Positions 1 to 46,098 of a stretch of 46,098 bases of DNA are shown one piece after another. This stretch comes from Staphylococcus phage CUB-EPI_14. A program made the position numbers and the translations under genes. The number at the start of each line of letters is the position of its first letter. The stretch's first letter is position 1. Below the pieces are notes generated by a model. The model saw only the letters and a list, made by a program, of their open reading frames with translations. It ran no database searches and was not told the DNA's origin. The DNA is taken from sequence record ON325435.2; one strand, written 5' to 3'.

Positions 1-534
1 ATGAGTGAAAATAAAACAGATGGACGAGTTACTAAAGGCAAGTATCATGACTGGATAACAGATGAAGGATTAAGGATTGTTGAAGGTTGGGCTAGAGACG
101 GATTAAGTAACAAACAGATAGCTCATAACATGGGTATTGATGAAGCAACGTATTATAAATGGCAGCATAAGTACGACAAGTTTAGAGAGGCAGTAAAGAA
201 AGGCAAAGAGGTTATCGACAGAGAGGTAGAGAACGCCCTACTCAAACGTGCATTAGGTTATGAAGCCGAAGAAACAAAGACATACTTTAAGAAGGGGAAG
301 AACGGAGAAGAAACCAAACATATCGAAAAGACAAAGAAACACATTGCAGCAGATACAACGTCTATGATCTTTTGGCTTAAGAATAGAAAGCCTGATGAGT
401 GGAATGATAGACGCGAGATCACACATACTGGATCTATAGACAGCAATGTTAAGATGTTTGAAACAGTAAGCACTGATGAATTGCGTGACATTGTAAGTGA
501 TGTTAAAGATATACTACGCGGCGACAATCAATAA
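1..534 (+). CDS. terS: terminase small subunit
   Basis: 177-aa ORF directly upstream of terL. The N-terminal region looks like an HTH, followed by a basic K/E-rich region typical of Staphylococcus-phage TerS. An SD-like AAGGGGG sits at the window end (46085-46091) if the sequence is circular. Confidence 0.7.
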   Translation: MSENKTDGRVTKGKYHDWITDEGLRIVEGWARDGLSNKQIAHNMGIDEATYYKWQHKYDKFREAVKKGKEVIDREVENALLKRALGYEAEETKTYFKKGKNGEETKHIEKTKKHIAADTTSMIFWLKNRKPDEWNDRREITHTGSIDSNVKMFETVSTDELRDIVSDVKDILRGDNQ

Positions 535-621
535 TATAACAAACTTATAACTCGCTCGTCATAGACTTATAATCCGAGCGGAACAAGATATATACAAGAT
601 AGGTAAACTAGGAGTGGTTAT

Positions 622-2007
622 ATGGTAAATAGTAAAGAAGTTATTTTAAAGCGAGCGCTATTCGAGTTGAGTAGGCGCTCGTATTTAGATTATGTGGAAC
701 AAGTGCATTACTATAAATACTTTCACATGAAGCATACAAGATACATAACAGATAGATTGCAACGAATAGCAGAGGGCGAGCAAAAGTATTTAATTGTTGA
801 GCTACCACCACGTCACAGTAAATCACAAACGATTACGGAGAGCTTTCCGTCATACTATTTAGGACTTAATCCACGTAATAGAGTAATAGCTACAGCATAC
901 AGTGACGGGCTGGCACGTAAGTTTGGTAGGCTTAACCGAAACAAATTAAAAGAGTTCGGCCAAGATATATTCGGCGTTGGATTGTCAGAGGATAATAGCA
1001 ACGCTAACAATTGGGATCTAGACAACGGTGTAGGTGGTATGGTGTCTACAGGTATTGGAGGATCTATAACTGGTATGGGTGCAGACTTATTAATTATAGA
1101 TGATCCAATCAAAAACAATGAAGAGGCACAATCACAAACCATGCGCGACAAAGTGTGGGACGAGTGGGAAACAACACTGTCAACACGATTACATAAAGGC
1201 GCAAGCGTCATCGTTGTTATGACACGTTGGCACGAAGATGACTTGGTAGGCCGATTGTTTGAACGTAGTCCATATAATTGGGAGCGTATAAGAATACCAG
1301 CAATAGCCGAAGATGATGACGACTTGTTAGGACGCGAGATAGGACAACCATTAGCGCCAGAGCTAGGATATGACAAAGAGTGGGCGGATCTTAAGAGTAA
1401 AGAAGTAGGAACAAAGACATGGCTTGCATTATACCAACAACGACCTACAGACAGTGAAGGGAATATATTCAACCGTAGTTGGTGGCAGTTCTATGATACA
1501 TTACCGAAATACTTTGATGAGCAAATACTCTCGTGGGACTTAACGTTCAAAGATAACAAAGACAATGACTATGTTGTAGGACAAGTGTGGGGACGTAGAC
1601 GTGCTAACTATTACTTAATAGATCAAGTGAGAGATCAAATGGATTTCCCTAATACGTTGGCGGCAGTGAGACAGTTATCTAGTCGTTATCCTATGGCAAG
1701 AATAAAACTCATAGAGGATAAGGCAAACGGTCCCGCAGTTATATCGACACTAAAAAAAGAGATAGCAGGTATCATACCGGTTAATCCTAAAGGTGGTAAG
1801 GTGTCTAGGGCGCAAGCAATCACACCATTCATTGAGAGTGGCAATGTATTTTTACCTAAGCACAAAGACTTCACATATGATTTAATAGAAGAGAGCGCAA
1901 GTTTTCCTAATGGGAAGCACGATGATATGGTGGATGCCATGAGCCAAGCGCTATCTCGTATGGCAACAAAACAAAGCGCTGGAATATCTAGCGTTAATAT
2001 TTGGTAG
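622..2007 (+). CDS. terL: terminase large subunit (ATPase + nuclease)
   Basis: 461-aa ORF. It has an ATPase region (LIIDDP Walker-B-like, VVMTRWHEDDL motif) and a C-terminal RNaseH-like nuclease region. Its position between terS and portal fits. Confidence 0.85.
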   Translation: MVNSKEVILKRALFELSRRSYLDYVEQVHYYKYFHMKHTRYITDRLQRIAEGEQKYLIVELPPRHSKSQTITESFPSYYLGLNPRNRVIATAYSDGLARKFGRLNRNKLKEFGQDIFGVGLSEDNSNANNWDLDNGVGGMVSTGIGGSITGMGADLLIIDDPIKNNEEAQSQTMRDKVWDEWETTLSTRLHKGASVIVVMTRWHEDDLVGRLFERSPYNWERIRIPAIAEDDDDLLGREIGQPLAPELGYDKEWADLKSKEVGTKTWLALYQQRPTDSEGNIFNRSWWQFYDTLPKYFDEQILSWDLTFKDNKDNDYVVGQVWGRRRANYYLIDQVRDQMDFPNTLAAVRQLSSRYPMARIKLIEDKANGPAVISTLKKEIAGIIPVNPKGGKVSRAQAITPFIESGNVFLPKHKDFTYDLIEESASFPNGKHDDMVDAMSQALSRMATKQSAGISSVNIW

Positions 2008-2017
2008 GAGGTTTAGT

Positions 2018-3730
2018 ATGTTACTTGAAACATTTAGCAATCAAGACATTATTGATGTGCATGGCGATATGTTTTTCTATCGCAGTATGTATAGAGGGGA
2101 ACATGCCAAGATATTTGAAAGGGCAAAAGATTTAGTCGATAAGGGAGAAGCAGTAGACGCGATTAGGTTTGGTAGTCAAAGTCGCGCTTCAAAGTTACAG
2201 ACACCTTACATCGTAGCTAACGTATCGAAGATGATTGTTGATATACCCTCAACGTTTATTAATCGTTCGTTAGGAGATATAGTAACAACAGTCAACAAAG
2301 AGTACGACGACATGAGCAATACATATGCTAATCGTGTTGATGAAGGTTACAAAGAACAAGACAATCAAATGAACGGTACAAACGAACAACAAGAAGCTGG
2401 GGATAACTCGAATAACTTTGTGAATAACCAGCAAGATATACAAGCTATCGAACAAGAAGAGTTAGAACTTAAAAGGTCACATCAACAAGAAGTGTTAGAT
2501 GAGATAGCAGACAACAGCAAGCTAGTAAGACAACATGGTATGAACTTAAGACAATGGCAAGTAGACGGTGGTATTGTAGCGGTACCTGAAATCATAAACG
2601 GGAAGCCGCGTATTAGTTTTAAAGAGCGTAATGTTTATTATGTTTTAGATGACGGTGTTACATATCAATTGCGTTACAGTATAGAACGTGACGAACAAAA
2701 GTATGTGCATGTTCACGAAGAGGTGGAAAACGAAACAAGTGTAGATGGGACTCATTATCTATATAAAGACAATGGCAATGATAAGTTGGAGTTGATTGAA
2801 GATAACGAACTGATAGAAGAGATTATAGGTATTCCGTCCGATCATTTACAATACACATTACATGATCGTAACCGTACACTATTTGTTTATTTACCTAACG
2901 AGCCTTCGTTTGATAATGAGTATGGTTGGAGTGCATTGTTCGGACAAGAAGGTAAGCAAGACGAGGTCAACTGGACGATTACAAGAGCAGCACAAACCTT
3001 TGAACGTAATGGTAAGCCGCGTATAAGTATCACTAAAGATATATGGGAACAATTACAAAATGCAGCGTTAGAAGAAACAGGCGACCCTCGTAAGATTAAT
3101 CATCGCAACTTAGAAATAACAACGATAGATGAACAGGGACACTCACTAGAAATTCATCAGATAGATACATCTAAGATTGGGGATATTCCATATGTTAAAG
3201 ACATAATCAAGTTCATGCTTATGGAAACACAAACAAGTGAGAAAGCAATCGACTTTTTTAGTGAAGGCAAATCATATTCAGAGAGTGGTACAGCTAAGTT
3301 CTATGATCTGTTCTTATCACTTATGAAAGCAGAACGATTACGCGCAGAGTATGTAGACTTCATACGTCAAGCGTTTGAGAACTGTTTATGGTTAGCAAGC
3401 GTACAAGATAACACAATAGAGATAGAACGTCCTGACATTATGCAAAGAGAGATGTTACCTATCACTTCTAAAGAACGTAGAGATATGAACAACGAAAGCT
3501 ATGAAGCAGGCACACAATCACTTGAAACAACATTACGCAATATCAATCCTGAGAAGTCTGATGATTGGATAGAGAATGAACTCGAGCGTATTGAAGAAGG
3601 CAAACCGTCTGTAGATAGTTTTAGTTTGTTTAACGGTCAACAGTCGTCATTAAACTTCAACGCCAACCGAGATGATAACGGAAATTATCCAGACGATATC
3701 AACAACACGACAGACGGAAGTAGTGAATAA
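2018..3730 (+). CDS. portal protein (SPP1 gp6-like)
   Basis: 570-aa ORF immediately after terL with an acidic C-terminus. Size and synteny are typical for a portal. Confidence 0.7.
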   Translation: MLLETFSNQDIIDVHGDMFFYRSMYRGEHAKIFERAKDLVDKGEAVDAIRFGSQSRASKLQTPYIVANVSKMIVDIPSTFINRSLGDIVTTVNKEYDDMSNTYANRVDEGYKEQDNQMNGTNEQQEAGDNSNNFVNNQQDIQAIEQEELELKRSHQQEVLDEIADNSKLVRQHGMNLRQWQVDGGIVAVPEIINGKPRISFKERNVYYVLDDGVTYQLRYSIERDEQKYVHVHEEVENETSVDGTHYLYKDNGNDKLELIEDNELIEEIIGIPSDHLQYTLHDRNRTLFVYLPNEPSFDNEYGWSALFGQEGKQDEVNWTITRAAQTFERNGKPRISITKDIWEQLQNAALEETGDPRKINHRNLEITTIDEQGHSLEIHQIDTSKIGDIPYVKDIIKFMLMETQTSEKAIDFFSEGKSYSESGTAKFYDLFLSLMKAERLRAEYVDFIRQAFENCLWLASVQDNTIEIERPDIMQREMLPITSKERRDMNNESYEAGTQSLETTLRNINPEKSDDWIENELERIEEGKPSVDSFSLFNGQQSSLNFNANRDDNGNYPDDINNTTDGSSE

Positions 3731-3732
3731 CC

Positions 3733-4770
3733 ATGAAGGAAAATCAAGTCAAAGAAATGGTACTGTTTCTACAACGTCAAATATCTTTTTTAATATTGAA
3801 CGCTAACTTATTAGACGACAAAGAAAAAGATAAGATGTTACGAAACATAAACCACCTTATAGAGATAAACCATTACAACGTAACAGAGTTGGTCGGAGAA
3901 GAGTTAGCTAACGAATACCAACAAGAGTTAGAAAATGCCGAAGCGTTATTGCAAGAGCGAGGGTTGGAGTTAAGTACAGCCCTCAACTCAATGGCGCAAG
4001 ACAACGCGATAAGAATTATTGTTAGCGATACAATGGCCGACCTATCAGCAGCATATAGAACAGCACGAATAAACATGACGAAGAATATCGAAAAGACTAT
4101 CGGAGAAGTTAAAGAAGAAATTGCTAAGGGCATCATGTATGGCGATACTAGAAAGAAAACAACTAAACGTGTACAAGAGGCATTTCTTAAAGAGGGTATG
4201 ACATCGTTCGTTACGAGTGACGGTAAACAATTGCCGTTAGACTTCTATAGCGAAACAGTAGTTAGAACTAAAACACGTACCGCACGAATAAATGCACACG
4301 TTAACACTTACGAAGGTTATGGTGTTAACCTAGTCGAAGTTGTTGGTGCAAGTGATCCATGCCCGCACTGTGGTGCATATCATGACATGGTATTCTCAAC
4401 AGACGGAAAAGATAAACGATTCCCCCACCTTAACGTAAGGAATGTATTTCCGTTACACCCTAACTGTAGATGTAGTGTCATTCCTTTCGTTGCTCAACTA
4501 GAAGATGAGGAAGTCGTACAAGATAAGATTAATCTATCTAAAGAGTTTGATCCGACGAAAGATAGAAGAACGGAAGAACAAAAGGCCTCATACAAGAAAA
4601 TGCAAGACGCTAGAAGGAAAGCAAGACAAGAAGTCAAAGAATATGATAAAATTAAAAGTATATTAGGTAATGACGCGCCTAAAAATATTGGTGCTTATCG
4701 TCGTATGAAACGTAACAAGTCAAAAGGTTACTTAGAAATACAAAGGCGAATGAGAGCGCTAAGTAGTTAA
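3733..4770 (+). CDS. minor head / head morphogenesis protein (phage Mu F / SPP1 gp7-like)
   Basis: 345-aa ORF following the portal. It is translationally coupled to the portal gene: the portal stop and this start are 2 nt apart. Confidence 0.55.
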   Translation: MKENQVKEMVLFLQRQISFLILNANLLDDKEKDKMLRNINHLIEINHYNVTELVGEELANEYQQELENAEALLQERGLELSTALNSMAQDNAIRIIVSDTMADLSAAYRTARINMTKNIEKTIGEVKEEIAKGIMYGDTRKKTTKRVQEAFLKEGMTSFVTSDGKQLPLDFYSETVVRTKTRTARINAHVNTYEGYGVNLVEVVGASDPCPHCGAYHDMVFSTDGKDKRFPHLNVRNVFPLHPNCRCSVIPFVAQLEDEEVVQDKINLSKEFDPTKDRRTEEQKASYKKMQDARRKARQEVKEYDKIKSILGNDAPKNIGAYRRMKRNKSKGYLEIQRRMRALSS

Positions 4771-4885
4771 AGCGTATGACCTGACGTAAGTCGTAAAAAG
4801 ACGTGTCGTTTTGTTGTGTACGTTAACACGACACTCTAAAATTTGCTGATAAAACAGTGTCAAAAAATGTAAAGGAGTTAAGACA

Positions 4886-5518
4886 ATGGAAAGAAAATTT
4901 TTAAAAGATTTAGGTGTCGAAGATGAAGCTATCGACAAAATTATGGACGAACACGGAAAGGCTACTAACCAATTAAGAGATCAACTAAACAAAAACAAGA
5001 ATGATCTTAAAGAGGTTAAAGAACAACGCGATGAATACCAAAGTAAGTTAAAGAACAATGAGTTTAACGAGGATAAACTTAATGCCTTACAAACTAAATA
5101 CGATGAAGCATTAGGTAAAATCGACAATTACGAACAACAATTAAACACTCAATCTTTAGAGAAAGATATTATCAAACGTATTCCTAACGCATACGATACA
5201 GACGATGTGTTGACGTTATTAAATCGCGATAAGTTCGAATATGATGACGATGGCAAAGTCACAAACTTAGATGAAGTGTTAGACGCTTTCAAAGAAGCTA
5301 AACCTAACCTATTCAAAGACGAAGGCGGACAACCAACGCCAACAACTGGAGAAGGTAAAGGAGAAGGCAAAGGAGAAAGCGGAGGCAATGACGAAGGTGG
5401 CAACACAGGTAATCGTTATGGCTATAGATCAGGTGTTACAAAAGGCAACCCTAAAGGCGAAACAGATCATGACAAACTAGGCAAAGAGTTAGCCGATAAG
5501 TTTGGTAAGATGATATAA
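4886..5518 (+). CDS. scaffolding protein
   Basis: 210-aa, highly charged coiled-coil-like protein with a G/E/K-rich tail, upstream of the capsid gene. Confidence 0.55.
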   Translation: MERKFLKDLGVEDEAIDKIMDEHGKATNQLRDQLNKNKNDLKEVKEQRDEYQSKLKNNEFNEDKLNALQTKYDEALGKIDNYEQQLNTQSLEKDIIKRIPNAYDTDDVLTLLNRDKFEYDDDGKVTNLDEVLDAFKEAKPNLFKDEGGQPTPTTGEGKGEGKGESGGNDEGGNTGNRYGYRSGVTKGNPKGETDHDKLGKELADKFGKMI

Positions 5519-5634
5519 GCTATAGCGTTTTGTATATTTACTGGTATAATAGTTACAGTCACAACATCTAAGGTGCGATACTGTTTCAATCCGTTGTAGA
5601 CTATTTATATATCTAATCAAGAGGAGGAATAGAA

Positions 5635-6006
5635 ATGAACTTGAAACCAGTTACTAATCAAGTTGTAGACAACCAACCTAAATTTATTATGAGCGGTAAA
5701 AATTTAGAATGGTCTGTAGGTCAAGTTACTTTAGACGCTTCTAAATTCCAAGAGGGAGAAGTTGTCAAAGCAGGCACAGCTTTATTTAGAGATCCAAGCA
5801 CTAAACTATATGAAAAAGTTACAGGCGACACACCTGAAACTATGGAAGCACCAGTGCTAACTGGAGCAACTGTTGTTATCAAAGGAACAGAGTCTAATGA
5901 AACTGTATCAGGTCTTAAAAAAGGATCTGTTTATAGCGAGTTGTTAACTGGAGCAACAGACAACTTCAAAAAAGCAGTACAAGGCCGCATTGTATTTGAT
6001 CTATAA
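5635..6006 (+). CDS. hypothetical head-associated protein
   Basis: 123-aa ORF with a strong SD (AGGAGGA), between the scaffold and major capsid genes. Confidence 0.45.
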   Translation: MNLKPVTNQVVDNQPKFIMSGKNLEWSVGQVTLDASKFQEGEVVKAGTALFRDPSTKLYEKVTGDTPETMEAPVLTGATVVIKGTESNETVSGLKKGSVYSELLTGATDNFKKAVQGRIVFDL

Positions 6007-6041
6007 TACAAGCGATAATACATAACTAGGAGGAATAAATA

Positions 6042-7061
6042 ATGCCATTTATTACGGAGAATGAAAACTTACAACAAGCTACGTTGCAGTCTTACATTTC
6101 TAATCGTGAATCCGAAAAAGTAAGACGCCTAGCTAAGTCTTACCCTGATGAACAAGTGTTTGAAATTAACAACGCTTTTAACATCATTGAAGATACTGGT
6201 ATCAAAGCCGGTTCTATTATTGGTTTTGACGCTGAAACACCAATCAGAACTAAACCTCAATTACAACAAAAATTAGTGTCACTTTCTAAAATCGCACATG
6301 CACATCACTACACAGAAGAAGAGTTATATAAATACTTCAACCCACGTAGTGAAGCAGAGTCACTTAAAATCATTCAAGACGCGTTCATGAGCATTAATGC
6401 TTTAGACGAAGGTATTGAAGATACTAAAGAATACATTCGCGCACAAATGACTTACAACGGTAAGCTAGAGTTAGAAGATCCTAAGTCACAAGTTAAGATT
6501 GGATTTGAGTTTGACTTACCAGAAGAAACATTCATGCAATCAAATGACTTTGCGTCTGACGATGTAAACCCTATCGAAGTGTTAGAACAATTGGTAGAAC
6601 GTTACCAAGAAAACAATAACCAAACAGCGCCGGCTTATATGGTTATGAACAGAAAAACATATAACAAAATTCGTCGTAACAAAAACGTCGTAGCACAGTT
6701 ATATGGTAATGCTTCAGACGGACGTTTAGTTCGCAATGAAGATATGGAAACAATGTTCGCAGACTTTGGATTACCAACATTAGAAATCGACGACAATGTA
6801 ACAATCATTGAAGGATTAACTGAAGATGTACGTCACAAACACTTAGAAGATGACAAAGTTGTTATGCACGCTGAACAATTAGGTAACACATTAATTGGTC
6901 CAGCAGCAGACAATAACTTTGCTATCGGTAAATATGTTGTTAACGTACAAGACAGAGATCCAATCAGCGAGAAAACTATTGTTGGAGAAGTAACAATCCC
7001 AGTGCTTAAAAACCCTAAAGGCGTTGTTATCTTAGAAGCTAAAGGAAACGACACACCCTAA
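6042..7061 (+). CDS. major capsid protein (HK97 fold)
   Basis: 339-aa ORF with a strong SD, positioned after the scaffold. A hairpin follows it (7070-7095). Confidence 0.75.
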   Translation: MPFITENENLQQATLQSYISNRESEKVRRLAKSYPDEQVFEINNAFNIIEDTGIKAGSIIGFDAETPIRTKPQLQQKLVSLSKIAHAHHYTEEELYKYFNPRSEAESLKIIQDAFMSINALDEGIEDTKEYIRAQMTYNGKLELEDPKSQVKIGFEFDLPEETFMQSNDFASDDVNPIEVLEQLVERYQENNNQTAPAYMVMNRKTYNKIRRNKNVVAQLYGNASDGRLVRNEDMETMFADFGLPTLEIDDNVTIIEGLTEDVRHKHLEDDKVVMHAEQLGNTLIGPAADNNFAIGKYVVNVQDRDPISEKTIVGEVTIPVLKNPKGVVILEAKGNDTP

Positions 7062-7132
7062 GCAACCTCGAAAGGTCGAAGTTGAAACGGGTAGTGATAG
7101 CGTGACAATCTCGACTGAATAGAGGTGCTTAA

Positions 7133-7498
7133 ATGTTTGACGCTAAGAAAACTATTGATTACTTCAAACGCACACCGGCATATAAGAATAAAAGCTACGC
7201 GAATATGAACGACGATGAATTAGAGTCTGTTCTATTCGACGCATATGAGGACATCGTTTCACTATATCCTAGTGTGACGGTGTCGCCTCGTATGATAGTT
7301 AAACAAATGCTTTTCAAGAAAGAAGCCGACGATAGCGGCTTTGGTATGGCTCAAAGACATGGGCTAGCTAGTAGAAAGATTAATGACGCTAGCATTACAT
7401 TTAGTGGCAACTATAGTTTGTTCGATCCTTACGTTTGGCAAATGATACAAGCGCAACTAGACGATAGGTTAAGGGGAGGTTTCGGACATCTTGTTTGA
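7133..7498 (+). CDS. head-tail connector / DNA-packaging (gp6/gp15-like) protein
   Basis: 121-aa ORF that is first in a run of four small overlapping head-tail joining genes. Confidence 0.45.
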   Translation: MFDAKKTIDYFKRTPAYKNKSYANMNDDELESVLFDAYEDIVSLYPSVTVSPRMIVKQMLFKKEADDSGFGMAQRHGLASRKINDASITFSGNYSLFDPYVWQMIQAQLDDRLRGGFGHLV

Positions 7499-7838
7499 TC
7501 CAATCATTCTTTTTAACGACACAGTAAAAATAAGAATACCGCAAATCATTGACGGTAAATTAATCAAAGATAAATACGGTAGATCCTTGAGGGAAACAAG
7601 AGAAGTCCCAGCTCATGTTAGATATAGCATGACGAATTATTACACTAACGATGGCGAAGGCAGAACGTCTGACGCTCAAGTGTATATCCCTGATGAAGAA
7701 ATCACTCGCCTAATTGATTATGAAACACGTATCATACACACCAATCCTAGTGGCGATGAACAAACTAGAGCAATACAGAAAATAGAATACGGCCAAGATG
7801 TAACCGGAGCGAATGTATTTATTAAGGTGTATCTATGA
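7491..7838 (+). CDS. head closure / head-tail adaptor protein
   Basis: 115-aa ORF overlapping its neighbours (ATGA-type coupling). Confidence 0.45.
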   Translation: MFDPIILFNDTVKIRIPQIIDGKLIKDKYGRSLRETREVPAHVRYSMTNYYTNDGEGRTSDAQVYIPDEEITRLIDYETRIIHTNPSGDEQTRAIQKIEYGQDVTGANVFIKVYL

Positions 7839-8320
7839 GCAATGGACGTATAAGTATCAATATCGAGTTAGAAGGTTTCGAAGAGTTTGCAGACGCAATG
7901 GCTAAAATGCCGAAAGTGTTAATGCACAACTTATCAAAAGAGCTAGGATATGCAGCATTGACAGCCGAGAGGTTGGCAAGACAACTTGCGCCTAGAGATA
8001 CCGGAGAACTCGAGGACAGCATACATGCAGGCGCTATAAAGCGAGAAGGCGGTGCGCTTGTTACTTACATTGGTACAAACATGGAGTACGCAAAATATGT
8101 TCATGAGTTATCGTCTAATCGTATTGGGGATAAGTACGACAAAGGTGTCAAGATCACTGGCTACTATGTAGACGGTAGAGGACAACGAACACGAGATAAA
8201 CCAAGCATAAAAGGTTACAAGCCCGGACGTAAATATTTAAGAAACGCTATTGTTCTAACCGAGCCATATTTAGAAAAAGCAATGAACAGAGCTATTGAAA
8301 AAACATTGGGAGGTGTCTAA
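7835..8320 (+). CDS. tail component (HK97 gp10-like)
   Basis: 161-aa ORF. Assigned by synteny. Confidence 0.45.
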   Translation: MSNGRISINIELEGFEEFADAMAKMPKVLMHNLSKELGYAALTAERLARQLAPRDTGELEDSIHAGAIKREGGALVTYIGTNMEYAKYVHELSSNRIGDKYDKGVKITGYYVDGRGQRTRDKPSIKGYKPGRKYLRNAIVLTEPYLEKAMNRAIEKTLGGV

Positions 8321-8703
8321 TGATACAGGAATACATAAAGGACAAACTAGAGCCTAAGTTTAATGACTTAGAATGGAGTGTCGACTATAAAACGTCTGAC
8401 GGTAATTATGGCGCTGTCTACTATGACGGTGGCGATATGCCTGATAGAAACGATTTAAAAGGCCGACACGTAAATTACCAAGTCGTTATACAACATGAAG
8501 ATTTTGAACGTGCCGAAAGGATAGCGTTTGGTGTGTTTGACATAATTCATGGTATTATAGGTATTAGGACGTATCATTATGACACGCCTTTGTTTGTTCA
8601 ATACATATATGCTGAAACAGAGCCAATGCGTATCGGCGTAATAAACGACAGAATGGTTTATACAATTAATTTCAATGCTTTAGTTTATAAAGACTATTGC
8701 TAA
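8320..8703 (+). CDS. tail completion protein
   Basis: 127-aa ORF immediately before the major tail gene. Confidence 0.4.
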   Translation: MIQEYIKDKLEPKFNDLEWSVDYKTSDGNYGAVYYDGGDMPDRNDLKGRHVNYQVVIQHEDFERAERIAFGVFDIIHGIIGIRTYHYDTPLFVQYIYAETEPMRIGVINDRMVYTINFNALVYKDYC

Positions 8704-8721
8704 AAAATAGGAGGAATACAT

Positions 8722-9561
8722 ATGTTAGCAAGAGGTGCAACAGCACAAAAATATAACTTTGGTATGGCTGACTTCATTATTGACGAAGGTTTACCAACAG
8801 AGATTAGATTTGACGGGCGCTTATGTTCTGATAACTCATACTTACAAGCTGACGGTGGGGAAATCAGTTTAGAGCCTGAAACAGAGGACATCGTACTCAA
8901 AGACTTTTCAGAAAAAAACTATGACTACGTTATCACTGGTTGGGACGGTAAAGTAACAATTAACGCAAGTGCATACACACTTAAATTAATGAGTGCTTTA
9001 TTCACAGGTACTTATACAGGTGTAGACAAAGAAGGTAATATCCAATGGATTACTGACGCGCCTATCGGATCTTCAATGCGCGAGAACGCTCACTCAATCC
9101 GTATCCACCCAAGACAAATGGGCGATGATCGTTCAGAGGACATCTTTATTTATAAAGCAGTTAACACTAGTGGTTTCAATAGAGAGTTCGACAACGAACA
9201 AGCGTCACACGAAATTGAATTAGCTATCTTGCCTAAAGATTGTGCAGACGCAAGCAAACCTAATAACTATTTCTTTATTGGCGAAGATCCAAAAGACTTT
9301 GATGAAAAAGACGTTTACCAAGGATATTGGAGCAGTGAAGATGTAGGTACTAACTACAATAAATTACCTTTAGTTGGAGATGTTAGAGATCAAGACGATG
9401 ACGCTGATGTAGGTACTGACGGTGATCCAACTGATACAACTGACAACAATCCAACTGGAGATGTAGAGGATCCAGATCCAGACATGGAAAGAAAACCTGA
9501 CGATCCTACAGACGTTAACGTAGAGCCGGGAGAAACAAGCGCAGACGTTAGCGCTCAATAA
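8722..9561 (+). CDS. major tail protein
   Basis: 279-aa ORF with an AGGAGGA SD and an acidic D/T/P-rich C-terminal extension. It sits upstream of the chaperone and TMP genes. Confidence 0.65.
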   Translation: MLARGATAQKYNFGMADFIIDEGLPTEIRFDGRLCSDNSYLQADGGEISLEPETEDIVLKDFSEKNYDYVITGWDGKVTINASAYTLKLMSALFTGTYTGVDKEGNIQWITDAPIGSSMRENAHSIRIHPRQMGDDRSEDIFIYKAVNTSGFNREFDNEQASHEIELAILPKDCADASKPNNYFFIGEDPKDFDEKDVYQGYWSSEDVGTNYNKLPLVGDVRDQDDDADVGTDGDPTDTTDNNPTGDVEDPDPDMERKPDDPTDVNVEPGETSADVSAQ

Positions 9562-9593
9562 ATAACGTAAAATACCTATAGGGAGGTTATACA

Positions 9594-10211
9594 ATGGCTT
9601 TAACACTATTAGTATATAGAGCTGGAGAAGTTATCAAACGACAACCAGCAGCCGAAAGAGGGCGTACTACAGTTACAATTGACGGTTTAGAAAGTAACAC
9701 GACTTATGATGAAGGTGACTTCAAATTAGCGTGGACTGACGGAAACCTAGAAAGTGATAAAGTAAATGTACCGGAGTTTAAAACAAACAAAGTAGGTGTG
9801 ACTAGTATCACATCTACACCGGAAACAGTTTCTTTAAAAGTTGGAGAAACACAACAAATCAGCACAGTAGTTACGCCTGACGGAGCTAACGATAAGTCTG
9901 TGACTTATTCAACAAACAATCAACCAGTGGCAACTGTCACACAAGATGGATTGATTACAGCAGAGTCGTCAGGCCAAGCTACAATCACAGTTAAATCTAA
10001 CGACAATCCAACAGCAACATTTAAAGTTAGAGTAACTGTAAAAGATGAACCAGTTGAAGAACAACCGGAAGAAGAACAACCAAGCACTGACGACACACCT
10101 TCTACAGATCAACCAAGCACTGATGATACAACATCAACTGAACAACCTAACGAGCCAAGCGAAGATCCTAATGCGGGGGCTGACGGAACATCTGACGCTG
10201 AAACTCAATAA
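9594..10211 (+). CDS. Ig-like (Big_2-type) domain protein, probable tail decoration
   Basis: 205-aa ORF with its own SD (GGGAGG). The central region looks like a bacterial Ig-like domain (ITAESSGQATITVKS). It has an acidic, proline-containing STDDTPSTDQP tail. Confidence 0.55.
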   Translation: MALTLLVYRAGEVIKRQPAAERGRTTVTIDGLESNTTYDEGDFKLAWTDGNLESDKVNVPEFKTNKVGVTSITSTPETVSLKVGETQQISTVVTPDGANDKSVTYSTNNQPVATVTQDGLITAESSGQATITVKSNDNPTATFKVRVTVKDEPVEEQPEEEQPSTDDTPSTDQPSTDDTTSTEQPNEPSEDPNAGADGTSDAETQ

Positions 10212-10242
10212 TTAAAAAGGTTTAACTATATTGCAATATTTA

Positions 10243-10272
10243 GGCTAGGCGTTGAAGCGCTTAGCCTTTTTT
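10243..10272 (+). terminator. probable rho-independent terminator or attenuator after the Ig-like gene
   Basis: Imperfect GC-rich hairpin AGGCTAGGCG-TTGAA-GCGCTTAGCCT followed by TTTTTTATT. Confidence 0.5.
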
Positions 10273-10340
10273 ATTAGTGAAATTGTTTTTGTGATATGAT
10301 ATTATTAAATGAGAATAAAAAAAGTTAAAGGAGATCAAAA

Positions 10341-10877
10341 ATGACAATTGAACTAATTACACAAACAAACGAAGGAAAAGTAACGAAAACGCATGAAGTA
10401 CAAGAAATGAACATCAAACAAGTGGCTAAAGTCGCAAAAGGTGTTTCTAGAATTGTTAACTTCATTAATAAAAACGATAAATTACAAAATGCTATTAAAA
10501 CATTCACTGAAACTCGTGCCGAAGTAATTAAAGAAGCACAAGCATATTACGAAGAATACAAAGACGAAAAAGACGTACCTGAATACGATGTAGGTGGAGT
10601 TACATTACAACGTGCAGCAGGTTATGTATGGAATGACATTTTAGGCGTATTAAGCGACCTATTATATGAAATTCCAGAAACAGTTATCGAAGTAGTTGCA
10701 GAAGCAAGCAACATCAACCCTAAAATCTTAGAAGCACAAGACATCGAAACATTTATTGATGTTATTGACGAAACTATTCAAGTTAACGACATCGAAAAAC
10801 TAATCGGACGAGTAAAAAAGTTAGGCAACTCGTTGAAGCCGATGTTCAAACTCAACAACAACAAAGAGGAACAGTAA
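10341..10877 (+). CDS. tail assembly chaperone (gpG-like)
   Basis: 178-aa acidic protein immediately upstream of the TMP gene. Confidence 0.6.
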   Translation: MTIELITQTNEGKVTKTHEVQEMNIKQVAKVAKGVSRIVNFINKNDKLQNAIKTFTETRAEVIKEAQAYYEEYKDEKDVPEYDVGGVTLQRAAGYVWNDILGVLSDLLYEIPETVIEVVAEASNINPKILEAQDIETFIDVIDETIQVNDIEKLIGRVKKLGNSLKPMFKLNNNKEEQ

Positions 10878-11257
10878 GCACTACAGCCCCTAGCTTAGAG
10901 GAAACAATCGTATACCGATTATCTGATAAGTTAGGTGGTAGAAGTGAGGTCGTGAGCGCGCCTTTCGTTGAGCTATTGAGTTACATAATAACAAGCATAG
11001 AAGAGGACAAAGCGAAAGTAGAAGAAAAACAAGTCGAATACTATCTCAACTTTATTGCTATGCTTAATAGTAATCCTCAAAACGAAAAGCAAGCTAAAGA
11101 AACTGATAAATTTATGAAGAGTATCAAACCTAAACTCAATAAAAACAAGCCGAAAGATCAAATAGAAACATCTCAAAAAAATTATCAGTGGCCTGAAAGA
11201 GTTCGCAAAAAAATGGAACAAAAACAAAGAGAACGAGAACAACAGCAACAACAATAA
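10820..11257 (+). CDS. tail assembly chaperone T segment, expressed as a G-T fusion by programmed -1 frameshift
   Basis: The slippery heptamer A_AAA_AAG lies at 10814-10820 in the G frame. The -1 frame is open from 10820 through the annotated 10952..11257 ORF with no stop. This is the standard gpG/gpGT arrangement before the TMP gene. Confidence 0.5.
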   Translation, partial: VRQLVEADVQTQQQQRGTVSTTAPSLEETIVYRLSDKLGGRSEVVSAPFVELLSYIITSIEEDKAKVEEKQVEYYLNFIAMLNSNPQNEKQAKETDKFMKSIKPKLNKNKPKDQIETSQKNYQWPERVRKKMEQKQREREQQQQQ

Positions 11258-11319
11258 TTATCGCCCCCCACTGTTAGTCTAATCAGTGGGGGTATTTTAT
11301 AGTAAAAGGAGGTTGTCGA

Positions 11320-14300
11320 ATGGCAAGTGTAAAGGAGTTATACGCCAAGATAAGCGCTACAGCTGAAGGCTTTAACAAAACAATGGATAGCATATCACAA
11401 AAAACAAGACAGACAGCTAAGAGCATATCCAGTCAATCAGGCGTAATGAGTAAAAGCCTAGAAGGTATCGGTAAAGCTGGGCGTAGCTTTGACAACATAG
11501 GAAACAAAATACAAAATGTTTCTAAAAATGTTGGTGGCGTTGGCGAAAAAATGACTAACTCTATAACTAAGCCAGCAGGTATTGCAGCTGGTGCAGTTGG
11601 TGGACTTGTCGGTGCTTTAGGTTTCAAACGTCTTGTCGGAATGGATCAGGCAGAAGCTAAGTTAAAAGGTATCGGTCTTGCTGGTAAAGACGTTACAAAG
11701 ATACAAAACCAAGTATCTAAGTCTATCGAAGGTAGTATGACAACTATGGCCGAAGGTACTGACTTAGCAGCCGGTGCTTTAGGATCAGGTGTTAAAGAAG
11801 GAAAAGAATTAGAAAAATACATAAAAGCAGCAGGTAACGCTGCAGTAGGTGCTAATGTACCTGTATCTGAAATGGGACAAATATTCAGTCGTGTTAAAGG
11901 TCAGGGTAAATTGGCCGGAACTGAACTACAAATGATGGAAGAACGTTTGCCGGGCTTCACTTCTACTATGGCAAGAGAAATGGGCTTGTCTATGGAAGAA
12001 TTTAGAAACAAAGTTTCTGAAGGTGAGGTTGGATATGACGAGTTCTTAAAAGGGGTTGAAGCTAGAGCTGGTAAGTCGGCAGAGGCTCAATCTCAAACAT
12101 TTATGGGTATGCTTACCAACACTAAAAACTATTTAGGAATGATTGGAGAAGCATTTCTACAACCAGCATTTAAAGAGGCTAAAGTTGTATTGGCTGATCT
12201 CGTTAATACATTAAATAGTGACTCATTAAGACAAAGTGCTGCAGAAGCAGGGAAAGTAGTAGCGCCAGCGTTCGCTTTTCTAGCTAAAGCAGTCACAGGA
12301 ACAGTTAAGGCTTTCTTAAATCTACCCGGACCGGTGTTAGGTGCAATTGGTGCTTTAGGTGGTATATTAATTGCAATCGGTCCAGTGCTAACAGGTTTTG
12401 CTAAATTAGGTGGTATGATCGGAGGAATGTTCAAAACGTTCGGTTCATTACTATCATTCGTGTCAGCATTAAACCCAGTCGGACTAATTATCATGGGTAT
12501 CGTTGCGGCAGTCGCAGCATTAGGAACAGCTTTCTATATCGCCTATCAGAAATCAGAAACATTTAGAAACTTCATCAACGGTATAGGCACTATGATAAGT
12601 GGTGCTATTGGTTGGGTTAAACAATTCGGCCAAGCAATTGGCGCGCTTTTCTCAGGAAACACTGGAGAAGGCGTCAACATATTAGAAAAACTAGGATTTA
12701 ATCAAAGTCAAATATCAGCGATACAGGGTATGGTATCAAGTCTTAAAAGTATATTTACTGAATTAGGACGAGTGTTAGCGATAACATTTAATGAGATGAA
12801 AGGCGCTTGGAATGGAGTAGCTAGTGCATTCACTGGATCAATTCCATTTATTAAAATGGCGTTCTCTAACATGGTAGCAATACTAGGTCCGATATTTATG
12901 GCTTTAGTGAATGTTGTTAAGACAGTGTTCACAACTATAATTTCTGTCATTCGTGGCGCTTTCCAAATGATACAGGGCGTTATACAAATATTTAGCGGTC
13001 TTGTACAGGGCGACTGGTCGTTAGTATGGCAAGGCGTAGTAAATATATTCAAAGGTTTCTTTGGTATATTATTTGCCTTAGTTAAACAGCTTGTCATGAC
13101 GCTATTCTATATAGTTAAAGGATTGGCTACTAGTTTAGGTAATGCCTTACGCATTGCTTTTGGCGTCGTCAAAAATATCATCGTCGGTATTTTCAACGGT
13201 ATCAAGTGGGTAGTAGTTACAATATTTAAAGGCATGGTTAATGCTATCGTTGTCAGCGCACAAACATTGTGGTTGAGAATAACACAAATTTTTAATGCAC
13301 TTAAATTTGCTATTACAGCTATATGGAATGGAATTAAATTTGTTTCTGTAGCAGTATGGAATAGTATTAAGTTTTTAGTAGTTGGTTTCGTTCGAACTAT
13401 GAAAAATTTAATAATGATGATACTTGGCGGACTGAAAGCCGGTATATTGGCAATTTGGAACGGAATCAAGTTTGTCACAATGTTTGTTTGGAATTTAATT
13501 AAGAACAGAGTTATAGCCAATGCTCGTATCATGAAGAATTTAGTCGTTGCCATATTTAGAAGTTTAAAAGCTATCGTTTCTGCTATATGGAACGGACTTA
13601 AAAACTTTGTCATCTTAGTATGGAATGCATTAAAAAATAGAGTAATTGCAATTACTCGTATTTTGAAAAATATCGTAATTTCAGTAATACGAATAATGAA
13701 AAACATCGTCATTGCAACATTTAGAATAATGAAAAACATCATTATCGCAGTGTGGAACGCAGCTAAGAATAGAATTATCGCTGTTGCTCGTATCATGAAG
13801 AACATCGTTATTGCAGTTATTCGTACATTGAAGAATGTTGTTATTAGTATATTTAGAGCATTGAAAAATGTAGCAATTGCTATATGGAATGGAATTAAAA
13901 ACAAAGTAATCGCTTTAGCTCGAACAATGAAGAACGTTGCTATATCAATAATTCGAGCAATGAAAAACGCGATACTCGCAATTTGGAAAGCACTCAAAAA
14001 CGTAACGCTTTCAATTTGGAATGCAATTAAAAATAAAGTAATCGGATTAGCTCGCGCTTTGAAGAACACTGCACTTAGTGTGTTCCGATCATTGAAGTCA
14101 GGTATTACTGGAATATGGAATGCCATAAAATCTGTTACTTCTAAAGTTTGGAACGGAATTAAAAATGTAGCTATCGGCGCAGCTAAAGGAATGAAAAGTA
14201 AAGTCTTAGGTTTATTTGGATCCATGAAAAATGGAATCAAAAAACAAATTGATAACATCAAAGGCTTTATGGATAAAATGGTTGGCGGCGTTAAAAAAGG

Positions 14301-16152
14301 CCTTAATGGATTAATCAAAGGTGTTAACTGGGTAGCCGGCAAACTAGGTATGGACAAGCTACCAGAGATAAAACTACATAGCGGTACTGTGGGTGGTGGA
14401 CGTCTTGTAAGAAACGGAAAACTAAACACAGGCACAATGGCTACTGTAGGAGATAAAGGTCGAGGAAATGGACCGGGTGGCTTTAGAAATGAAATGATAC
14501 GCTATCCTAACGGAAGAATGGCACTAACACCTGATAAAGACACAACAACATTCTTGCCTAAAGGTTCAAGCGTATATAGCGGCGCGCAAACACATTCATT
14601 ATTGAGTAGCTTACCTAAGTTTTCTACTGGTACTAATCCATTAGGCAGTGGAAACAAAAAGCCTAAGAAAAAGAAAAAAGGCGACAACTTATTCGGCGAC
14701 GCGTGGGACGCAACCAAAGCTGGTGCCGCTAAAGTTGTTGACGGTGGTAAAGCCGTTGTTAGCAAAACACTCGACGCTGCCGCTAAAGGTAAAAAGTGGC
14801 TAGGCGATAAAGTCGGAGATGTGCTTGATTGGATAGATAAACCTGAAAAACTATTGGAAAAAGTTCTCGAAGGCTTTGGAGTGAACTTAGATAGCTTCGG
14901 AATAGGTAAAGCAGCAGAATTACCTTACAACATGATGAAAGGTATGTACGGAAAACTTAAAAAAGCTGCAATAGATAAATTTAAAGAATGGTTTGAAGAA
15001 AGTTCAGCAGGTGACGGTGGTTACATCGACCTTTCAAAAGGTATCAACTTTGGCTTTGCGCCTTCAGCAGCATCAGCAGCAGCGCAAGGTTATCCATTCG
15101 CTCGTCCGCACTATGGATTAGACATTAACTATAAATACGACAAAGTCTATTCAACGTTATCCGGTACTGCAACAGGTAGTTCCGGTTGGAATGGTGGTTT
15201 CGGTCAAAACATGTGGATAAGAGCTGGTAATGGCTTAGAAGCTATCTACGGACACCTTCACAAATTAGCTTTCAGCGGTAAAAAACGTGTCAAACCCGGT
15301 ACTTACTTAGGTATTTCCGGTGGGGATCCGGGACGCGATGGACAAAACGCCGGAAGTTCTACAGGTCCACACTTACACTATGAAATGAGAAGAAACGGTA
15401 AACCATTCGATCCGACAGGTTGGCTTAAAAAACACAACGGCGGTGGCAAAGTCGGTGGCAGTGGATCAGGAAACGCACGTAAGGCAATCAAGAAAGCACA
15501 AGCAATTTTAGGCGGTCGTTACAAATCATCTTATATTACTGAACAAATGATGAGAGTTGCCAAACGTGAATCCAACTTCCAAGCTGACGCAGTCAACGAC
15601 TGGGACGTCAATGCTAGAGCTGGAACACCTTCTAAAGGTATGTTCCAAATGATTGAACCATCTTTTAAAGCATATGCTAAAAAAGGACATGGGAACATAT
15701 TAAATCCAACTGACCAAGCTATATCAGCTATGCGCTACATTGTAGGTAAATGGGTTCCTATTATGGGAAGTTGGAAAAGTGCGTTTAAACGTGCAGGAGA
15801 TTATGCCTATGCTAACGGTGGTATTGTTAATTCGCCAGAGTTAGCATGGATTGCCGAAGGTGGTTTCAGTGAGTCTGTTATAAGTCATGACCCTAGAAAA
15901 CGTATGAGAAGTAAAAGCATACATGATAAAACAGGCAAAATGCTCGGTGTTGATGATGATACGCAAATGTTACGAGAAATCATTAATATTCTTGAAGCTG
16001 GCAACCACTTACAATCTGTTAATAATAACGCTGTTAATAGATTGTTAGATAAAAACGTCGACATCTATATGGATAAGAAAAAACTAACACAAGCGGTCAA
16101 CAATCAGTCAGCGGACTTATTCAATTCCGGTATGTATAATCAGGGAGGTTAA
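11320..16152 (+). CDS. tape measure protein with C-terminal M23 peptidase and lytic transglycosylase-like domains
   Basis: 1610-aa ORF. It contains about 25 tandem 11-residue repeats (IWNGIKNxVIA type). It has an M23 signature (GLDINYKYD...GPHLHYEMRRNGKPFDP) and an SLT-like segment (ESNFQADAVNDW...GMFQMIEPSF). Confidence 0.9.
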   Translation: MASVKELYAKISATAEGFNKTMDSISQKTRQTAKSISSQSGVMSKSLEGIGKAGRSFDNIGNKIQNVSKNVGGVGEKMTNSITKPAGIAAGAVGGLVGALGFKRLVGMDQAEAKLKGIGLAGKDVTKIQNQVSKSIEGSMTTMAEGTDLAAGALGSGVKEGKELEKYIKAAGNAAVGANVPVSEMGQIFSRVKGQGKLAGTELQMMEERLPGFTSTMAREMGLSMEEFRNKVSEGEVGYDEFLKGVEARAGKSAEAQSQTFMGMLTNTKNYLGMIGEAFLQPAFKEAKVVLADLVNTLNSDSLRQSAAEAGKVVAPAFAFLAKAVTGTVKAFLNLPGPVLGAIGALGGILIAIGPVLTGFAKLGGMIGGMFKTFGSLLSFVSALNPVGLIIMGIVAAVAALGTAFYIAYQKSETFRNFINGIGTMISGAIGWVKQFGQAIGALFSGNTGEGVNILEKLGFNQSQISAIQGMVSSLKSIFTELGRVLAITFNEMKGAWNGVASAFTGSIPFIKMAFSNMVAILGPIFMALVNVVKTVFTTIISVIRGAFQMIQGVIQIFSGLVQGDWSLVWQGVVNIFKGFFGILFALVKQLVMTLFYIVKGLATSLGNALRIAFGVVKNIIVGIFNGIKWVVVTIFKGMVNAIVVSAQTLWLRITQIFNALKFAITAIWNGIKFVSVAVWNSIKFLVVGFVRTMKNLIMMILGGLKAGILAIWNGIKFVTMFVWNLIKNRVIANARIMKNLVVAIFRSLKAIVSAIWNGLKNFVILVWNALKNRVIAITRILKNIVISVIRIMKNIVIATFRIMKNIIIAVWNAAKNRIIAVARIMKNIVIAVIRTLKNVVISIFRALKNVAIAIWNGIKNKVIALARTMKNVAISIIRAMKNAILAIWKALKNVTLSIWNAIKNKVIGLARALKNTALSVFRSLKSGITGIWNAIKSVTSKVWNGIKNVAIGAAKGMKSKVLGLFGSMKNGIKKQIDNIKGFMDKMVGGVKKGLNGLIKGVNWVAGKLGMDKLPEIKLHSGTVGGGRLVRNGKLNTGTMATVGDKGRGNGPGGFRNEMIRYPNGRMALTPDKDTTTFLPKGSSVYSGAQTHSLLSSLPKFSTGTNPLGSGNKKPKKKKKGDNLFGDAWDATKAGAAKVVDGGKAVVSKTLDAAAKGKKWLGDKVGDVLDWIDKPEKLLEKVLEGFGVNLDSFGIGKAAELPYNMMKGMYGKLKKAAIDKFKEWFEESSAGDGGYIDLSKGINFGFAPSAASAAAQGYPFARPHYGLDINYKYDKVYSTLSGTATGSSGWNGGFGQNMWIRAGNGLEAIYGHLHKLAFSGKKRVKPGTYLGISGGDPGRDGQNAGSSTGPHLHYEMRRNGKPFDPTGWLKKHNGGGKVGGSGSGNARKAIKKAQAILGGRYKSSYITEQMMRVAKRESNFQADAVNDWDVNARAGTPSKGMFQMIEPSFKAYAKKGHGNILNPTDQAISAMRYIVGKWVPIMGSWKSAFKRAGDYAYANGGIVNSPELAWIAEGGFSESVISHDPRKRMRSKSIHDKTGKMLGVDDDTQMLREIINILEAGNHLQSVNNNAVNRLLDKNVDIYMDKKKLTQAVNNQSADLFNSGMYNQGG
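13200..14180 (+). repeat. about 33-nt (11-codon) tandem repeat array inside the TMP gene
   Basis: The protein shows 11-aa periodicity with W/F/R at fixed positions (AIWNGIKNFVI LVWNALKNRVI AITRILKNIVI ...). This produces the spurious 442-aa minus-strand ORF 13107..14435. Confidence 0.8.
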
Positions 16153-16155
16153 CAA

Positions 16156-16998
16156 ATGGAGAGTTGTAAGAAAAGCTGGGTAGAAGTAATGTTCAAAAAT
16201 AAAACGTATAATCTAGCAAATATTGACGGTTTATACATACAAAACATATCAACTACACACCCAGTAGGAGAAAACGATCAAATAGAAATCAAGGGGGTTG
16301 ACGGTGTTATTCCAGCGCCGTCAACATATAAACCCTTCGAACTAGAAATAGAACTCATGTATAGAGGCGTAGACGCAAAAGACGTTGAGCTTTTAGTATT
16401 CAGACTTAATAACTTTTTAAGTGTAAGAGAGCCTTACTATATTAGACATTCGAACATGCCCGGACTTAAATATGCTGTATTGCCTAATCCTAAAATTGAA
16501 GATGAATATAAAACATTAAGAGATAGAACAATAAAAATAACTTTTAATTGTTATAAAGGTTATAGCGAAAGTTATGAAGCAACTAACAAGATGAATTTCA
16601 TCAATGACGATTGGCAATTCCAAGAAGGTTTAAAAGCAGCAGATAAACTAAAATATGTACATTATGATTGGGGTTATGAAATATATAATGGTTCAAGTGA
16701 CTACATAAACCCGTTTAACCAAAGTTTAACTATTAAATTGAACTTAGACGCCCCTAAAGGTTTTACATTACACAACAAGACAACAGGCGATAAATTTGAA
16801 TATTATGAACCATTAAAGATAAATGAAACGTTTGAATTGCGAGATGTTTATCCTATAAAAAACTATAGTGAGCATGTAGGACACTTAACTAATTTTGAAT
16901 GGATTACGTTAGCGCCCGGATATAATGATATAGAAATATATGGACGCGACTTAGGATATACAAAGAGTGAATGGATATTTAACTTCACATTCAAGTAG
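16156..16998 (+). CDS. distal tail protein (Dit)
   Basis: 280-aa ORF directly after the TMP gene, as in siphovirus baseplate modules. Confidence 0.55.
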   Translation: MESCKKSWVEVMFKNKTYNLANIDGLYIQNISTTHPVGENDQIEIKGVDGVIPAPSTYKPFELEIELMYRGVDAKDVELLVFRLNNFLSVREPYYIRHSNMPGLKYAVLPNPKIEDEYKTLRDRTIKITFNCYKGYSESYEATNKMNFINDDWQFQEGLKAADKLKYVHYDWGYEIYNGSSDYINPFNQSLTIKLNLDAPKGFTLHNKTTGDKFEYYEPLKINETFELRDVYPIKNYSEHVGHLTNFEWITLAPGYNDIEIYGRDLGYTKSEWIFNFTFK

Positions 16999-17010
16999 GA
17001 GGTTAGTTAA

Positions 17011-19464
17011 TTGAAAGATTTAGTGTTATCAAATAGAAATTTCACATTTCAAGAGTTAATAGTCGACTATAACCTAGAGTCGCTATCTATTGAATACAGT
17101 TTAAACGATAACAGAGGGATAACTTTTGAAATTCCTAAAACAAAAAGAAATGCTTTTTTATACGACAAGATATTACCTGATATGCTTTTAATTTGGGAAG
17201 ATCAATATTACACAATTATCACATCAGACGAAGCAGCTTCAGGAAATCAACGTACAAAAACAGTAGAAGCTAAGCATATTTTTATGGAGTCACAATATAT
17301 CTACATTGAAAGAGATTTATCAAAAGACAAAATAAACGAAGATGTTGAAGATATAGAAACAGACGATAATGGCGTTGTCAAAGATAAAAAGAAAAAGAAA
17401 CCTAACGAAGATGTGTCCGACAGCATAGCAGATAGTAATATAGATGTTGTAGCAGATAAGATATATAAATTCTTAATTAATAAAGGCATGGCCAAGTATC
17501 AAATCTATGGGATATTAGGTAATGCAAAAGCCGAAAGTGGAATGAACCCTGCCGCTGAACAAGTCGAGGGAGATCCTGACAGAGGTGGTAAAGGTCTATT
17601 TCAATGGGACGATAGAAAGTACAACTTATATAAATTTGCTGAAAATAACAACACAACATGGCAAGATCCTGACGTTCAATTAAAGTTCATGTGGAGTGAA
17701 TTAAATTCGACTGAAGCATATGCAATGAAAAAGTTAGAAGCTACAAATAACACAAGAGAAGCAGCTTTAGCATTTCATAGATATTTCGAACGTAGTGCAG
17801 ATGACACGCAAAAAGAAAAGCGACGTGTCACTTATGCTTTAGAATACAGAGATATGTTTGAAGATAAAGATAACAGCCCTGACGAAGTGGCTAACAGTGA
17901 TTGGTTAGATATAAGCAAAGGTATCAATTACGGTTTCGGACAGGGTGGCGCATATGAACAAGAAACTGGCGTCGCAAGACATGACGGTATTGATTTAAAT
18001 TACGTATACGATCCTGTTTATTCTGTTATCAAAGGTTTAGTAAAAGTCGGTTGGGATCCTAGAGGATATGGAAACTATGTAATGATAAGTGATGGTGCTG
18101 GCTTAGATGTTATATACGGACATTTAAGTGAAGTACACGTCACAACCAATCAACAAGTTGTACCCGGTACACCGTTAGGAATAAGCGGTAACACTGGTTT
18201 CAGTACAGGACCGCATTTACATTTTGAAATGAGAAAAAACGGTGTTGCGTTTGATCCTATGAATTGGATTAGATCAAATAAAGGCGGTACTATTTCTGAT
18301 GATGACATGACTAATACTGGCGCTACAGAGGACGCAAAAGACCTTTACAGTGTAGACTCATACTTAGATTATGGCTTTAAAAACAATAAAGCTGGTTTCA
18401 CTTATGAAATAGTTGGAGATTTTCCTGACTTTAAAGCTATAGATAAAATAGGGGATAAAAACCTATTACAACACATTGTCGACGGTGCGAATGTTTTCGG
18501 TTATATCTATTATGCCGATAACAAGAACATCAAGATATACGATAAGGCGACGTTCTACAAATTCGAAAACTACCCTATTGTCTTTAAATATAATAGTGAT
18601 GATTTGCAAGTTAAAACTAACATTACAGATTTAGAAACATTTATAAGAGGATATGGTGGTAAGAAGAATACGAGCGACACTAAAAACTACAATCCAATAA
18701 GAAATAAAGATTTAAAGTTAAAAGGTAACTTCACTAAAAAAGGAACATGGAACACTGAAGAAATTGGATCATATTATGAAAGTGACTTCGTAGCTAAATA
18801 CGGAAATGAAACACTACAATGGAATTTGAAAAAAGGTAAACAGGGCGGAACTGTTACTGTTTACTTAGACGGAGAAAAGGTTAACAGTTTCAATCAATAT
18901 AATGAAGAGGCTGGCACTGATAAAGTTATACTCAAACGTGGATTAGATAAAGGAGAGCATAACATAAAAGTTGAATTTTCCGGCGCTTCTAATGGTGTTG
19001 ACTATGAAGAAAAGAAACCCGTCATGTATGTTCAAACTAATAAAAGCGATGTATTTAATTTAACTGCAGTTTTAAGTGGTAAAGAGGTTTACAACTTCTA
19101 TGCAGAATACAAATCGCCACTATACGACACATATACACCAAGAGAAGCGCCTACAGTCTATGAAGATAGTGTCAAAAGCGAAGATGAATTAAAAAAGATA
19201 ATAAAAGAAAAAATAAAGGAAGAGCCAACAGTTGAAGTATCAACGAACTATCTAAGTTATGATAAAATAGAAGCTAACAGTAAGGTTAGGCTAGTGCATA
19301 AGGAAATGGGCTTTAATACCGATTTAGAAGTCGTGGAACTTAAAAAAGGACACCCTCGCGTAAACAAACCGGTAGAGGTTACATTCACAAATAATAGAAC
19401 GGATATATTAAAATATCAACGTGCATTAAACCAAGCTGTTAGAAAAATGGAATTAGGAGGGTAA
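17011..19464 (+). CDS. tail-associated lysin (Tal-like) with lysozyme-like and M23 peptidase domains
   Basis: 817-aa ORF. It has a tail-lysozyme-like segment (YGILGNAKAESGMNPAAEQVEGDPDRGGKGLFQWDDRKYN) and an M23 segment (GIDLNYVYDP...GPHLHFEMRKNGVAFDP). Confidence 0.7.
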   Translation: MKDLVLSNRNFTFQELIVDYNLESLSIEYSLNDNRGITFEIPKTKRNAFLYDKILPDMLLIWEDQYYTIITSDEAASGNQRTKTVEAKHIFMESQYIYIERDLSKDKINEDVEDIETDDNGVVKDKKKKKPNEDVSDSIADSNIDVVADKIYKFLINKGMAKYQIYGILGNAKAESGMNPAAEQVEGDPDRGGKGLFQWDDRKYNLYKFAENNNTTWQDPDVQLKFMWSELNSTEAYAMKKLEATNNTREAALAFHRYFERSADDTQKEKRRVTYALEYRDMFEDKDNSPDEVANSDWLDISKGINYGFGQGGAYEQETGVARHDGIDLNYVYDPVYSVIKGLVKVGWDPRGYGNYVMISDGAGLDVIYGHLSEVHVTTNQQVVPGTPLGISGNTGFSTGPHLHFEMRKNGVAFDPMNWIRSNKGGTISDDDMTNTGATEDAKDLYSVDSYLDYGFKNNKAGFTYEIVGDFPDFKAIDKIGDKNLLQHIVDGANVFGYIYYADNKNIKIYDKATFYKFENYPIVFKYNSDDLQVKTNITDLETFIRGYGGKKNTSDTKNYNPIRNKDLKLKGNFTKKGTWNTEEIGSYYESDFVAKYGNETLQWNLKKGKQGGTVTVYLDGEKVNSFNQYNEEAGTDKVILKRGLDKGEHNIKVEFSGASNGVDYEEKKPVMYVQTNKSDVFNLTAVLSGKEVYNFYAEYKSPLYDTYTPREAPTVYEDSVKSEDELKKIIKEKIKEEPTVEVSTNYLSYDKIEANSKVRLVHKEMGFNTDLEVVELKKGHPRVNKPVEVTFTNNRTDILKYQRALNQAVRKMELGG

Positions 19465-19466
19465 CA

Positions 19467-22088
19467 ATGCAACTATTCACTATGCCCGTTGAATTGGGGC
19501 AAGAATTTAGAAAGGTAACCATTATTAATTTTAGAGATATTGTTTTCGAAATTAATAAAGGTAAGGTCGCGTTAAACGATCATAAAAACAAAGACAAAGT
19601 GGCACATAAAAGTAAACAAATTTCCCACTTTGACAAAGATTTAGAAACAATTTTAATCAATTTCAAAAAACGATTAGAGTCTCACATCATAGGTGCAAAT
19701 GGCGACGGTATAGCAGAGCTTACTGATAGCCGAGTATCTAGGGACGGAAAAAGATTTAATATTTTCAATGACCGTATTGATTACGAATTCCAGCAAACGG
19801 AAAAGTTATTCGAACAAAAGTATAAAGAAGTCTATGGTTTGGCTACTCGTCTAAGAAATGTAAATGACTTTGGTGCTGATCCAACAGGAGAAAAAGATAG
19901 TACAGAAGCCTTTGAAAAAGCGTTCGAAAACGGTGGCTATCATGTACATATGACTGAAGGTACTTATAAAGTAAGAGGTATTAAATTGCCTAGTAACTCA
20001 ATTTTAAGTGGGGAAGGCAAAGGCGTTACAACTATTAAAATGAATGATGACGCCCCTCAAGAAAATCTTGTCGTTACAAATAGAGATGTAGACGGTACAG
20101 CTAAAAACATCACTGTTAAAGACTTTAGTATCAATGGTAATAAGTTCAGACAAGAAGGCACATTAAAAGCTGCTGGCGGCTCACGTTCAAGTAACTTACG
20201 CTATGCAGGTGTTACTAATGGATATATTTATAACATCGAAAGTTATGACGCACTATTACATGGTATAGACGTTACATACGCGTCTGATGATTACTTCTAT
20301 GAAGGAGATAACGTACGTGTTGAGGAGCAATTAGAAAGTAACTTCATTCATATCGACAACTGCGAAACGTACGGTTTCGGAGACGACGGTATTACAACAC
20401 ACCACTCTAAATTCTTAAATATCACAAACAACTATTCACACCACCCTACAGGTGGAGGTAATAATAACGGTATCGAAATAGATGACGGTTCAAGATATGT
20501 GATGTTAAGTGGTAATACAACAAAACAAAACTTTGGTGGGCTTGAAATCAAAGCGCATGGTACAGCTACAGCGCCAAGTGGCGTGTTCGTTAATAACCAT
20601 TTATCTATTGAAGATACAAGAAGTTACAACGTAAGACATATAGGACATCACAGAGCCGCAACAGATGTTAAAAGTAAATCGGCTCATGACGTTGTACTTA
20701 ATAACATTACATCTATTTATCCATATGCAAACAATACATATGAAAATGTTACGCCTAGAGCGTTAGTTATTAGTGCTTATGACGGTGTCGTATGTAACAA
20801 CGTAACATGCATAGGCGACGGACGTTTCCAAGCAGGCCAACCAGCAATAGCAGTTCAATTTATGAGCCAAAACATTGTCATTAGTAACGTGAACATCACA
20901 GGCTTCAAAAACGCTATGGCAGACATGAAAGTATTCGGTGGCAATAACGGTGGTAATAAAATCAAGTTTGCTAACGTTAACATTCACGACTCATCTGTGA
21001 ATATCGGTATTGCAGGTGGTGCAGGTGTTGAAGGCTTTGGAATTTATAATGCTAACTTAACTGGATCCGGTAAAGGTAACGGAATAGAACTATACAACCA
21101 CTACGCAGAAATTGTAGGTGTTGACGCAGTTAACTATGAAAATGCAGCAGACATCGCCGGCAACAAATACGAAGTAGTACCAACATACATGAACGGTGGC
21201 GCAAGTATAGCTTCAACAGGTGGCGGTGCTATTTCTGAACAAAGTGCAGTTCTAGCGTCTAGTGGTGGAACGTTCGCGTATGACAAAAACTCGTTTGTCA
21301 TCGCTTCTAACTTAGGTTCAGAGGCTTATGGCTCACGTTCAGGTGTTATTAACTCATCTAATTCAAGAACTAAAAAAGACGGTTTTGCACAAACAATCAT
21401 GAACTCAAGAAGTGTCGAGTCCTTAGGTAATTATCATTTCCAAATGGGTTATGGCGACGATGAAAAACCTAAAGCCTCAAACACTAAATTCGATGTATCG
21501 GCATTTAGCGGTAATGTAAGAACAGCAGGATATTTAAAATCAGGCCAAGACATCGGGGATATTGGCGAGTATTTTGAAAGTAAAACCGGAGAGAAAATCG
21601 AAAATGGTTATATTGTAACCTTAGAAGGTCGTTACATTAGAAAAGCTGGTCCAGATGATGAGCCGGTAGGTATCGTTTCAGGTACAGCCGCATTAGTTAT
21701 GGGGGATCAATTATTCCACCATAAATCTAAATATAAAAAAGACGAATTCGGTGTTGTTATAAAATCTGTTCAAATGGTTGAAAATGTAGATGATGAAGGA
21801 AACATACACCGCGAACTTGTAGAGTTACCAGTCGTTAATGAAGATTACGACAATCAAAACGAAGAAGATTACATTCCTAGATCACAACGAGATGAATGGT
21901 GCGTTGTTGGTATCAATGGTCAAATTTATACAAGAATAGATGAAACTGTTGAAAACGGCGACAAAATTACTGCCATGAGAGGTATTGGAACAAAAGACAA
22001 TGCTAATGGCTATTATTACGTCGAAGAAATTACTACACCATATGACGCTGAAAAAGGTTATGGAGTAGCATTAGTATTCGTTAAATAG
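19467..22088 (+). CDS. tail fibre / pectin-lyase-fold (beta-helix) protein, possible wall-polymer depolymerase
   Basis: 873-aa ORF. The motif DFGADPTGEKDSTEAFEKAF is typical of right-handed beta-helix tailspike or pectate-lyase-like proteins. It is Gly/Asn-rich. Confidence 0.55.
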   Translation: MQLFTMPVELGQEFRKVTIINFRDIVFEINKGKVALNDHKNKDKVAHKSKQISHFDKDLETILINFKKRLESHIIGANGDGIAELTDSRVSRDGKRFNIFNDRIDYEFQQTEKLFEQKYKEVYGLATRLRNVNDFGADPTGEKDSTEAFEKAFENGGYHVHMTEGTYKVRGIKLPSNSILSGEGKGVTTIKMNDDAPQENLVVTNRDVDGTAKNITVKDFSINGNKFRQEGTLKAAGGSRSSNLRYAGVTNGYIYNIESYDALLHGIDVTYASDDYFYEGDNVRVEEQLESNFIHIDNCETYGFGDDGITTHHSKFLNITNNYSHHPTGGGNNNGIEIDDGSRYVMLSGNTTKQNFGGLEIKAHGTATAPSGVFVNNHLSIEDTRSYNVRHIGHHRAATDVKSKSAHDVVLNNITSIYPYANNTYENVTPRALVISAYDGVVCNNVTCIGDGRFQAGQPAIAVQFMSQNIVISNVNITGFKNAMADMKVFGGNNGGNKIKFANVNIHDSSVNIGIAGGAGVEGFGIYNANLTGSGKGNGIELYNHYAEIVGVDAVNYENAADIAGNKYEVVPTYMNGGASIASTGGGAISEQSAVLASSGGTFAYDKNSFVIASNLGSEAYGSRSGVINSSNSRTKKDGFAQTIMNSRSVESLGNYHFQMGYGDDEKPKASNTKFDVSAFSGNVRTAGYLKSGQDIGDIGEYFESKTGEKIENGYIVTLEGRYIRKAGPDDEPVGIVSGTAALVMGDQLFHHKSKYKKDEFGVVIKSVQMVENVDDEGNIHRELVELPVVNEDYDNQNEEDYIPRSQRDEWCVVGINGQIYTRIDETVENGDKITAMRGIGTKDNANGYYYVEEITTPYDAEKGYGVALVFVK

Positions 22089-22098
22089 GAGGTTAACA

Positions 22099-24234
22099 AT
22101 GGATATAGATATTAAAAAGAATGGCAAAGTACGTGTGTTAGATACACCGTACTTTAAGCCAATCACACAAACAAATATTTCTTTTTCTAACATGGATATT
22201 GGAACTGCGAAAATAACTTTTGAATTGTTAAAAAACAGTTTGCCTTTACAAGTTAGCGAGAAGAATGTTGACGTTTATAGTTATTTAGAAAGTAAAAATG
22301 GTAGCAGCATAGAAGTACCATTACACTTTGAAGATCCTTTGAATGGTATCGTTAGTATGACAATAGACAAAGATTTCTTAGAAGCGTCTACAAATTCAAC
22401 TGTAGAAGGCCAACTATACATAACGATGAATAAGAAAAACAAAACATACAACGATTACTCAAATACTGTAGCATTACAAAAATTTAGTTTTGCAGTTGAG
22501 GACGCTTTAATAAATAAAATTAGTGGTAGCGATAAAATATTCTATATTAGATCTTTCGACATTTTAAAATCAGAAATCAAAAATAAAATTTATGAAATGG
22601 AACAAGACATCGGCAAGATCGAAGAAGTGAAAAAAGAACTTGAAACACTATTTTATGAGATTAAAGAAGAAATCACTCAAATTAGAAAAGATACTATTAA
22701 TCAATTGCAAAGTGAATATAAAGAGTATAGCGATTTATTAAATGATATACATAATCAAGCATTAACCGATATTGATAATCGTACAAAAGTTTCACTTAAT
22801 CAAATTGACAATAAAAAAGAAGAAGTCCTTCAATTATTAGAAGAAGGCGAAATTATTACAAAATCAATGTTTGAAGAATACAAGTCAGACATTCAAGATC
22901 AACTAGACGAAGCATTATTGAAAAATCAAAATGAAATCAAATCATATAAAGATGATCTTCAAAATACAATCGACAATTTAAATTGGCAAAAGCATAAATT
23001 AACAACTGACGAAGGCAACATCATTTCTGTTACTGACACTGTAGATATGAATACATTAAGCGGTTTAGATAAAACAGGATTTTATTACTGCTCAAACATC
23101 ACAAATTCGCCTGACAGTGAAAGTACAACAGGTTATATAAACGTTTATAATCAAAGCTCTACTTTAGGATTTGCTTATTTCATAAATCAAGACGGTCAAA
23201 CTATATATACCAACACTAAAAACAATGGTTCGTGGGGCGATTGGCAACCTATAAGCAAAGATCAAATTGAAGATCTAGAATGGCAAAAATACAAATTAAC
23301 CGAAGATAACGGGAATCGTGTTTCTTTAGGAACATTAGATAAGCCTGTAGAAAAACTTTCGGCTGGATATTACGAGTGTACTATACCGTCTAATTCAGAA
23401 GTGGTAAACGCGCCCTCCAACAATAGCGGAAGCTCATATTTAGCTGAAATAGACGTCACAGTTGGGAATAGTGGTAGGAAACAAATACTTTTAATCCAAA
23501 GTTATACAAAAAATATATGGTTTAAGACTATACATACTAATGGTGCTGATAGAGGTTGGGTTTTAGTAAATAGGGATTACGAAAAAGATTTGGATTGGCA
23601 AAAATATAAAATGGTTGATGACAACGGAAAAAACTATACGGTAGATTGCAAAAATAATGGAACGACATTACATAATTTAGCTCCTAAACATTATTACCTT
23701 ACTAATGTACCTGATCTACCAAGCGGAGTAGGGAAAGACGGTATGGCTTTAGTTATATCCGATAATACAGATAAAAATGGACGTATCATTTATTCTCCGC
23801 AATCCTCATCAGGTGTTTATATGAAGAACAAAGTTATGGGTAATTGGTCGCCATTCGTTAAGGTTACAACTAACTACAGTTCTACTGGTTGGCAAGACTT
23901 GCCACTCACAAATGGTATACAAGAATATTCAAGTAGTTATACACCTCAATTCAAATTGGTAGAAATGAACGACATGATAATGTTCTCTTTAAGAGGTGCT
24001 ATAAAAAATGTTACAAGCTCAAGACAAATGTTTGCGCAGATACCACCTTATATACTAAGAAAGTTAGTGCCACCGCACCCTTATGTGCAATCGGGAAGCG
24101 TTAAAAACGGAGAAGCTACATTCGTTCGTTTAAGTATCGAAAGAAACGGAGAGGTCGGTATCATTGCATTTTCAAAACCTAATGAAATGAACGCGTCAGA
24201 CTTCTATCCGATTGATACAACAATAGTAATTTAG
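22099..24234 (+). CDS. receptor-binding / baseplate upper protein with coiled-coil stem and three tandem ~100-aa repeats
   Basis: 711-aa ORF with a central coiled coil (res 150-290). It then carries three repeats that each start with a D/NLxWQKxKLT/MxDxGN motif. Confidence 0.5.
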   Translation: MDIDIKKNGKVRVLDTPYFKPITQTNISFSNMDIGTAKITFELLKNSLPLQVSEKNVDVYSYLESKNGSSIEVPLHFEDPLNGIVSMTIDKDFLEASTNSTVEGQLYITMNKKNKTYNDYSNTVALQKFSFAVEDALINKISGSDKIFYIRSFDILKSEIKNKIYEMEQDIGKIEEVKKELETLFYEIKEEITQIRKDTINQLQSEYKEYSDLLNDIHNQALTDIDNRTKVSLNQIDNKKEEVLQLLEEGEIITKSMFEEYKSDIQDQLDEALLKNQNEIKSYKDDLQNTIDNLNWQKHKLTTDEGNIISVTDTVDMNTLSGLDKTGFYYCSNITNSPDSESTTGYINVYNQSSTLGFAYFINQDGQTIYTNTKNNGSWGDWQPISKDQIEDLEWQKYKLTEDNGNRVSLGTLDKPVEKLSAGYYECTIPSNSEVVNAPSNNSGSSYLAEIDVTVGNSGRKQILLIQSYTKNIWFKTIHTNGADRGWVLVNRDYEKDLDWQKYKMVDDNGKNYTVDCKNNGTTLHNLAPKHYYLTNVPDLPSGVGKDGMALVISDNTDKNGRIIYSPQSSSGVYMKNKVMGNWSPFVKVTTNYSSTGWQDLPLTNGIQEYSSSYTPQFKLVEMNDMIMFSLRGAIKNVTSSRQMFAQIPPYILRKLVPPHPYVQSGSVKNGEATFVRLSIERNGEVGIIAFSKPNEMNASDFYPIDTTIVI

Positions 24235-24247
24235 GAGGCAAAAAGAT

Positions 24248-24592
24248 ATGGCTATGGAATGGAAACAAGTATTTTTGTATGACGGAACACAAATACTTTT
24301 AAAACCTGATATGTTTGGCAATTATGAATATCCTAAAGAAAAATGGACGGATATTAAACCACCTCAAGGAATTTATACACCGTTTCGTTTTGACGGGGAA
24401 AAGTGGATTGGTAGCACTAAAGAAGAATGGGAAGCAAGACAACCTAAAATAGAAATACCACCAAGCGAAGAGGAAGAACTTCATCTTGAACTTATAAAAA
24501 CAAACATAGAACTAAAAAAAGAAGTTGCGCAACTCAATGAAGATGTAGCAAATCTTGTAACAATGTTAGTTCAAAAGCAAGGAGGCAATTAA
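24248..24592 (+). CDS. hypothetical protein (XkdW-like position)
   Basis: 114-aa ORF with an SD (AGGAGG), between the fibre genes and the lysis genes. Confidence 0.4.
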   Translation: MAMEWKQVFLYDGTQILLKPDMFGNYEYPKEKWTDIKPPQGIYTPFRFDGEKWIGSTKEEWEARQPKIEIPPSEEEELHLELIKTNIELKKEVAQLNEDVANLVTMLVQKQGGN

Positions 24593-24593
24593 T

Positions 24594-24743
24594 ATGTATA
24601 GAACATTTAAAAGATTATGGAAAAAAGGACTTTTAGATGAAAAAACAGTGTATGACGCAGTTGTGGTTGAGTTTATAACTGCCGAACAATACAAAGAAAT
24701 AGTCGGAGAGGAATTTGTGCCGCCTAAAGACGATGAAGTGTAG
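24594..24743 (+). CDS. small protein (XkdX-like position, 49 aa)
   Basis: Unlisted small ORF. Its ATG overlaps the preceding stop (TAATATG). It ends at TAG 24741-24743, within the SD of the next gene. Confidence 0.35.
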   Translation: MYRTFKRLWKKGLLDEKTVYDAVVVEFITAEQYKEIVGEEFVPPKDDEV

Positions 24744-24753
24744 GAGGGGTATT

Positions 24754-25191
24754 ATGAACAAATACTTTACACCGAACGATAAACTAGCTACCCTCTCTCT
24801 ATTTGGCTTAGGCACATATAATGGTGCTAGAGGCTTTTTTTGGGTACTAAGTCAAGAAGTGGTGGTACACGATAGCAAATTCTATGTTGCTTTAAATGAA
24901 TTCATGCCTATATGGATATGGGGCGTTATATTAATGATATTTGGCCTATGTTTAATACTCTCTAGTGTTTTATATAGTAGAACAGATATAAGCAACAAAT
25001 CATATTATTTAATGACAATTGGAGGGTTTGGTTGTGGGGTTATGCAATTTTTAATGGCTTCAGCCAGTTTATACAACGCTATAAACTGGTTGACGCCAAT
25101 AAACTTTACTATCTTAGCAGCGTGGTGTGGTTTTGTAGGCTATATAGGAGTGTTAGGAGTAAATGACAAACAACGATTTTCTAAAGATTAG
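24754..25191 (+). CDS. membrane protein with about four TM segments (possible holin-like or accessory lysis protein)
   Basis: Start chosen at the ATG downstream of the SD TAGGAGGGG. The track's upstream start at 24715 is less likely. The protein has four hydrophobic stretches. Confidence 0.45.
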   Translation: MNKYFTPNDKLATLSLFGLGTYNGARGFFWVLSQEVVVHDSKFYVALNEFMPIWIWGVILMIFGLCLILSSVLYSRTDISNKSYYLMTIGGFGCGVMQFLMASASLYNAINWLTPINFTILAAWCGFVGYIGVLGVNDKQRFSKD

Positions 25192-25561
25192 AGATTGGGA
25201 GTCGGAAAAAAGAGAAATACAAAAGCAAATAAACAAAGTTGACACAAAACACACCGAAAATTACAACAATTTGATTAACAGAATAGATGTACAAACAATT
25301 GTACAACGTAATACATATGAGTCGCAAAAGAAATCTGAAAAGCATTTAGAAAAAATAAGCGAAAACATTAGCAGTGTTGGTACTAGAGTTACAAAACTTG
25401 AATTTGCTAACGAAACAAATGAAAAAGAGATAAAGAAAATGCAAACAACATTGGAAGAAAAAAGCAAAGGCAACACAAATATTATTGTTGCTTGGATAGG
25501 TGTTGTTGGTGTATTACTACCTTCACTAATTCCTGTGTTTTCTAACTTATTTGATAAATAA
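25163..25561 (+). CDS. XhlA-like coiled-coil protein with C-terminal TM anchor
   Basis: 132-aa ORF with a charged coiled-coil body and a C-terminal hydrophobic segment (IIVAWIGVVGVLLPSLIPVF). It lies immediately upstream of the holin, as XhlA does in Bacillus PBSX-type lysis cassettes. Confidence 0.45.
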   Translation: MTNNDFLKIRDWESEKREIQKQINKVDTKHTENYNNLINRIDVQTIVQRNTYESQKKSEKHLEKISENISSVGTRVTKLEFANETNEKEIKKMQTTLEEKSKGNTNIIVAWIGVVGVLLPSLIPVFSNLFDK

Positions 25562-25579
25562 AATGGAGGTGTCGAGTTT

Positions 25580-25849
25580 ATGAAACCTGATGTAGGTACA
25601 ATAACTAGGGTTGTATTATTTATTTTAGCTTGGGTTAACCAAATACTAGCTAATTATAATTTATCCCCTATAGAAGCAAGCGAAGAAAATATCAGTGACA
25701 TTATCACTGGTGCGATTTCTGTTTGGGTATTATGGAAAAACAACAACTTTACACATGCTGCAAAAGAAGGACAACAAAAAATACACGAGGTCAAATCCGG
25801 AAATAACAAACATACAGGTTCGCCCGTTATTGATGAGGAGGATTTATAA
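25580..25849 (+). CDS. holin (SPP1/XhlB-like, phage_holin_1 type)
   Basis: 89-aa ORF with two TM segments. Residues 10-50 resemble the SPP1-type holin consensus (GTIxRxxLxxLAxVNQxL...). It is directly upstream of the endolysin gene. Confidence 0.7.
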
Positions 25850-27264
25850 TGACTTCAATAAGAACATATAAACAAGCGTCGAAGTATCTAAAGTATATGG
25901 AGGGCAAAGCATGGAATCCAGATAGAGCATATGGATTTCAGTGTTTTGATACAGCAAACCAATATTGGATGTACTTATTCGGACATATGTTAAAAGGCAT
26001 AGGCGCTGCAGATATTCCTACATGGAACAACTTCAAAGGAGAAGCAAAAGTCTATGAAAACACATTAGACTTTCTAGCTAAACGTGGAGATTTGGTTATA
26101 TTCAACAGAAATTACGGTGGCGGTTATGGACACGTCGGCATCGTTATAAAAGCGACACTAGATTACATAGTGGTCATAGAACAAAATTGGCTTGGCGGTG
26201 CTTATTGGACACCACCAGAAGTAACTACACGTCGCACACATGGCTATGATTTTCCTATGTTTTTTATACGCCCCTACTTTGCAAAAGAAACGAAAAAGAA
26301 CGCTGCTAAAAGTAAGCTAACACCTAAGAAAAAACCTAAAATGAACAAAGGTAAAAAGATATTACTTGTAGCCGGACATGGTAAAGGTGCTTATTCAAAC
26401 GATCCGGGTGCAGTAGCTAATGGATATAATGAGCGCGATTTCAACAGAAAAGAAGTTATACCTAGAGTTAAGAAATATCTTGAGAGTGTAGGTAACACTG
26501 TCGTTCTATATGGTGGTAAGAAAATGAACCAAGATTTATATCAAGACACGTTATACGGTCAAAGGGTAGGAAATTATAAAGATTACGGTTTATATTGGGT
26601 TAAAAACAATGTTAAACCTGACGCGATTGTAGAATTTCATCTCGACGCTGCAGGACCTCAAGCCAGTGGAGGTCATGTAATAGTAAGCGATAGATTTCCT
26701 GCCGATGATATAGACAAAGCGTTATCTAGCACATTAGACAAAACAGTTGGAAAAATAAGAGGTGTTACACCTAGAAATGATCTATTAAACGCAAATGTTA
26801 CTGGATCGTTAAACCTAAACTATAGATTAATAGAATTAGGTTTTATAACATCTAAAAAAGACATGAATTACATCACAGAAAATATTGACGACTTCACTAA
26901 AAGGATTGCCGAAGCGATTAATGGTAGACAAATCAATGCGCCTAAAAGTAAGCCTTCTAGTAAAAAGATAACTTGGAATTGGGGAGGTACTTTCTACCCT
27001 AATGCGCCTAAAGAAGGTATTAGAGTTAGAAGATCGCCCGGCTTAAATGGTGCTATTGTCGAAAGTGGTTCGTGGTTATACCGAAAAACAGATTGGGTTA
27101 AATTTGATAGAGTTATCAAAAAGGATGGATATTGGTTTATTAGGTTCAAGTATCAAGCGCCAGGTTCGAGTAACAAGCATTTTTATTGCGCAGTGTGCAA
27201 AATTACTGATAAGCAACAAAAAATCAAAAATGAGAAATACTGGGGAACTATAGAGTGGAAATGA
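25849..27264 (+). CDS. endolysin (CHAP + amidase + SH3b-like)
   Basis: 471-aa ORF. It has an N-terminal CHAP-like region ([10 protein letters not shown]...GHVGIV), a central amidase-like region ([19 protein letters not shown]) and a C-terminal SH3b-like region. A K-rich linker is present. Confidence 0.85.
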
Positions 27265-27344
27265 TTTACAAACAAAAATATTGGGTATATAATAATAACC
27301 ATAAAACTATTATTCATTTTTCCCACTTAATAAATTTAACTTAG

Positions 27345-27373
27345 CCACGTCGTAATAGACGTGGTTATTTTTA
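27345..27373 (+). terminator. rho-independent terminator after the endolysin gene
   Basis: Perfect 7-bp stem CCACGTC/GACGTGG with a 6-nt loop, then TTATTTTTAT. Confidence 0.75.
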
Positions 27374-27452
27374 TGTGATACTATTAATTACGTAACCTAA
27401 AAGGTTATTAATTTAATTGTCCCTTTTAATTTGATACTATATTATATATTAC

Positions 27453-27490
27453 GACAAACGATATCCCCCTCTCGTTTGTCTTTTTTTATT
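27453..27490 (+). terminator. second rho-independent terminator (end of the late operon)
   Basis: Perfect 8-bp stem GACAAACG/CGTTTGTC with a 12-nt loop, then T9. Confidence 0.75.
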
Positions 27491-27496
27491 TTAATG

Positions 27497-27525
27497 TTTA
27501 CATTCTTAAATACTAATGCTATAAT
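27497..27525 (+). promoter_or_regulatory. consensus sigma-A promoter for the early region
   Basis: TTTACA (27497-27502), a 17-nt spacer, then TATAAT (27520-27525). An SD and ATG at 27556 follow. Confidence 0.7.
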
Positions 27526-27555
27526 TAGTATGTAATATTTAAGGAGGGAAACAAA

Positions 27556-27732
27556 ATGAAAAATAGTACAAAAAGTTTTATAACTTCTGAATTAGTATTC
27601 GTTGTAATGAGTATATTGTTGATGAGATTGTTTTATTTCACAACAGCGATAGGGTTATCAATTTTTATTAGTGCAGCGTTTTATTTATTTTTTGTAAGTT
27701 ATGTATTCGATAAGGAGGATGAAAAATGTTAG
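27556..27732 (+). CDS. small membrane protein (58 aa), first early gene
   Basis: Unlisted ORF with the SD AAGGAGGG. It has two hydrophobic segments. Confidence 0.45.
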   Translation: MKNSTKSFITSELVFVVMSILLMRLFYFTTAIGLSIFISAAFYLFFVSYVFDKEDEKC

Positions 27733-27971
27733 AAACAGTTAAATATATTTTAGAGATCATAGAGGAACACGAAATAGATTTTTACTACACAGCAGACTAT
27801 GACGTTATATACGAAAATGGCGTTACATCTTTTACATTCTCAACATATAGCGATGATTTAACAACTTTAAGAGATATAGTCAGAATTACATCTTTAGAAA
27901 GTAAAGATGTTAAAGAAAAGAAAGTGAATAGAATTTATGAAATTATAACAAACGGATATAAGGGGTTTTGA
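27726..27971 (+). CDS. hypothetical protein
   Basis: 81-aa ORF with an SD (AAGGAGGA). Confidence 0.45.
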   Translation: MLETVKYILEIIEEHEIDFYYTADYDVIYENGVTSFTFSTYSDDLTTLRDIVRITSLESKDVKEKKVNRIYEIITNGYKGF

Positions 27972-27973
27972 TA

Positions 27974-28459
27974 ATGAGCAATATATATGAGCTAAAAGAA
28001 AGTTACAAACAAGTTTTTGACGCTATATCAAATGGAGAAGAAGATCAGGTTTATTTAGATACACTACAATCAATTAATGACACTATAGAAGATAAAGCAG
28101 ACAACTACATGAGAGTAATTAAAAATTTAGAGGGCGATAATGAAGCGTTAGACAAAGAAATTAAACGACTTCAAGCAAGAAAGAAAACAAATGCAAATGG
28201 TATAAAACGTATGAAAGAAAGTCTACAACTGGCAATGGAGGAAACAAACAAACTCGCATTTAAAACTTCATTATTCAGTTACGGTATACAAAACAATGCG
28301 CCTTCATTGGATAATTTAGACATGGGAAAAATACCTAAAAAATACTTTGTAGAACAAGAGCCAAAACTAGACAAGAAAGCATTGTTACAAGACATCAAAG
28401 ATGGTGTAGATGTTGACGGTGCAGAATTGAAAGTCACAAGATCATTAAGAGTAAGATAA
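27974..28459 (+). CDS. hypothetical coiled-coil early protein
   Basis: ORF with an ATG start downstream of AAGGGG. It precedes the recombinase gene. Confidence 0.45.
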   Translation: MSNIYELKESYKQVFDAISNGEEDQVYLDTLQSINDTIEDKADNYMRVIKNLEGDNEALDKEIKRLQARKKTNANGIKRMKESLQLAMEETNKLAFKTSLFSYGIQNNAPSLDNLDMGKIPKKYFVEQEPKLDKKALLQDIKDGVDVDGAELKVTRSLRVR

Positions 28460-28474
28460 TAGGAGGAGCACAAA

Positions 28475-29266
28475 ATGAGTGATAATTTAAATTTATATCA
28501 AAAAATAGTGGAAGTTAGAAAATCAATAGGCAATATAAAAAAAGACGCGACAGCGGGAAAAAACAGTAAGTTTAGCTATGATTATGTTAGCGGAAGTTCT
28601 ATACTAAACAAAATAAAAGACGAAATGAACAATCAAAGATTATTGTTTATTCCAATTATAAAAAACAAGAAAATGGATAGAATAGAATACAACGATAGAT
28701 ACGGTAAACCGGCAGTAACTTACATTGTAGAGCTAGATTTAGATTACAAATGGATAAACGCTGATAATCCAGAAGAAACGTTTATAATAAATTTTTATGC
28801 AGTTGGAGAACAAACTGATCCTTCAAAAGCATTTGGTACAGCTTTAACATATTCAGAGAGATATATATTATTAAAAGAGTTCAATTTACCTACTGACGAA
28901 GATGACGCAGACGGTAAAGAAGTTAACAATAATCAATATTACAACCAACAAAACAACAACTATCAAAACAACAGAAACAACTATCAAAGACAACAACAAA
29001 GACAAGCTACAAGTACAAGTGACAACAAATTACCAGTACAAGACAAAGGCAAGTTATTACTAGCTCAACAAAAAGCAACAGATCTAGCAGATGTTATCAA
29101 CTCTCAAGATGATGCAGACGAAAACAACCCTATAACACAAGAAAAGATACTGAACGGTTATGTAAATAAAGTAGGCGCTACTGATTTATCAAAAGCAACA
29201 AATGAACAGTTAATTAATATTGTTCAACTGATAGATAAAAACATAGAAAAGTATAAAAACAAATAA
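28475..29266 (+). CDS. ERF-family single-strand annealing protein
   Basis: The N-terminal 130 aa follow the ERF pattern (LYQKIVEVRKSIGNIKKDATAGKNSKFSYDYVSGSSIL...; GTALTYSERYILLKEFNLPTDEDDADG). A Q/N-rich low-complexity linker is present. Confidence 0.7.
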   Translation: MSDNLNLYQKIVEVRKSIGNIKKDATAGKNSKFSYDYVSGSSILNKIKDEMNNQRLLFIPIIKNKKMDRIEYNDRYGKPAVTYIVELDLDYKWINADNPEETFIINFYAVGEQTDPSKAFGTALTYSERYILLKEFNLPTDEDDADGKEVNNNQYYNQQNNNYQNNRNNYQRQQQRQATSTSDNKLPVQDKGKLLLAQQKATDLADVINSQDDADENNPITQEKILNGYVNKVGATDLSKATNEQLINIVQLIDKNIEKYKNK

Positions 29267-29384
29267 TCAATTTTAAGGGGGTATTTAGGGGCATTTATAA
29301 AAATAGGCATAATTTATCCTGTTTTATATTATCGCCTTAAAATACCCCTTCAAAATTAAAAATAAAGGCATATGAGGTAATTAT

Positions 29385-30062
29385 ATGACTGAAGTTTACA
29401 AATACAAAGGAAATGGCGACGGAACTTATAATATACAAATAGATAACGTGAAGATACCATTTAAAAACCTAGAAATGTTAACACGTGGATTAGGAACAGA
29501 AGTAGAACTGAGGTTTGTTGATCCTGACGACATATCACATAAACAACGTAAACTAATATTTGCATTGCTAGGCGATATTGAAGAACACACAGGCGATCCA
29601 GTAGAGTATCGTCGTCATAGACTAACATTAGAGTTTATGGCATATAAGAATATAGATGAGTTTAGTTTATCTAATTGCAGCATGACAGACGCTAGAGAGT
29701 TTATAGAGTTTATATTGGCATTCATATTTAGAAATAATATACCTATTACTTATGACACGTCAGACTTACTCAAAGAAGATAAAGCCTTTTTATACTATGC
29801 AACAATTAATCGTAAGTGCGTTATATGTGGCGAAGAGAATGCACAGCTTGCACATCACTATCACATTGGTAGAGGTATGAACAGAAACAAAATGGATCAT
29901 TATGGTTATGAAGTATTAGCTTTGTGTCATAAACATCATCGTTTACAACACAACATAGGTATAAGAACGTTTGATAAAAAATACGCTTTAGATAAGTCTT
30001 GGATCAAAGTTGATGAGCGATTAAATAAAATGTTGAAAGGACAAAAATACGAGGAGAATTAA
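29385..30062 (+). CDS. DUF968-like Cys/His nuclease-associated protein (recombination accessory)
   Basis: 225-aa ORF with a C-terminal CxxC...HHYH...CHKHH zinc/HNH-like cluster. It sits adjacent to the SSAP gene, as in Staphylococcus phages. Confidence 0.45.
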   Translation: MTEVYKYKGNGDGTYNIQIDNVKIPFKNLEMLTRGLGTEVELRFVDPDDISHKQRKLIFALLGDIEEHTGDPVEYRRHRLTLEFMAYKNIDEFSLSNCSMTDAREFIEFILAFIFRNNIPITYDTSDLLKEDKAFLYYATINRKCVICGEENAQLAHHYHIGRGMNRNKMDHYGYEVLALCHKHHRLQHNIGIRTFDKKYALDKSWIKVDERLNKMLKGQKYEEN

Positions 30063-30064
30063 TT

Positions 30065-30247
30065 ATGAGAGAGAAAATAGAAGCAGTAATCAATTCTGAT
30101 TTATCAGGATACGCAATCGAAAAGCATTGTAAAACTGTATCGCAAAATACAGTAAGCAGCCTAAGAACAGGTAAATACGAAATAGATAATTTAAGATTTA
30201 AAACTTGCGAAGAGTTATCAAAGGTTTATGACGATCTTATTAAATGA
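30065..30247 (+). CDS. hypothetical protein
   Basis: 60-aa ORF, coupled to the preceding gene and followed by a terminator. Confidence 0.35.
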   Translation: MREKIEAVINSDLSGYAIEKHCKTVSQNTVSSLRTGKYEIDNLRFKTCEELSKVYDDLIK

Positions 30248-30268
30248 GTGCTTCGGCACTTTTTTTAT
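30247..30268 (+). terminator. rho-independent terminator (UUCG tetraloop hairpin)
   Basis: AGTGC-TTCG-GCACT followed by TTTTTTT. Confidence 0.7.
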
Positions 30269-30277
30269 ATTCGATAG

Positions 30278-30306
30278 TTTACATTTTATGTTGTAAATGT
30301 TAAAAT
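30278..30306 (+). promoter_or_regulatory. sigma-A promoter with overlapping TTTACA/TTGTAAA palindromic operator (copy 1)
   Basis: TTTACA, 17 nt, TAAAAT. The spacer contains TTGTAAATGTTA. It is near-identical to the element at 34523-34551. Confidence 0.6.
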
Positions 30307-30333
30307 TATTTTAGATTTTAAGGAGGAATGATT

Positions 30334-30603
30334 ATGAGTAATCAAATAACAGTGAATAAAGATTTAATAACAGAAAGCAGAATGAATGGTAATAATAAAA
30401 TCGTTTATATGTATTTGAAATTATTAAGCAATGGAGGAGATCTAGTACCTATACCATTGCAACATATCGCTGACGAATTATTTATAAACGTAAACACTGT
30501 GAAATCGTCAATAAAGATTTTAAGAGAGTTTGGATATATTAAAGTTCATAAGCAGTTAGGCAATAGAGGTAGTATTTTAAACGCATACGAAATAGTTAAA
30601 TAA
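30334..30603 (+). CDS. winged-helix DNA-binding protein
   Basis: Start taken at the second ATG, 7 nt after AAGGAGGA. The C-terminal region is HTH/wHTH-like (VNTVKSSIKILREFGYIKV). Confidence 0.45.
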   Translation: MSNQITVNKDLITESRMNGNNKIVYMYLKLLSNGGDLVPIPLQHIADELFINVNTVKSSIKILREFGYIKVHKQLGNRGSILNAYEIVK

Positions 30604-30616
30604 AGGAGATAAAATT

Positions 30617-31507
30617 ATGAGTAACAAAAGATATTATTGGTTGAAATTGAAAGAAGATTTTTTCGAAGACGAAACAATAGAATTTATAGAAAGTCAAAAA
30701 AACGGTGTGAAGTACGTAAACTTTTATTTAAAATTATTGCTTAAATCTTTAAAAAATGAAGGTTATTTAATTAGATATATTGGAGAAAAACTTATTCCTT
30801 ACGATCTTGAAGCACTTTCTCGATTAACCAATTGCGACTTCGACACTGTTAGAAGTGCAATGGACTTATTCACAGAAATTGGCATAGTTAAAAAAATGGA
30901 AAGTGGCGAGATATATTTAACACAAATAAACGAAATGATTGGATCAGAAACCAAAAAAGCAGAAAGTATGCGTCGTCTAAGAGCTAAAAGAAGAAAAAAC
31001 GAGCAAATAAATGAGGGTGGTAACAATGTTACCGGCGAGTTACCTGAAGTTACTGAACCGTTACTCAAACGTTACACAGAGAAAGAGATAGAGTTAGATA
31101 AAGAGTTAGATAAAGAGTTAGAGAAAAGAGATAAGAATTTAGATAAAGAGAACAAGAATGTTAAGAGTAACAGTGAAGATGAAAAAAAAGAAAGCATACC
31201 AGTATCAGAAGTATTTATACTGTTACAAAATGAATATACTAATCAAGTAACGCCAATCAAACTAGAAAGTTTAATACCAGAGATAGAGAAGATCGGGGAA
31301 AATGCTACTGACATAATATCTTTAGCTATTGACTATGCTAAGAACAAGACAAACAATTTAAATTACCTAGTTAAAATTATTAATAACTGGGCAGATGAGG
31401 GTATTAGTACAGTAGAACAAGCTAAAGAAAAAATAAGCGGTAAACAAAAGAAGAATAACACTAGCTGGATAGATGACGAACTTAACACATTCGGAGGGGA
31501 CGCCTAA
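30617..31507 (+). CDS. replication initiator / replisome organiser (N-terminal phage_rep_org + C-terminal DnaD-like domain)
   Basis: 296-aa ORF with a DnaD-like C-terminal segment (SLAIDYAKNKTNNLNYLVKIINNWADEGISTVEQAKE). It contains internal DNA iterons. Confidence 0.65.
   Translation: MSNKRYYWLKLKEDFFEDETIEFIESQKNGVKYVNFYLKLLLKSLKNEGYLIRYIGEKLIPYDLEALSRLTNCDFDTVRSAMDLFTEIGIVKKMESGEIYLTQINEMIGSETKKAESMRRLRAKRRKNEQINEGGNNVTGELPEVTEPLLKRYTEKEIELDKELDKELEKRDKNLDKENKNVKSNSEDEKKESIPVSEVFILLQNEYTNQVTPIKLESLIPEIEKIGENATDIISLAIDYAKNKTNNLNYLVKIINNWADEGISTVEQAKEKISGKQKKNNTSWIDDELNTFGGDA
31085..31152 (+). repeat. iteron cluster (putative origin) inside the initiator gene
   Basis: Tandem 12-nt units GAGTTAGATAAA at 31091-31102 and 31103-31114, GAGTTAGAGAAA at 31115-31126, and TTAGATAAAGAG at 31139-31150. 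Confidence 0.5.
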
Positions 31508-31872
31508 TGAGTATGACTAGAAAAGAAGGTCTTAAAATACTAAAGTTAGTAAGCGACTTATTTGAGATTGACTTTGACGAAAACAAAGGTAATGCTTGGC
31601 TAGATATACTAATGCAAAAAGGCGACTACGAAGAAACAGTAAAAAATATCAAAAGACGAGCTGTAGACGGTAGCCGCTTCAAACCTAGAATATCTGAAAT
31701 AGTTATCAAACCAGTTAAAAAGAATGATTTCTATAAAAACTATGACGAAACAAAAACACATGCTTATAAAAAGAAAAACGATAAACAATATGCACAAGTT
31801 ATAAAGAAGTTTGAAATGTTAAGAGATAAATTACAAAAAGAGGTTGAAGCAGATGAAGAACAACGTATATAG
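31507..31872 (+). CDS. possible helicase loader (SPP1 G39P-like position)
   Basis: 121-aa ORF between the initiator and the DnaB-like helicase, overlapping both. Assigned by synteny only. Confidence 0.3.
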   Translation: MSMTRKEGLKILKLVSDLFEIDFDENKGNAWLDILMQKGDYEETVKNIKRRAVDGSRFKPRISEIVIKPVKKNDFYKNYDETKTHAYKKKNDKQYAQVIKKFEMLRDKLQKEVEADEEQRI

Positions 31873-33124
31873 CTTGAATACTGAACAGAGTATATTAGCT
31901 AATCTTATACAAGACAGCAGTTTGATTGACGACTTAAAAATATCGCCTGAAATGTTTCAAGATCAATCAGCTGCTAATGTTTTAAGATTTATCTTAGAAC
32001 GTGGAGAAGTCAATATACAAGAAATTTATCAAAAATCTAGGTCAGATCATTCTTTCATGAGTACGGATATGTTGGGAGCTTTATATAACACCGACGAAGT
32101 AACTCGAGTGATGTTTAAAAACGATCAACAAGATTTATTAGAACAATACAAAAGCCGACGTGTTCAAGAAATAACGAGAGAATATATTAAAACACCTATG
32201 ACTAAACAAGAAAGAGAAAACATGCAATCCGAAATAGAGAGCGTCAATAACATATCTATGAACGAAGATAATAAGTTAAGTAAACAACTTTTAACTTTTG
32301 TTGATGATTTCTTGGACGACAAACCGAAACAATTCATCAAAACAGGATTGTCGAATGTAGACGCGCAAATATACGGCTTCGAGCCAACACAACTTATTGT
32401 CATAGGCGCTAGACCGGGTGCTGGTAAAACAGCTATCGCGTTAAACATGATGTATAATATAGCTAGGAATGGTTATCCGGTGTCTTTCTTTAGTTTAGAA
32501 ACAACGGATCAAAAAATACTTAGCAGACTTGTTTCTAGCACGTCAGGTGTATCAGGTAATAAAATAGATTTTAAAAATGACTTGAGTGATAAAGAAGTAA
32601 CTCAAGTAATGAGTGCTATTGATAGACTAAGCAATTTAGAAAGTAGCGGTTTTCAAATTATAGATAGTGGGTACGTCACTATGAATGATATAAGACGTGT
32701 AGCAAAAGAAAAGCACGACAAGCCTCAAGTTATATTCATAGACTACTTGCAACTAATCAAAGTTGAGGGTAGCAAAAAGGATAGACGATTAGAGATTGAC
32801 GAGATAAGCAGAAACTTAAAACTCATTGCAAAAGAGAATAATTGTGTGATTGTAGCATTGTCACAATTAAGTAGAGGCGTAGAAAGTAGGCAAGATAAAA
32901 GACCTACGCTATCTGATCTAAAAGAGTCGGGCGGTATTGAGCAAGACTCAAATATGGTTATGTTTCTTTACAGAGAGGATTATTACGACACAACATTGCA
33001 AGATGATACGACAGGAATATCTGAAATAGAACTGAATGTAGCCAAAAACAGAGATGGATCAGTAGGCACAGTATTGCTCAATTTCCATAAATTCACACAA
33101 AAATATACAAGTAAGGTTATTTAA
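31844..33124 (+). CDS. replicative DNA helicase (DnaB family)
   Basis: 426-aa ORF. It has Walker A (GARPGAGKT), Walker B (IFIDYLQLI) and the DnaB C-terminal motifs (SQLSRGVESRQDKRPTLSDLKESGGIEQD). Confidence 0.85.
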   Translation: MKQMKNNVYSLNTEQSILANLIQDSSLIDDLKISPEMFQDQSAANVLRFILERGEVNIQEIYQKSRSDHSFMSTDMLGALYNTDEVTRVMFKNDQQDLLEQYKSRRVQEITREYIKTPMTKQERENMQSEIESVNNISMNEDNKLSKQLLTFVDDFLDDKPKQFIKTGLSNVDAQIYGFEPTQLIVIGARPGAGKTAIALNMMYNIARNGYPVSFFSLETTDQKILSRLVSSTSGVSGNKIDFKNDLSDKEVTQVMSAIDRLSNLESSGFQIIDSGYVTMNDIRRVAKEKHDKPQVIFIDYLQLIKVEGSKKDRRLEIDEISRNLKLIAKENNCVIVALSQLSRGVESRQDKRPTLSDLKESGGIEQDSNMVMFLYREDYYDTTLQDDTTGISEIELNVAKNRDGSVGTVLLNFHKFTQKYTSKVI

Positions 33125-33125
33125 A

Positions 33126-33386
33126 ATGTTTAAAACTATTGACGATGAGAAAGCAGCAATTAAAAAACTATATAAAGAAACACAAGATCCCGTTCTAGCA
33201 ATTCATCTTATCGCATTAGGTAGAAGCATAAATGAATTGTTAGAACGTGGAGATTTAATTATTTTTGATATTTTGAACGAAGAAAATTTAAAAAAAGTAT
33301 TGGATAATATTGATTATGATAAAATAAATAAATGGTTAAAACGAAAAGGCTATTTAGAGGACGATACAGACGATTTATTGTTTTGA
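33126..33386 (+). CDS. hypothetical protein
   Basis: 86-aa ORF. Confidence 0.35.
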   Translation: MFKTIDDEKAAIKKLYKETQDPVLAIHLIALGRSINELLERGDLIIFDILNEENLKKVLDNIDYDKINKWLKRKGYLEDDTDDLLF

Positions 33387-33465
33387 TGATTAATATATCC
33401 GAAAAGTAAAAAATAAACGAAAATGACGCCTTAGAATTAAAAATAAAGGCATAGGAGGACTTAAT

Positions 33466-33933
33466 ATGTTGAACAGAGTAGTATTAGTAGGAAGATTGAC
33501 GAAAGATCCGGAATTTAGAACAACGCAAAGTGGTGTAGAAGTAACGACATTTACTTTAGCGATCAACAGAAATTTTACAAATGCACAGGGAGAACGTGAA
33601 GCAGATTTCATAAACGTTGTAACTTTTAATAAACAAGCAGTCAATGTAAACAACTATTTAAGCAAAGGAAGTTTGGCAGGTGTAGACGGCCGCTTACAAT
33701 CTCGTAGTTACGAAAACCAAGAAGGACGACGTGTATTCGTTACAGAGGTTGTAGCAGATAACGTTCAATTTTTAGAGCCTAAAGGAAACAACAATCAACA
33801 GAACAACCAACAAAATAACGGATACCAACAAACAGGACAAGCACAGCAAAACAAACAAACACCTATGGGAGATAATCCATTCGCAAATGCTAACGGTCCA
33901 ATTGATGTGAGTGATGATGATTTACCTTTTTAA
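33466..33933 (+). CDS. ssb: single-stranded DNA-binding protein
   Basis: OB-fold N-terminus ([16 protein letters not shown]...). The Q/N/G-rich tail ends in the acidic DDDLPF motif. Confidence 0.9.
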
Positions 33934-33983
33934 ATAAAAATATTATTTTATAAAATATAAAACGAATTAACAGGAGATCTAAA

Positions 33984-34499
33984 ATGATTGAATGGAAACC
34001 GATTGAAGGTTATGAAGGAAAATACTATATAAACCAATACGGGCAAATAATAAGTCATTACTTTAAAGAGCCTAGAATGTTAAGTATTAAAAGTACAGAC
34101 AACGAGTATTTAAGAGTAAATCTAACTCACAAAGGGAAACGAAAAAGACGGTCAATACACAGGCTTGTTGCTGAAACATTTAAACCTAATACAACTGGAG
34201 AAGATTTGCAGATCAATCACATAGACGGGGACAAATTTAATAATCATGTAGACAACTTAGAATGGTGTACGTGTAGAGATAATATATCTCATGCTTTCGA
34301 AAAGGGTTTGAACAAGAACTGCAAAAATATAATATTAGTGAATATCGAAACGGGAAAAGAGATAAAGTTTATTAGCCAAAGGAAAACAAGCGAATACTTA
34401 GGACAAAAGCAAAACTATGTATGTAGAATGTTTTCTAAAGGTATAAACATCGTCGAAAGTAAGAACGGTAAAATATACAAAGTAAAGCGGGAAAATTAA
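33984..34499 (+). CDS. free-standing HNH homing endonuclease (NUMOD4 + HNH_3)
   Basis: It has an N-terminal W..I.GYEG.Y.I...G.I motif and an HNH_3 core (IHRLVAETF...INHIDGDKFNNHVDNLEWCT). Confidence 0.8.
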   Translation: MIEWKPIEGYEGKYYINQYGQIISHYFKEPRMLSIKSTDNEYLRVNLTHKGKRKRRSIHRLVAETFKPNTTGEDLQINHIDGDKFNNHVDNLEWCTCRDNISHAFEKGLNKNCKNIILVNIETGKEIKFISQRKTSEYLGQKQNYVCRMFSKGINIVESKNGKIYKVKREN

Positions 34500-34520
34500 T
34501 TCCCGTTTTATTATTATTTT
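34487..34520 (+). terminator. rho-independent terminator after the HNH gene
   Basis: A CGGGAA...TTCCCG hairpin overlapping the stop codon, then a T-rich run. Confidence 0.6.
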
Positions 34521-34522
34521 AG

Positions 34523-34551
34523 TTTACAATATTTGTTGTAAATGTTACAAT
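34523..34551 (+). promoter_or_regulatory. sigma-A promoter with overlapping palindromic operator (copy 2)
   Basis: TTTACA (34523-34528), 17 nt, TACAAT (34546-34551). There are four TTACAA/TTGTAA half-sites between 34511 and 34560. Confidence 0.6.
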
Positions 34552-34583
34552 GTATATTGTAAACGATAGAAAGAGGTGAACAA

Positions 34584-34775
34584 ATGTACTTTTACGATGA
34601 AGAGGAAATGCGAAACCGTTTGAAAGAAAAAGGTTTGAGCATTAGAGAATTAAGCAAACGAGTTGATTTGCCATACAATACAGTTTACGCGATATTCAAA
34701 GGTCAAAGTAACATCGACGGAGTAAGATTGAGAGTTTACAAAAAGATAGTAAATGAATTGTGGAAAGGAGAGTAA
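34584..34775 (+). CDS. XRE/Cro-like HTH protein
   Basis: 63-aa ORF with an HTH-like stretch (LSIRELSKRVDLPYNTVYAIFKG). It is downstream of the operator-like promoter. Confidence 0.5.
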   Translation: MYFYDEEEMRNRLKEKGLSIRELSKRVDLPYNTVYAIFKGQSNIDGVRLRVYKKIVNELWKGE

Positions 34776-34788
34776 GTGTATGGTTAGA

Positions 34789-34986
34789 TTAAGTGATGAA
34801 TTTTACTTAGTAGATCAAACGAATAAACAACGAAAAATATCTGTAGAGTATTGCAGAGGTTGTGGAGATAGATATTATTTTAGTGGTATTTATGGAACTG
34901 AATTTCAAGACATCAGAGAAAAGTACACCAAAGATCAAATTCTTAATTTTGCTCAAGTTCACAACTTAGAAATCGAAGAGGTGTAA
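34789..34986 (+). CDS. hypothetical Cys-containing small protein
   Basis: The ORF has the SD GGAGAG upstream and the motif CRGCGDRYYF. Confidence 0.35.
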   Translation, partial: LSDEFYLVDQTNKQRKISVEYCRGCGDRYYFSGIYGTEFQDIREKYTKDQILNFAQVHNLEIEEV

Positions 34987-35423
34987 TGATGTTCGAAACA
35001 GGTCAATATATCAAATTTAAAATGCAAGATAAACTTGTTATGGGCGAAATAATGTATATTACCGAAAATTCAGATACCGGAAACATTAATTTTACTGTAG
35101 AAACAGATAATGATTTCATCATTGCAGTAGATCCTAAAGACATTAAAAAAGTTATATTTAGCAAAAATCAATACACATTAATCAAGAATAAACTTAAGCA
35201 TATCAATTATTACTTATATACATCAGATGAGGAGAAAGTTTTCGGCGTGAGTATCGCAAACGATAACTATTATATTTACAACTTAGCTAGCGATAGATAT
35301 TGGAATCATGAAGTGACTGAAAAAGTCATGAATAAAAAACAATATAATAATTTCAAACACAACAATAATCTCTACGAATTGTCAGAGATCAAAGATCAGT
35401 CAGACATATTTGATTTTTTATAG
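34986..35423 (+). CDS. hypothetical protein
   Basis: 145-aa ORF. Confidence 0.4.
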   Translation: MMFETGQYIKFKMQDKLVMGEIMYITENSDTGNINFTVETDNDFIIAVDPKDIKKVIFSKNQYTLIKNKLKHINYYLYTSDEEKVFGVSIANDNYYIYNLASDRYWNHEVTEKVMNKKQYNNFKHNNNLYELSEIKDQSDIFDFL

Positions 35424-35433
35424 GAGGTTAAAT

Positions 35434-35631
35434 ATGGATAAAGAAATCAACTTCGATTACGAGGTAACTTTAAAGATGAGAGTCAAACGTTCGTCTATAG
35501 TCAAAAACATAGAAAAAGAAGAGGGAAAAGAGGACGACTACTGGAGAGAAAGAATAGACAACGACGTATTCAGCGAGGTTATAGAAGATCCTAAAATGGA
35601 AATCGAAGATGTAGAGGTAGAAAGAATTTAA
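35434..35631 (+). CDS. hypothetical acidic protein
   Basis: ATG after TAGGAGGT. Confidence 0.35.
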   Translation: MDKEINFDYEVTLKMRVKRSSIVKNIEKEEGKEDDYWRERIDNDVFSEVIEDPKMEIEDVEVERI

Positions 35632-35644
35632 GGAGGTGTTATCG

Positions 35645-35827
35645 TTGGAATTGAACTTACTAGAGCCTGACGATGACATAATTTTTAAATATCCTAAAGG
35701 CACGAATTATTTTCCGGGAAAAGTTGTAGCATTACATTACAATTTCGAAGGGGATATGTATTTAGAACTAAAAGTAGATACAGAAACAGTTTATATAAAT
35801 AGCGATTATGACATCGTTAAAATTTAG
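35645..35827 (+). CDS. hypothetical protein (TTG start)
   Basis: TTG start after AAGGAGGTG. Confidence 0.3.
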   Translation: MELNLLEPDDDIIFKYPKGTNYFPGKVVALHYNFEGDMYLELKVDTETVYINSDYDIVKI

Positions 35828-35839
35828 GAGGATAAACAA

Positions 35840-36121
35840 ATGATTATATCAAATAAAAAAATAGAAGCATACGAAGGCAATGAGGATAACGACATTATAT
35901 CTAATCCGATCCACTATAACGGTAATGGAGATATTGATTTAATAGAGTTTTGCAGACAGCAATTTACAGATGAAGAATTTAGAGGCGCAATGAAATTTAC
36001 ACAAATGCGATATGCCTTAAGAACAGGTAGAAAAGATGATGAACTGCAAGAGCAAAAGAAATTGAGAGAATATGCTGATAGAAACATTAAAAGAATAGAG
36101 AAAGACAGAGGTATTGAATAA
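35840..36121 (+). CDS. DUF3310-like protein
   Basis: The NPIHYNG...IDLIEF...MKFTQMRYALRTGRK pattern resembles the DUF3310 family common in phages. Confidence 0.45.
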   Translation: MIISNKKIEAYEGNEDNDIISNPIHYNGNGDIDLIEFCRQQFTDEEFRGAMKFTQMRYALRTGRKDDELQEQKKLREYADRNIKRIEKDRGIE

Positions 36122-36618
36122 TGCAGGTTTATTTAGCAGGAGATATGTTAAGCGAAGGACAACAACTTAGAAGAACATATGAAAAAGAAAAAATAGAAGC
36201 ATTAGGATTTAAGGTTTACAACCCTTCAGATGATGAAAGTATCAACGATAAAAAGAATGCAAAACAAGACGGTTTAGCAGAAAGAATTGTCGAGAATGAC
36301 ACCAGAGGTATTTCAGAAAGTCATATTCTTGTATTCGATTATTTACCTCATGCACAGGGGACACTAACCGAGCTAGGTTATGTACAAGCTATATTAAGAG
36401 AAATGAAAAGAGGGGTTTATAAAGTTTATAATCCGCCTTTAGTGTTTGTTCAATGTACAGACATAAGACAGGGCAACGGACATATACCGACAGAGAGCGA
36501 CAGATTTGAATTTAGTATCAACCAATATGTATATGGTGTGATATTAGAAGTCACTGAAGGCAGAGGGATACAAAGTTTTGATGAGATATTAGAAATGTTA
36601 AAAGAAATTAAAAGATAG
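36121..36618 (+). CDS. nucleoside 2-deoxyribosyltransferase-like protein
   Basis: MQVYLAGDM...TLTELGYVQA matches the NDT/Rcl-family signature (G..., ELG[YF]A). Confidence 0.5.
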   Translation: MQVYLAGDMLSEGQQLRRTYEKEKIEALGFKVYNPSDDESINDKKNAKQDGLAERIVENDTRGISESHILVFDYLPHAQGTLTELGYVQAILREMKRGVYKVYNPPLVFVQCTDIRQGNGHIPTESDRFEFSINQYVYGVILEVTEGRGIQSFDEILEMLKEIKR

Positions 36619-36628
36619 GAGTTATACG

Positions 36629-38434
36629 ATGAATTTTATTGATATTTGTAGCGGTATTGGTGGTTTTCGTACTGCTTTAGAAAACAACGGACATCAATGT
36701 TTAGCGTTTGCTGAAATAGATAAATTCGCTAAACAAAGTTACAAAGCTATATATGATACAAGTCAAGAGGAGGAGTTAGACGATGTTACAGCAGTCACAG
36801 ATGAACATTTTCGAATTTACAGAGGAGAAGTCGACATCATCACAGGAGGTTTCCCGTGTCAAACCTTTAGTATTGCAGGGAAACGTAGAGGGTTTGAAGA
36901 TACAAGAGGAACAATATTCTTTCACATTGCTAGGGCGATTAAAGAGATCCAACCATCTTATGTTTTACTGGAAAACGTCAAAGGGTTACTCTCACACGAC
37001 AAAGGGAGAACTTACGGAACAATCATTCAAACGTTGGATGAATTGGGGTATATCGTCGAATGGGGCGTGTTTAACAGCAAATACTGGGGAGTTCCGCAAA
37101 ATAGAGAACGAGTATACATCTTAGTAACTCGAAAAGATATTTTTAAAACCCCTAAATTATTTAAATTATTAAAGAAGCAAACTACAGTCGACACTCGTTT
37201 AGTTGACATCTTAGAGAAAGACGTAGACGAAAGGTACTATTTATCTGAAGAAAAGACAAGAAAGTTAACGTTGAATGAAGATTTAAGCGGTAGATTAAAC
37301 CAATATGATTTCGCCGAGAGAGATCGTATACACAGTGTAAACAAAGTAAGTCCTACTCTTAACACTATGCAGGGAGGAGATAGGCAACCGAAAGTCGCAA
37401 TAATTGGCAATACATCTAAAACTCATCATAATGCACATAACATTCATGATGTGAGAGGGTTAAGTCCTACAATTCAAGCACGAGATTATAAGGGTGCGAA
37501 ACAAATAGCGATACCAGTTTTAACACCTGATAGAGTGAACAAAGAACAAAATGGCAGAAGGTTTAAAGATAACAACGAATCGATGTTCACTTTAACAAGC
37601 CAAGATAAACACGGTGTTTTAATAAAAGAAGCTACTAAAAAAGGGTATACAGTGGCTAAATTAGGAGATAGCGTGAACACGTCTTATCCTGATAGTAAAA
37701 CTAGAAGAGGTCGTGTAGGTAAACAAGTTGCGCAAACTTTACAAGCAGGAGATGTTAATCAGGGTGTGATTATAGGAGGAGATTTTAATGCCAAGAAAAT
37801 TGAAAAAGACACCTTTGAAATATTGCAAACATTGCAAAAAGAAATTGGAGAGAAAGAGGTTGCCAAATGGAGATCTCGAATACTTGATTCATTTCAACAA
37901 GAGGAAATATTGCAACAAGATATGTATGAGAAGGGATTGGATATTGAACAAAACGAAAAGAAACTCGAACGAAACCAACAGTCGCACGAATGCGAGGTTA
38001 AGAATACAACTTTTGACAAACAAGAGAGAATGCGAGAAATGCCAATCAACAAAGAATTTAGATGTTCATCACATGGACGAGAATCCATTCAACAATTCAC
38101 TAGAGAACTTACAAGTATTATGCAGAAGTTGTCATACGAAACATCACAGGAAAAGAACTTGTACTATCTGCGAGAAACCACACAAGGGATTAGGTTATTG
38201 CAACAAGCATTATATAAGATTCAAGAAGTATGGGAATCCTTGCTACACAAAAAAACAAGTGTCAGAATAAGAAAACTTACCGAAAAAGAATGCTGGCGAC
38301 TTCAGGGCTTTACAGATGAGCAATTTTACAAAGCAAAAAATGACGGCGTAAGTAAATCGCAATTATATAAACAAGCAGGAAATGCGGTTACTGTAAATGT
38401 AGTAGACGCTATAGTTAGAGAGATAAAAAATTAA
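36629..38434 (+). CDS. DNA (cytosine-5) methyltransferase with an about 160-codon insertion
   Basis: Motifs: I FIDICSGIGGFR, IV GGFPCQTFS, VI ENVKGL, VIII QNRERVYIL, a target-recognition region (MFTLTSQDKHGV), IX RKLTEKECWRLQGF, X YKQAGNAVTV. The frame is open across the nested HNH gene. Confidence 0.8.
   Translation: MNFIDICSGIGGFRTALENNGHQCLAFAEIDKFAKQSYKAIYDTSQEEELDDVTAVTDEHFRIYRGEVDIITGGFPCQTFSIAGKRRGFEDTRGTIFFHIARAIKEIQPSYVLLENVKGLLSHDKGRTYGTIIQTLDELGYIVEWGVFNSKYWGVPQNRERVYILVTRKDIFKTPKLFKLLKKQTTVDTRLVDILEKDVDERYYLSEEKTRKLTLNEDLSGRLNQYDFAERDRIHSVNKVSPTLNTMQGGDRQPKVAIIGNTSKTHHNAHNIHDVRGLSPTIQARDYKGAKQIAIPVLTPDRVNKEQNGRRFKDNNESMFTLTSQDKHGVLIKEATKKGYTVAKLGDSVNTSYPDSKTRRGRVGKQVAQTLQAGDVNQGVIIGGDFNAKKIEKDTFEILQTLQKEIGEKEVAKWRSRILDSFQQEEILQQDMYEKGLDIEQNEKKLERNQQSHECEVKNTTFDKQERMREMPINKEFRCSSHGRESIQQFTRELTSIMQKLSYETSQEKNLYYLRETTQGIRLLQQALYKIQEVWESLLHKKTSVRIRKLTEKECWRLQGFTDEQFYKAKNDGVSKSQLYKQAGNAVTVNVVDAIVREIKN
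37788..38270 (+). CDS. HNH endonuclease nested (+1 frame) inside the methyltransferase gene
   Basis: It has its own SD AGGAGGA (37774-37780) and a frame-opening TAG at 37773-37775. It has CxxC/CxxC zinc knuckles and an HH...N...H core (CEKCQSTKNLDVHHMDENPFNNSLENLQVLCRSCHTKHH). Its stop overlaps the first codons of MTase motif IX. Confidence 0.7.
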   Translation: MPRKLKKTPLKYCKHCKKKLERKRLPNGDLEYLIHFNKRKYCNKICMRRDWILNKTKRNSNETNSRTNARLRIQLLTNKRECEKCQSTKNLDVHHMDENPFNNSLENLQVLCRSCHTKHHRKRTCTICEKPHKGLGYCNKHYIRFKKYGNPCYTKKQVSE

Positions 38435-38453
38435 ATAATTGGAGGATAAACAA

Positions 38454-38696
38454 ATGACTAAAAACACATTAAACGATTTAAACAACCACTTATTCGCGCA
38501 ATTAGAAAGATTAGGGGACGAAGAAATGAAAGGGGACGAATTGAAAGAAGAGCTTGAAAGATCTAAAGCCATATCAGACATAGCAAAAAACGTTGTTAGT
38601 AACGGCAATCTTATTTTACAAGCTCATAAATTTAAAGATCAAAGAATAGATAACGAAAACCAACTGCCTGAAATGTTAGAGGATAAAAAGAGATGA
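38454..38696 (+). CDS. hypothetical coiled-coil protein
   Basis: ATG after TTGGAGGATAAACAA. Confidence 0.4.
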   Translation: MTKNTLNDLNNHLFAQLERLGDEEMKGDELKEELERSKAISDIAKNVVSNGNLILQAHKFKDQRIDNENQLPEMLEDKKR

Positions 38697-39766
38697 CGCG
38701 ATTGACATGGAAACGAAAACACATCGACTATGTTAATTCTATATACAAGAAAAACAAAGCAAAAGATGTGACGAAAATGTTTAACGATGAATTCGGCACT
38801 GATTTAAGTGTTAGTGCAGTAAGTAAAAAAATAAGGTATCTAAAAGGGTTAAACGGAAGTTATAAAAACGAAAGCGAAAGGAATGTGAACAATAAACCTA
38901 TAGGAACGATAAGAGAGGGGTTAAATGGATATTTAGAAATAAAAATAAAAAATATAAAATATAACGGCGATAAAAATTGGAAAAAGTATCATGAATATAT
39001 TTGGGAAAAAGAGAATGGTAAAACGATACCTGAAAAATATAAGGTAATTTTTCTTAATGATAACAAGAGAGATTGTCGTATAGAAAACCTTCGTTTAACA
39101 ACTCGTCATGTCTATAGAGTTATGATTAGTAAGAAACTATTTTCTAATGATCCTAAAGAAACGATTAAAGGTATAAAAGAAGCTGAAACATTTATAAAAT
39201 CTAAAAAGCCTAAGAGAACATCGTTTAATTGGGAAAAGAAACACATTGACTTTTTAAAAAAACATGCAAAAGGTAGTAACACAAAAGAGATAACAAAAAA
39301 GTTCAACGATCATTTCAACACTAATAACAGTGATATGTCAGTACGTACACAAGTGTATAATCATAATTTAAAATTCGATAACCACCCCGGAAGATTTAAA
39401 AAAGGGAATATACCACCGGGAGAATATAAAATAGGAGACAAAGCTATAGACGGAGACGGTGGTGTGATAATAAAAATAGCAAATGATCATCATAATTATA
39501 AAAGGAATTGGAAGAAGTACCATATTTATTTATGGGAAAAGTATAAAGGAACCGTACCTGAAGAACACTTAGTCATATTTTTAAATAATGATAACAGAGA
39601 CTTTAGAATAGAAAATTTAGAACTTGTCCCTAGAAGTGTTTATCAAATGATGATATTAAACGACTTAGTATATGATGATCCAGAACTCACAAAAACAGGC
39701 ATTAATATAGCTAAGTTATTAAAAAAACAAACTAAAAATTCAGTGAAAGAGATGAAGAAAAGATAA
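38693..39766 (+). CDS. tandemly duplicated NUMOD-like + degenerate HNH_3-like protein (likely non-catalytic DNA-binding)
   Basis: Two about 175-aa repeats each contain W.KKHID...FND.F and NWKKYH.YxWEKxxGxxPE..VIFLNxDNRDxRIENLxL. The HNH_3 catalytic His is replaced (HIDG to FLND) in both copies. Confidence 0.55.
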   Translation: MTRLTWKRKHIDYVNSIYKKNKAKDVTKMFNDEFGTDLSVSAVSKKIRYLKGLNGSYKNESERNVNNKPIGTIREGLNGYLEIKIKNIKYNGDKNWKKYHEYIWEKENGKTIPEKYKVIFLNDNKRDCRIENLRLTTRHVYRVMISKKLFSNDPKETIKGIKEAETFIKSKKPKRTSFNWEKKHIDFLKKHAKGSNTKEITKKFNDHFNTNNSDMSVRTQVYNHNLKFDNHPGRFKKGNIPPGEYKIGDKAIDGDGGVIIKIANDHHNYKRNWKKYHIYLWEKYKGTVPEEHLVIFLNNDNRDFRIENLELVPRSVYQMMILNDLVYDDPELTKTGINIAKLLKKQTKNSVKEMKKR

Positions 39767-40026
39767 TGGATTATATAGAACAAGCTCTTGAAGAAATTGA
39801 AGGAAAATTAGGAAAAGAATTAGATTTAAAAAATGAAACATATTTACTTCAAACACCGTCGGCTTATATTTACGTTGGATTAGAAGAAGGCGACGACGGA
39901 GAAATGGATTTAAAAATACACGTTACTGGTGGCAACATCACTTATTTAGAAACAGATAACGACATGTTCAAAGACTTATATGTAAATGTTGATGAGGGAG
40001 AGAAGGATAAAAATGGCGACAGATAA
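39766..40026 (+). CDS. hypothetical acidic protein
   Basis: 86-aa ORF. Confidence 0.35.
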   Translation: MDYIEQALEEIEGKLGKELDLKNETYLLQTPSAYIYVGLEEGDDGEMDLKIHVTGGNITYLETDNDMFKDLYVNVDEGEKDKNGDR

Positions 40027-40192
40027 ACAAGTGGAATATGTTAAGGGCTTGCAAAAACAAACTTCACTTACTGATTATAGTCGTAAAGAAATAAAAGCTA
40101 TGACACATGAAGAGATAAGTAATTTAATAGATGAATTACGAGATGACATATTATATAACGAGTTAATGAGTTATGGATTACCAAACCAATAA
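40013..40192 (+). CDS. hypothetical small protein
   Basis: ATG after GAGGGAGAGAAGG. It overlaps the previous gene. Confidence 0.3.
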   Translation: MATDKQVEYVKGLQKQTSLTDYSRKEIKAMTHEEISNLIDELRDDILYNELMSYGLPNQ

Positions 40193-40210
40193 ATAAGGAG
40201 TGCATGAGTA

Positions 40211-40597
40211 ATGGTAAAGATTAAACAAAAGAAGAAAATGACATTACCGGAATTAATTCAGTGGGGTTGGAAGAACCGTATTACAGAAAAAGCGTTTTAT
40301 AGCAATCTCGATGGTGGTTCTGTGTATTTCGATAAGCTTCAAAATGTATCGATAGAGCATGAAACTGCTATAGATGAAACTTTTACAATAGAAGTCGAAG
40401 AGGAAATTACGGAAGATACTATTTTCCCTTTACTTTTAAAAATTTACGAAACGAGAGATAACGCAACAGAGGCTTCTATATATCGCAGTACATCTATCCA
40501 TATATCTGAAACTAGCACTAGAACTATCGCTTATTACCTGATTAATAACGATGGAACACTCATACTTATTTGGGAAAATGGAAAGTTGGTGGACTAG
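40211..40597 (+). CDS. hypothetical protein
   Basis: 128-aa ORF. Confidence 0.4.
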   Translation: MVKIKQKKKMTLPELIQWGWKNRITEKAFYSNLDGGSVYFDKLQNVSIEHETAIDETFTIEVEEEITEDTIFPLLLKIYETRDNATEASIYRSTSIHISETSTRTIAYYLINNDGTLILIWENGKLVD

Positions 40598-40600
40598 TAA

Positions 40601-40864
40601 ATGAACGCAGAAGCTAAGTTTGTTTCTAGTGTTATGGACGCTAGGTTGAAGAAAGCTAAAAGAGAACGTGACGCTTACAAGAAGCAACGTGATGAACTCA
40701 TCAATGATATGGCAGAAACGAAAAGGAAGGCAAAGGCGTTTGATGAGATAGATGATTTAATCGTTAACGGGACATTAAAAGATAGAGAGCCAAATGCAAT
40801 ATTTCAAAACATCTGTCATGTAATTATAAATTTAAAGGAGCGTTGCAGAGATGTGGAAATTTAA
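40601..40864 (+). CDS. hypothetical basic coiled-coil protein
   Basis: 87-aa ORF. Confidence 0.35.
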   Translation: MNAEAKFVSSVMDARLKKAKRERDAYKKQRDELINDMAETKRKAKAFDEIDDLIVNGTLKDREPNAIFQNICHVIINLKERCRDVEI

Positions 40865-41030
40865 AGAGTTCAAAGACTATGATGTAGGAACGAACATGAG
40901 TGCAATAGATCAATTAGAAATACATTGTGAAAAGTATAAAAACACTGAGGTTGTCGGATATACTGTTAACCATTTTGAAAACTTAAACAATAAAGAGAGA
41001 ACTTATATATTAGTTAAATATCTAGTTTAA
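40851..41030 (+). CDS. hypothetical small protein (59 aa)
   Basis: Unlisted ORF. Its ATG overlaps the previous gene's end. Confidence 0.3.
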   Translation: MWKFKEFKDYDVGTNMSAIDQLEIHCEKYKNTEVVGYTVNHFENLNNKERTYILVKYLV

Positions 41031-41050
41031 AAGTATAGGAGTGTAATGTT

Positions 41051-41320
41051 TTGAAATTAAATTTAAAGATAGAGATAAACGACGAAGATTTGTTAGAAGA
41101 TGTTGGGTTTCATAGAGAAGTGAATAAAGACGCTAAGGCAGCAAGTAAAATAGATAGTTTAAACGAAATGTTTGGCATGGTTTTAGTGAGATTAGTAAAT
41201 TTGCGACATGAAACTATGGAAGATCCTAACAATTGCAGTGGTAAAGATATAAGAAAAAGTATAGACGATTTCATAGATAATATAAAAGAAACAATAGAAG
41301 ATTTTAAGGAGGAACAATAA
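41051..41320 (+). CDS. hypothetical protein (TTG start)
   Basis: 89-aa ORF with the SD TAGGAGTG. Confidence 0.35.
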   Translation: MKLNLKIEINDEDLLEDVGFHREVNKDAKAASKIDSLNEMFGMVLVRLVNLRHETMEDPNNCSGKDIRKSIDDFIDNIKETIEDFKEEQ

Positions 41321-41653
41321 ATGACAAATACATTAGATCAATTAGTAGAACAAGTACAACAATGGAGCATCGATAAAGATTTACACAAAGGTAATTCAGA
41401 TAGACAAGCGCTTAAATTCTATGAGGAAGCCGGAGAAGTAGCTGCTGCATTGTCACGTGGGCAAATGGACGCACTGAAAGACGGTATAGGAGATACAGTC
41501 GTTACATTAATCATATTAGCGCAACAACATGATATGACATTACATGATATGACATTACAGGAGTGTTTACAATTTGCTTATGACGAAATAAAAGGAAGAA
41601 AAGGAAAGACAATCAATGGAACGTTCATCAAAGAGTCAGACCTTAAAGAATAA
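41321..41653 (+). CDS. MazG-like nucleotide pyrophosphohydrolase
   Basis: EEAGEVAAAL...GIGDTVVTLIILA fits the MazG/NTP-PPase EExGE...D motif. Confidence 0.65.
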   Translation: MTNTLDQLVEQVQQWSIDKDLHKGNSDRQALKFYEEAGEVAAALSRGQMDALKDGIGDTVVTLIILAQQHDMTLHDMTLQECLQFAYDEIKGRKGKTINGTFIKESDLKE

Positions 41654-41770
41654 AGATATAGTAGCAGAGATTAAAAGAATACTTCGCAAAGAGTAACGAG
41701 GAGTGAGAAAAAGATAGATTGAAAGGTATTATTGGTAGATTATTTAGAAAATGATTAGGAGTGATCAATA

Positions 41771-42103
41771 ATGATAGTTTATTTACCGCATTACGATAAC
41801 GGGGAAGATTATAGTGATTATTCACATAACGTGAGTACCAAAGCATATGTCAGATTAGAAGATGCTATTCAAGAGATAAAAGATAATGGCTTTATTATTA
41901 GAGAAGATAAGGATGCAAGTAGCATAGTAAGTACTGGTTATATAGGGGGAGATGTAGATGATAAGATCTTACCTTTTGCTTTTTACTCAATCAGTTTAGA
42001 AGAATATAAAAACAGGTTCAAATATAGTTATTTTCCTGACGATAGTAGGGAATTTGCTTATATTAACGAAATAGAATTAGTGGAGGGAGAAACTGATGCT
42101 TAA
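41771..42103 (+). CDS. hypothetical protein
   Basis: 110-aa ORF with the SD TTAGGAGTG. Confidence 0.4.
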   Translation: MIVYLPHYDNGEDYSDYSHNVSTKAYVRLEDAIQEIKDNGFIIREDKDASSIVSTGYIGGDVDDKILPFAFYSISLEEYKNRFKYSYFPDDSREFAYINEIELVEGETDA

Positions 42104-42254
42104 ACGTATATTAAAGATTTGGTTTATTATTATGATGTATGAAGTTGGTAAACTATTAGGCAGGGAGTTGTATTACTACTTAACAGCCAATGATGATATT
42201 GAAGCGCCAAACGACTTTAATGAAGAAGATCACATACATTTAAACGATTTATAA
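42096..42254 (+). CDS. small hydrophobic protein (52 aa)
   Basis: Unlisted ORF. It overlaps the previous stop and has an N-terminal TM-like segment. Confidence 0.3.
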   Translation: MLKRILKIWFIIMMYEVGKLLGRELYYYLTANDDIEAPNDFNEEDHIHLNDL

Positions 42255-42272
42255 TTAAGGAGTATTAATAAT

Positions 42273-42398
42273 ATGTGGATAATATTACCTATATTCTTTG
42301 GAAGTATACCAGTTATTGGCTTTATCATAGGGGTAAAGAGAGCAGATAAAATTAATCAAGTAGTTAAAGGAGAGTATAAAAATGTGGATAGCAATTAG
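42273..42398 (+). CDS. small membrane peptide (41 aa)
   Basis: Unlisted ORF with the SD TTAAGGAG and one TM segment. Confidence 0.3.
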   Translation: MWIILPIFFGSIPVIGFIIGVKRADKINQVVKGEYKNVDSN

Positions 42399-42585
42399 TG
42401 TAGTATTAGGGATTATATCTTTAATATCTATATTTGAGAACATGAGTAAAAGCAACACAATAAAATCGCTAGCATACGAGAACGCTTATCTTTTTATATT
42501 AATGCACGAAAAAGATGACAAAAGCATAAAAGATATTAACGATATGGCGAAAAGTGCTATTGAAAGACAGAGGTTTATAAAATGA
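42382..42585 (+). CDS. small membrane protein (67 aa)
   Basis: It has an N-terminal TM segment (MWIAISVVLGIISLISIF). Confidence 0.35.
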   Translation: MWIAISVVLGIISLISIFENMSKSNTIKSLAYENAYLFILMHEKDDKSIKDINDMAKSAIERQRFIK

Positions 42586-43061
42586 TAAATTATGCAAATA
42601 GAGGCAAGTTTTTAGAAACTGTCATCAATAATACGAACAAGATTTATAAAATGAAAGGTGTGGCTATCATAGATAAGATAGCTACACCTATTAACTACAA
42701 CAAAAAAGGTAAAAGCGCGTTTTATGAAGCGAAAAGCACTGTAGATTTTGTAGGGTGCTTAAACGAAGGACGTATGATAGCTTTTGATACTAAACAAACG
42801 AAACAAAAGTCGCTGCGATTTGCTAATATAGGACGACATCAAGAAGAATATTTAAGGAATATAAGCAAATTAGGTGGCATAGCATTTTTTCTTGTATATT
42901 TTGAAGCAGTAAATAAATACTACAGAATAAGCATAAATGATTATATGTATTTTAAAAATAATACAGGACGAAAAAGCATACCGATTAAGTTTTTCGAAGA
43001 TAATATCACAGAGGTGCGAAGCAAAGAAGGTTATCCCGTACATTATTTAGACGGTTTGTGA
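42582..43061 (+). CDS. recU: RecU-type Holliday junction resolvase
   Basis: It matches the RecU core over about 110 aa (VDFVGC...GRMIAFDTKQTK...FANIGRHQEEYLRNISKLGGIAFFLVYF...GRKSIPIKFFED...GYPV). Confidence 0.75.
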   Translation: MINYANRGKFLETVINNTNKIYKMKGVAIIDKIATPINYNKKGKSAFYEAKSTVDFVGCLNEGRMIAFDTKQTKQKSLRFANIGRHQEEYLRNISKLGGIAFFLVYFEAVNKYYRISINDYMYFKNNTGRKSIPIKFFEDNITEVRSKEGYPVHYLDGL

Positions 43062-43200
43062 TTGACTATGAAACATATATGTATTATATTTATTATAGCA
43101 ATTATATATTGCTAATGATTTAATCCTTTGTTTACCTTTTTCTTGTAATTTGTAATTTGATTTTCTCATTATCATTTCTGACTGCATGACTTACTTAGTA

Positions 43201-43232
43201 CGCCGGCTATTTTAGTCGGTGTATTTTTTTGT
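43201..43232 (+). terminator. rho-independent terminator
   Basis: 9-bp stem (two G-U pairs) CGCCGGCUA-UUU-UAGUCGGUG followed by UAUUUUUUUG. Confidence 0.55.
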
Positions 43233-43358
43233 CTAATTTTAATAATGAATAAAACATAACTCGTGTTTATCTTGTATATATATTGTTATATTTTCGTGCA
43301 TATCTCGTTCGTATTGTGTTATAATAGAGTATAAGCAAAAACAGAAAGTAGGGAAGAT

Positions 43359-43523
43359 ATGAAAGGAGCGTACGATGTACACGAAGTCGCAGATTTTTTA
43401 GAAATAAGTGTTCAGTCAGTGAGAAAATACATCAAAGAAGGAAAGCTCAAAGCTGTATTGATCGCAAACAAACACGTTATATCGGAACGTAATTATCAAA
43501 AGTTTATTGACGGAGATTGGTAG
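43359..43523 (+). CDS. small HTH DNA-binding protein (excisionase/MerR-like fold)
   Basis: Unlisted 54-aa ORF with an HTH-like stretch (HEVADFLEISVQSVRKYIKEGKL). It lies downstream of an extended -10 (TGTTATAAT, 43317-43325). Confidence 0.45.
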   Translation: MKGAYDVHEVADFLEISVQSVRKYIKEGKLKAVLIANKHVISERNYQKFIDGDW

Positions 43524-43906
43524 GTGTAAAAGTGATAAGCATAGAAGATAGCCTATATTATTTCAAAGCTAAATGTTATGAAGTTATCGACGGAGATACA
43601 GCTAAGTTTATGATAGATGTTGGCTTTGATACATACAGAGATAAACGCGTGAGATTTCTTAATATAGACACACCGGAAAGAGGACAGGATAACTACAAAG
43701 AAGCTACTGACTTTGTTAAAGAACGTATACTGAATAAAGAAGTTATCATAAGAACTTATAAAGCTGATAATTTTGGACGTTATTTAGGTGAGATATGGTA
43801 CTACGATGAAAAGCATGACAAATATAGATTGCTAAGTAATGATTTACTAGACAACGGCCTGGAGAAACCGGATAGCAAATGGAATAATTATATAAGCATG
43901 GAGTAG
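43517..43906 (+). CDS. thermonuclease (staphylococcal nuclease, SNase-like) family protein
   Basis: It has the SNase core motifs (EVIDGDT...VRFLNIDTPE...NKEVIIRTY...RYLGEIW). The start is uncertain; a GTG at 43532 is also possible. Confidence 0.65.
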   Translation: MVGVKVISIEDSLYYFKAKCYEVIDGDTAKFMIDVGFDTYRDKRVRFLNIDTPERGQDNYKEATDFVKERILNKEVIIRTYKADNFGRYLGEIWYYDEKHDKYRLLSNDLLDNGLEKPDSKWNNYISME

Positions 43907-43921
43907 ATATGGAGGTTTGTT

Positions 43922-44140
43922 ATGTTTAATGTTACAAGATCAATGATAGATAAAGCTATAGAAATTGTATCTAAAGAAACTAACAACGACTATTTAAAAG
44001 GGGATGAGTGTTATTTAATGCCTAATTATTATGTAGGTACTATGAATGTTAAAAATTATTTGTTTGAGTACAAAACATATCAAAACCCTGACGAAATACA
44101 AGAGAGATATTTTAGTGTTGAAGAACTTACGGAGGATTAA
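43922..44140 (+). CDS. hypothetical protein
   Basis: 72-aa ORF. Confidence 0.35.
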   Translation: MFNVTRSMIDKAIEIVSKETNNDYLKGDECYLMPNYYVGTMNVKNYLFEYKTYQNPDEIQERYFSVEELTED

Positions 44141-44144
44141 ATAA

Positions 44145-44432
44145 ATGTGGATTAATGTTATGAATTGGTTTGATAAGATGATGAGTGGAGATATAGAAAA
44201 ACAACCTAGATATTCTATATACTCAATTAGTTCAAAGTGTATATTCATAAAGGCAGATCACCCAGATTATTTAGAACGAGAATTAATGCAGTATTTACAC
44301 AAGCCTTGTTTTGATGGCTGGTTGTATGAGATAGATATTGTTAAAGGTAATAAAAAGAAACACTTAAGTTTAAGTAATAGAAAAGAAGTCAAAGAATTAG
44401 TGTTCATATCTGACATATATTTTAAATATTAG
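44145..44432 (+). CDS. hypothetical protein
   Basis: 95-aa ORF. Confidence 0.35.
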   Translation: MWINVMNWFDKMMSGDIEKQPRYSIYSISSKCIFIKADHPDYLERELMQYLHKPCFDGWLYEIDIVKGNKKKHLSLSNRKEVKELVFISDIYFKY

Positions 44433-44445
44433 GAGTAAAGCAAGT

Positions 44446-45945
44446 ATGGAAATTATAAACAAAAGTATATATGACATTATAGATTATGATGACAACCCTA
44501 GATACAACGATGAAGCAATAGACTATGTGAAAGAAAGTATTAAAGAATTTGGTTTTAAAGTACCGATTATCATTGATGAAAATGATGTGATCATAGCAGG
44601 ACATACAAGAAAGAAAGCGGCACTCGAGATAGGCATTAAAGAAGTGCCAGTTATTGTTGCCGATGATCTTACGCCGCAACAAGTTGACGCATTTAGATTG
44701 GCCGACAATAAAGTTGCTGAATTTAGTGAGTGGGACGAAGATTTATTGATGAGTGAACTCAATAAACTAGAAGATTTAGATATGAGTGCGTTTGGCTTTG
44801 ATGATATGGAGTTAGATTTAGAAGATACAGAAATCGAAGAAGAAGAGATTGAAGAAGATGAAGTGGTAGAAATACCGGAAGAACCTAAGTCTAAAATCGG
44901 TCAAATATATCAACTCGGCAATCACAGGCTCATGTGTGGCGATAGTACAAGCGATGAAGATGTTAGCAAGCTAATGAACGGACAACAGGCATCGTTAGTG
45001 TTCACTGATCCACCTTATGGCGCTAAGAAACAAAAAGACGGTGTACTCAATGACAATCTTAACTATGACAGCTTATTAGAATTTAATAAGTTATGGATAC
45101 CACTATCATTTAAATATTTAAAAGAGAATGGCAGTTGGTATTGTTGGGGATTAGATCAACCGCTTATGGATATTTACACAGAGATATTAAAACCTAAGAT
45201 CAAGAACGACGAGATTGTATTTAAAAACTTAATCACATGGGATAAAGGATCAGGACAGGGGCAAAACCAAGAAGGTCGAACGCAATATGCAACAGCAGAT
45301 GAGAAGTGTTTGTTTGTTGCTGGAGATATAGACAGTATGCGTAATAATTTCTATGAAGGTTATCGGCCTATATTAAACGCATTAAAAGAACAAGCCGAAA
45401 AAGTAGGATTAGGATCTAAGAAGTACAAAAAGATCATAGGAACACAGATGTATAGTCATTACTTCTCGGACTCTCAATTCTCACTAATACCACGAGAAGT
45501 ATTTGCTAAGTTAAAGAAACACTACGGAGAAGCATGGGAATTAACATGGGAAGAATTAAGTCGTATGATAAACAAAGCTACACCCGGCCATAATGATTAT
45601 GTAGAAGAACACAGAATGAAGAGGTCATACTTCAATAACACACATGATAATATGAATAACGTATGGCACATTAACAGAATAGTATCAGGCACAGAAGAGT
45701 ATAGAGACAAAGGCCAACACGTTACACCTAAACCATTAGCCCTATGTAGTCGAGGCATTAAATCAAGTTCTAAAGAACAAGAAATAGTTCTCGATTTATT
45801 CGGAGGCAGTGGTAGTGTACTTATATCTAGTGAGTTAGAAAATAGAACATGCTATACAATGGAATACCAACCTCAATATGTGGATGCAATCATAGAAAGA
45901 TGGGAAAGACGCACAGGTAGAAAGGCGGAGTTACTGAATGGATAA
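44446..45945 (+). CDS. ParB-like nuclease domain fused to N6-adenine/N4-cytosine DNA methyltransferase
   Basis: The N-terminus is ParB/Srx-like (DYDDNPR...IAGHTRKKAALEIG). It has an acidic linker and an MTase with DPPY (FTDPPYG) followed later by the AdoMet motif LDLFGGSGS (beta-class order). Confidence 0.8.
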   Translation: MEIINKSIYDIIDYDDNPRYNDEAIDYVKESIKEFGFKVPIIIDENDVIIAGHTRKKAALEIGIKEVPVIVADDLTPQQVDAFRLADNKVAEFSEWDEDLLMSELNKLEDLDMSAFGFDDMELDLEDTEIEEEEIEEDEVVEIPEEPKSKIGQIYQLGNHRLMCGDSTSDEDVSKLMNGQQASLVFTDPPYGAKKQKDGVLNDNLNYDSLLEFNKLWIPLSFKYLKENGSWYCWGLDQPLMDIYTEILKPKIKNDEIVFKNLITWDKGSGQGQNQEGRTQYATADEKCLFVAGDIDSMRNNFYEGYRPILNALKEQAEKVGLGSKKYKKIIGTQMYSHYFSDSQFSLIPREVFAKLKKHYGEAWELTWEELSRMINKATPGHNDYVEEHRMKRSYFNNTHDNMNNVWHINRIVSGTEEYRDKGQHVTPKPLALCSRGIKSSSKEQEIVLDLFGGSGSVLISSELENRTCYTMEYQPQYVDAIIERWERRTGRKAELLNG

Positions 45946-46098
45946 ACAAGAGGTATTAAACGTGCTTAAGAGATTAAGATCACAGTGTATATTGACTAAG
46001 CAAGAGTACAGAACAATCAAAGGACAAACAAACAATGGAGATGTAGAGGCAGCATTTAAAGGATTGAAACGATTATTAAGACGTAAGGGGGTACAAGT
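45938..46098 (+). CDS. small basic protein upstream of terS (incomplete at window end)
   Basis: Unlisted ORF whose ATG overlaps the ParB-MTase stop (AATGGATAA). If the window is circular it terminates at TGA formed by the window's positions 2-4, overlapping the terS ATG. Confidence 0.4.
   Translation, partial: MDKQEVLNVLKRLRSQCILTKQEYRTIKGQTNNGDVEAAFKGLKRLLRRKGVQ

Follow-up and report, generated by a model that had tools for sequence, protein, structure and literature searches.

A putative HNH homing-endonuclease gene nested out of frame within a C5-cytosine methyltransferase gene of Staphylococcus phage CUB-EPI_14

HNH homing endonucleases of phages that infect Gram-positive bacteria can be encoded by group I introns, as exemplified by I-HmuI of phage SPO1. 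An arrangement without intron or intein, termed 'genes in pieces', was reportedly described by Friedrich et al. in PNAS in 2007 for mobE in the nrdA gene of Aeromonas phage Aeh1, where the endonuclease gene divides its host into two ORFs and the encoded fragments reassemble. Additionally, some inteins carry their homing endonuclease ORF out of frame or antisense (bioRxiv 10.1101/2025.01.02.630785; 10.64898/2026.09.14.751524), and in these the host-frame peptide excises itself. A further system is the ShiLan domain (Pacc40), a 'hidden' out-of-frame HNH in mycobacteriophage DNA methylases (Arsenault, Gosselin & Gogarten, Genes 2025, 16:178, PMC11855218; earlier PMC9957025; Applejack gp54/gp55, PMC12613952), for which a GTG start and leaderless initiation have been proposed (PMC11855218).

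Here, we describe a locus of Staphylococcus phage CUB-EPI_14 (sequence record ON325435.2); the window is the whole stretch of DNA analysed, 46,098 nt in length, and all positions refer to it. With a probability of roughly 0.8, we read this locus as a mobile HNH homing-endonuclease gene lodged in a C5-cytosine methyltransferase (MTase) gene, such that the host would be read through and the nuclease produced from an internal start. The features are collected in Table 1.

Table 1. Features of the nested MTase-HNH locus of phage CUB-EPI_14
Feature	Position	Strand	Basis
Read-through C5-cytosine methyltransferase ORF, 601 aa	36629..38434	+	ORF list; Pfam PF00145, 2.2e-83; GenBank URG13520.1
MTase 5' part: motifs I (FxGxGG), IV (GFPCQ), VI (ENVKGL), VIII (QNRERV) and several target-recognition modules; end ...TLQAGDVNQGVII	36629..37774	+	Translation; alignments with IME-SA4 gp50 and SpGS-1 gp14
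TAG closing the HNH frame, four codons 5' of the HNH ATG	37773..37775	+	Sequence, frame scan
Shine-Dalgarno (SD) AGGAGGA of the HNH ORF, 8 nt 5' of the ATG	37774..37780	+	Sequence
Inserted element, about 489 nt or 163 MTase-frame codons (GGDFNAKK...HKKTSV)	37775..38263	+	Alignments with insert-free homologues; ends approximate to +/-2 codons
HNH endonuclease ORF, 160 aa, +1 frame relative to the MTase, ATG at 37788	37788..38270	+	ORF list; Pfam PF01844
MTase 3' part: motif IX (RIRKLTEKECWRLQGF) and motif X (YKQAGNAVTVNV)	38264..38434	+	Translation, alignment, dN/dS

The long ORF is an exact match to the GenBank protein annotated as 'DNA-cytosine methyltransferase' of phage CUB-EPI_14. Its Pfam match (DNA_methylase) falls into two stretches parted by the insert, and both Pfam and the alignments place C5-MTase motifs I, IV (PCQ), VI (ENV), VIII (QxRxR), IX, and X (GN) in order within a single frame. 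The starts of the two ORFs are 1159 nt apart, which puts the HNH in the +1 frame. Read in the MTase frame, the SD encodes the Gly-Gly of the conserved GGDF, and ATAGGAGGAG is kept across Staphylococcus-group loci; at the opposite end, the HNH stop TAA (38268-38270) shares bases with the V-R-I-R codons of motif IX. A scan for promoters and terminators returned fewer promoter-like sites than in shuffled controls and thus does not support an internal promoter. On direct reading of the sequence, every coordinate claimed in the initial annotation (both ORFs, SD, ATG, TAG, and the TAA overlap) is correct, as is its description of the MTase-frame insert as rich in E, K and Q, which together make up 36% of the peptide.

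As in the I-HmuI type, the phage gene interrupted by the HNH homing endonuclease in CUB-EPI_14 is a conserved one and the point of entry a conserved motif, but no ribozyme is found in the insert with Rfam, only about 6 nt lie beyond the ORF and its SD, and the host frame is open, which an intron would not need. The locus shares with mobE/nrdA an HNH-type gene that has its own translation signals inside a conserved phage gene, the lack of an intron or intein, and a host function that is presumably retained. However, the two separate flanking ORFs of genes in pieces are absent, as the host frame is continuous through the insert and a single polypeptide is predicted. A true case of genes in pieces does occur in a relative, L024, in which the alpha and beta ORFs of the same MTase are separated by a free-standing HNH_3 gene, at a site different from that of the nested HNH. 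In common with the out-of-frame inteins, the endonuclease frame differs from that of the translated-through host-frame insertion; unlike them, the insertion in CUB-EPI_14 has no Hint or intein domain, and its host-frame peptide is without amino-acid constraint.

The resemblance to the ShiLan element is broader. In both, a phage DNA methylase gene harbors a complete HNH ORF in a different frame and can be read through the insert without meeting a stop; neither bears the signature of an intron or intein; the host-frame peptide is modelled as helical at low confidence (a helical hairpin in ShiLan); and a disjunct distribution suggests homing. The Applejack HNH is also +1 relative to its host by our own computation, and an HNH stop at the 3' end of the insert is common to ShiLan and most members of the CUB-EPI_14-type family. 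The differences are equally clear. The host of the Applejack element, gp54, belongs to N6_N4_Mtase (PF01555) rather than to the C5-cytosine MTases (PF00145), and the two HNH proteins have the core motif alone in common (E = 7e-5 over 33 residues). The CUB-EPI_14 HNH starts at an ATG behind a canonical SD rather than at a GTG with proposed leaderless initiation, and its family is large and phylogenetically broad, unlike that of ShiLan. The probability of an open host frame is 3e-12 in AT-rich CUB-EPI_14 versus 3e-3 in GC-rich Applejack. To judge from these comparisons, the CUB-EPI_14 HNH appears to be related to the ShiLan element by kind, that is, by analogy, and not by lineage; the locus is an independent variant of the known hidden-HNH arrangement in another methylase family. 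The initial annotation had called the arrangement unfamiliar in this gene family, which holds insofar as the precedent resides in an N6/N4 and not a C5 MTase, although the arrangement as such has a published precedent in ShiLan/Pacc40.

The boundaries of the element were defined by alignment with insert-free homologues, a check that the initial annotation had proposed. A synthetic sequence from which the insert was deleted aligns without a break to the MTases of SpGS-1 and other Streptococcus phages, and the empty-site junction in SpGS-1 reads ...SQGVV-EPDF-RIRKLT. The insert is located between the last target-recognition module and motif IX, which insert-free homologues bridge by about four residues, so that a 163-codon insertion replaces this short linker. 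In two relatives (P0163 and P0166), this junction accommodates additional recognition modules that amount to about 150 residues, indicating that the site is naturally permissive. Insert-free MTase alleles are common, and in INPHARED, megablast and tblastn with the MTase retrieved no phage that covered at least 80% of the 601-aa protein and no second copy of the arrangement. An assembly artefact, which would have undermined the whole description, is contradicted by independent Logan and ENA assemblies that are 99% identical and by the same arrangement in several diverged assemblies (L023, L024, and L027-L030).

The product of the internal ORF is a putative HNH nuclease, an assignment based on Pfam (PF01844, 24.9 bits against a cut-off of 21.4) and on motifs, namely four CxxC pairs and an HH(94-95)...N...H core. 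The claim that an HNH gene lies inside an MTase gene is thereby confirmed by Pfam matches for both ORFs and by these motifs. Twelve residues are invariant in 55 HNH homologues (C13, C16, C82, H94, H95, N103, N107, C112, C115, H116, C125, and C128). As regards the beta-beta-alpha-metal fold expected of HNH / His-Me finger endonucleases, the AF2 model, with a mean pLDDT of 90, has strands at 91-95 and 108-112 followed by a helix at 113-120. A profile search against the PDB gave no match, and in a Foldseek comparison of the model with the PDB the best HNH match, 4h9d, was not significant (E = 0.16).

Homologues of this HNH protein number 194, and 379 clusters at 50% identity are found at E<=1e-10. 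In INPHARED, tblastn with the HNH returned only distant matches, none of them in Staphylococcus or Mycobacterium phages, and when IMG/VR and GTDB genomes were scanned with a single protein, no relative exceeded 60% identity; those retrieved were later shown to be nested too. Among 81 distinct homologues fetched, the host frame has no stop in 73, most of them at the same site in very diverse C5-MTases, and motif IX follows in the host frame, by a strict pattern, in 59 of these 73. All ten host ORFs tested match PF00145 in two stretches. The host MTases possess very different recognition domains and catalytic domains that are only 28-46% identical, while the insertion site is constant. In most family members, the HNH stop terminates the insert at its extreme 3' edge, where it meets or overlaps codons of the host; an ATG occurs at the aligned position in 62 of 66 members and an SD-like motif in 50 of 66. 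'Free-standing' members adjoin MTases or MTase remnants, and two proteins (P0271 and P0278) are in-frame MTase-HNH fusions. For CUB-EPI_14 itself, a +1 frameshift fusion of the MTase with the HNH was ruled out, as the HNH frame is shut four codons 5' of its start, and an SD and ATG dedicated to the HNH are present in most relatives. The MTase is not always maintained: L005 has two stops in the MTase frame within the insert, protein P0160 of Staphylococcus haemolyticus ends within the insert after passing into another frame, as expected of a frameshift, and the MTase of L022 lacks motifs IV-VI. Four relatives have a conserved in-frame stop in motif IX. In L023, the same MTase occurs in two pieces, with alpha and beta ORFs 14 nt apart.

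Over 36629-38434, the MTase frame contains no stop, the HNH frame 38 (none within the HNH ORF), and the third frame 61. When synonymous codon choice is evaluated exactly for this HNH protein under the codon usage of the phage, 19.8 stops are expected in the MTase frame, which yields a probability of openness, P(open), of 3.3e-12; as observed at the outset, this frame runs through the insert without a stop. P(open) is about 2e-12 in L023 and L024 and 2e-9 in L022, which is 54% identical. At a +1 offset, a host-frame stop requires a T in the third position of an HNH codon, followed by a codon that starts with AA, AG, or GA; as every NNT codon has a synonymous NNC, the host frame can stay open at no amino-acid cost to the nuclease. 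Accordingly, T-ending HNH codons of CUB-EPI_14 are found at 0 of 71 stop-risk junctions versus 33 of 88 elsewhere, and at 0 of 2674 risk junctions versus 1485 of 5246 elsewhere when 48 nested loci are pooled. In free-standing homologues and in those with a decayed MTase, the corresponding frame contains 9-23 stops against 15-26 expected. An intrinsic scarcity of off-frame stops in the HNH family was considered and rejected, given the 13-23 stops in AT-rich free-standing or decayed copies; an open frame as a chance property of the family, a caveat attached to the initial annotation, is likewise excluded. The open MTase frame is a product of selection and not of chance.

Selection on the two frames was compared across six HNH-bearing Staphylococcus-group alleles. 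The HNH frame (dN/dS = 0.17) and motifs IX-X 3' of the insert (dN/dS 0.12, dS about 1.0) are both under purifying selection; dN/dS is 0.18 in the upstream recognition module. By contrast, the insert read in the MTase frame has a dN/dS of 1.69, with 36 nonsynonymous versus two synonymous changes. This comparison, also suggested at the outset, identifies the HNH frame as the selected one and reverses the direction implied by the word 'overprinted': the HNH is old, with hundreds of homologues, and the MTase-frame peptide is the novel, unconstrained reading. At synonymous sites, the insert is 4-8 times less diverged than its surroundings (dS 0.25 versus about 1.0 or more in both flanks). Identity is also mosaic: the HNH cassette is 86-88% identical where the 5' catalytic part is only 66-70% identical, and the closest 5' relative, IME-SA4, has no insert. 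These patterns fit an insert younger than its flanks and horizontal spread, although the low dS could in part reflect dual-coding constraint instead of recent transfer. In the family at large, HNH proteins that are more alike tend to sit in MTases that are more alike (rho 0.45 between the two identities), which implies that part of the family history is vertical; being ambiguous, this correlation was set aside as evidence on homing.

Most homing endonuclease genes within coding sequence ride in introns or inteins, which would favor an insert that is removed or bypassed, through an unrecognised self-splicing RNA, translational bypassing, or protein splicing, to leave a normal MTase of about 440 aa. 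A novel ribozyme is conceivable, as Rfam covers described families only; at permissive thresholds (E<=10), it revealed no intron in 36000-39000 and only three chance-level hits. Pfam found PF00145 alone in the 601-aa ORF, and an HNH that is out of frame cannot itself be an intein domain. The 483-nt ORF fills nearly all of the insert, in agreement with the earlier claim that a group I intron core has no space here. Moreover, neither splicing nor bypassing has any need of an open host frame, and yet openness is selected here and across the pooled junctions. Removal or bypass is therefore highly improbable, and the insert is more plausibly retained, with two proteins read from the same 483 nt. 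Comparably improbable is an MTase that is split or dead, existing as an N-terminal fragment, as two fragments, or as an MTase-HNH frameshift fusion, with the open frame a relic or an accident. Natural two-piece versions in L023 and L024, the stops in L005, and the missing motifs in L022 lend it some substance. Chance is nevertheless excluded by P(open), by its repetition in L022-L024, and by the survey of 81 homologues; an open frame in the 5' portion of the insert would be unnecessary for a separately initiated C-terminal fragment; motifs IX-X are under purifying selection in frame; and truly decayed MTases again show the expected number of stops. The TAG ahead of the HNH start and the family-wide ATG also speak against a fusion.

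Somewhat less remote, but still unlikely, is functional coupling rather than selfish homing, whereby nuclease and MTase would form a restriction-modification-like or host-DNA-degrading unit, or the read-through peptide would be a functional MTase domain, with nesting securing co-inheritance and co-expression. The near-obligate association of this HNH family with C5-MTases, which extends to its 'free-standing' members and to the two in-frame fusions, and the predicted helicity of the MTase-frame insert (long helices, at an AF2 pLDDT of 24-54) are in its favor; AF2 of the whole 601-aa enzyme, with a mean pLDDT of 50, is too poor to place the insert relative to the DNA cleft. Nevertheless, a constant site at the motif IX junction in hosts with varied recognition domains and divergent catalytic domains points to a homing site and not to matched specificity, so the 'deliberately coupled methyltransferase-nuclease unit' raised in the initial annotation is not favored. 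The unconstrained MTase-frame peptide, the apparent youth of the insert, and the abundance of insert-free alleles likewise argue against coupling. The other reading offered there, a homing-endonuclease insertion tolerated in frame, is supported by the boundaries, the lack of an intron signal, selection on openness, purifying selection, and the younger insert.

Under this preferred reading of a homing-endonuclease insertion, ribosomes that start at 36629 would read through the insert to produce a 601-aa MTase bearing a 160-residue E/K/Q-rich passenger with little predicted structure, whereas those recruited to the internal SD and ATG (37774-37790) would take the +1 frame and produce the 160-aa HNH nuclease. 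Selection on synonymous codons keeps the host frame open. A gene useful to the phage, in that it protects against host restriction, would thus be spared, and the element could persist without an intron or intein. During co-infection, the HNH protein probably cuts insert-free MTase alleles near the conserved coding sequence of motif IX, and repair would then copy the element into the cut allele. From sequence, we infer the synthesis of both proteins, activity of the 601-aa enzyme, to which the purifying selection on motifs IX-X points indirectly, and cutting and homing by the HNH.

On a wider scale, the locus is probably one of a large, unrecognised lineage of HNH homing genes that is nested almost obligately, in the +1 frame, just 5' of motif IX of C5-MTases in phages and prophages of 33%-63% GC, with the host frame kept open purely by NNT to NNC replacement. 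Such a lineage would be independent of ShiLan, and 'frame-stealth' would join introns and inteins as a third general means by which a homing gene can reside in coding sequence. The HNH is absent from the protein collection for CUB-EPI_14, and it is the MTase that goes unannotated in many metagenome contigs; because gene callers and GenBank annotate only one of the two genes, such elements are systematically missed. In an AT-rich phage, where none of about 20 expected stops occurs, the locus offers the statistically cleanest evidence so far for a homing endonuclease gene inside a coding gene without an intron or intein, which is far harder to demonstrate in the GC-rich mycobacteriophage cases. 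The phenomenon now includes Firmicute phages and a second methylase superfamily that is unrelated to the first, with dozens of fetched loci of the same architecture and an HNH family of hundreds of protein clusters, and it suggests a simple genetic-code rule for the use of the +1 offset. The 160-residue passenger also shows where C5-methyltransferases accept large insertions, which is useful for enzyme engineering. If the proposed reading is true, 'frame-stealth' nesting lets a homing endonuclease occupy coding sequence without destroying its function.

In CUB-EPI_14, a complete HNH endonuclease gene lies within a C5-cytosine methyltransferase (MTase) gene, and both the ORF list and a direct reading of the sequence bear out every coordinate of the initial annotation. 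The 160-aa HNH protein carries the CxxC knuckles and HH-N-H core attributed to it, in the form of four CxxC pairs and an HH...N...H core, and in the host (MTase) frame its canonical internal ribosome-binding site encodes Gly-Gly. The same DNA read in the host frame, the passenger peptide, is E/K/Q-rich as described (36%). The 601-aa MTase is identical to GenBank URG13520.1, 'DNA-cytosine methyltransferase [Staphylococcus phage CUB-EPI_14]' (36629-38431; record of 46,098 bp). The exact HNH sequence is absent from a collection of 15 billion proteins and is therefore nowhere annotated, and neither protein is mentioned in the paper describing the phage (Viruses 2022, 14:1340; ON325435).

Features of the window and of homologous loci (L0xx)
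Feature	Position	Strand	Basis or remark
MTase long ORF	36629..38434	+	ORF list; Pfam DNA_methylase 2.2e-83, two stretches
HNH nested ORF	37788..38270	+	+1 frame; Pfam HNH PF01844 above gathering score
TAG closing HNH frame upstream of HNH ORF	37773-37775	+	sequence
AGGAGGA, internal ribosome-binding site	37774-37780	+	8 nt 5' of HNH ATG
HNH stop TAA	38268-38270	+	overlaps V-R-I-R codons opening motif IX
Inserted element	~37775-38263		163 codons replacing ~4
Free-standing HNH gene (phrog_59)	33984-34499	+	directly 3' of SSB gene
Tandem HNH_3 gene, 357 aa	38693-39766	+	two genes 3' of MTase
Second DNA methyltransferase (phrog_498/620)	44446-45945	+	ParB-nuclease-domain type
Motif X remnant fused to HNH C-terminus	L040:1008-1583		3' of complete MTase
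Motif I remnant running into HNH start	L004:3952-4107
MTase fragments in three frames around HNH	L010:1-2241
Motif IX-X tail joined to another MTase	L082:2474-4176
Frame open over HNH, motifs IV-VI lost	L022:3765-4235
MTase also split, motif VIII / recognition region, into two ORFs	L024:2978-5050		gap holds free-standing HNH_3 gene (3553-4026)
MTase also split, motif VIII / recognition region, into two ORFs	L023:3423-5020		gap of 14 nt, without endonuclease
In-frame stop (TAG or TGA) in motif IX	L038:3007-3009; L041:3010-3012; L088:2240-2242; L008:3498-3500
CTT-TAA-C, remainder of motif IX in +1 frame	L011:2698		context like prfB

The MTase frame is open across the insert, as had been claimed, and chance openness, the alternative that the initial annotation set against its own reading, is extremely improbable. 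With the HNH protein held fixed and synonymous codons drawn from phage codon usage, exact dynamic programming puts the expected host-frame stops over the HNH gene at 19.8 and the probability of finding none, as is the case here, at 3.3e-12. At this offset a host-frame stop requires T in the third position of an HNH codon and AA, AG or GA at the start of the next; such risk junctions in the window hold T-ending codons in 0 of 71 cases (20 expected), against 33 of 88 at other junctions. Since every NNT codon has an NNC synonym, the genetic code implies that the +1 offset permits an open host frame at zero amino-acid cost to HNH. The third frame contains 11-12 stops across the HNH gene in close Staphylococcus-group relatives. 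Together, these data constitute very strong proof of selection for frame openness.

The two frames are under different kinds of selection. Of the 38 substitutions that separate the window from a metagenome copy of 94% identity (L005), 20 lie at the third, 13 at the first and 5 at the second position of HNH codons, and 36 are nonsynonymous in the MTase frame; the L005 copy has two MTase-frame stops within the insert (86-88 and about 260). The comparison of frames proposed earlier, made on six Staphylococcus-group alleles, gives dN/dS of 0.17 (dS 0.25) for HNH, 1.69 (dS 0.05) for the passenger peptide, 0.12 (dS about 1.0) for the 50 motif IX-X codons just 3' of the insert and 0.18 (dS 1 or more) for the last recognition module just 5' of it. 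Selection thus preserves the HNH protein and, in frame, the MTase segment 3' of the insert; of the passenger peptide it demands only that stops be absent. AF2 predictions agree, with a pLDDT of 90 for the HNH frame and long helices of pLDDT 24-54 for the same DNA in the MTase frame.

This arrangement extends well beyond one phage. A word-indexed search returned 194 HNH homologues and an exhaustive search 379 cluster representatives at E<=1e-10, while a protein search with the MTase-frame translation found more than 25 clusters, 70-99% identical, that read straight through the insert. A metagenome scan with the HNH alignment returned 80 loci, which with viral, genome and looked-up loci gave 81 distinct HNH sequences. 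The host (-1) frame lacks stops in 73 of these (GC 0.33 to 0.63), and a strict motif IX pattern follows HNH in the same frame in 59 of the 73, the remainder being mostly spacing variants or short contigs. PF00145 occurs in two stretches in all ten host ORFs tested. Median expected stops and log10 P(open) are 19.5 and -13.6 for HNH GC below 0.42, 12.7 and -7.5 for 0.42 to 0.52, and 9.7 and -5.1 above 0.52. When 48 nested loci are combined, a codon ends in T at 0 of the 2674 risk junctions and at 1485 of the 5246 others. Among 66 nested loci, 62 have ATG at the aligned HNH start and 50 an SD-like motif, and as a rule the HNH stop shares bases with the motif IX codons for R-R-L-T. As a whole, the HNH family appears to have specialised in nesting at the junction with motif IX in C5-methyltransferases. 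A GC-rich subgroup (L043, L045, L057, L058, L060) has a longer HNH of 223 aa and a host-frame reading that reaches motif IX ~60 residues later. Bacterial genome contigs of Virgibacillus proomii (L018), a Treponema MAG (L019) and an Akkermansia MAG (L020) contain nested copies as well.

Non-nested HNH copies, located 3' of a complete MTase (L002, L040), beside MTase remnants (L004, L010, L044, L082) or alone (L035), contain 9-23 stops, as chance would predict. In the 'free-standing' copies with MTase debris (L040, L004, L010, L082), stops abound in what was once the host frame. Some nested copies are damaged, among them L005, L022 and an S. haemolyticus protein (P0160, NCBI) that ends in another frame inside the insert, as from a frameshift. 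The additional split in L023 and L024 represents 'genes in pieces' at a second site of an MTase gene also carrying a nested HNH. Two MTases, P0271 (539 aa) and P0278 (478 aa), have the same insertion in frame: an HNH homologue without the C-terminal zinc finger is fused in after the recognition region and ahead of motif IX (...CRSCHTKYERNKDKTELRIRKLTP...); P0016 has a similar switch from HNH to MTase frame. Four unrelated HNH-bearing loci (L038, L041, L088, L008) share one in-frame stop at an identical motif IX codon (VRRLTPL-*-LECERLQGFPD), with many synonymous differences between loci and the frame intact thereafter through motif X to the normal end; L003 has CAA (Gln) at this position. This stop may reflect conserved readthrough or recoding.

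Alignment to insert-free homologues, as the initial annotation had suggested, places the boundaries of the element. IME-SA4 gp50, the closest MTase over the 5' part, has no insert, and a synthetic insert-deleted MTase aligns in one piece to Streptococcus phage MTases (97% coverage, 67% identity), among which the SpGS-1 gp14 junction reads ...SQGVV-EPDF-RIRKLT. P0163 and P0166 have ~150 extra residues of target-recognition modules at this junction, which makes the site a natural boundary between modules, tolerant of large insertions. Rfam detected no intron, in line with the claimed absence of a group I core, Pfam no intein domain on the long ORF and a promoter scan no excess of promoter-like sites; nothing suggests splicing of the insert. 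In the six alleles, insert dS is 4-8 times below that of both flanks, and L023, L024 and L027 are 66-70% identical to the window over the 5' catalytic part and 86-88% over the HNH cassette and immediate flanks. Such a mosaic is the pattern of an element that moved between alleles after these had diverged. Part of the low dS may come from dual-coding constraint; T-avoidance at 71 sites would be insufficient for a 4-8-fold difference. Frame openness, insert-free homologues, selection and low insert dS all favour a homing-endonuclease insertion tolerated in frame; we infer that both proteins are made, that the 601-aa enzyme is active and that the element homes.

The MTase belongs to the early/replication module of a Staphylococcus siphovirus (DnaB, SSB, free-standing HNH, nucleotide-kinase-like gene, nucleoside deoxyribosyltransferase, C5-MTase, tandem HNH_3 gene, resolvase, ParB-methyltransferase). 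At least three HNH-type genes thus lie inside 6 kb, and the phage has two methyltransferases. The halves of the tandem HNH_3 protein are mutually similar, each with an N-terminal ...KHID...KEITK(K/M)FND... segment, and the protein has the look of a free-standing endonuclease that underwent duplication or fusion.

The arrangement had been called unfamiliar in this gene family. Our literature search, which covered part of the journals, found no report in a C5-methyltransferase, in Staphylococcus phages or in this HNH family; the kind itself was reported in 2025, when an out-of-frame HNH in a mycobacteriophage DNA methylase (the 'ShiLan domain') was described, alongside a second hidden HNH in Pacc40 gp60 (PMC11855218; an earlier paper on the arrangement is PMC9957025). 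In the ShiLan case the host frame is open, intron and intein are absent, the distribution is disjunct and the passenger peptide is predicted to resemble a hairpin. The ShiLan-type Applejack gp54/gp55 has the same +1 offset, but its host gene encodes an N6/N4 methylase (PF01555), its HNH has nothing beyond the core motif in common with that of CUB-EPI_14, and its GC-rich genome yields only 5.2 expected stops (P(open) = 3e-3). The nested HNH of CUB-EPI_14 is a variant that evolved independently; the kind to which it belongs is not new but was described recently. What it adds is very strong proof that frame openness is selected, an internal ribosome-binding site of canonical form doubling as host-frame Gly-Gly, and an apparent family-wide specialisation at the C5-methyltransferase motif IX junction.

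Follow-up and report, generated by a model that had tools for sequence, protein, structure and literature searches.

Headful (pac) packaging siphoviruses of the SPP1 or P22 type have circularly permuted, terminally redundant DNA, and P1 and N15 are plasmid prophages. Both types can be compared with Staphylococcus phage CUB-EPI_14 (ON325435.2), a siphovirus of S. epidermidis whose genome is analysed here. This phage was described by Fanaei Pirlar et al. (Viruses 2022; PMC9230115) as coding on a single strand and lacking tRNA and lysogeny genes; in the same work the terminase served as an arbitrary record start, the large terminase subunit (TerL) was grouped with those of headful packagers, and a pac site was predicted by PhageTerm. 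Relatives of the phage assemble as circles (PMC13064016).

The sister phages Lacachita (OP142323), Sazerac (ON550478), Southeast (OQ623150) and S-CoN_Ph27 (OR354850) have 93-97% nucleotide identity to CUB-EPI_14 over 73-100% of the query stretch. They have the same gene order, including the same overlaps between a methyltransferase (MTase) gene, a 54-aa ORF (here orf54) and the small terminase gene terS, and their records open elsewhere. The endolysin gene is intact in CUB-EPI_14 but interrupted in Lacachita and Southeast by a group I intron carrying a homing-endonuclease ORF, and CUB-EPI_14 also differs from its sister phages in an extra 601-aa C5 methylase at 36,629-38,434.

CUB-EPI_14 also resembles temperate Staphylococcus siphoviruses, with which it has RinB, dUTPase-region genes and staphylococcal-type lysis genes in common. 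The temperate phage StB12 (NC_020490, Azeredovirinae) is collinear with it in Gp157, ERF, SSB, DUF968/HNHc, replisome organiser and DnaB genes, and the two Gp157 proteins are 58% identical. However, temperate relatives such as StB12 encode int/cI/cro between the lysin and the Gp157/ERF genes. In StB12, a serine integrase and CI (HTH_3 plus S24), both on the minus strand, as well as Cro, precede the Gp157 module, whereas the corresponding place in CUB-EPI_14 holds 291 bp of terminators and promoter and two small ORFs, and its minus strand is empty.

We analysed the complete CUB-EPI_14 record (hereafter the window; 46,098 bp, GC content 35.019%). Neither the closure of this genome, nor its coding on one strand, nor its missing lysogeny genes is new, and the absence of a lysogeny module has already been reported three times.

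Genome organisation and operon signals

The initial annotation had placed all credible genes on the plus strand, and we find the same, in agreement with the published description (PMC9230115). ORFs of this strand cover 95.5% of the window, and every 2-kb bin has a positive GC skew and a positive AT skew. Only two non-coding gaps are longer than 130 bp, and these measure 291 and 297 bp.

The 291-bp gap follows the last late gene, which encodes an endolysin with CHAP, Amidase_3 and SH3b domains in Pfam (25,849-27,264, plus strand). Two terminators followed by an early promoter had been proposed here, and both predictions are borne out by the signals that we find, all on the plus strand. The first terminator (27,342-27,377) consists of a 10-bp hairpin (27,342-27,367; -16.2 kcal/mol, z = -4.8) and a T run, and the second (27,453-27,490) of a 9-bp hairpin (27,453-27,480; -10.7 kcal/mol, z = -6.2) followed by T7; Lacachita has two annotated terminators at the equivalent place. 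The predicted promoter, TTTACA-17-(TG)TATAAT with its TG extension, lies at 27,497-27,525 and is followed by a Shine-Dalgarno sequence, AAGGAGG, and by the first early gene, which encodes a 58-aa DUF1270 protein (27,556-27,732, plus strand) and begins 291 nt after the endolysin stop. The same succession of lysin gene, 291-nt gap and DUF1270 gene, with nothing inserted, is present in at least 20 independent contigs.

The 297-bp gap (43,062-43,358) contains a further plus-strand terminator (43,197-43,225) and then an extended -10 element, TGTTATAAT, at about 43,319-43,327. The late operon probably begins at this element near 43,320; it would run through the record junction and probably stop at the terminator pair behind the endolysin gene. 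A search of the window against Rfam at gathering thresholds returned no RNA gene, and thus no group I intron, and no tRNAs were found.

On the minus strand, the four largest antisense ORFs (205, 121, 129 and 442 aa) were considered as possible genes and rejected on composition and nesting. None of the four has a significant family match, the nearest being a weak DUF7798 match of the 205-aa ORF (E = 0.0036, well below the cut-off), and this ORF is broken in Lacachita. Codon-position counts do not discriminate for such ORFs, because the wobble position of these frames coincides with that of the sense gene.

The record ends are contiguous on a circular map

The last ORF of the window starts with the ATG at 45,938-45,940, and the 161 nt from there to position 46,098 make up 53 codons and a remaining GT. 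When window bases 1-4 are appended, the reading frame continues as GTA TGA, so that the product has 54 aa and the stop codon, TGA, is formed by window bases 2-4. This stop overlaps the ATG of terS by 4 nt (ATGA), as the initial annotation had claimed, and the overlap is conserved in 12 relatives. The claimed Shine-Dalgarno sequence of terS, AAGGGGG (46,085-46,091, plus strand), is likewise present; it lies within orf54, 7 nt 5' of the terS ATG, and is invariant in all 13 sequences (the window and 12 relatives). The upstream stop thus falls on the downstream start, with the ribosome-binding signal inside the upstream gene, throughout these 13 sequences. At its other end, orf54 overlaps the upstream gene for the 499-aa MTase by 8 nt, the MTase stop being at 45,943-45,945. 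ATGA-type overlaps occur five times in the whole genome, and the one at the junction is typical of them.

The terS gene itself (1-534, plus strand) encodes a 177-aa small terminase subunit, which matches phrog_309 (E = 6e-60), has an N-terminal HTH of the HTH_Tnp_1/HTH_28 type and is annotated as terS in Lacachita and S-CoN_Ph27. Since terS comes third in a row of genes each of which overlaps the next, opening the record at terS splits the stop codon of orf54. From MTase through the 8-nt overlap to orf54, and through the 4-nt overlap to terS, the genes form one continuous overlapping string, and closure of the map is nothing more than this. Ribosomes that end orf54 at the TGA may re-initiate at the overlapping ATG, aided by the AAGGGGG inside orf54, and the arrangement of the two genes suggests ordinary translational coupling within a late operon.

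Records that were opened at other positions allow the join to be read directly. A 600-nt probe spanning the junction aligns over 600 of 600 positions, ungapped, inside S-CoN_Ph27 (96.2% identity) and Lacachita (89.8%). In S-CoN_Ph27, terS begins directly after base 16,874; Sazerac_070 and Sazerac_071 overlap by 4 nt, and the Lacachita genes at 45704..45868 and 45865..46398 do likewise. The S-CoN_Ph27 record opens in the lysin/early spacer, at about window position 27,324, the records of Sazerac, Lacachita and Southeast begin immediately upstream of terL, at about window position 610, and all four bridge position 46,098 to position 1. Reciprocally, the window sequence spans the record ends of all four. 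The order of MTase gene, 54-aa ORF and terS, with its 8-nt and 4-nt overlaps, also recurs in metagenome and read-archive assemblies of independent origin; assemblies of 45.7-46.8 kb, likewise independent, have the same join, and the 54-aa gene is called with the same overlaps in nine of ten independent contigs.

Independently opened records therefore agree that the sequence continues from one end of the window to the other. These data bear out the proposal of a circularly contiguous, complete genome of about 46.1 kb, and it is very probable that the window is the complete CUB-EPI_14 genome in a linear record opened at the A of the terS ATG; such closure is ordinary and already published. If the ends of the window were instead true physical ends, of the cos or direct-terminal-repeat kind, or if the assembly were incomplete and something such as an integrase lay beyond it, the last ORF would lack a stop codon and the terS Shine-Dalgarno sequence would sit at the other end of the molecule. 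The join, however, is contiguous in relatives opened at three or more other positions and in the metagenome contigs of 45.7-46.8 kb, and PhageTerm predicted pac for CUB-EPI_14 (PMC9230115), so we regard such ends, or such an incomplete assembly, as hardly credible.

A complete circular map is a statement about genetics only: the packaged DNA is reported as headful (pac), and the ends of the window are not physical ends. The 461-aa TerL is encoded at 622-2,007 (plus strand) and matches Terminase_6N (E = 4.9e-23) and Terminase_6C (E = 5.1e-18) in Pfam as well as TIGR01630. In our data the terminase type extends to these two Pfam families only, and the assignment to a headful clade is taken from PMC9230115. 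According to that work, headful packaging from concatemers would produce linear, permuted, terminally redundant virion DNA that assembles as a circle. CUB-EPI_14 resembles headful phages of the SPP1/P22 type in its adjacent terS and terL genes, its Terminase_6-type TerL, its circular assembly and the PhageTerm pac prediction, and a sister phage performs generalized transduction. On the other hand, its TerL and TerS have no detectable sequence similarity to any solved terminase: a sequence search against solved structures gave no match for TerL and only noise for TerS.

A conserved 54-aa gene upstream of terS

No function could be assigned to orf54 (45,938-46,098, plus strand, with the last codon GTA and the stop TGA completed by bases 1-4), which is conserved in 12 relatives and annotated in Lacachita as 45704..45868. 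Its homologues among 5.8 billion proteins are confined to its own 90% cluster, and it matches no family in PHROGs or Pfam. An AF2 model, computed for a 96%-identical cluster representative, is a three-helix bundle (pLDDT 90), for which Foldseek found no match better than E = 0.3 in the PDB or BFVD.

An ORF of 54 codons could arise by chance in a non-coding terS leader, with a coincidental ATGA overlap, and the lack of a homologue outside the genus, of a PHROG or Pfam family and of a fold match would fit such an origin, as would the S-CoN_Ph27 annotation, in which orf54 is not called. We nevertheless consider a chance ORF very improbable. The frame, the ATGA overlap and the Shine-Dalgarno sequence remain unchanged throughout an ungapped alignment with 12 related sequences, so that the frame is intact in 13 of 13 sequences. 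Among the variable sites, 21 of 27 fall at codon position 3, and 22 synonymous changes stand against five conservative ones. Judged from this pattern of substitution, orf54 is under purifying selection. The confident AF2 model and the gene callers, which report orf54 in nine of ten contigs, also argue against a chance ORF, and because orf54 overlaps its neighbours at both ends, it leaves no leader. The start of this gene appears to be the ATG at 45,938, which is conserved, whereas the alternative start chosen in the Sazerac annotation (GTG at 45,962) is an isoleucine codon in seven of 12 relatives.

Lysogeny genes and small HTH proteins

We searched the window for the genes expected of an integrating temperate phage. 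Pfam detected no integrase or recombinase (Phage_integrase PF00589, Resolvase PF00239, Recombinase PF07508 or rve) in any plus-strand ORF of at least 35 aa or in four minus-strand ORFs of at least 121 aa, and this HMM search thus gave no match to tyrosine or serine recombinases. Peptidase_S24 or a CI-type repressor was likewise absent from the plus-strand ORFs of at least 35 aa and from the four largest antisense ORFs. There is no divergent switch either: the genes are all co-oriented, with no divergent promoter pair and no HTH plus Peptidase_S24 repressor divergent from cro. As the gaps measure at most 297 bp, none is long enough to hide an integrase. The region between endolysin and early promoter, which had been reported to contain no integrase or repressor, indeed consists only of the 291-bp terminator/promoter spacer, and the Pfam scan is negative. 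CUB-EPI_14 is a phage without an integrase, a CI-type repressor or a divergent switch.

Small HTH proteins are encoded at 30,328, 34,584 and 43,359. The second of these, a 63-aa HTH_3 (Cro-like) protein, is encoded midway through the early region (34,584-34,775, plus strand); it lacks a Peptidase_S24 domain, and its gene has no divergent partner. The third (43,359-43,523, plus strand) is the first gene after the 297-bp gap; it encodes a 54-aa protein with an HTH_17 match in Pfam (E = 1.3e-5, below the cut-off) and a match to phrog_6401 (E = 9e-7), and it is predicted to bind DNA with a MerR/excisionase-like fold. It matches excisionase PHROGs weakly, scores 18.4 bits against TIGR01764 (cut-off 28.8) and has no partner integrase.

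The 'ParB' and 'resistance protein' genes

Two proteins of Lacachita have been named in the literature as 'ParB' and 'resistance protein', and their genes have served there as arguments for a temperate genus. The CUB-EPI_14 counterpart of the first is the 499-aa MTase (44,446-45,945, plus strand), which shares 95.992% identity with the Lacachita protein over 499 aa, the value given in Table 3 of PMC10286716. It is a fusion of a ParB_N domain (aa 16-73) and an N6/N4 DNA methyltransferase (Pfam N6_N4_Mtase, aa 183-483) and matches the DNA methyltransferase family phrog_498 over its full length (E = 3.6e-112). Against the parB_part model TIGR00180, it scores 41.9 bits with a cut-off of 58.45, and this match involves the N-terminal part only (profile positions 23-116 of 186). 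No ParA was found, and the sole ParB_N domain in the window is the one fused to the N6/N4 methyltransferase.

The counterpart of the 'resistance protein' (27,968-28,459, plus strand) is a Sipho_Gp157/Mu Gam-like protein (Pfam E = 6.4e-44; phrog_253, Gam-like, E = 9.5e-53). It is identical to the Lacachita protein at 133 of 160 positions, or at 134 of 161 (83.23%) including the initial Met, which again equals Table 3 of PMC10286716. Its gene heads the recombination/replication module and adjoins ERF, an arrangement found in many phages. On these domain matches, neither protein has the properties expected of a partition protein or a resistance protein: the first is a methyltransferase fused to a ParB_N domain, and the second is Gam-like.

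Lifestyle

The initial annotation interpreted CUB-EPI_14 as a virulent siphovirus or one that has lost its lysogeny module. With no integrase and no CI-type repressor, the virulent reading is the sequence-based default, and to that extent it stands; however, virulence has been contested for the sister phage Lacachita (PMC10286716), and a carrier or episomal state of the kind claimed for Lacachita may also apply here. We think it likely that the phage is non-integrating and, most plausibly, an obligately lytic, transducing phage with at most a transient carrier state.

The opposing proposal, made for Lacachita and its genus, is that these phages are temperate after all, as extrachromosomal plasmid-like prophages with ParB-like segregation and immunity from an unrecognised repressor. 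Andrews et al. found that Lacachita transduces a plasmid, forms intermittently turbid plaques and plates with 100-fold lower efficiency on transductants; PhageAI called it 'temperate' at above 99.95%, and a 46,658-bp contig of this genus is present in the S. epidermidis isolate assembly Sep_B35_CVC_2019 (all PMC10286716). The presence of a ParB_N domain and of small HTH proteins without a known role agrees with this proposal, and so does the fact that StB20-like S. epidermidis siphoviruses stand in PLSDB as 41-kb 'plasmids'. However, the 'ParB' is a methyltransferase over its full length, no ParA accompanies it, and the 'resistance protein' is Gp157/Gam-like and lies beside ERF in the recombination module. 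All genes are co-oriented, with neither an S24 repressor nor a pair of divergent promoters. The reduced plating was seen with transductants never shown to carry the phage, and headful packaging accounts for transduction without lysogeny. We therefore consider a plasmid-like prophage unlikely. CUB-EPI_14 resembles P1 and N15 in having no integrase and in encoding a protein with a ParB N-terminal domain, but differs from them in having no ParA, no full ParB and no recognised immunity repressor, and its genus is absent from PLSDB.

Indeed, we found no plasmid of this genus in PLSDB, and only a 378-bp tape-measure match to the StB20-like 'plasmids'. A search with TerL found no match in the species-representative genomes of Staphylococcus, the best matches being 64% identical prophages in Planomicrobium and Sporolactobacillus. 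In no case is a contig with the identical terS longer than 50 kb (30 blocks, of which 13 lie at 20-50 kb), and most contigs are metagenomic and genome-length. One contig of 50-200 kb encodes identical DUF1270 and 81-aa proteins and is a candidate dimer assembly or integrated copy.

Discussion

The closure of the CUB-EPI_14 genome is a bookkeeping result of where a published genome with a circular map was cut, and has little discovery value in itself. Its use is that the genome in the window counts as complete, which leaves no place outside it for a hidden integrase.

We regard it as decidedly unlikely that phages of this genus, CUB-EPI_14 among them, can be inherited as episomes by S. epidermidis while having no integrase, no ParA, no complete ParB and no CI-type repressor. 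If it were true, it would imply an undescribed mechanism of maintenance or immunity, perhaps involving the ParB_N-methyltransferase or a small HTH protein, and the junction would still be ordinary. The safety of these phages for therapy against S. epidermidis is in dispute, and the reassignment of 'ParB' and 'resistance protein' suggested by their domain matches bears on that dispute.

Closure across the record ends

The last open reading frame of the window, orf54 (45,938-46,098, 161 bases), starts with ATG and runs through 53 codons and a remaining GT to the final base. With window bases 1-4 this GT reads GTA TGA, and the orf54 stop shares ATGA with the terS ATG at base 1. The product has 54 amino acids (MDKQEVLNVLKRLRSQCILTKQEYRTIKGQTNNGDVEAAFKGLKRLLRRKGVQV), the orf54 ATG overlaps the stop of the preceding 499-aa methyltransferase gene (44,446-45,945) by 8 nt, and a Shine-Dalgarno (SD) sequence, AAGGGGG (46,085-46,091), lies 7 nt 5′ of base 1. 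When the sequence was re-read, the coordinates that the initial annotation had assigned to the last ORF, the ATGA overlap and the SD were all correct.

The proposed contiguity of position 46,098 with position 1 was borne out in relatives. A probe of the window's final 300 and initial 300 bases aligned without gaps over 600/600 positions to S-CoN_Ph27 (OR354850), at an internal position (96.2 %), and to Lacachita (OP142323), close to the record end (89.8 %). In S-CoN_Ph27 the match to the window end runs to 16,874 and terS begins at 16,875; in Sazerac (ON550478) gene 070 extends to 45,823, past the terS start at 45,820; and in Lacachita a 54-aa CDS (45,704-45,868) overlaps terS (start 45,865). 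The records of three relatives begin about 610 bases into window coordinates, directly ahead of terL, and that of S-CoN_Ph27 begins near window position 27,324, within the lysin/early spacer. Since the relatives' records were opened elsewhere, each spans the ends of the others. Identical TerS is encoded in contigs from 10 independent assemblies, nine of which have the 54-aa gene with the same overlaps (4 nt with terS, 8 nt with the methyltransferase gene). The closure is a linearisation artefact of the published genome record, set by where its authors opened the circular map, and is not a property of the DNA molecule itself; CUB-EPI_14 DNA is reported to be packaged as permuted linear headfuls (PMC9230115). 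The observation is confirmed and its interpretation supported, and the biological statements attached to it were previously in print.

The gene preceding terS

Across the window and 12 relatives (9 distinct sequences), orf54 has 27 variable sites, 21 of them in codon position 3; 22 changes are synonymous and 5 are conservative replacements (R/K, V/I, N/D). Reading frame, SD and ATGA overlap are the same in every sequence of this set. The GTG at 45,962, chosen as start in the Sazerac annotation, is an isoleucine codon in 7/12 relatives, and the ATG at 45,938 is conserved, making the latter the better start. The gene is placed within a string of overlapping late genes, and its stop/start overlap with terS has the standard layout for translational coupling. 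In this genome five gene junctions have a 4-nt overlap of the ATGA type and six overlap by 1 nt. A homology search found no relatives beyond its own 90 % cluster, no PHROG or Pfam family matched, and the AlphaFold2 model, a three-helix bundle (pLDDT 90), had no significant structural match in the PDB or BFVD.

The S-CoN_Ph27 annotation (record L001, OR354850.1, 3448-4777) has the ParB_N-methyltransferase as three CDS and a minus-strand ORF called across the 54-aa gene, probably reflecting indel errors or over-fragmented gene calls.

Gene orientation

The initial annotation's description of the genome as unidirectional also holds. Together the plus-strand ORFs take up 95.5 % of the window. Each of the 23 two-kilobase bins shows positive GC skew and positive AT skew, and 59 % of plus-strand bases are purines. 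All four antisense ORFs of at least 121 aa lie within terL or the tape-measure gene and have no significant family match (one DUF7798 match falls below the cut-off, E 0.0036); one is broken in Lacachita. The 72 CDS of Lacachita share one orientation, and genes called on the 30 contigs listed are all co-oriented. Of these four, the 442-aa ORF in the tape-measure gene (13,107-14,435, minus strand), also open in Lacachita and lacking a family match, was rejected as a gene, its frame being best explained by a purine-rich sense strand and shared wobble phase.

Comparison with relatives

The window (46,098 bp, 35.019 % GC, first base the terS ATG, no tRNA) has as its closest database relatives S. 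epidermidis siphoviruses, all of one genus. Its methyltransferase is 95.992 % identical to the Lacachita counterpart and its Gp157 identical at 134/161 positions, figures that equal those printed for CUB-EPI_14 (Table 3, PMC10286716). The mechanical Gp157 ORF starts at TTG 27,968; ATG 27,974 (MSNIYEL...) agrees with the Lacachita start and gives the published 161-aa length.

Several loci differ within the genus. The endolysin gene (25,849-27,264, 471 aa) is intact in the window, where Rfam found no intron, whereas in Lacachita, Southeast (OQ623150) and many metagenome relatives it (record L003, region 25185-27605) consists of a 38-aa and a 425-431-aa exon around a group I intron holding a 227-aa AP2/HNH-type ORF. 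The window's terL (622-2018 region, 461 aa) abuts the portal gene, but some relatives (records L029, 5622-8051, L032 and L036) have a 451-aa terL and, between it and the portal gene, an additional 228-aa ORF (faint HTH_28) plus about 260 nt; the insertion, at the 3′ end of terL, looks mobile (homing endonuclease or intron). A 601-aa C5 cytosine DNA methylase (36,629-38,434; Pfam match in two stretches) is replaced by an 80-aa ORF in Lacachita and most metagenome relatives, and appears to be strain-specific anti-restriction cargo.

Absence of a lysogeny module

Non-coding gaps above 130 bp occur just at 27,265-27,555 and 43,062-43,358. The former, the lysin/early spacer, contains the two strong terminator hairpins and the near-consensus extended -10 promoter initially annotated after the endolysin. 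A second near-consensus promoter (TTTACA-17-TATAAT, 11/12) directly follows the endolysin stop (27,265-27,377), with terminator 1 about 50 nt past it, and could yield a ~70-nt RNA or be a chance match; the Lacachita annotation has the identical promoter/terminator order. In the 297-bp gap at 43,062-43,358, a strong terminator occupies 43,197-43,225 and an extended -10 (TGTTATAAT) is also present; a 54-aa HTH_17 (excisionase/MerR-like) protein follows (region to 43,523). The late operon probably starts here, with this protein as its probable regulator. Of the Rin proteins, a RinB homologue lies at 42,096-42,254; RinA was not detected in the window.

In a Pfam search, none of the plus-strand ORFs of at least 35 aa matched an integrase, resolvase/recombinase, transposase-core or S24-repressor family. 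The genes that come after the lysin/early spacer (DUF1270, 81-aa ORF, Gp157/Gam-like, ERF, HNHc_6/DUF968, replisome organiser, DnaB) form a series collinear with the early region of StB12 (NC_020490), a temperate phage of S. hominis. In StB12 the 5.6 kb ahead of Gp157 are taken up by a serine integrase on the minus strand, a CI repressor (HTH_3 + S24), Cro and several more genes. The Pfam results uphold the claim that integrase and CI-type repressor are missing between endolysin and early promoter. Lysin and DUF1270 are separated by about 291 nt in 20/20 independent genus contigs listed; the module is therefore missing from the genus as a whole, and its absence is no private deletion of CUB-EPI_14.

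Lifestyle

A single public contig of 50-200 kb codes for DUF1270 and 81-aa proteins identical to those of the window; none of the other contigs is longer than 50 kb. This contig could have arisen by assembly of a permuted genome as a tandem dimer, or could represent an integrated or hybrid element. PLSDB lists S. epidermidis 'plasmids' of about 41 kb (CP100386.1, NZ_CP121501.1, NZ_CP121504.1, NZ_CP121492.1) that match the window in just a tape-measure segment (15,437-15,814), and by length and this match resemble StB20-like phage genomes; in skin isolates, siphoviruses of another group may therefore be listed as extrachromosomal replicons.

Andrews et al. (PMC10286716) argue that the genus is temperate and plasmid-like, citing a 'ParB', a 'resistance protein', PhageAI, a lower plating efficiency on transductants and a contig from an isolate assembly. 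The 499-aa 'ParB' (ParB_N, residues 16-73; N6/N4 methyltransferase domain, 183-483) aligns end to end with the phage methyltransferase family phrog_498 (E 3.6e-112) and, through its N-terminal part only, scores below the cut-off of the NCBI partition-protein model (41.9 vs 58.45 bits). The 'resistance protein', which adjoins ERF, is of the Gp157/Gam-like type. PLSDB contains no plasmid of the genus, no Staphylococcus representative genome carries the window's terL, no contig with identical TerS exceeds 50 kb, and a headful packager is expected to transduce plasmids. There may be a carrier state or unconventional episome. Of the initial reading as a virulent phage, then, the missing module stands, and the lifestyle is disputed for the genus by Andrews et al.; since the 'ParB' is of methyltransferase type, the second protein Gam-like, plasmid and chromosomal copies absent from these collections and plasmid transduction expected of a headful packager, we favour CUB-EPI_14 as quite likely a non-integrating, essentially lytic phage.
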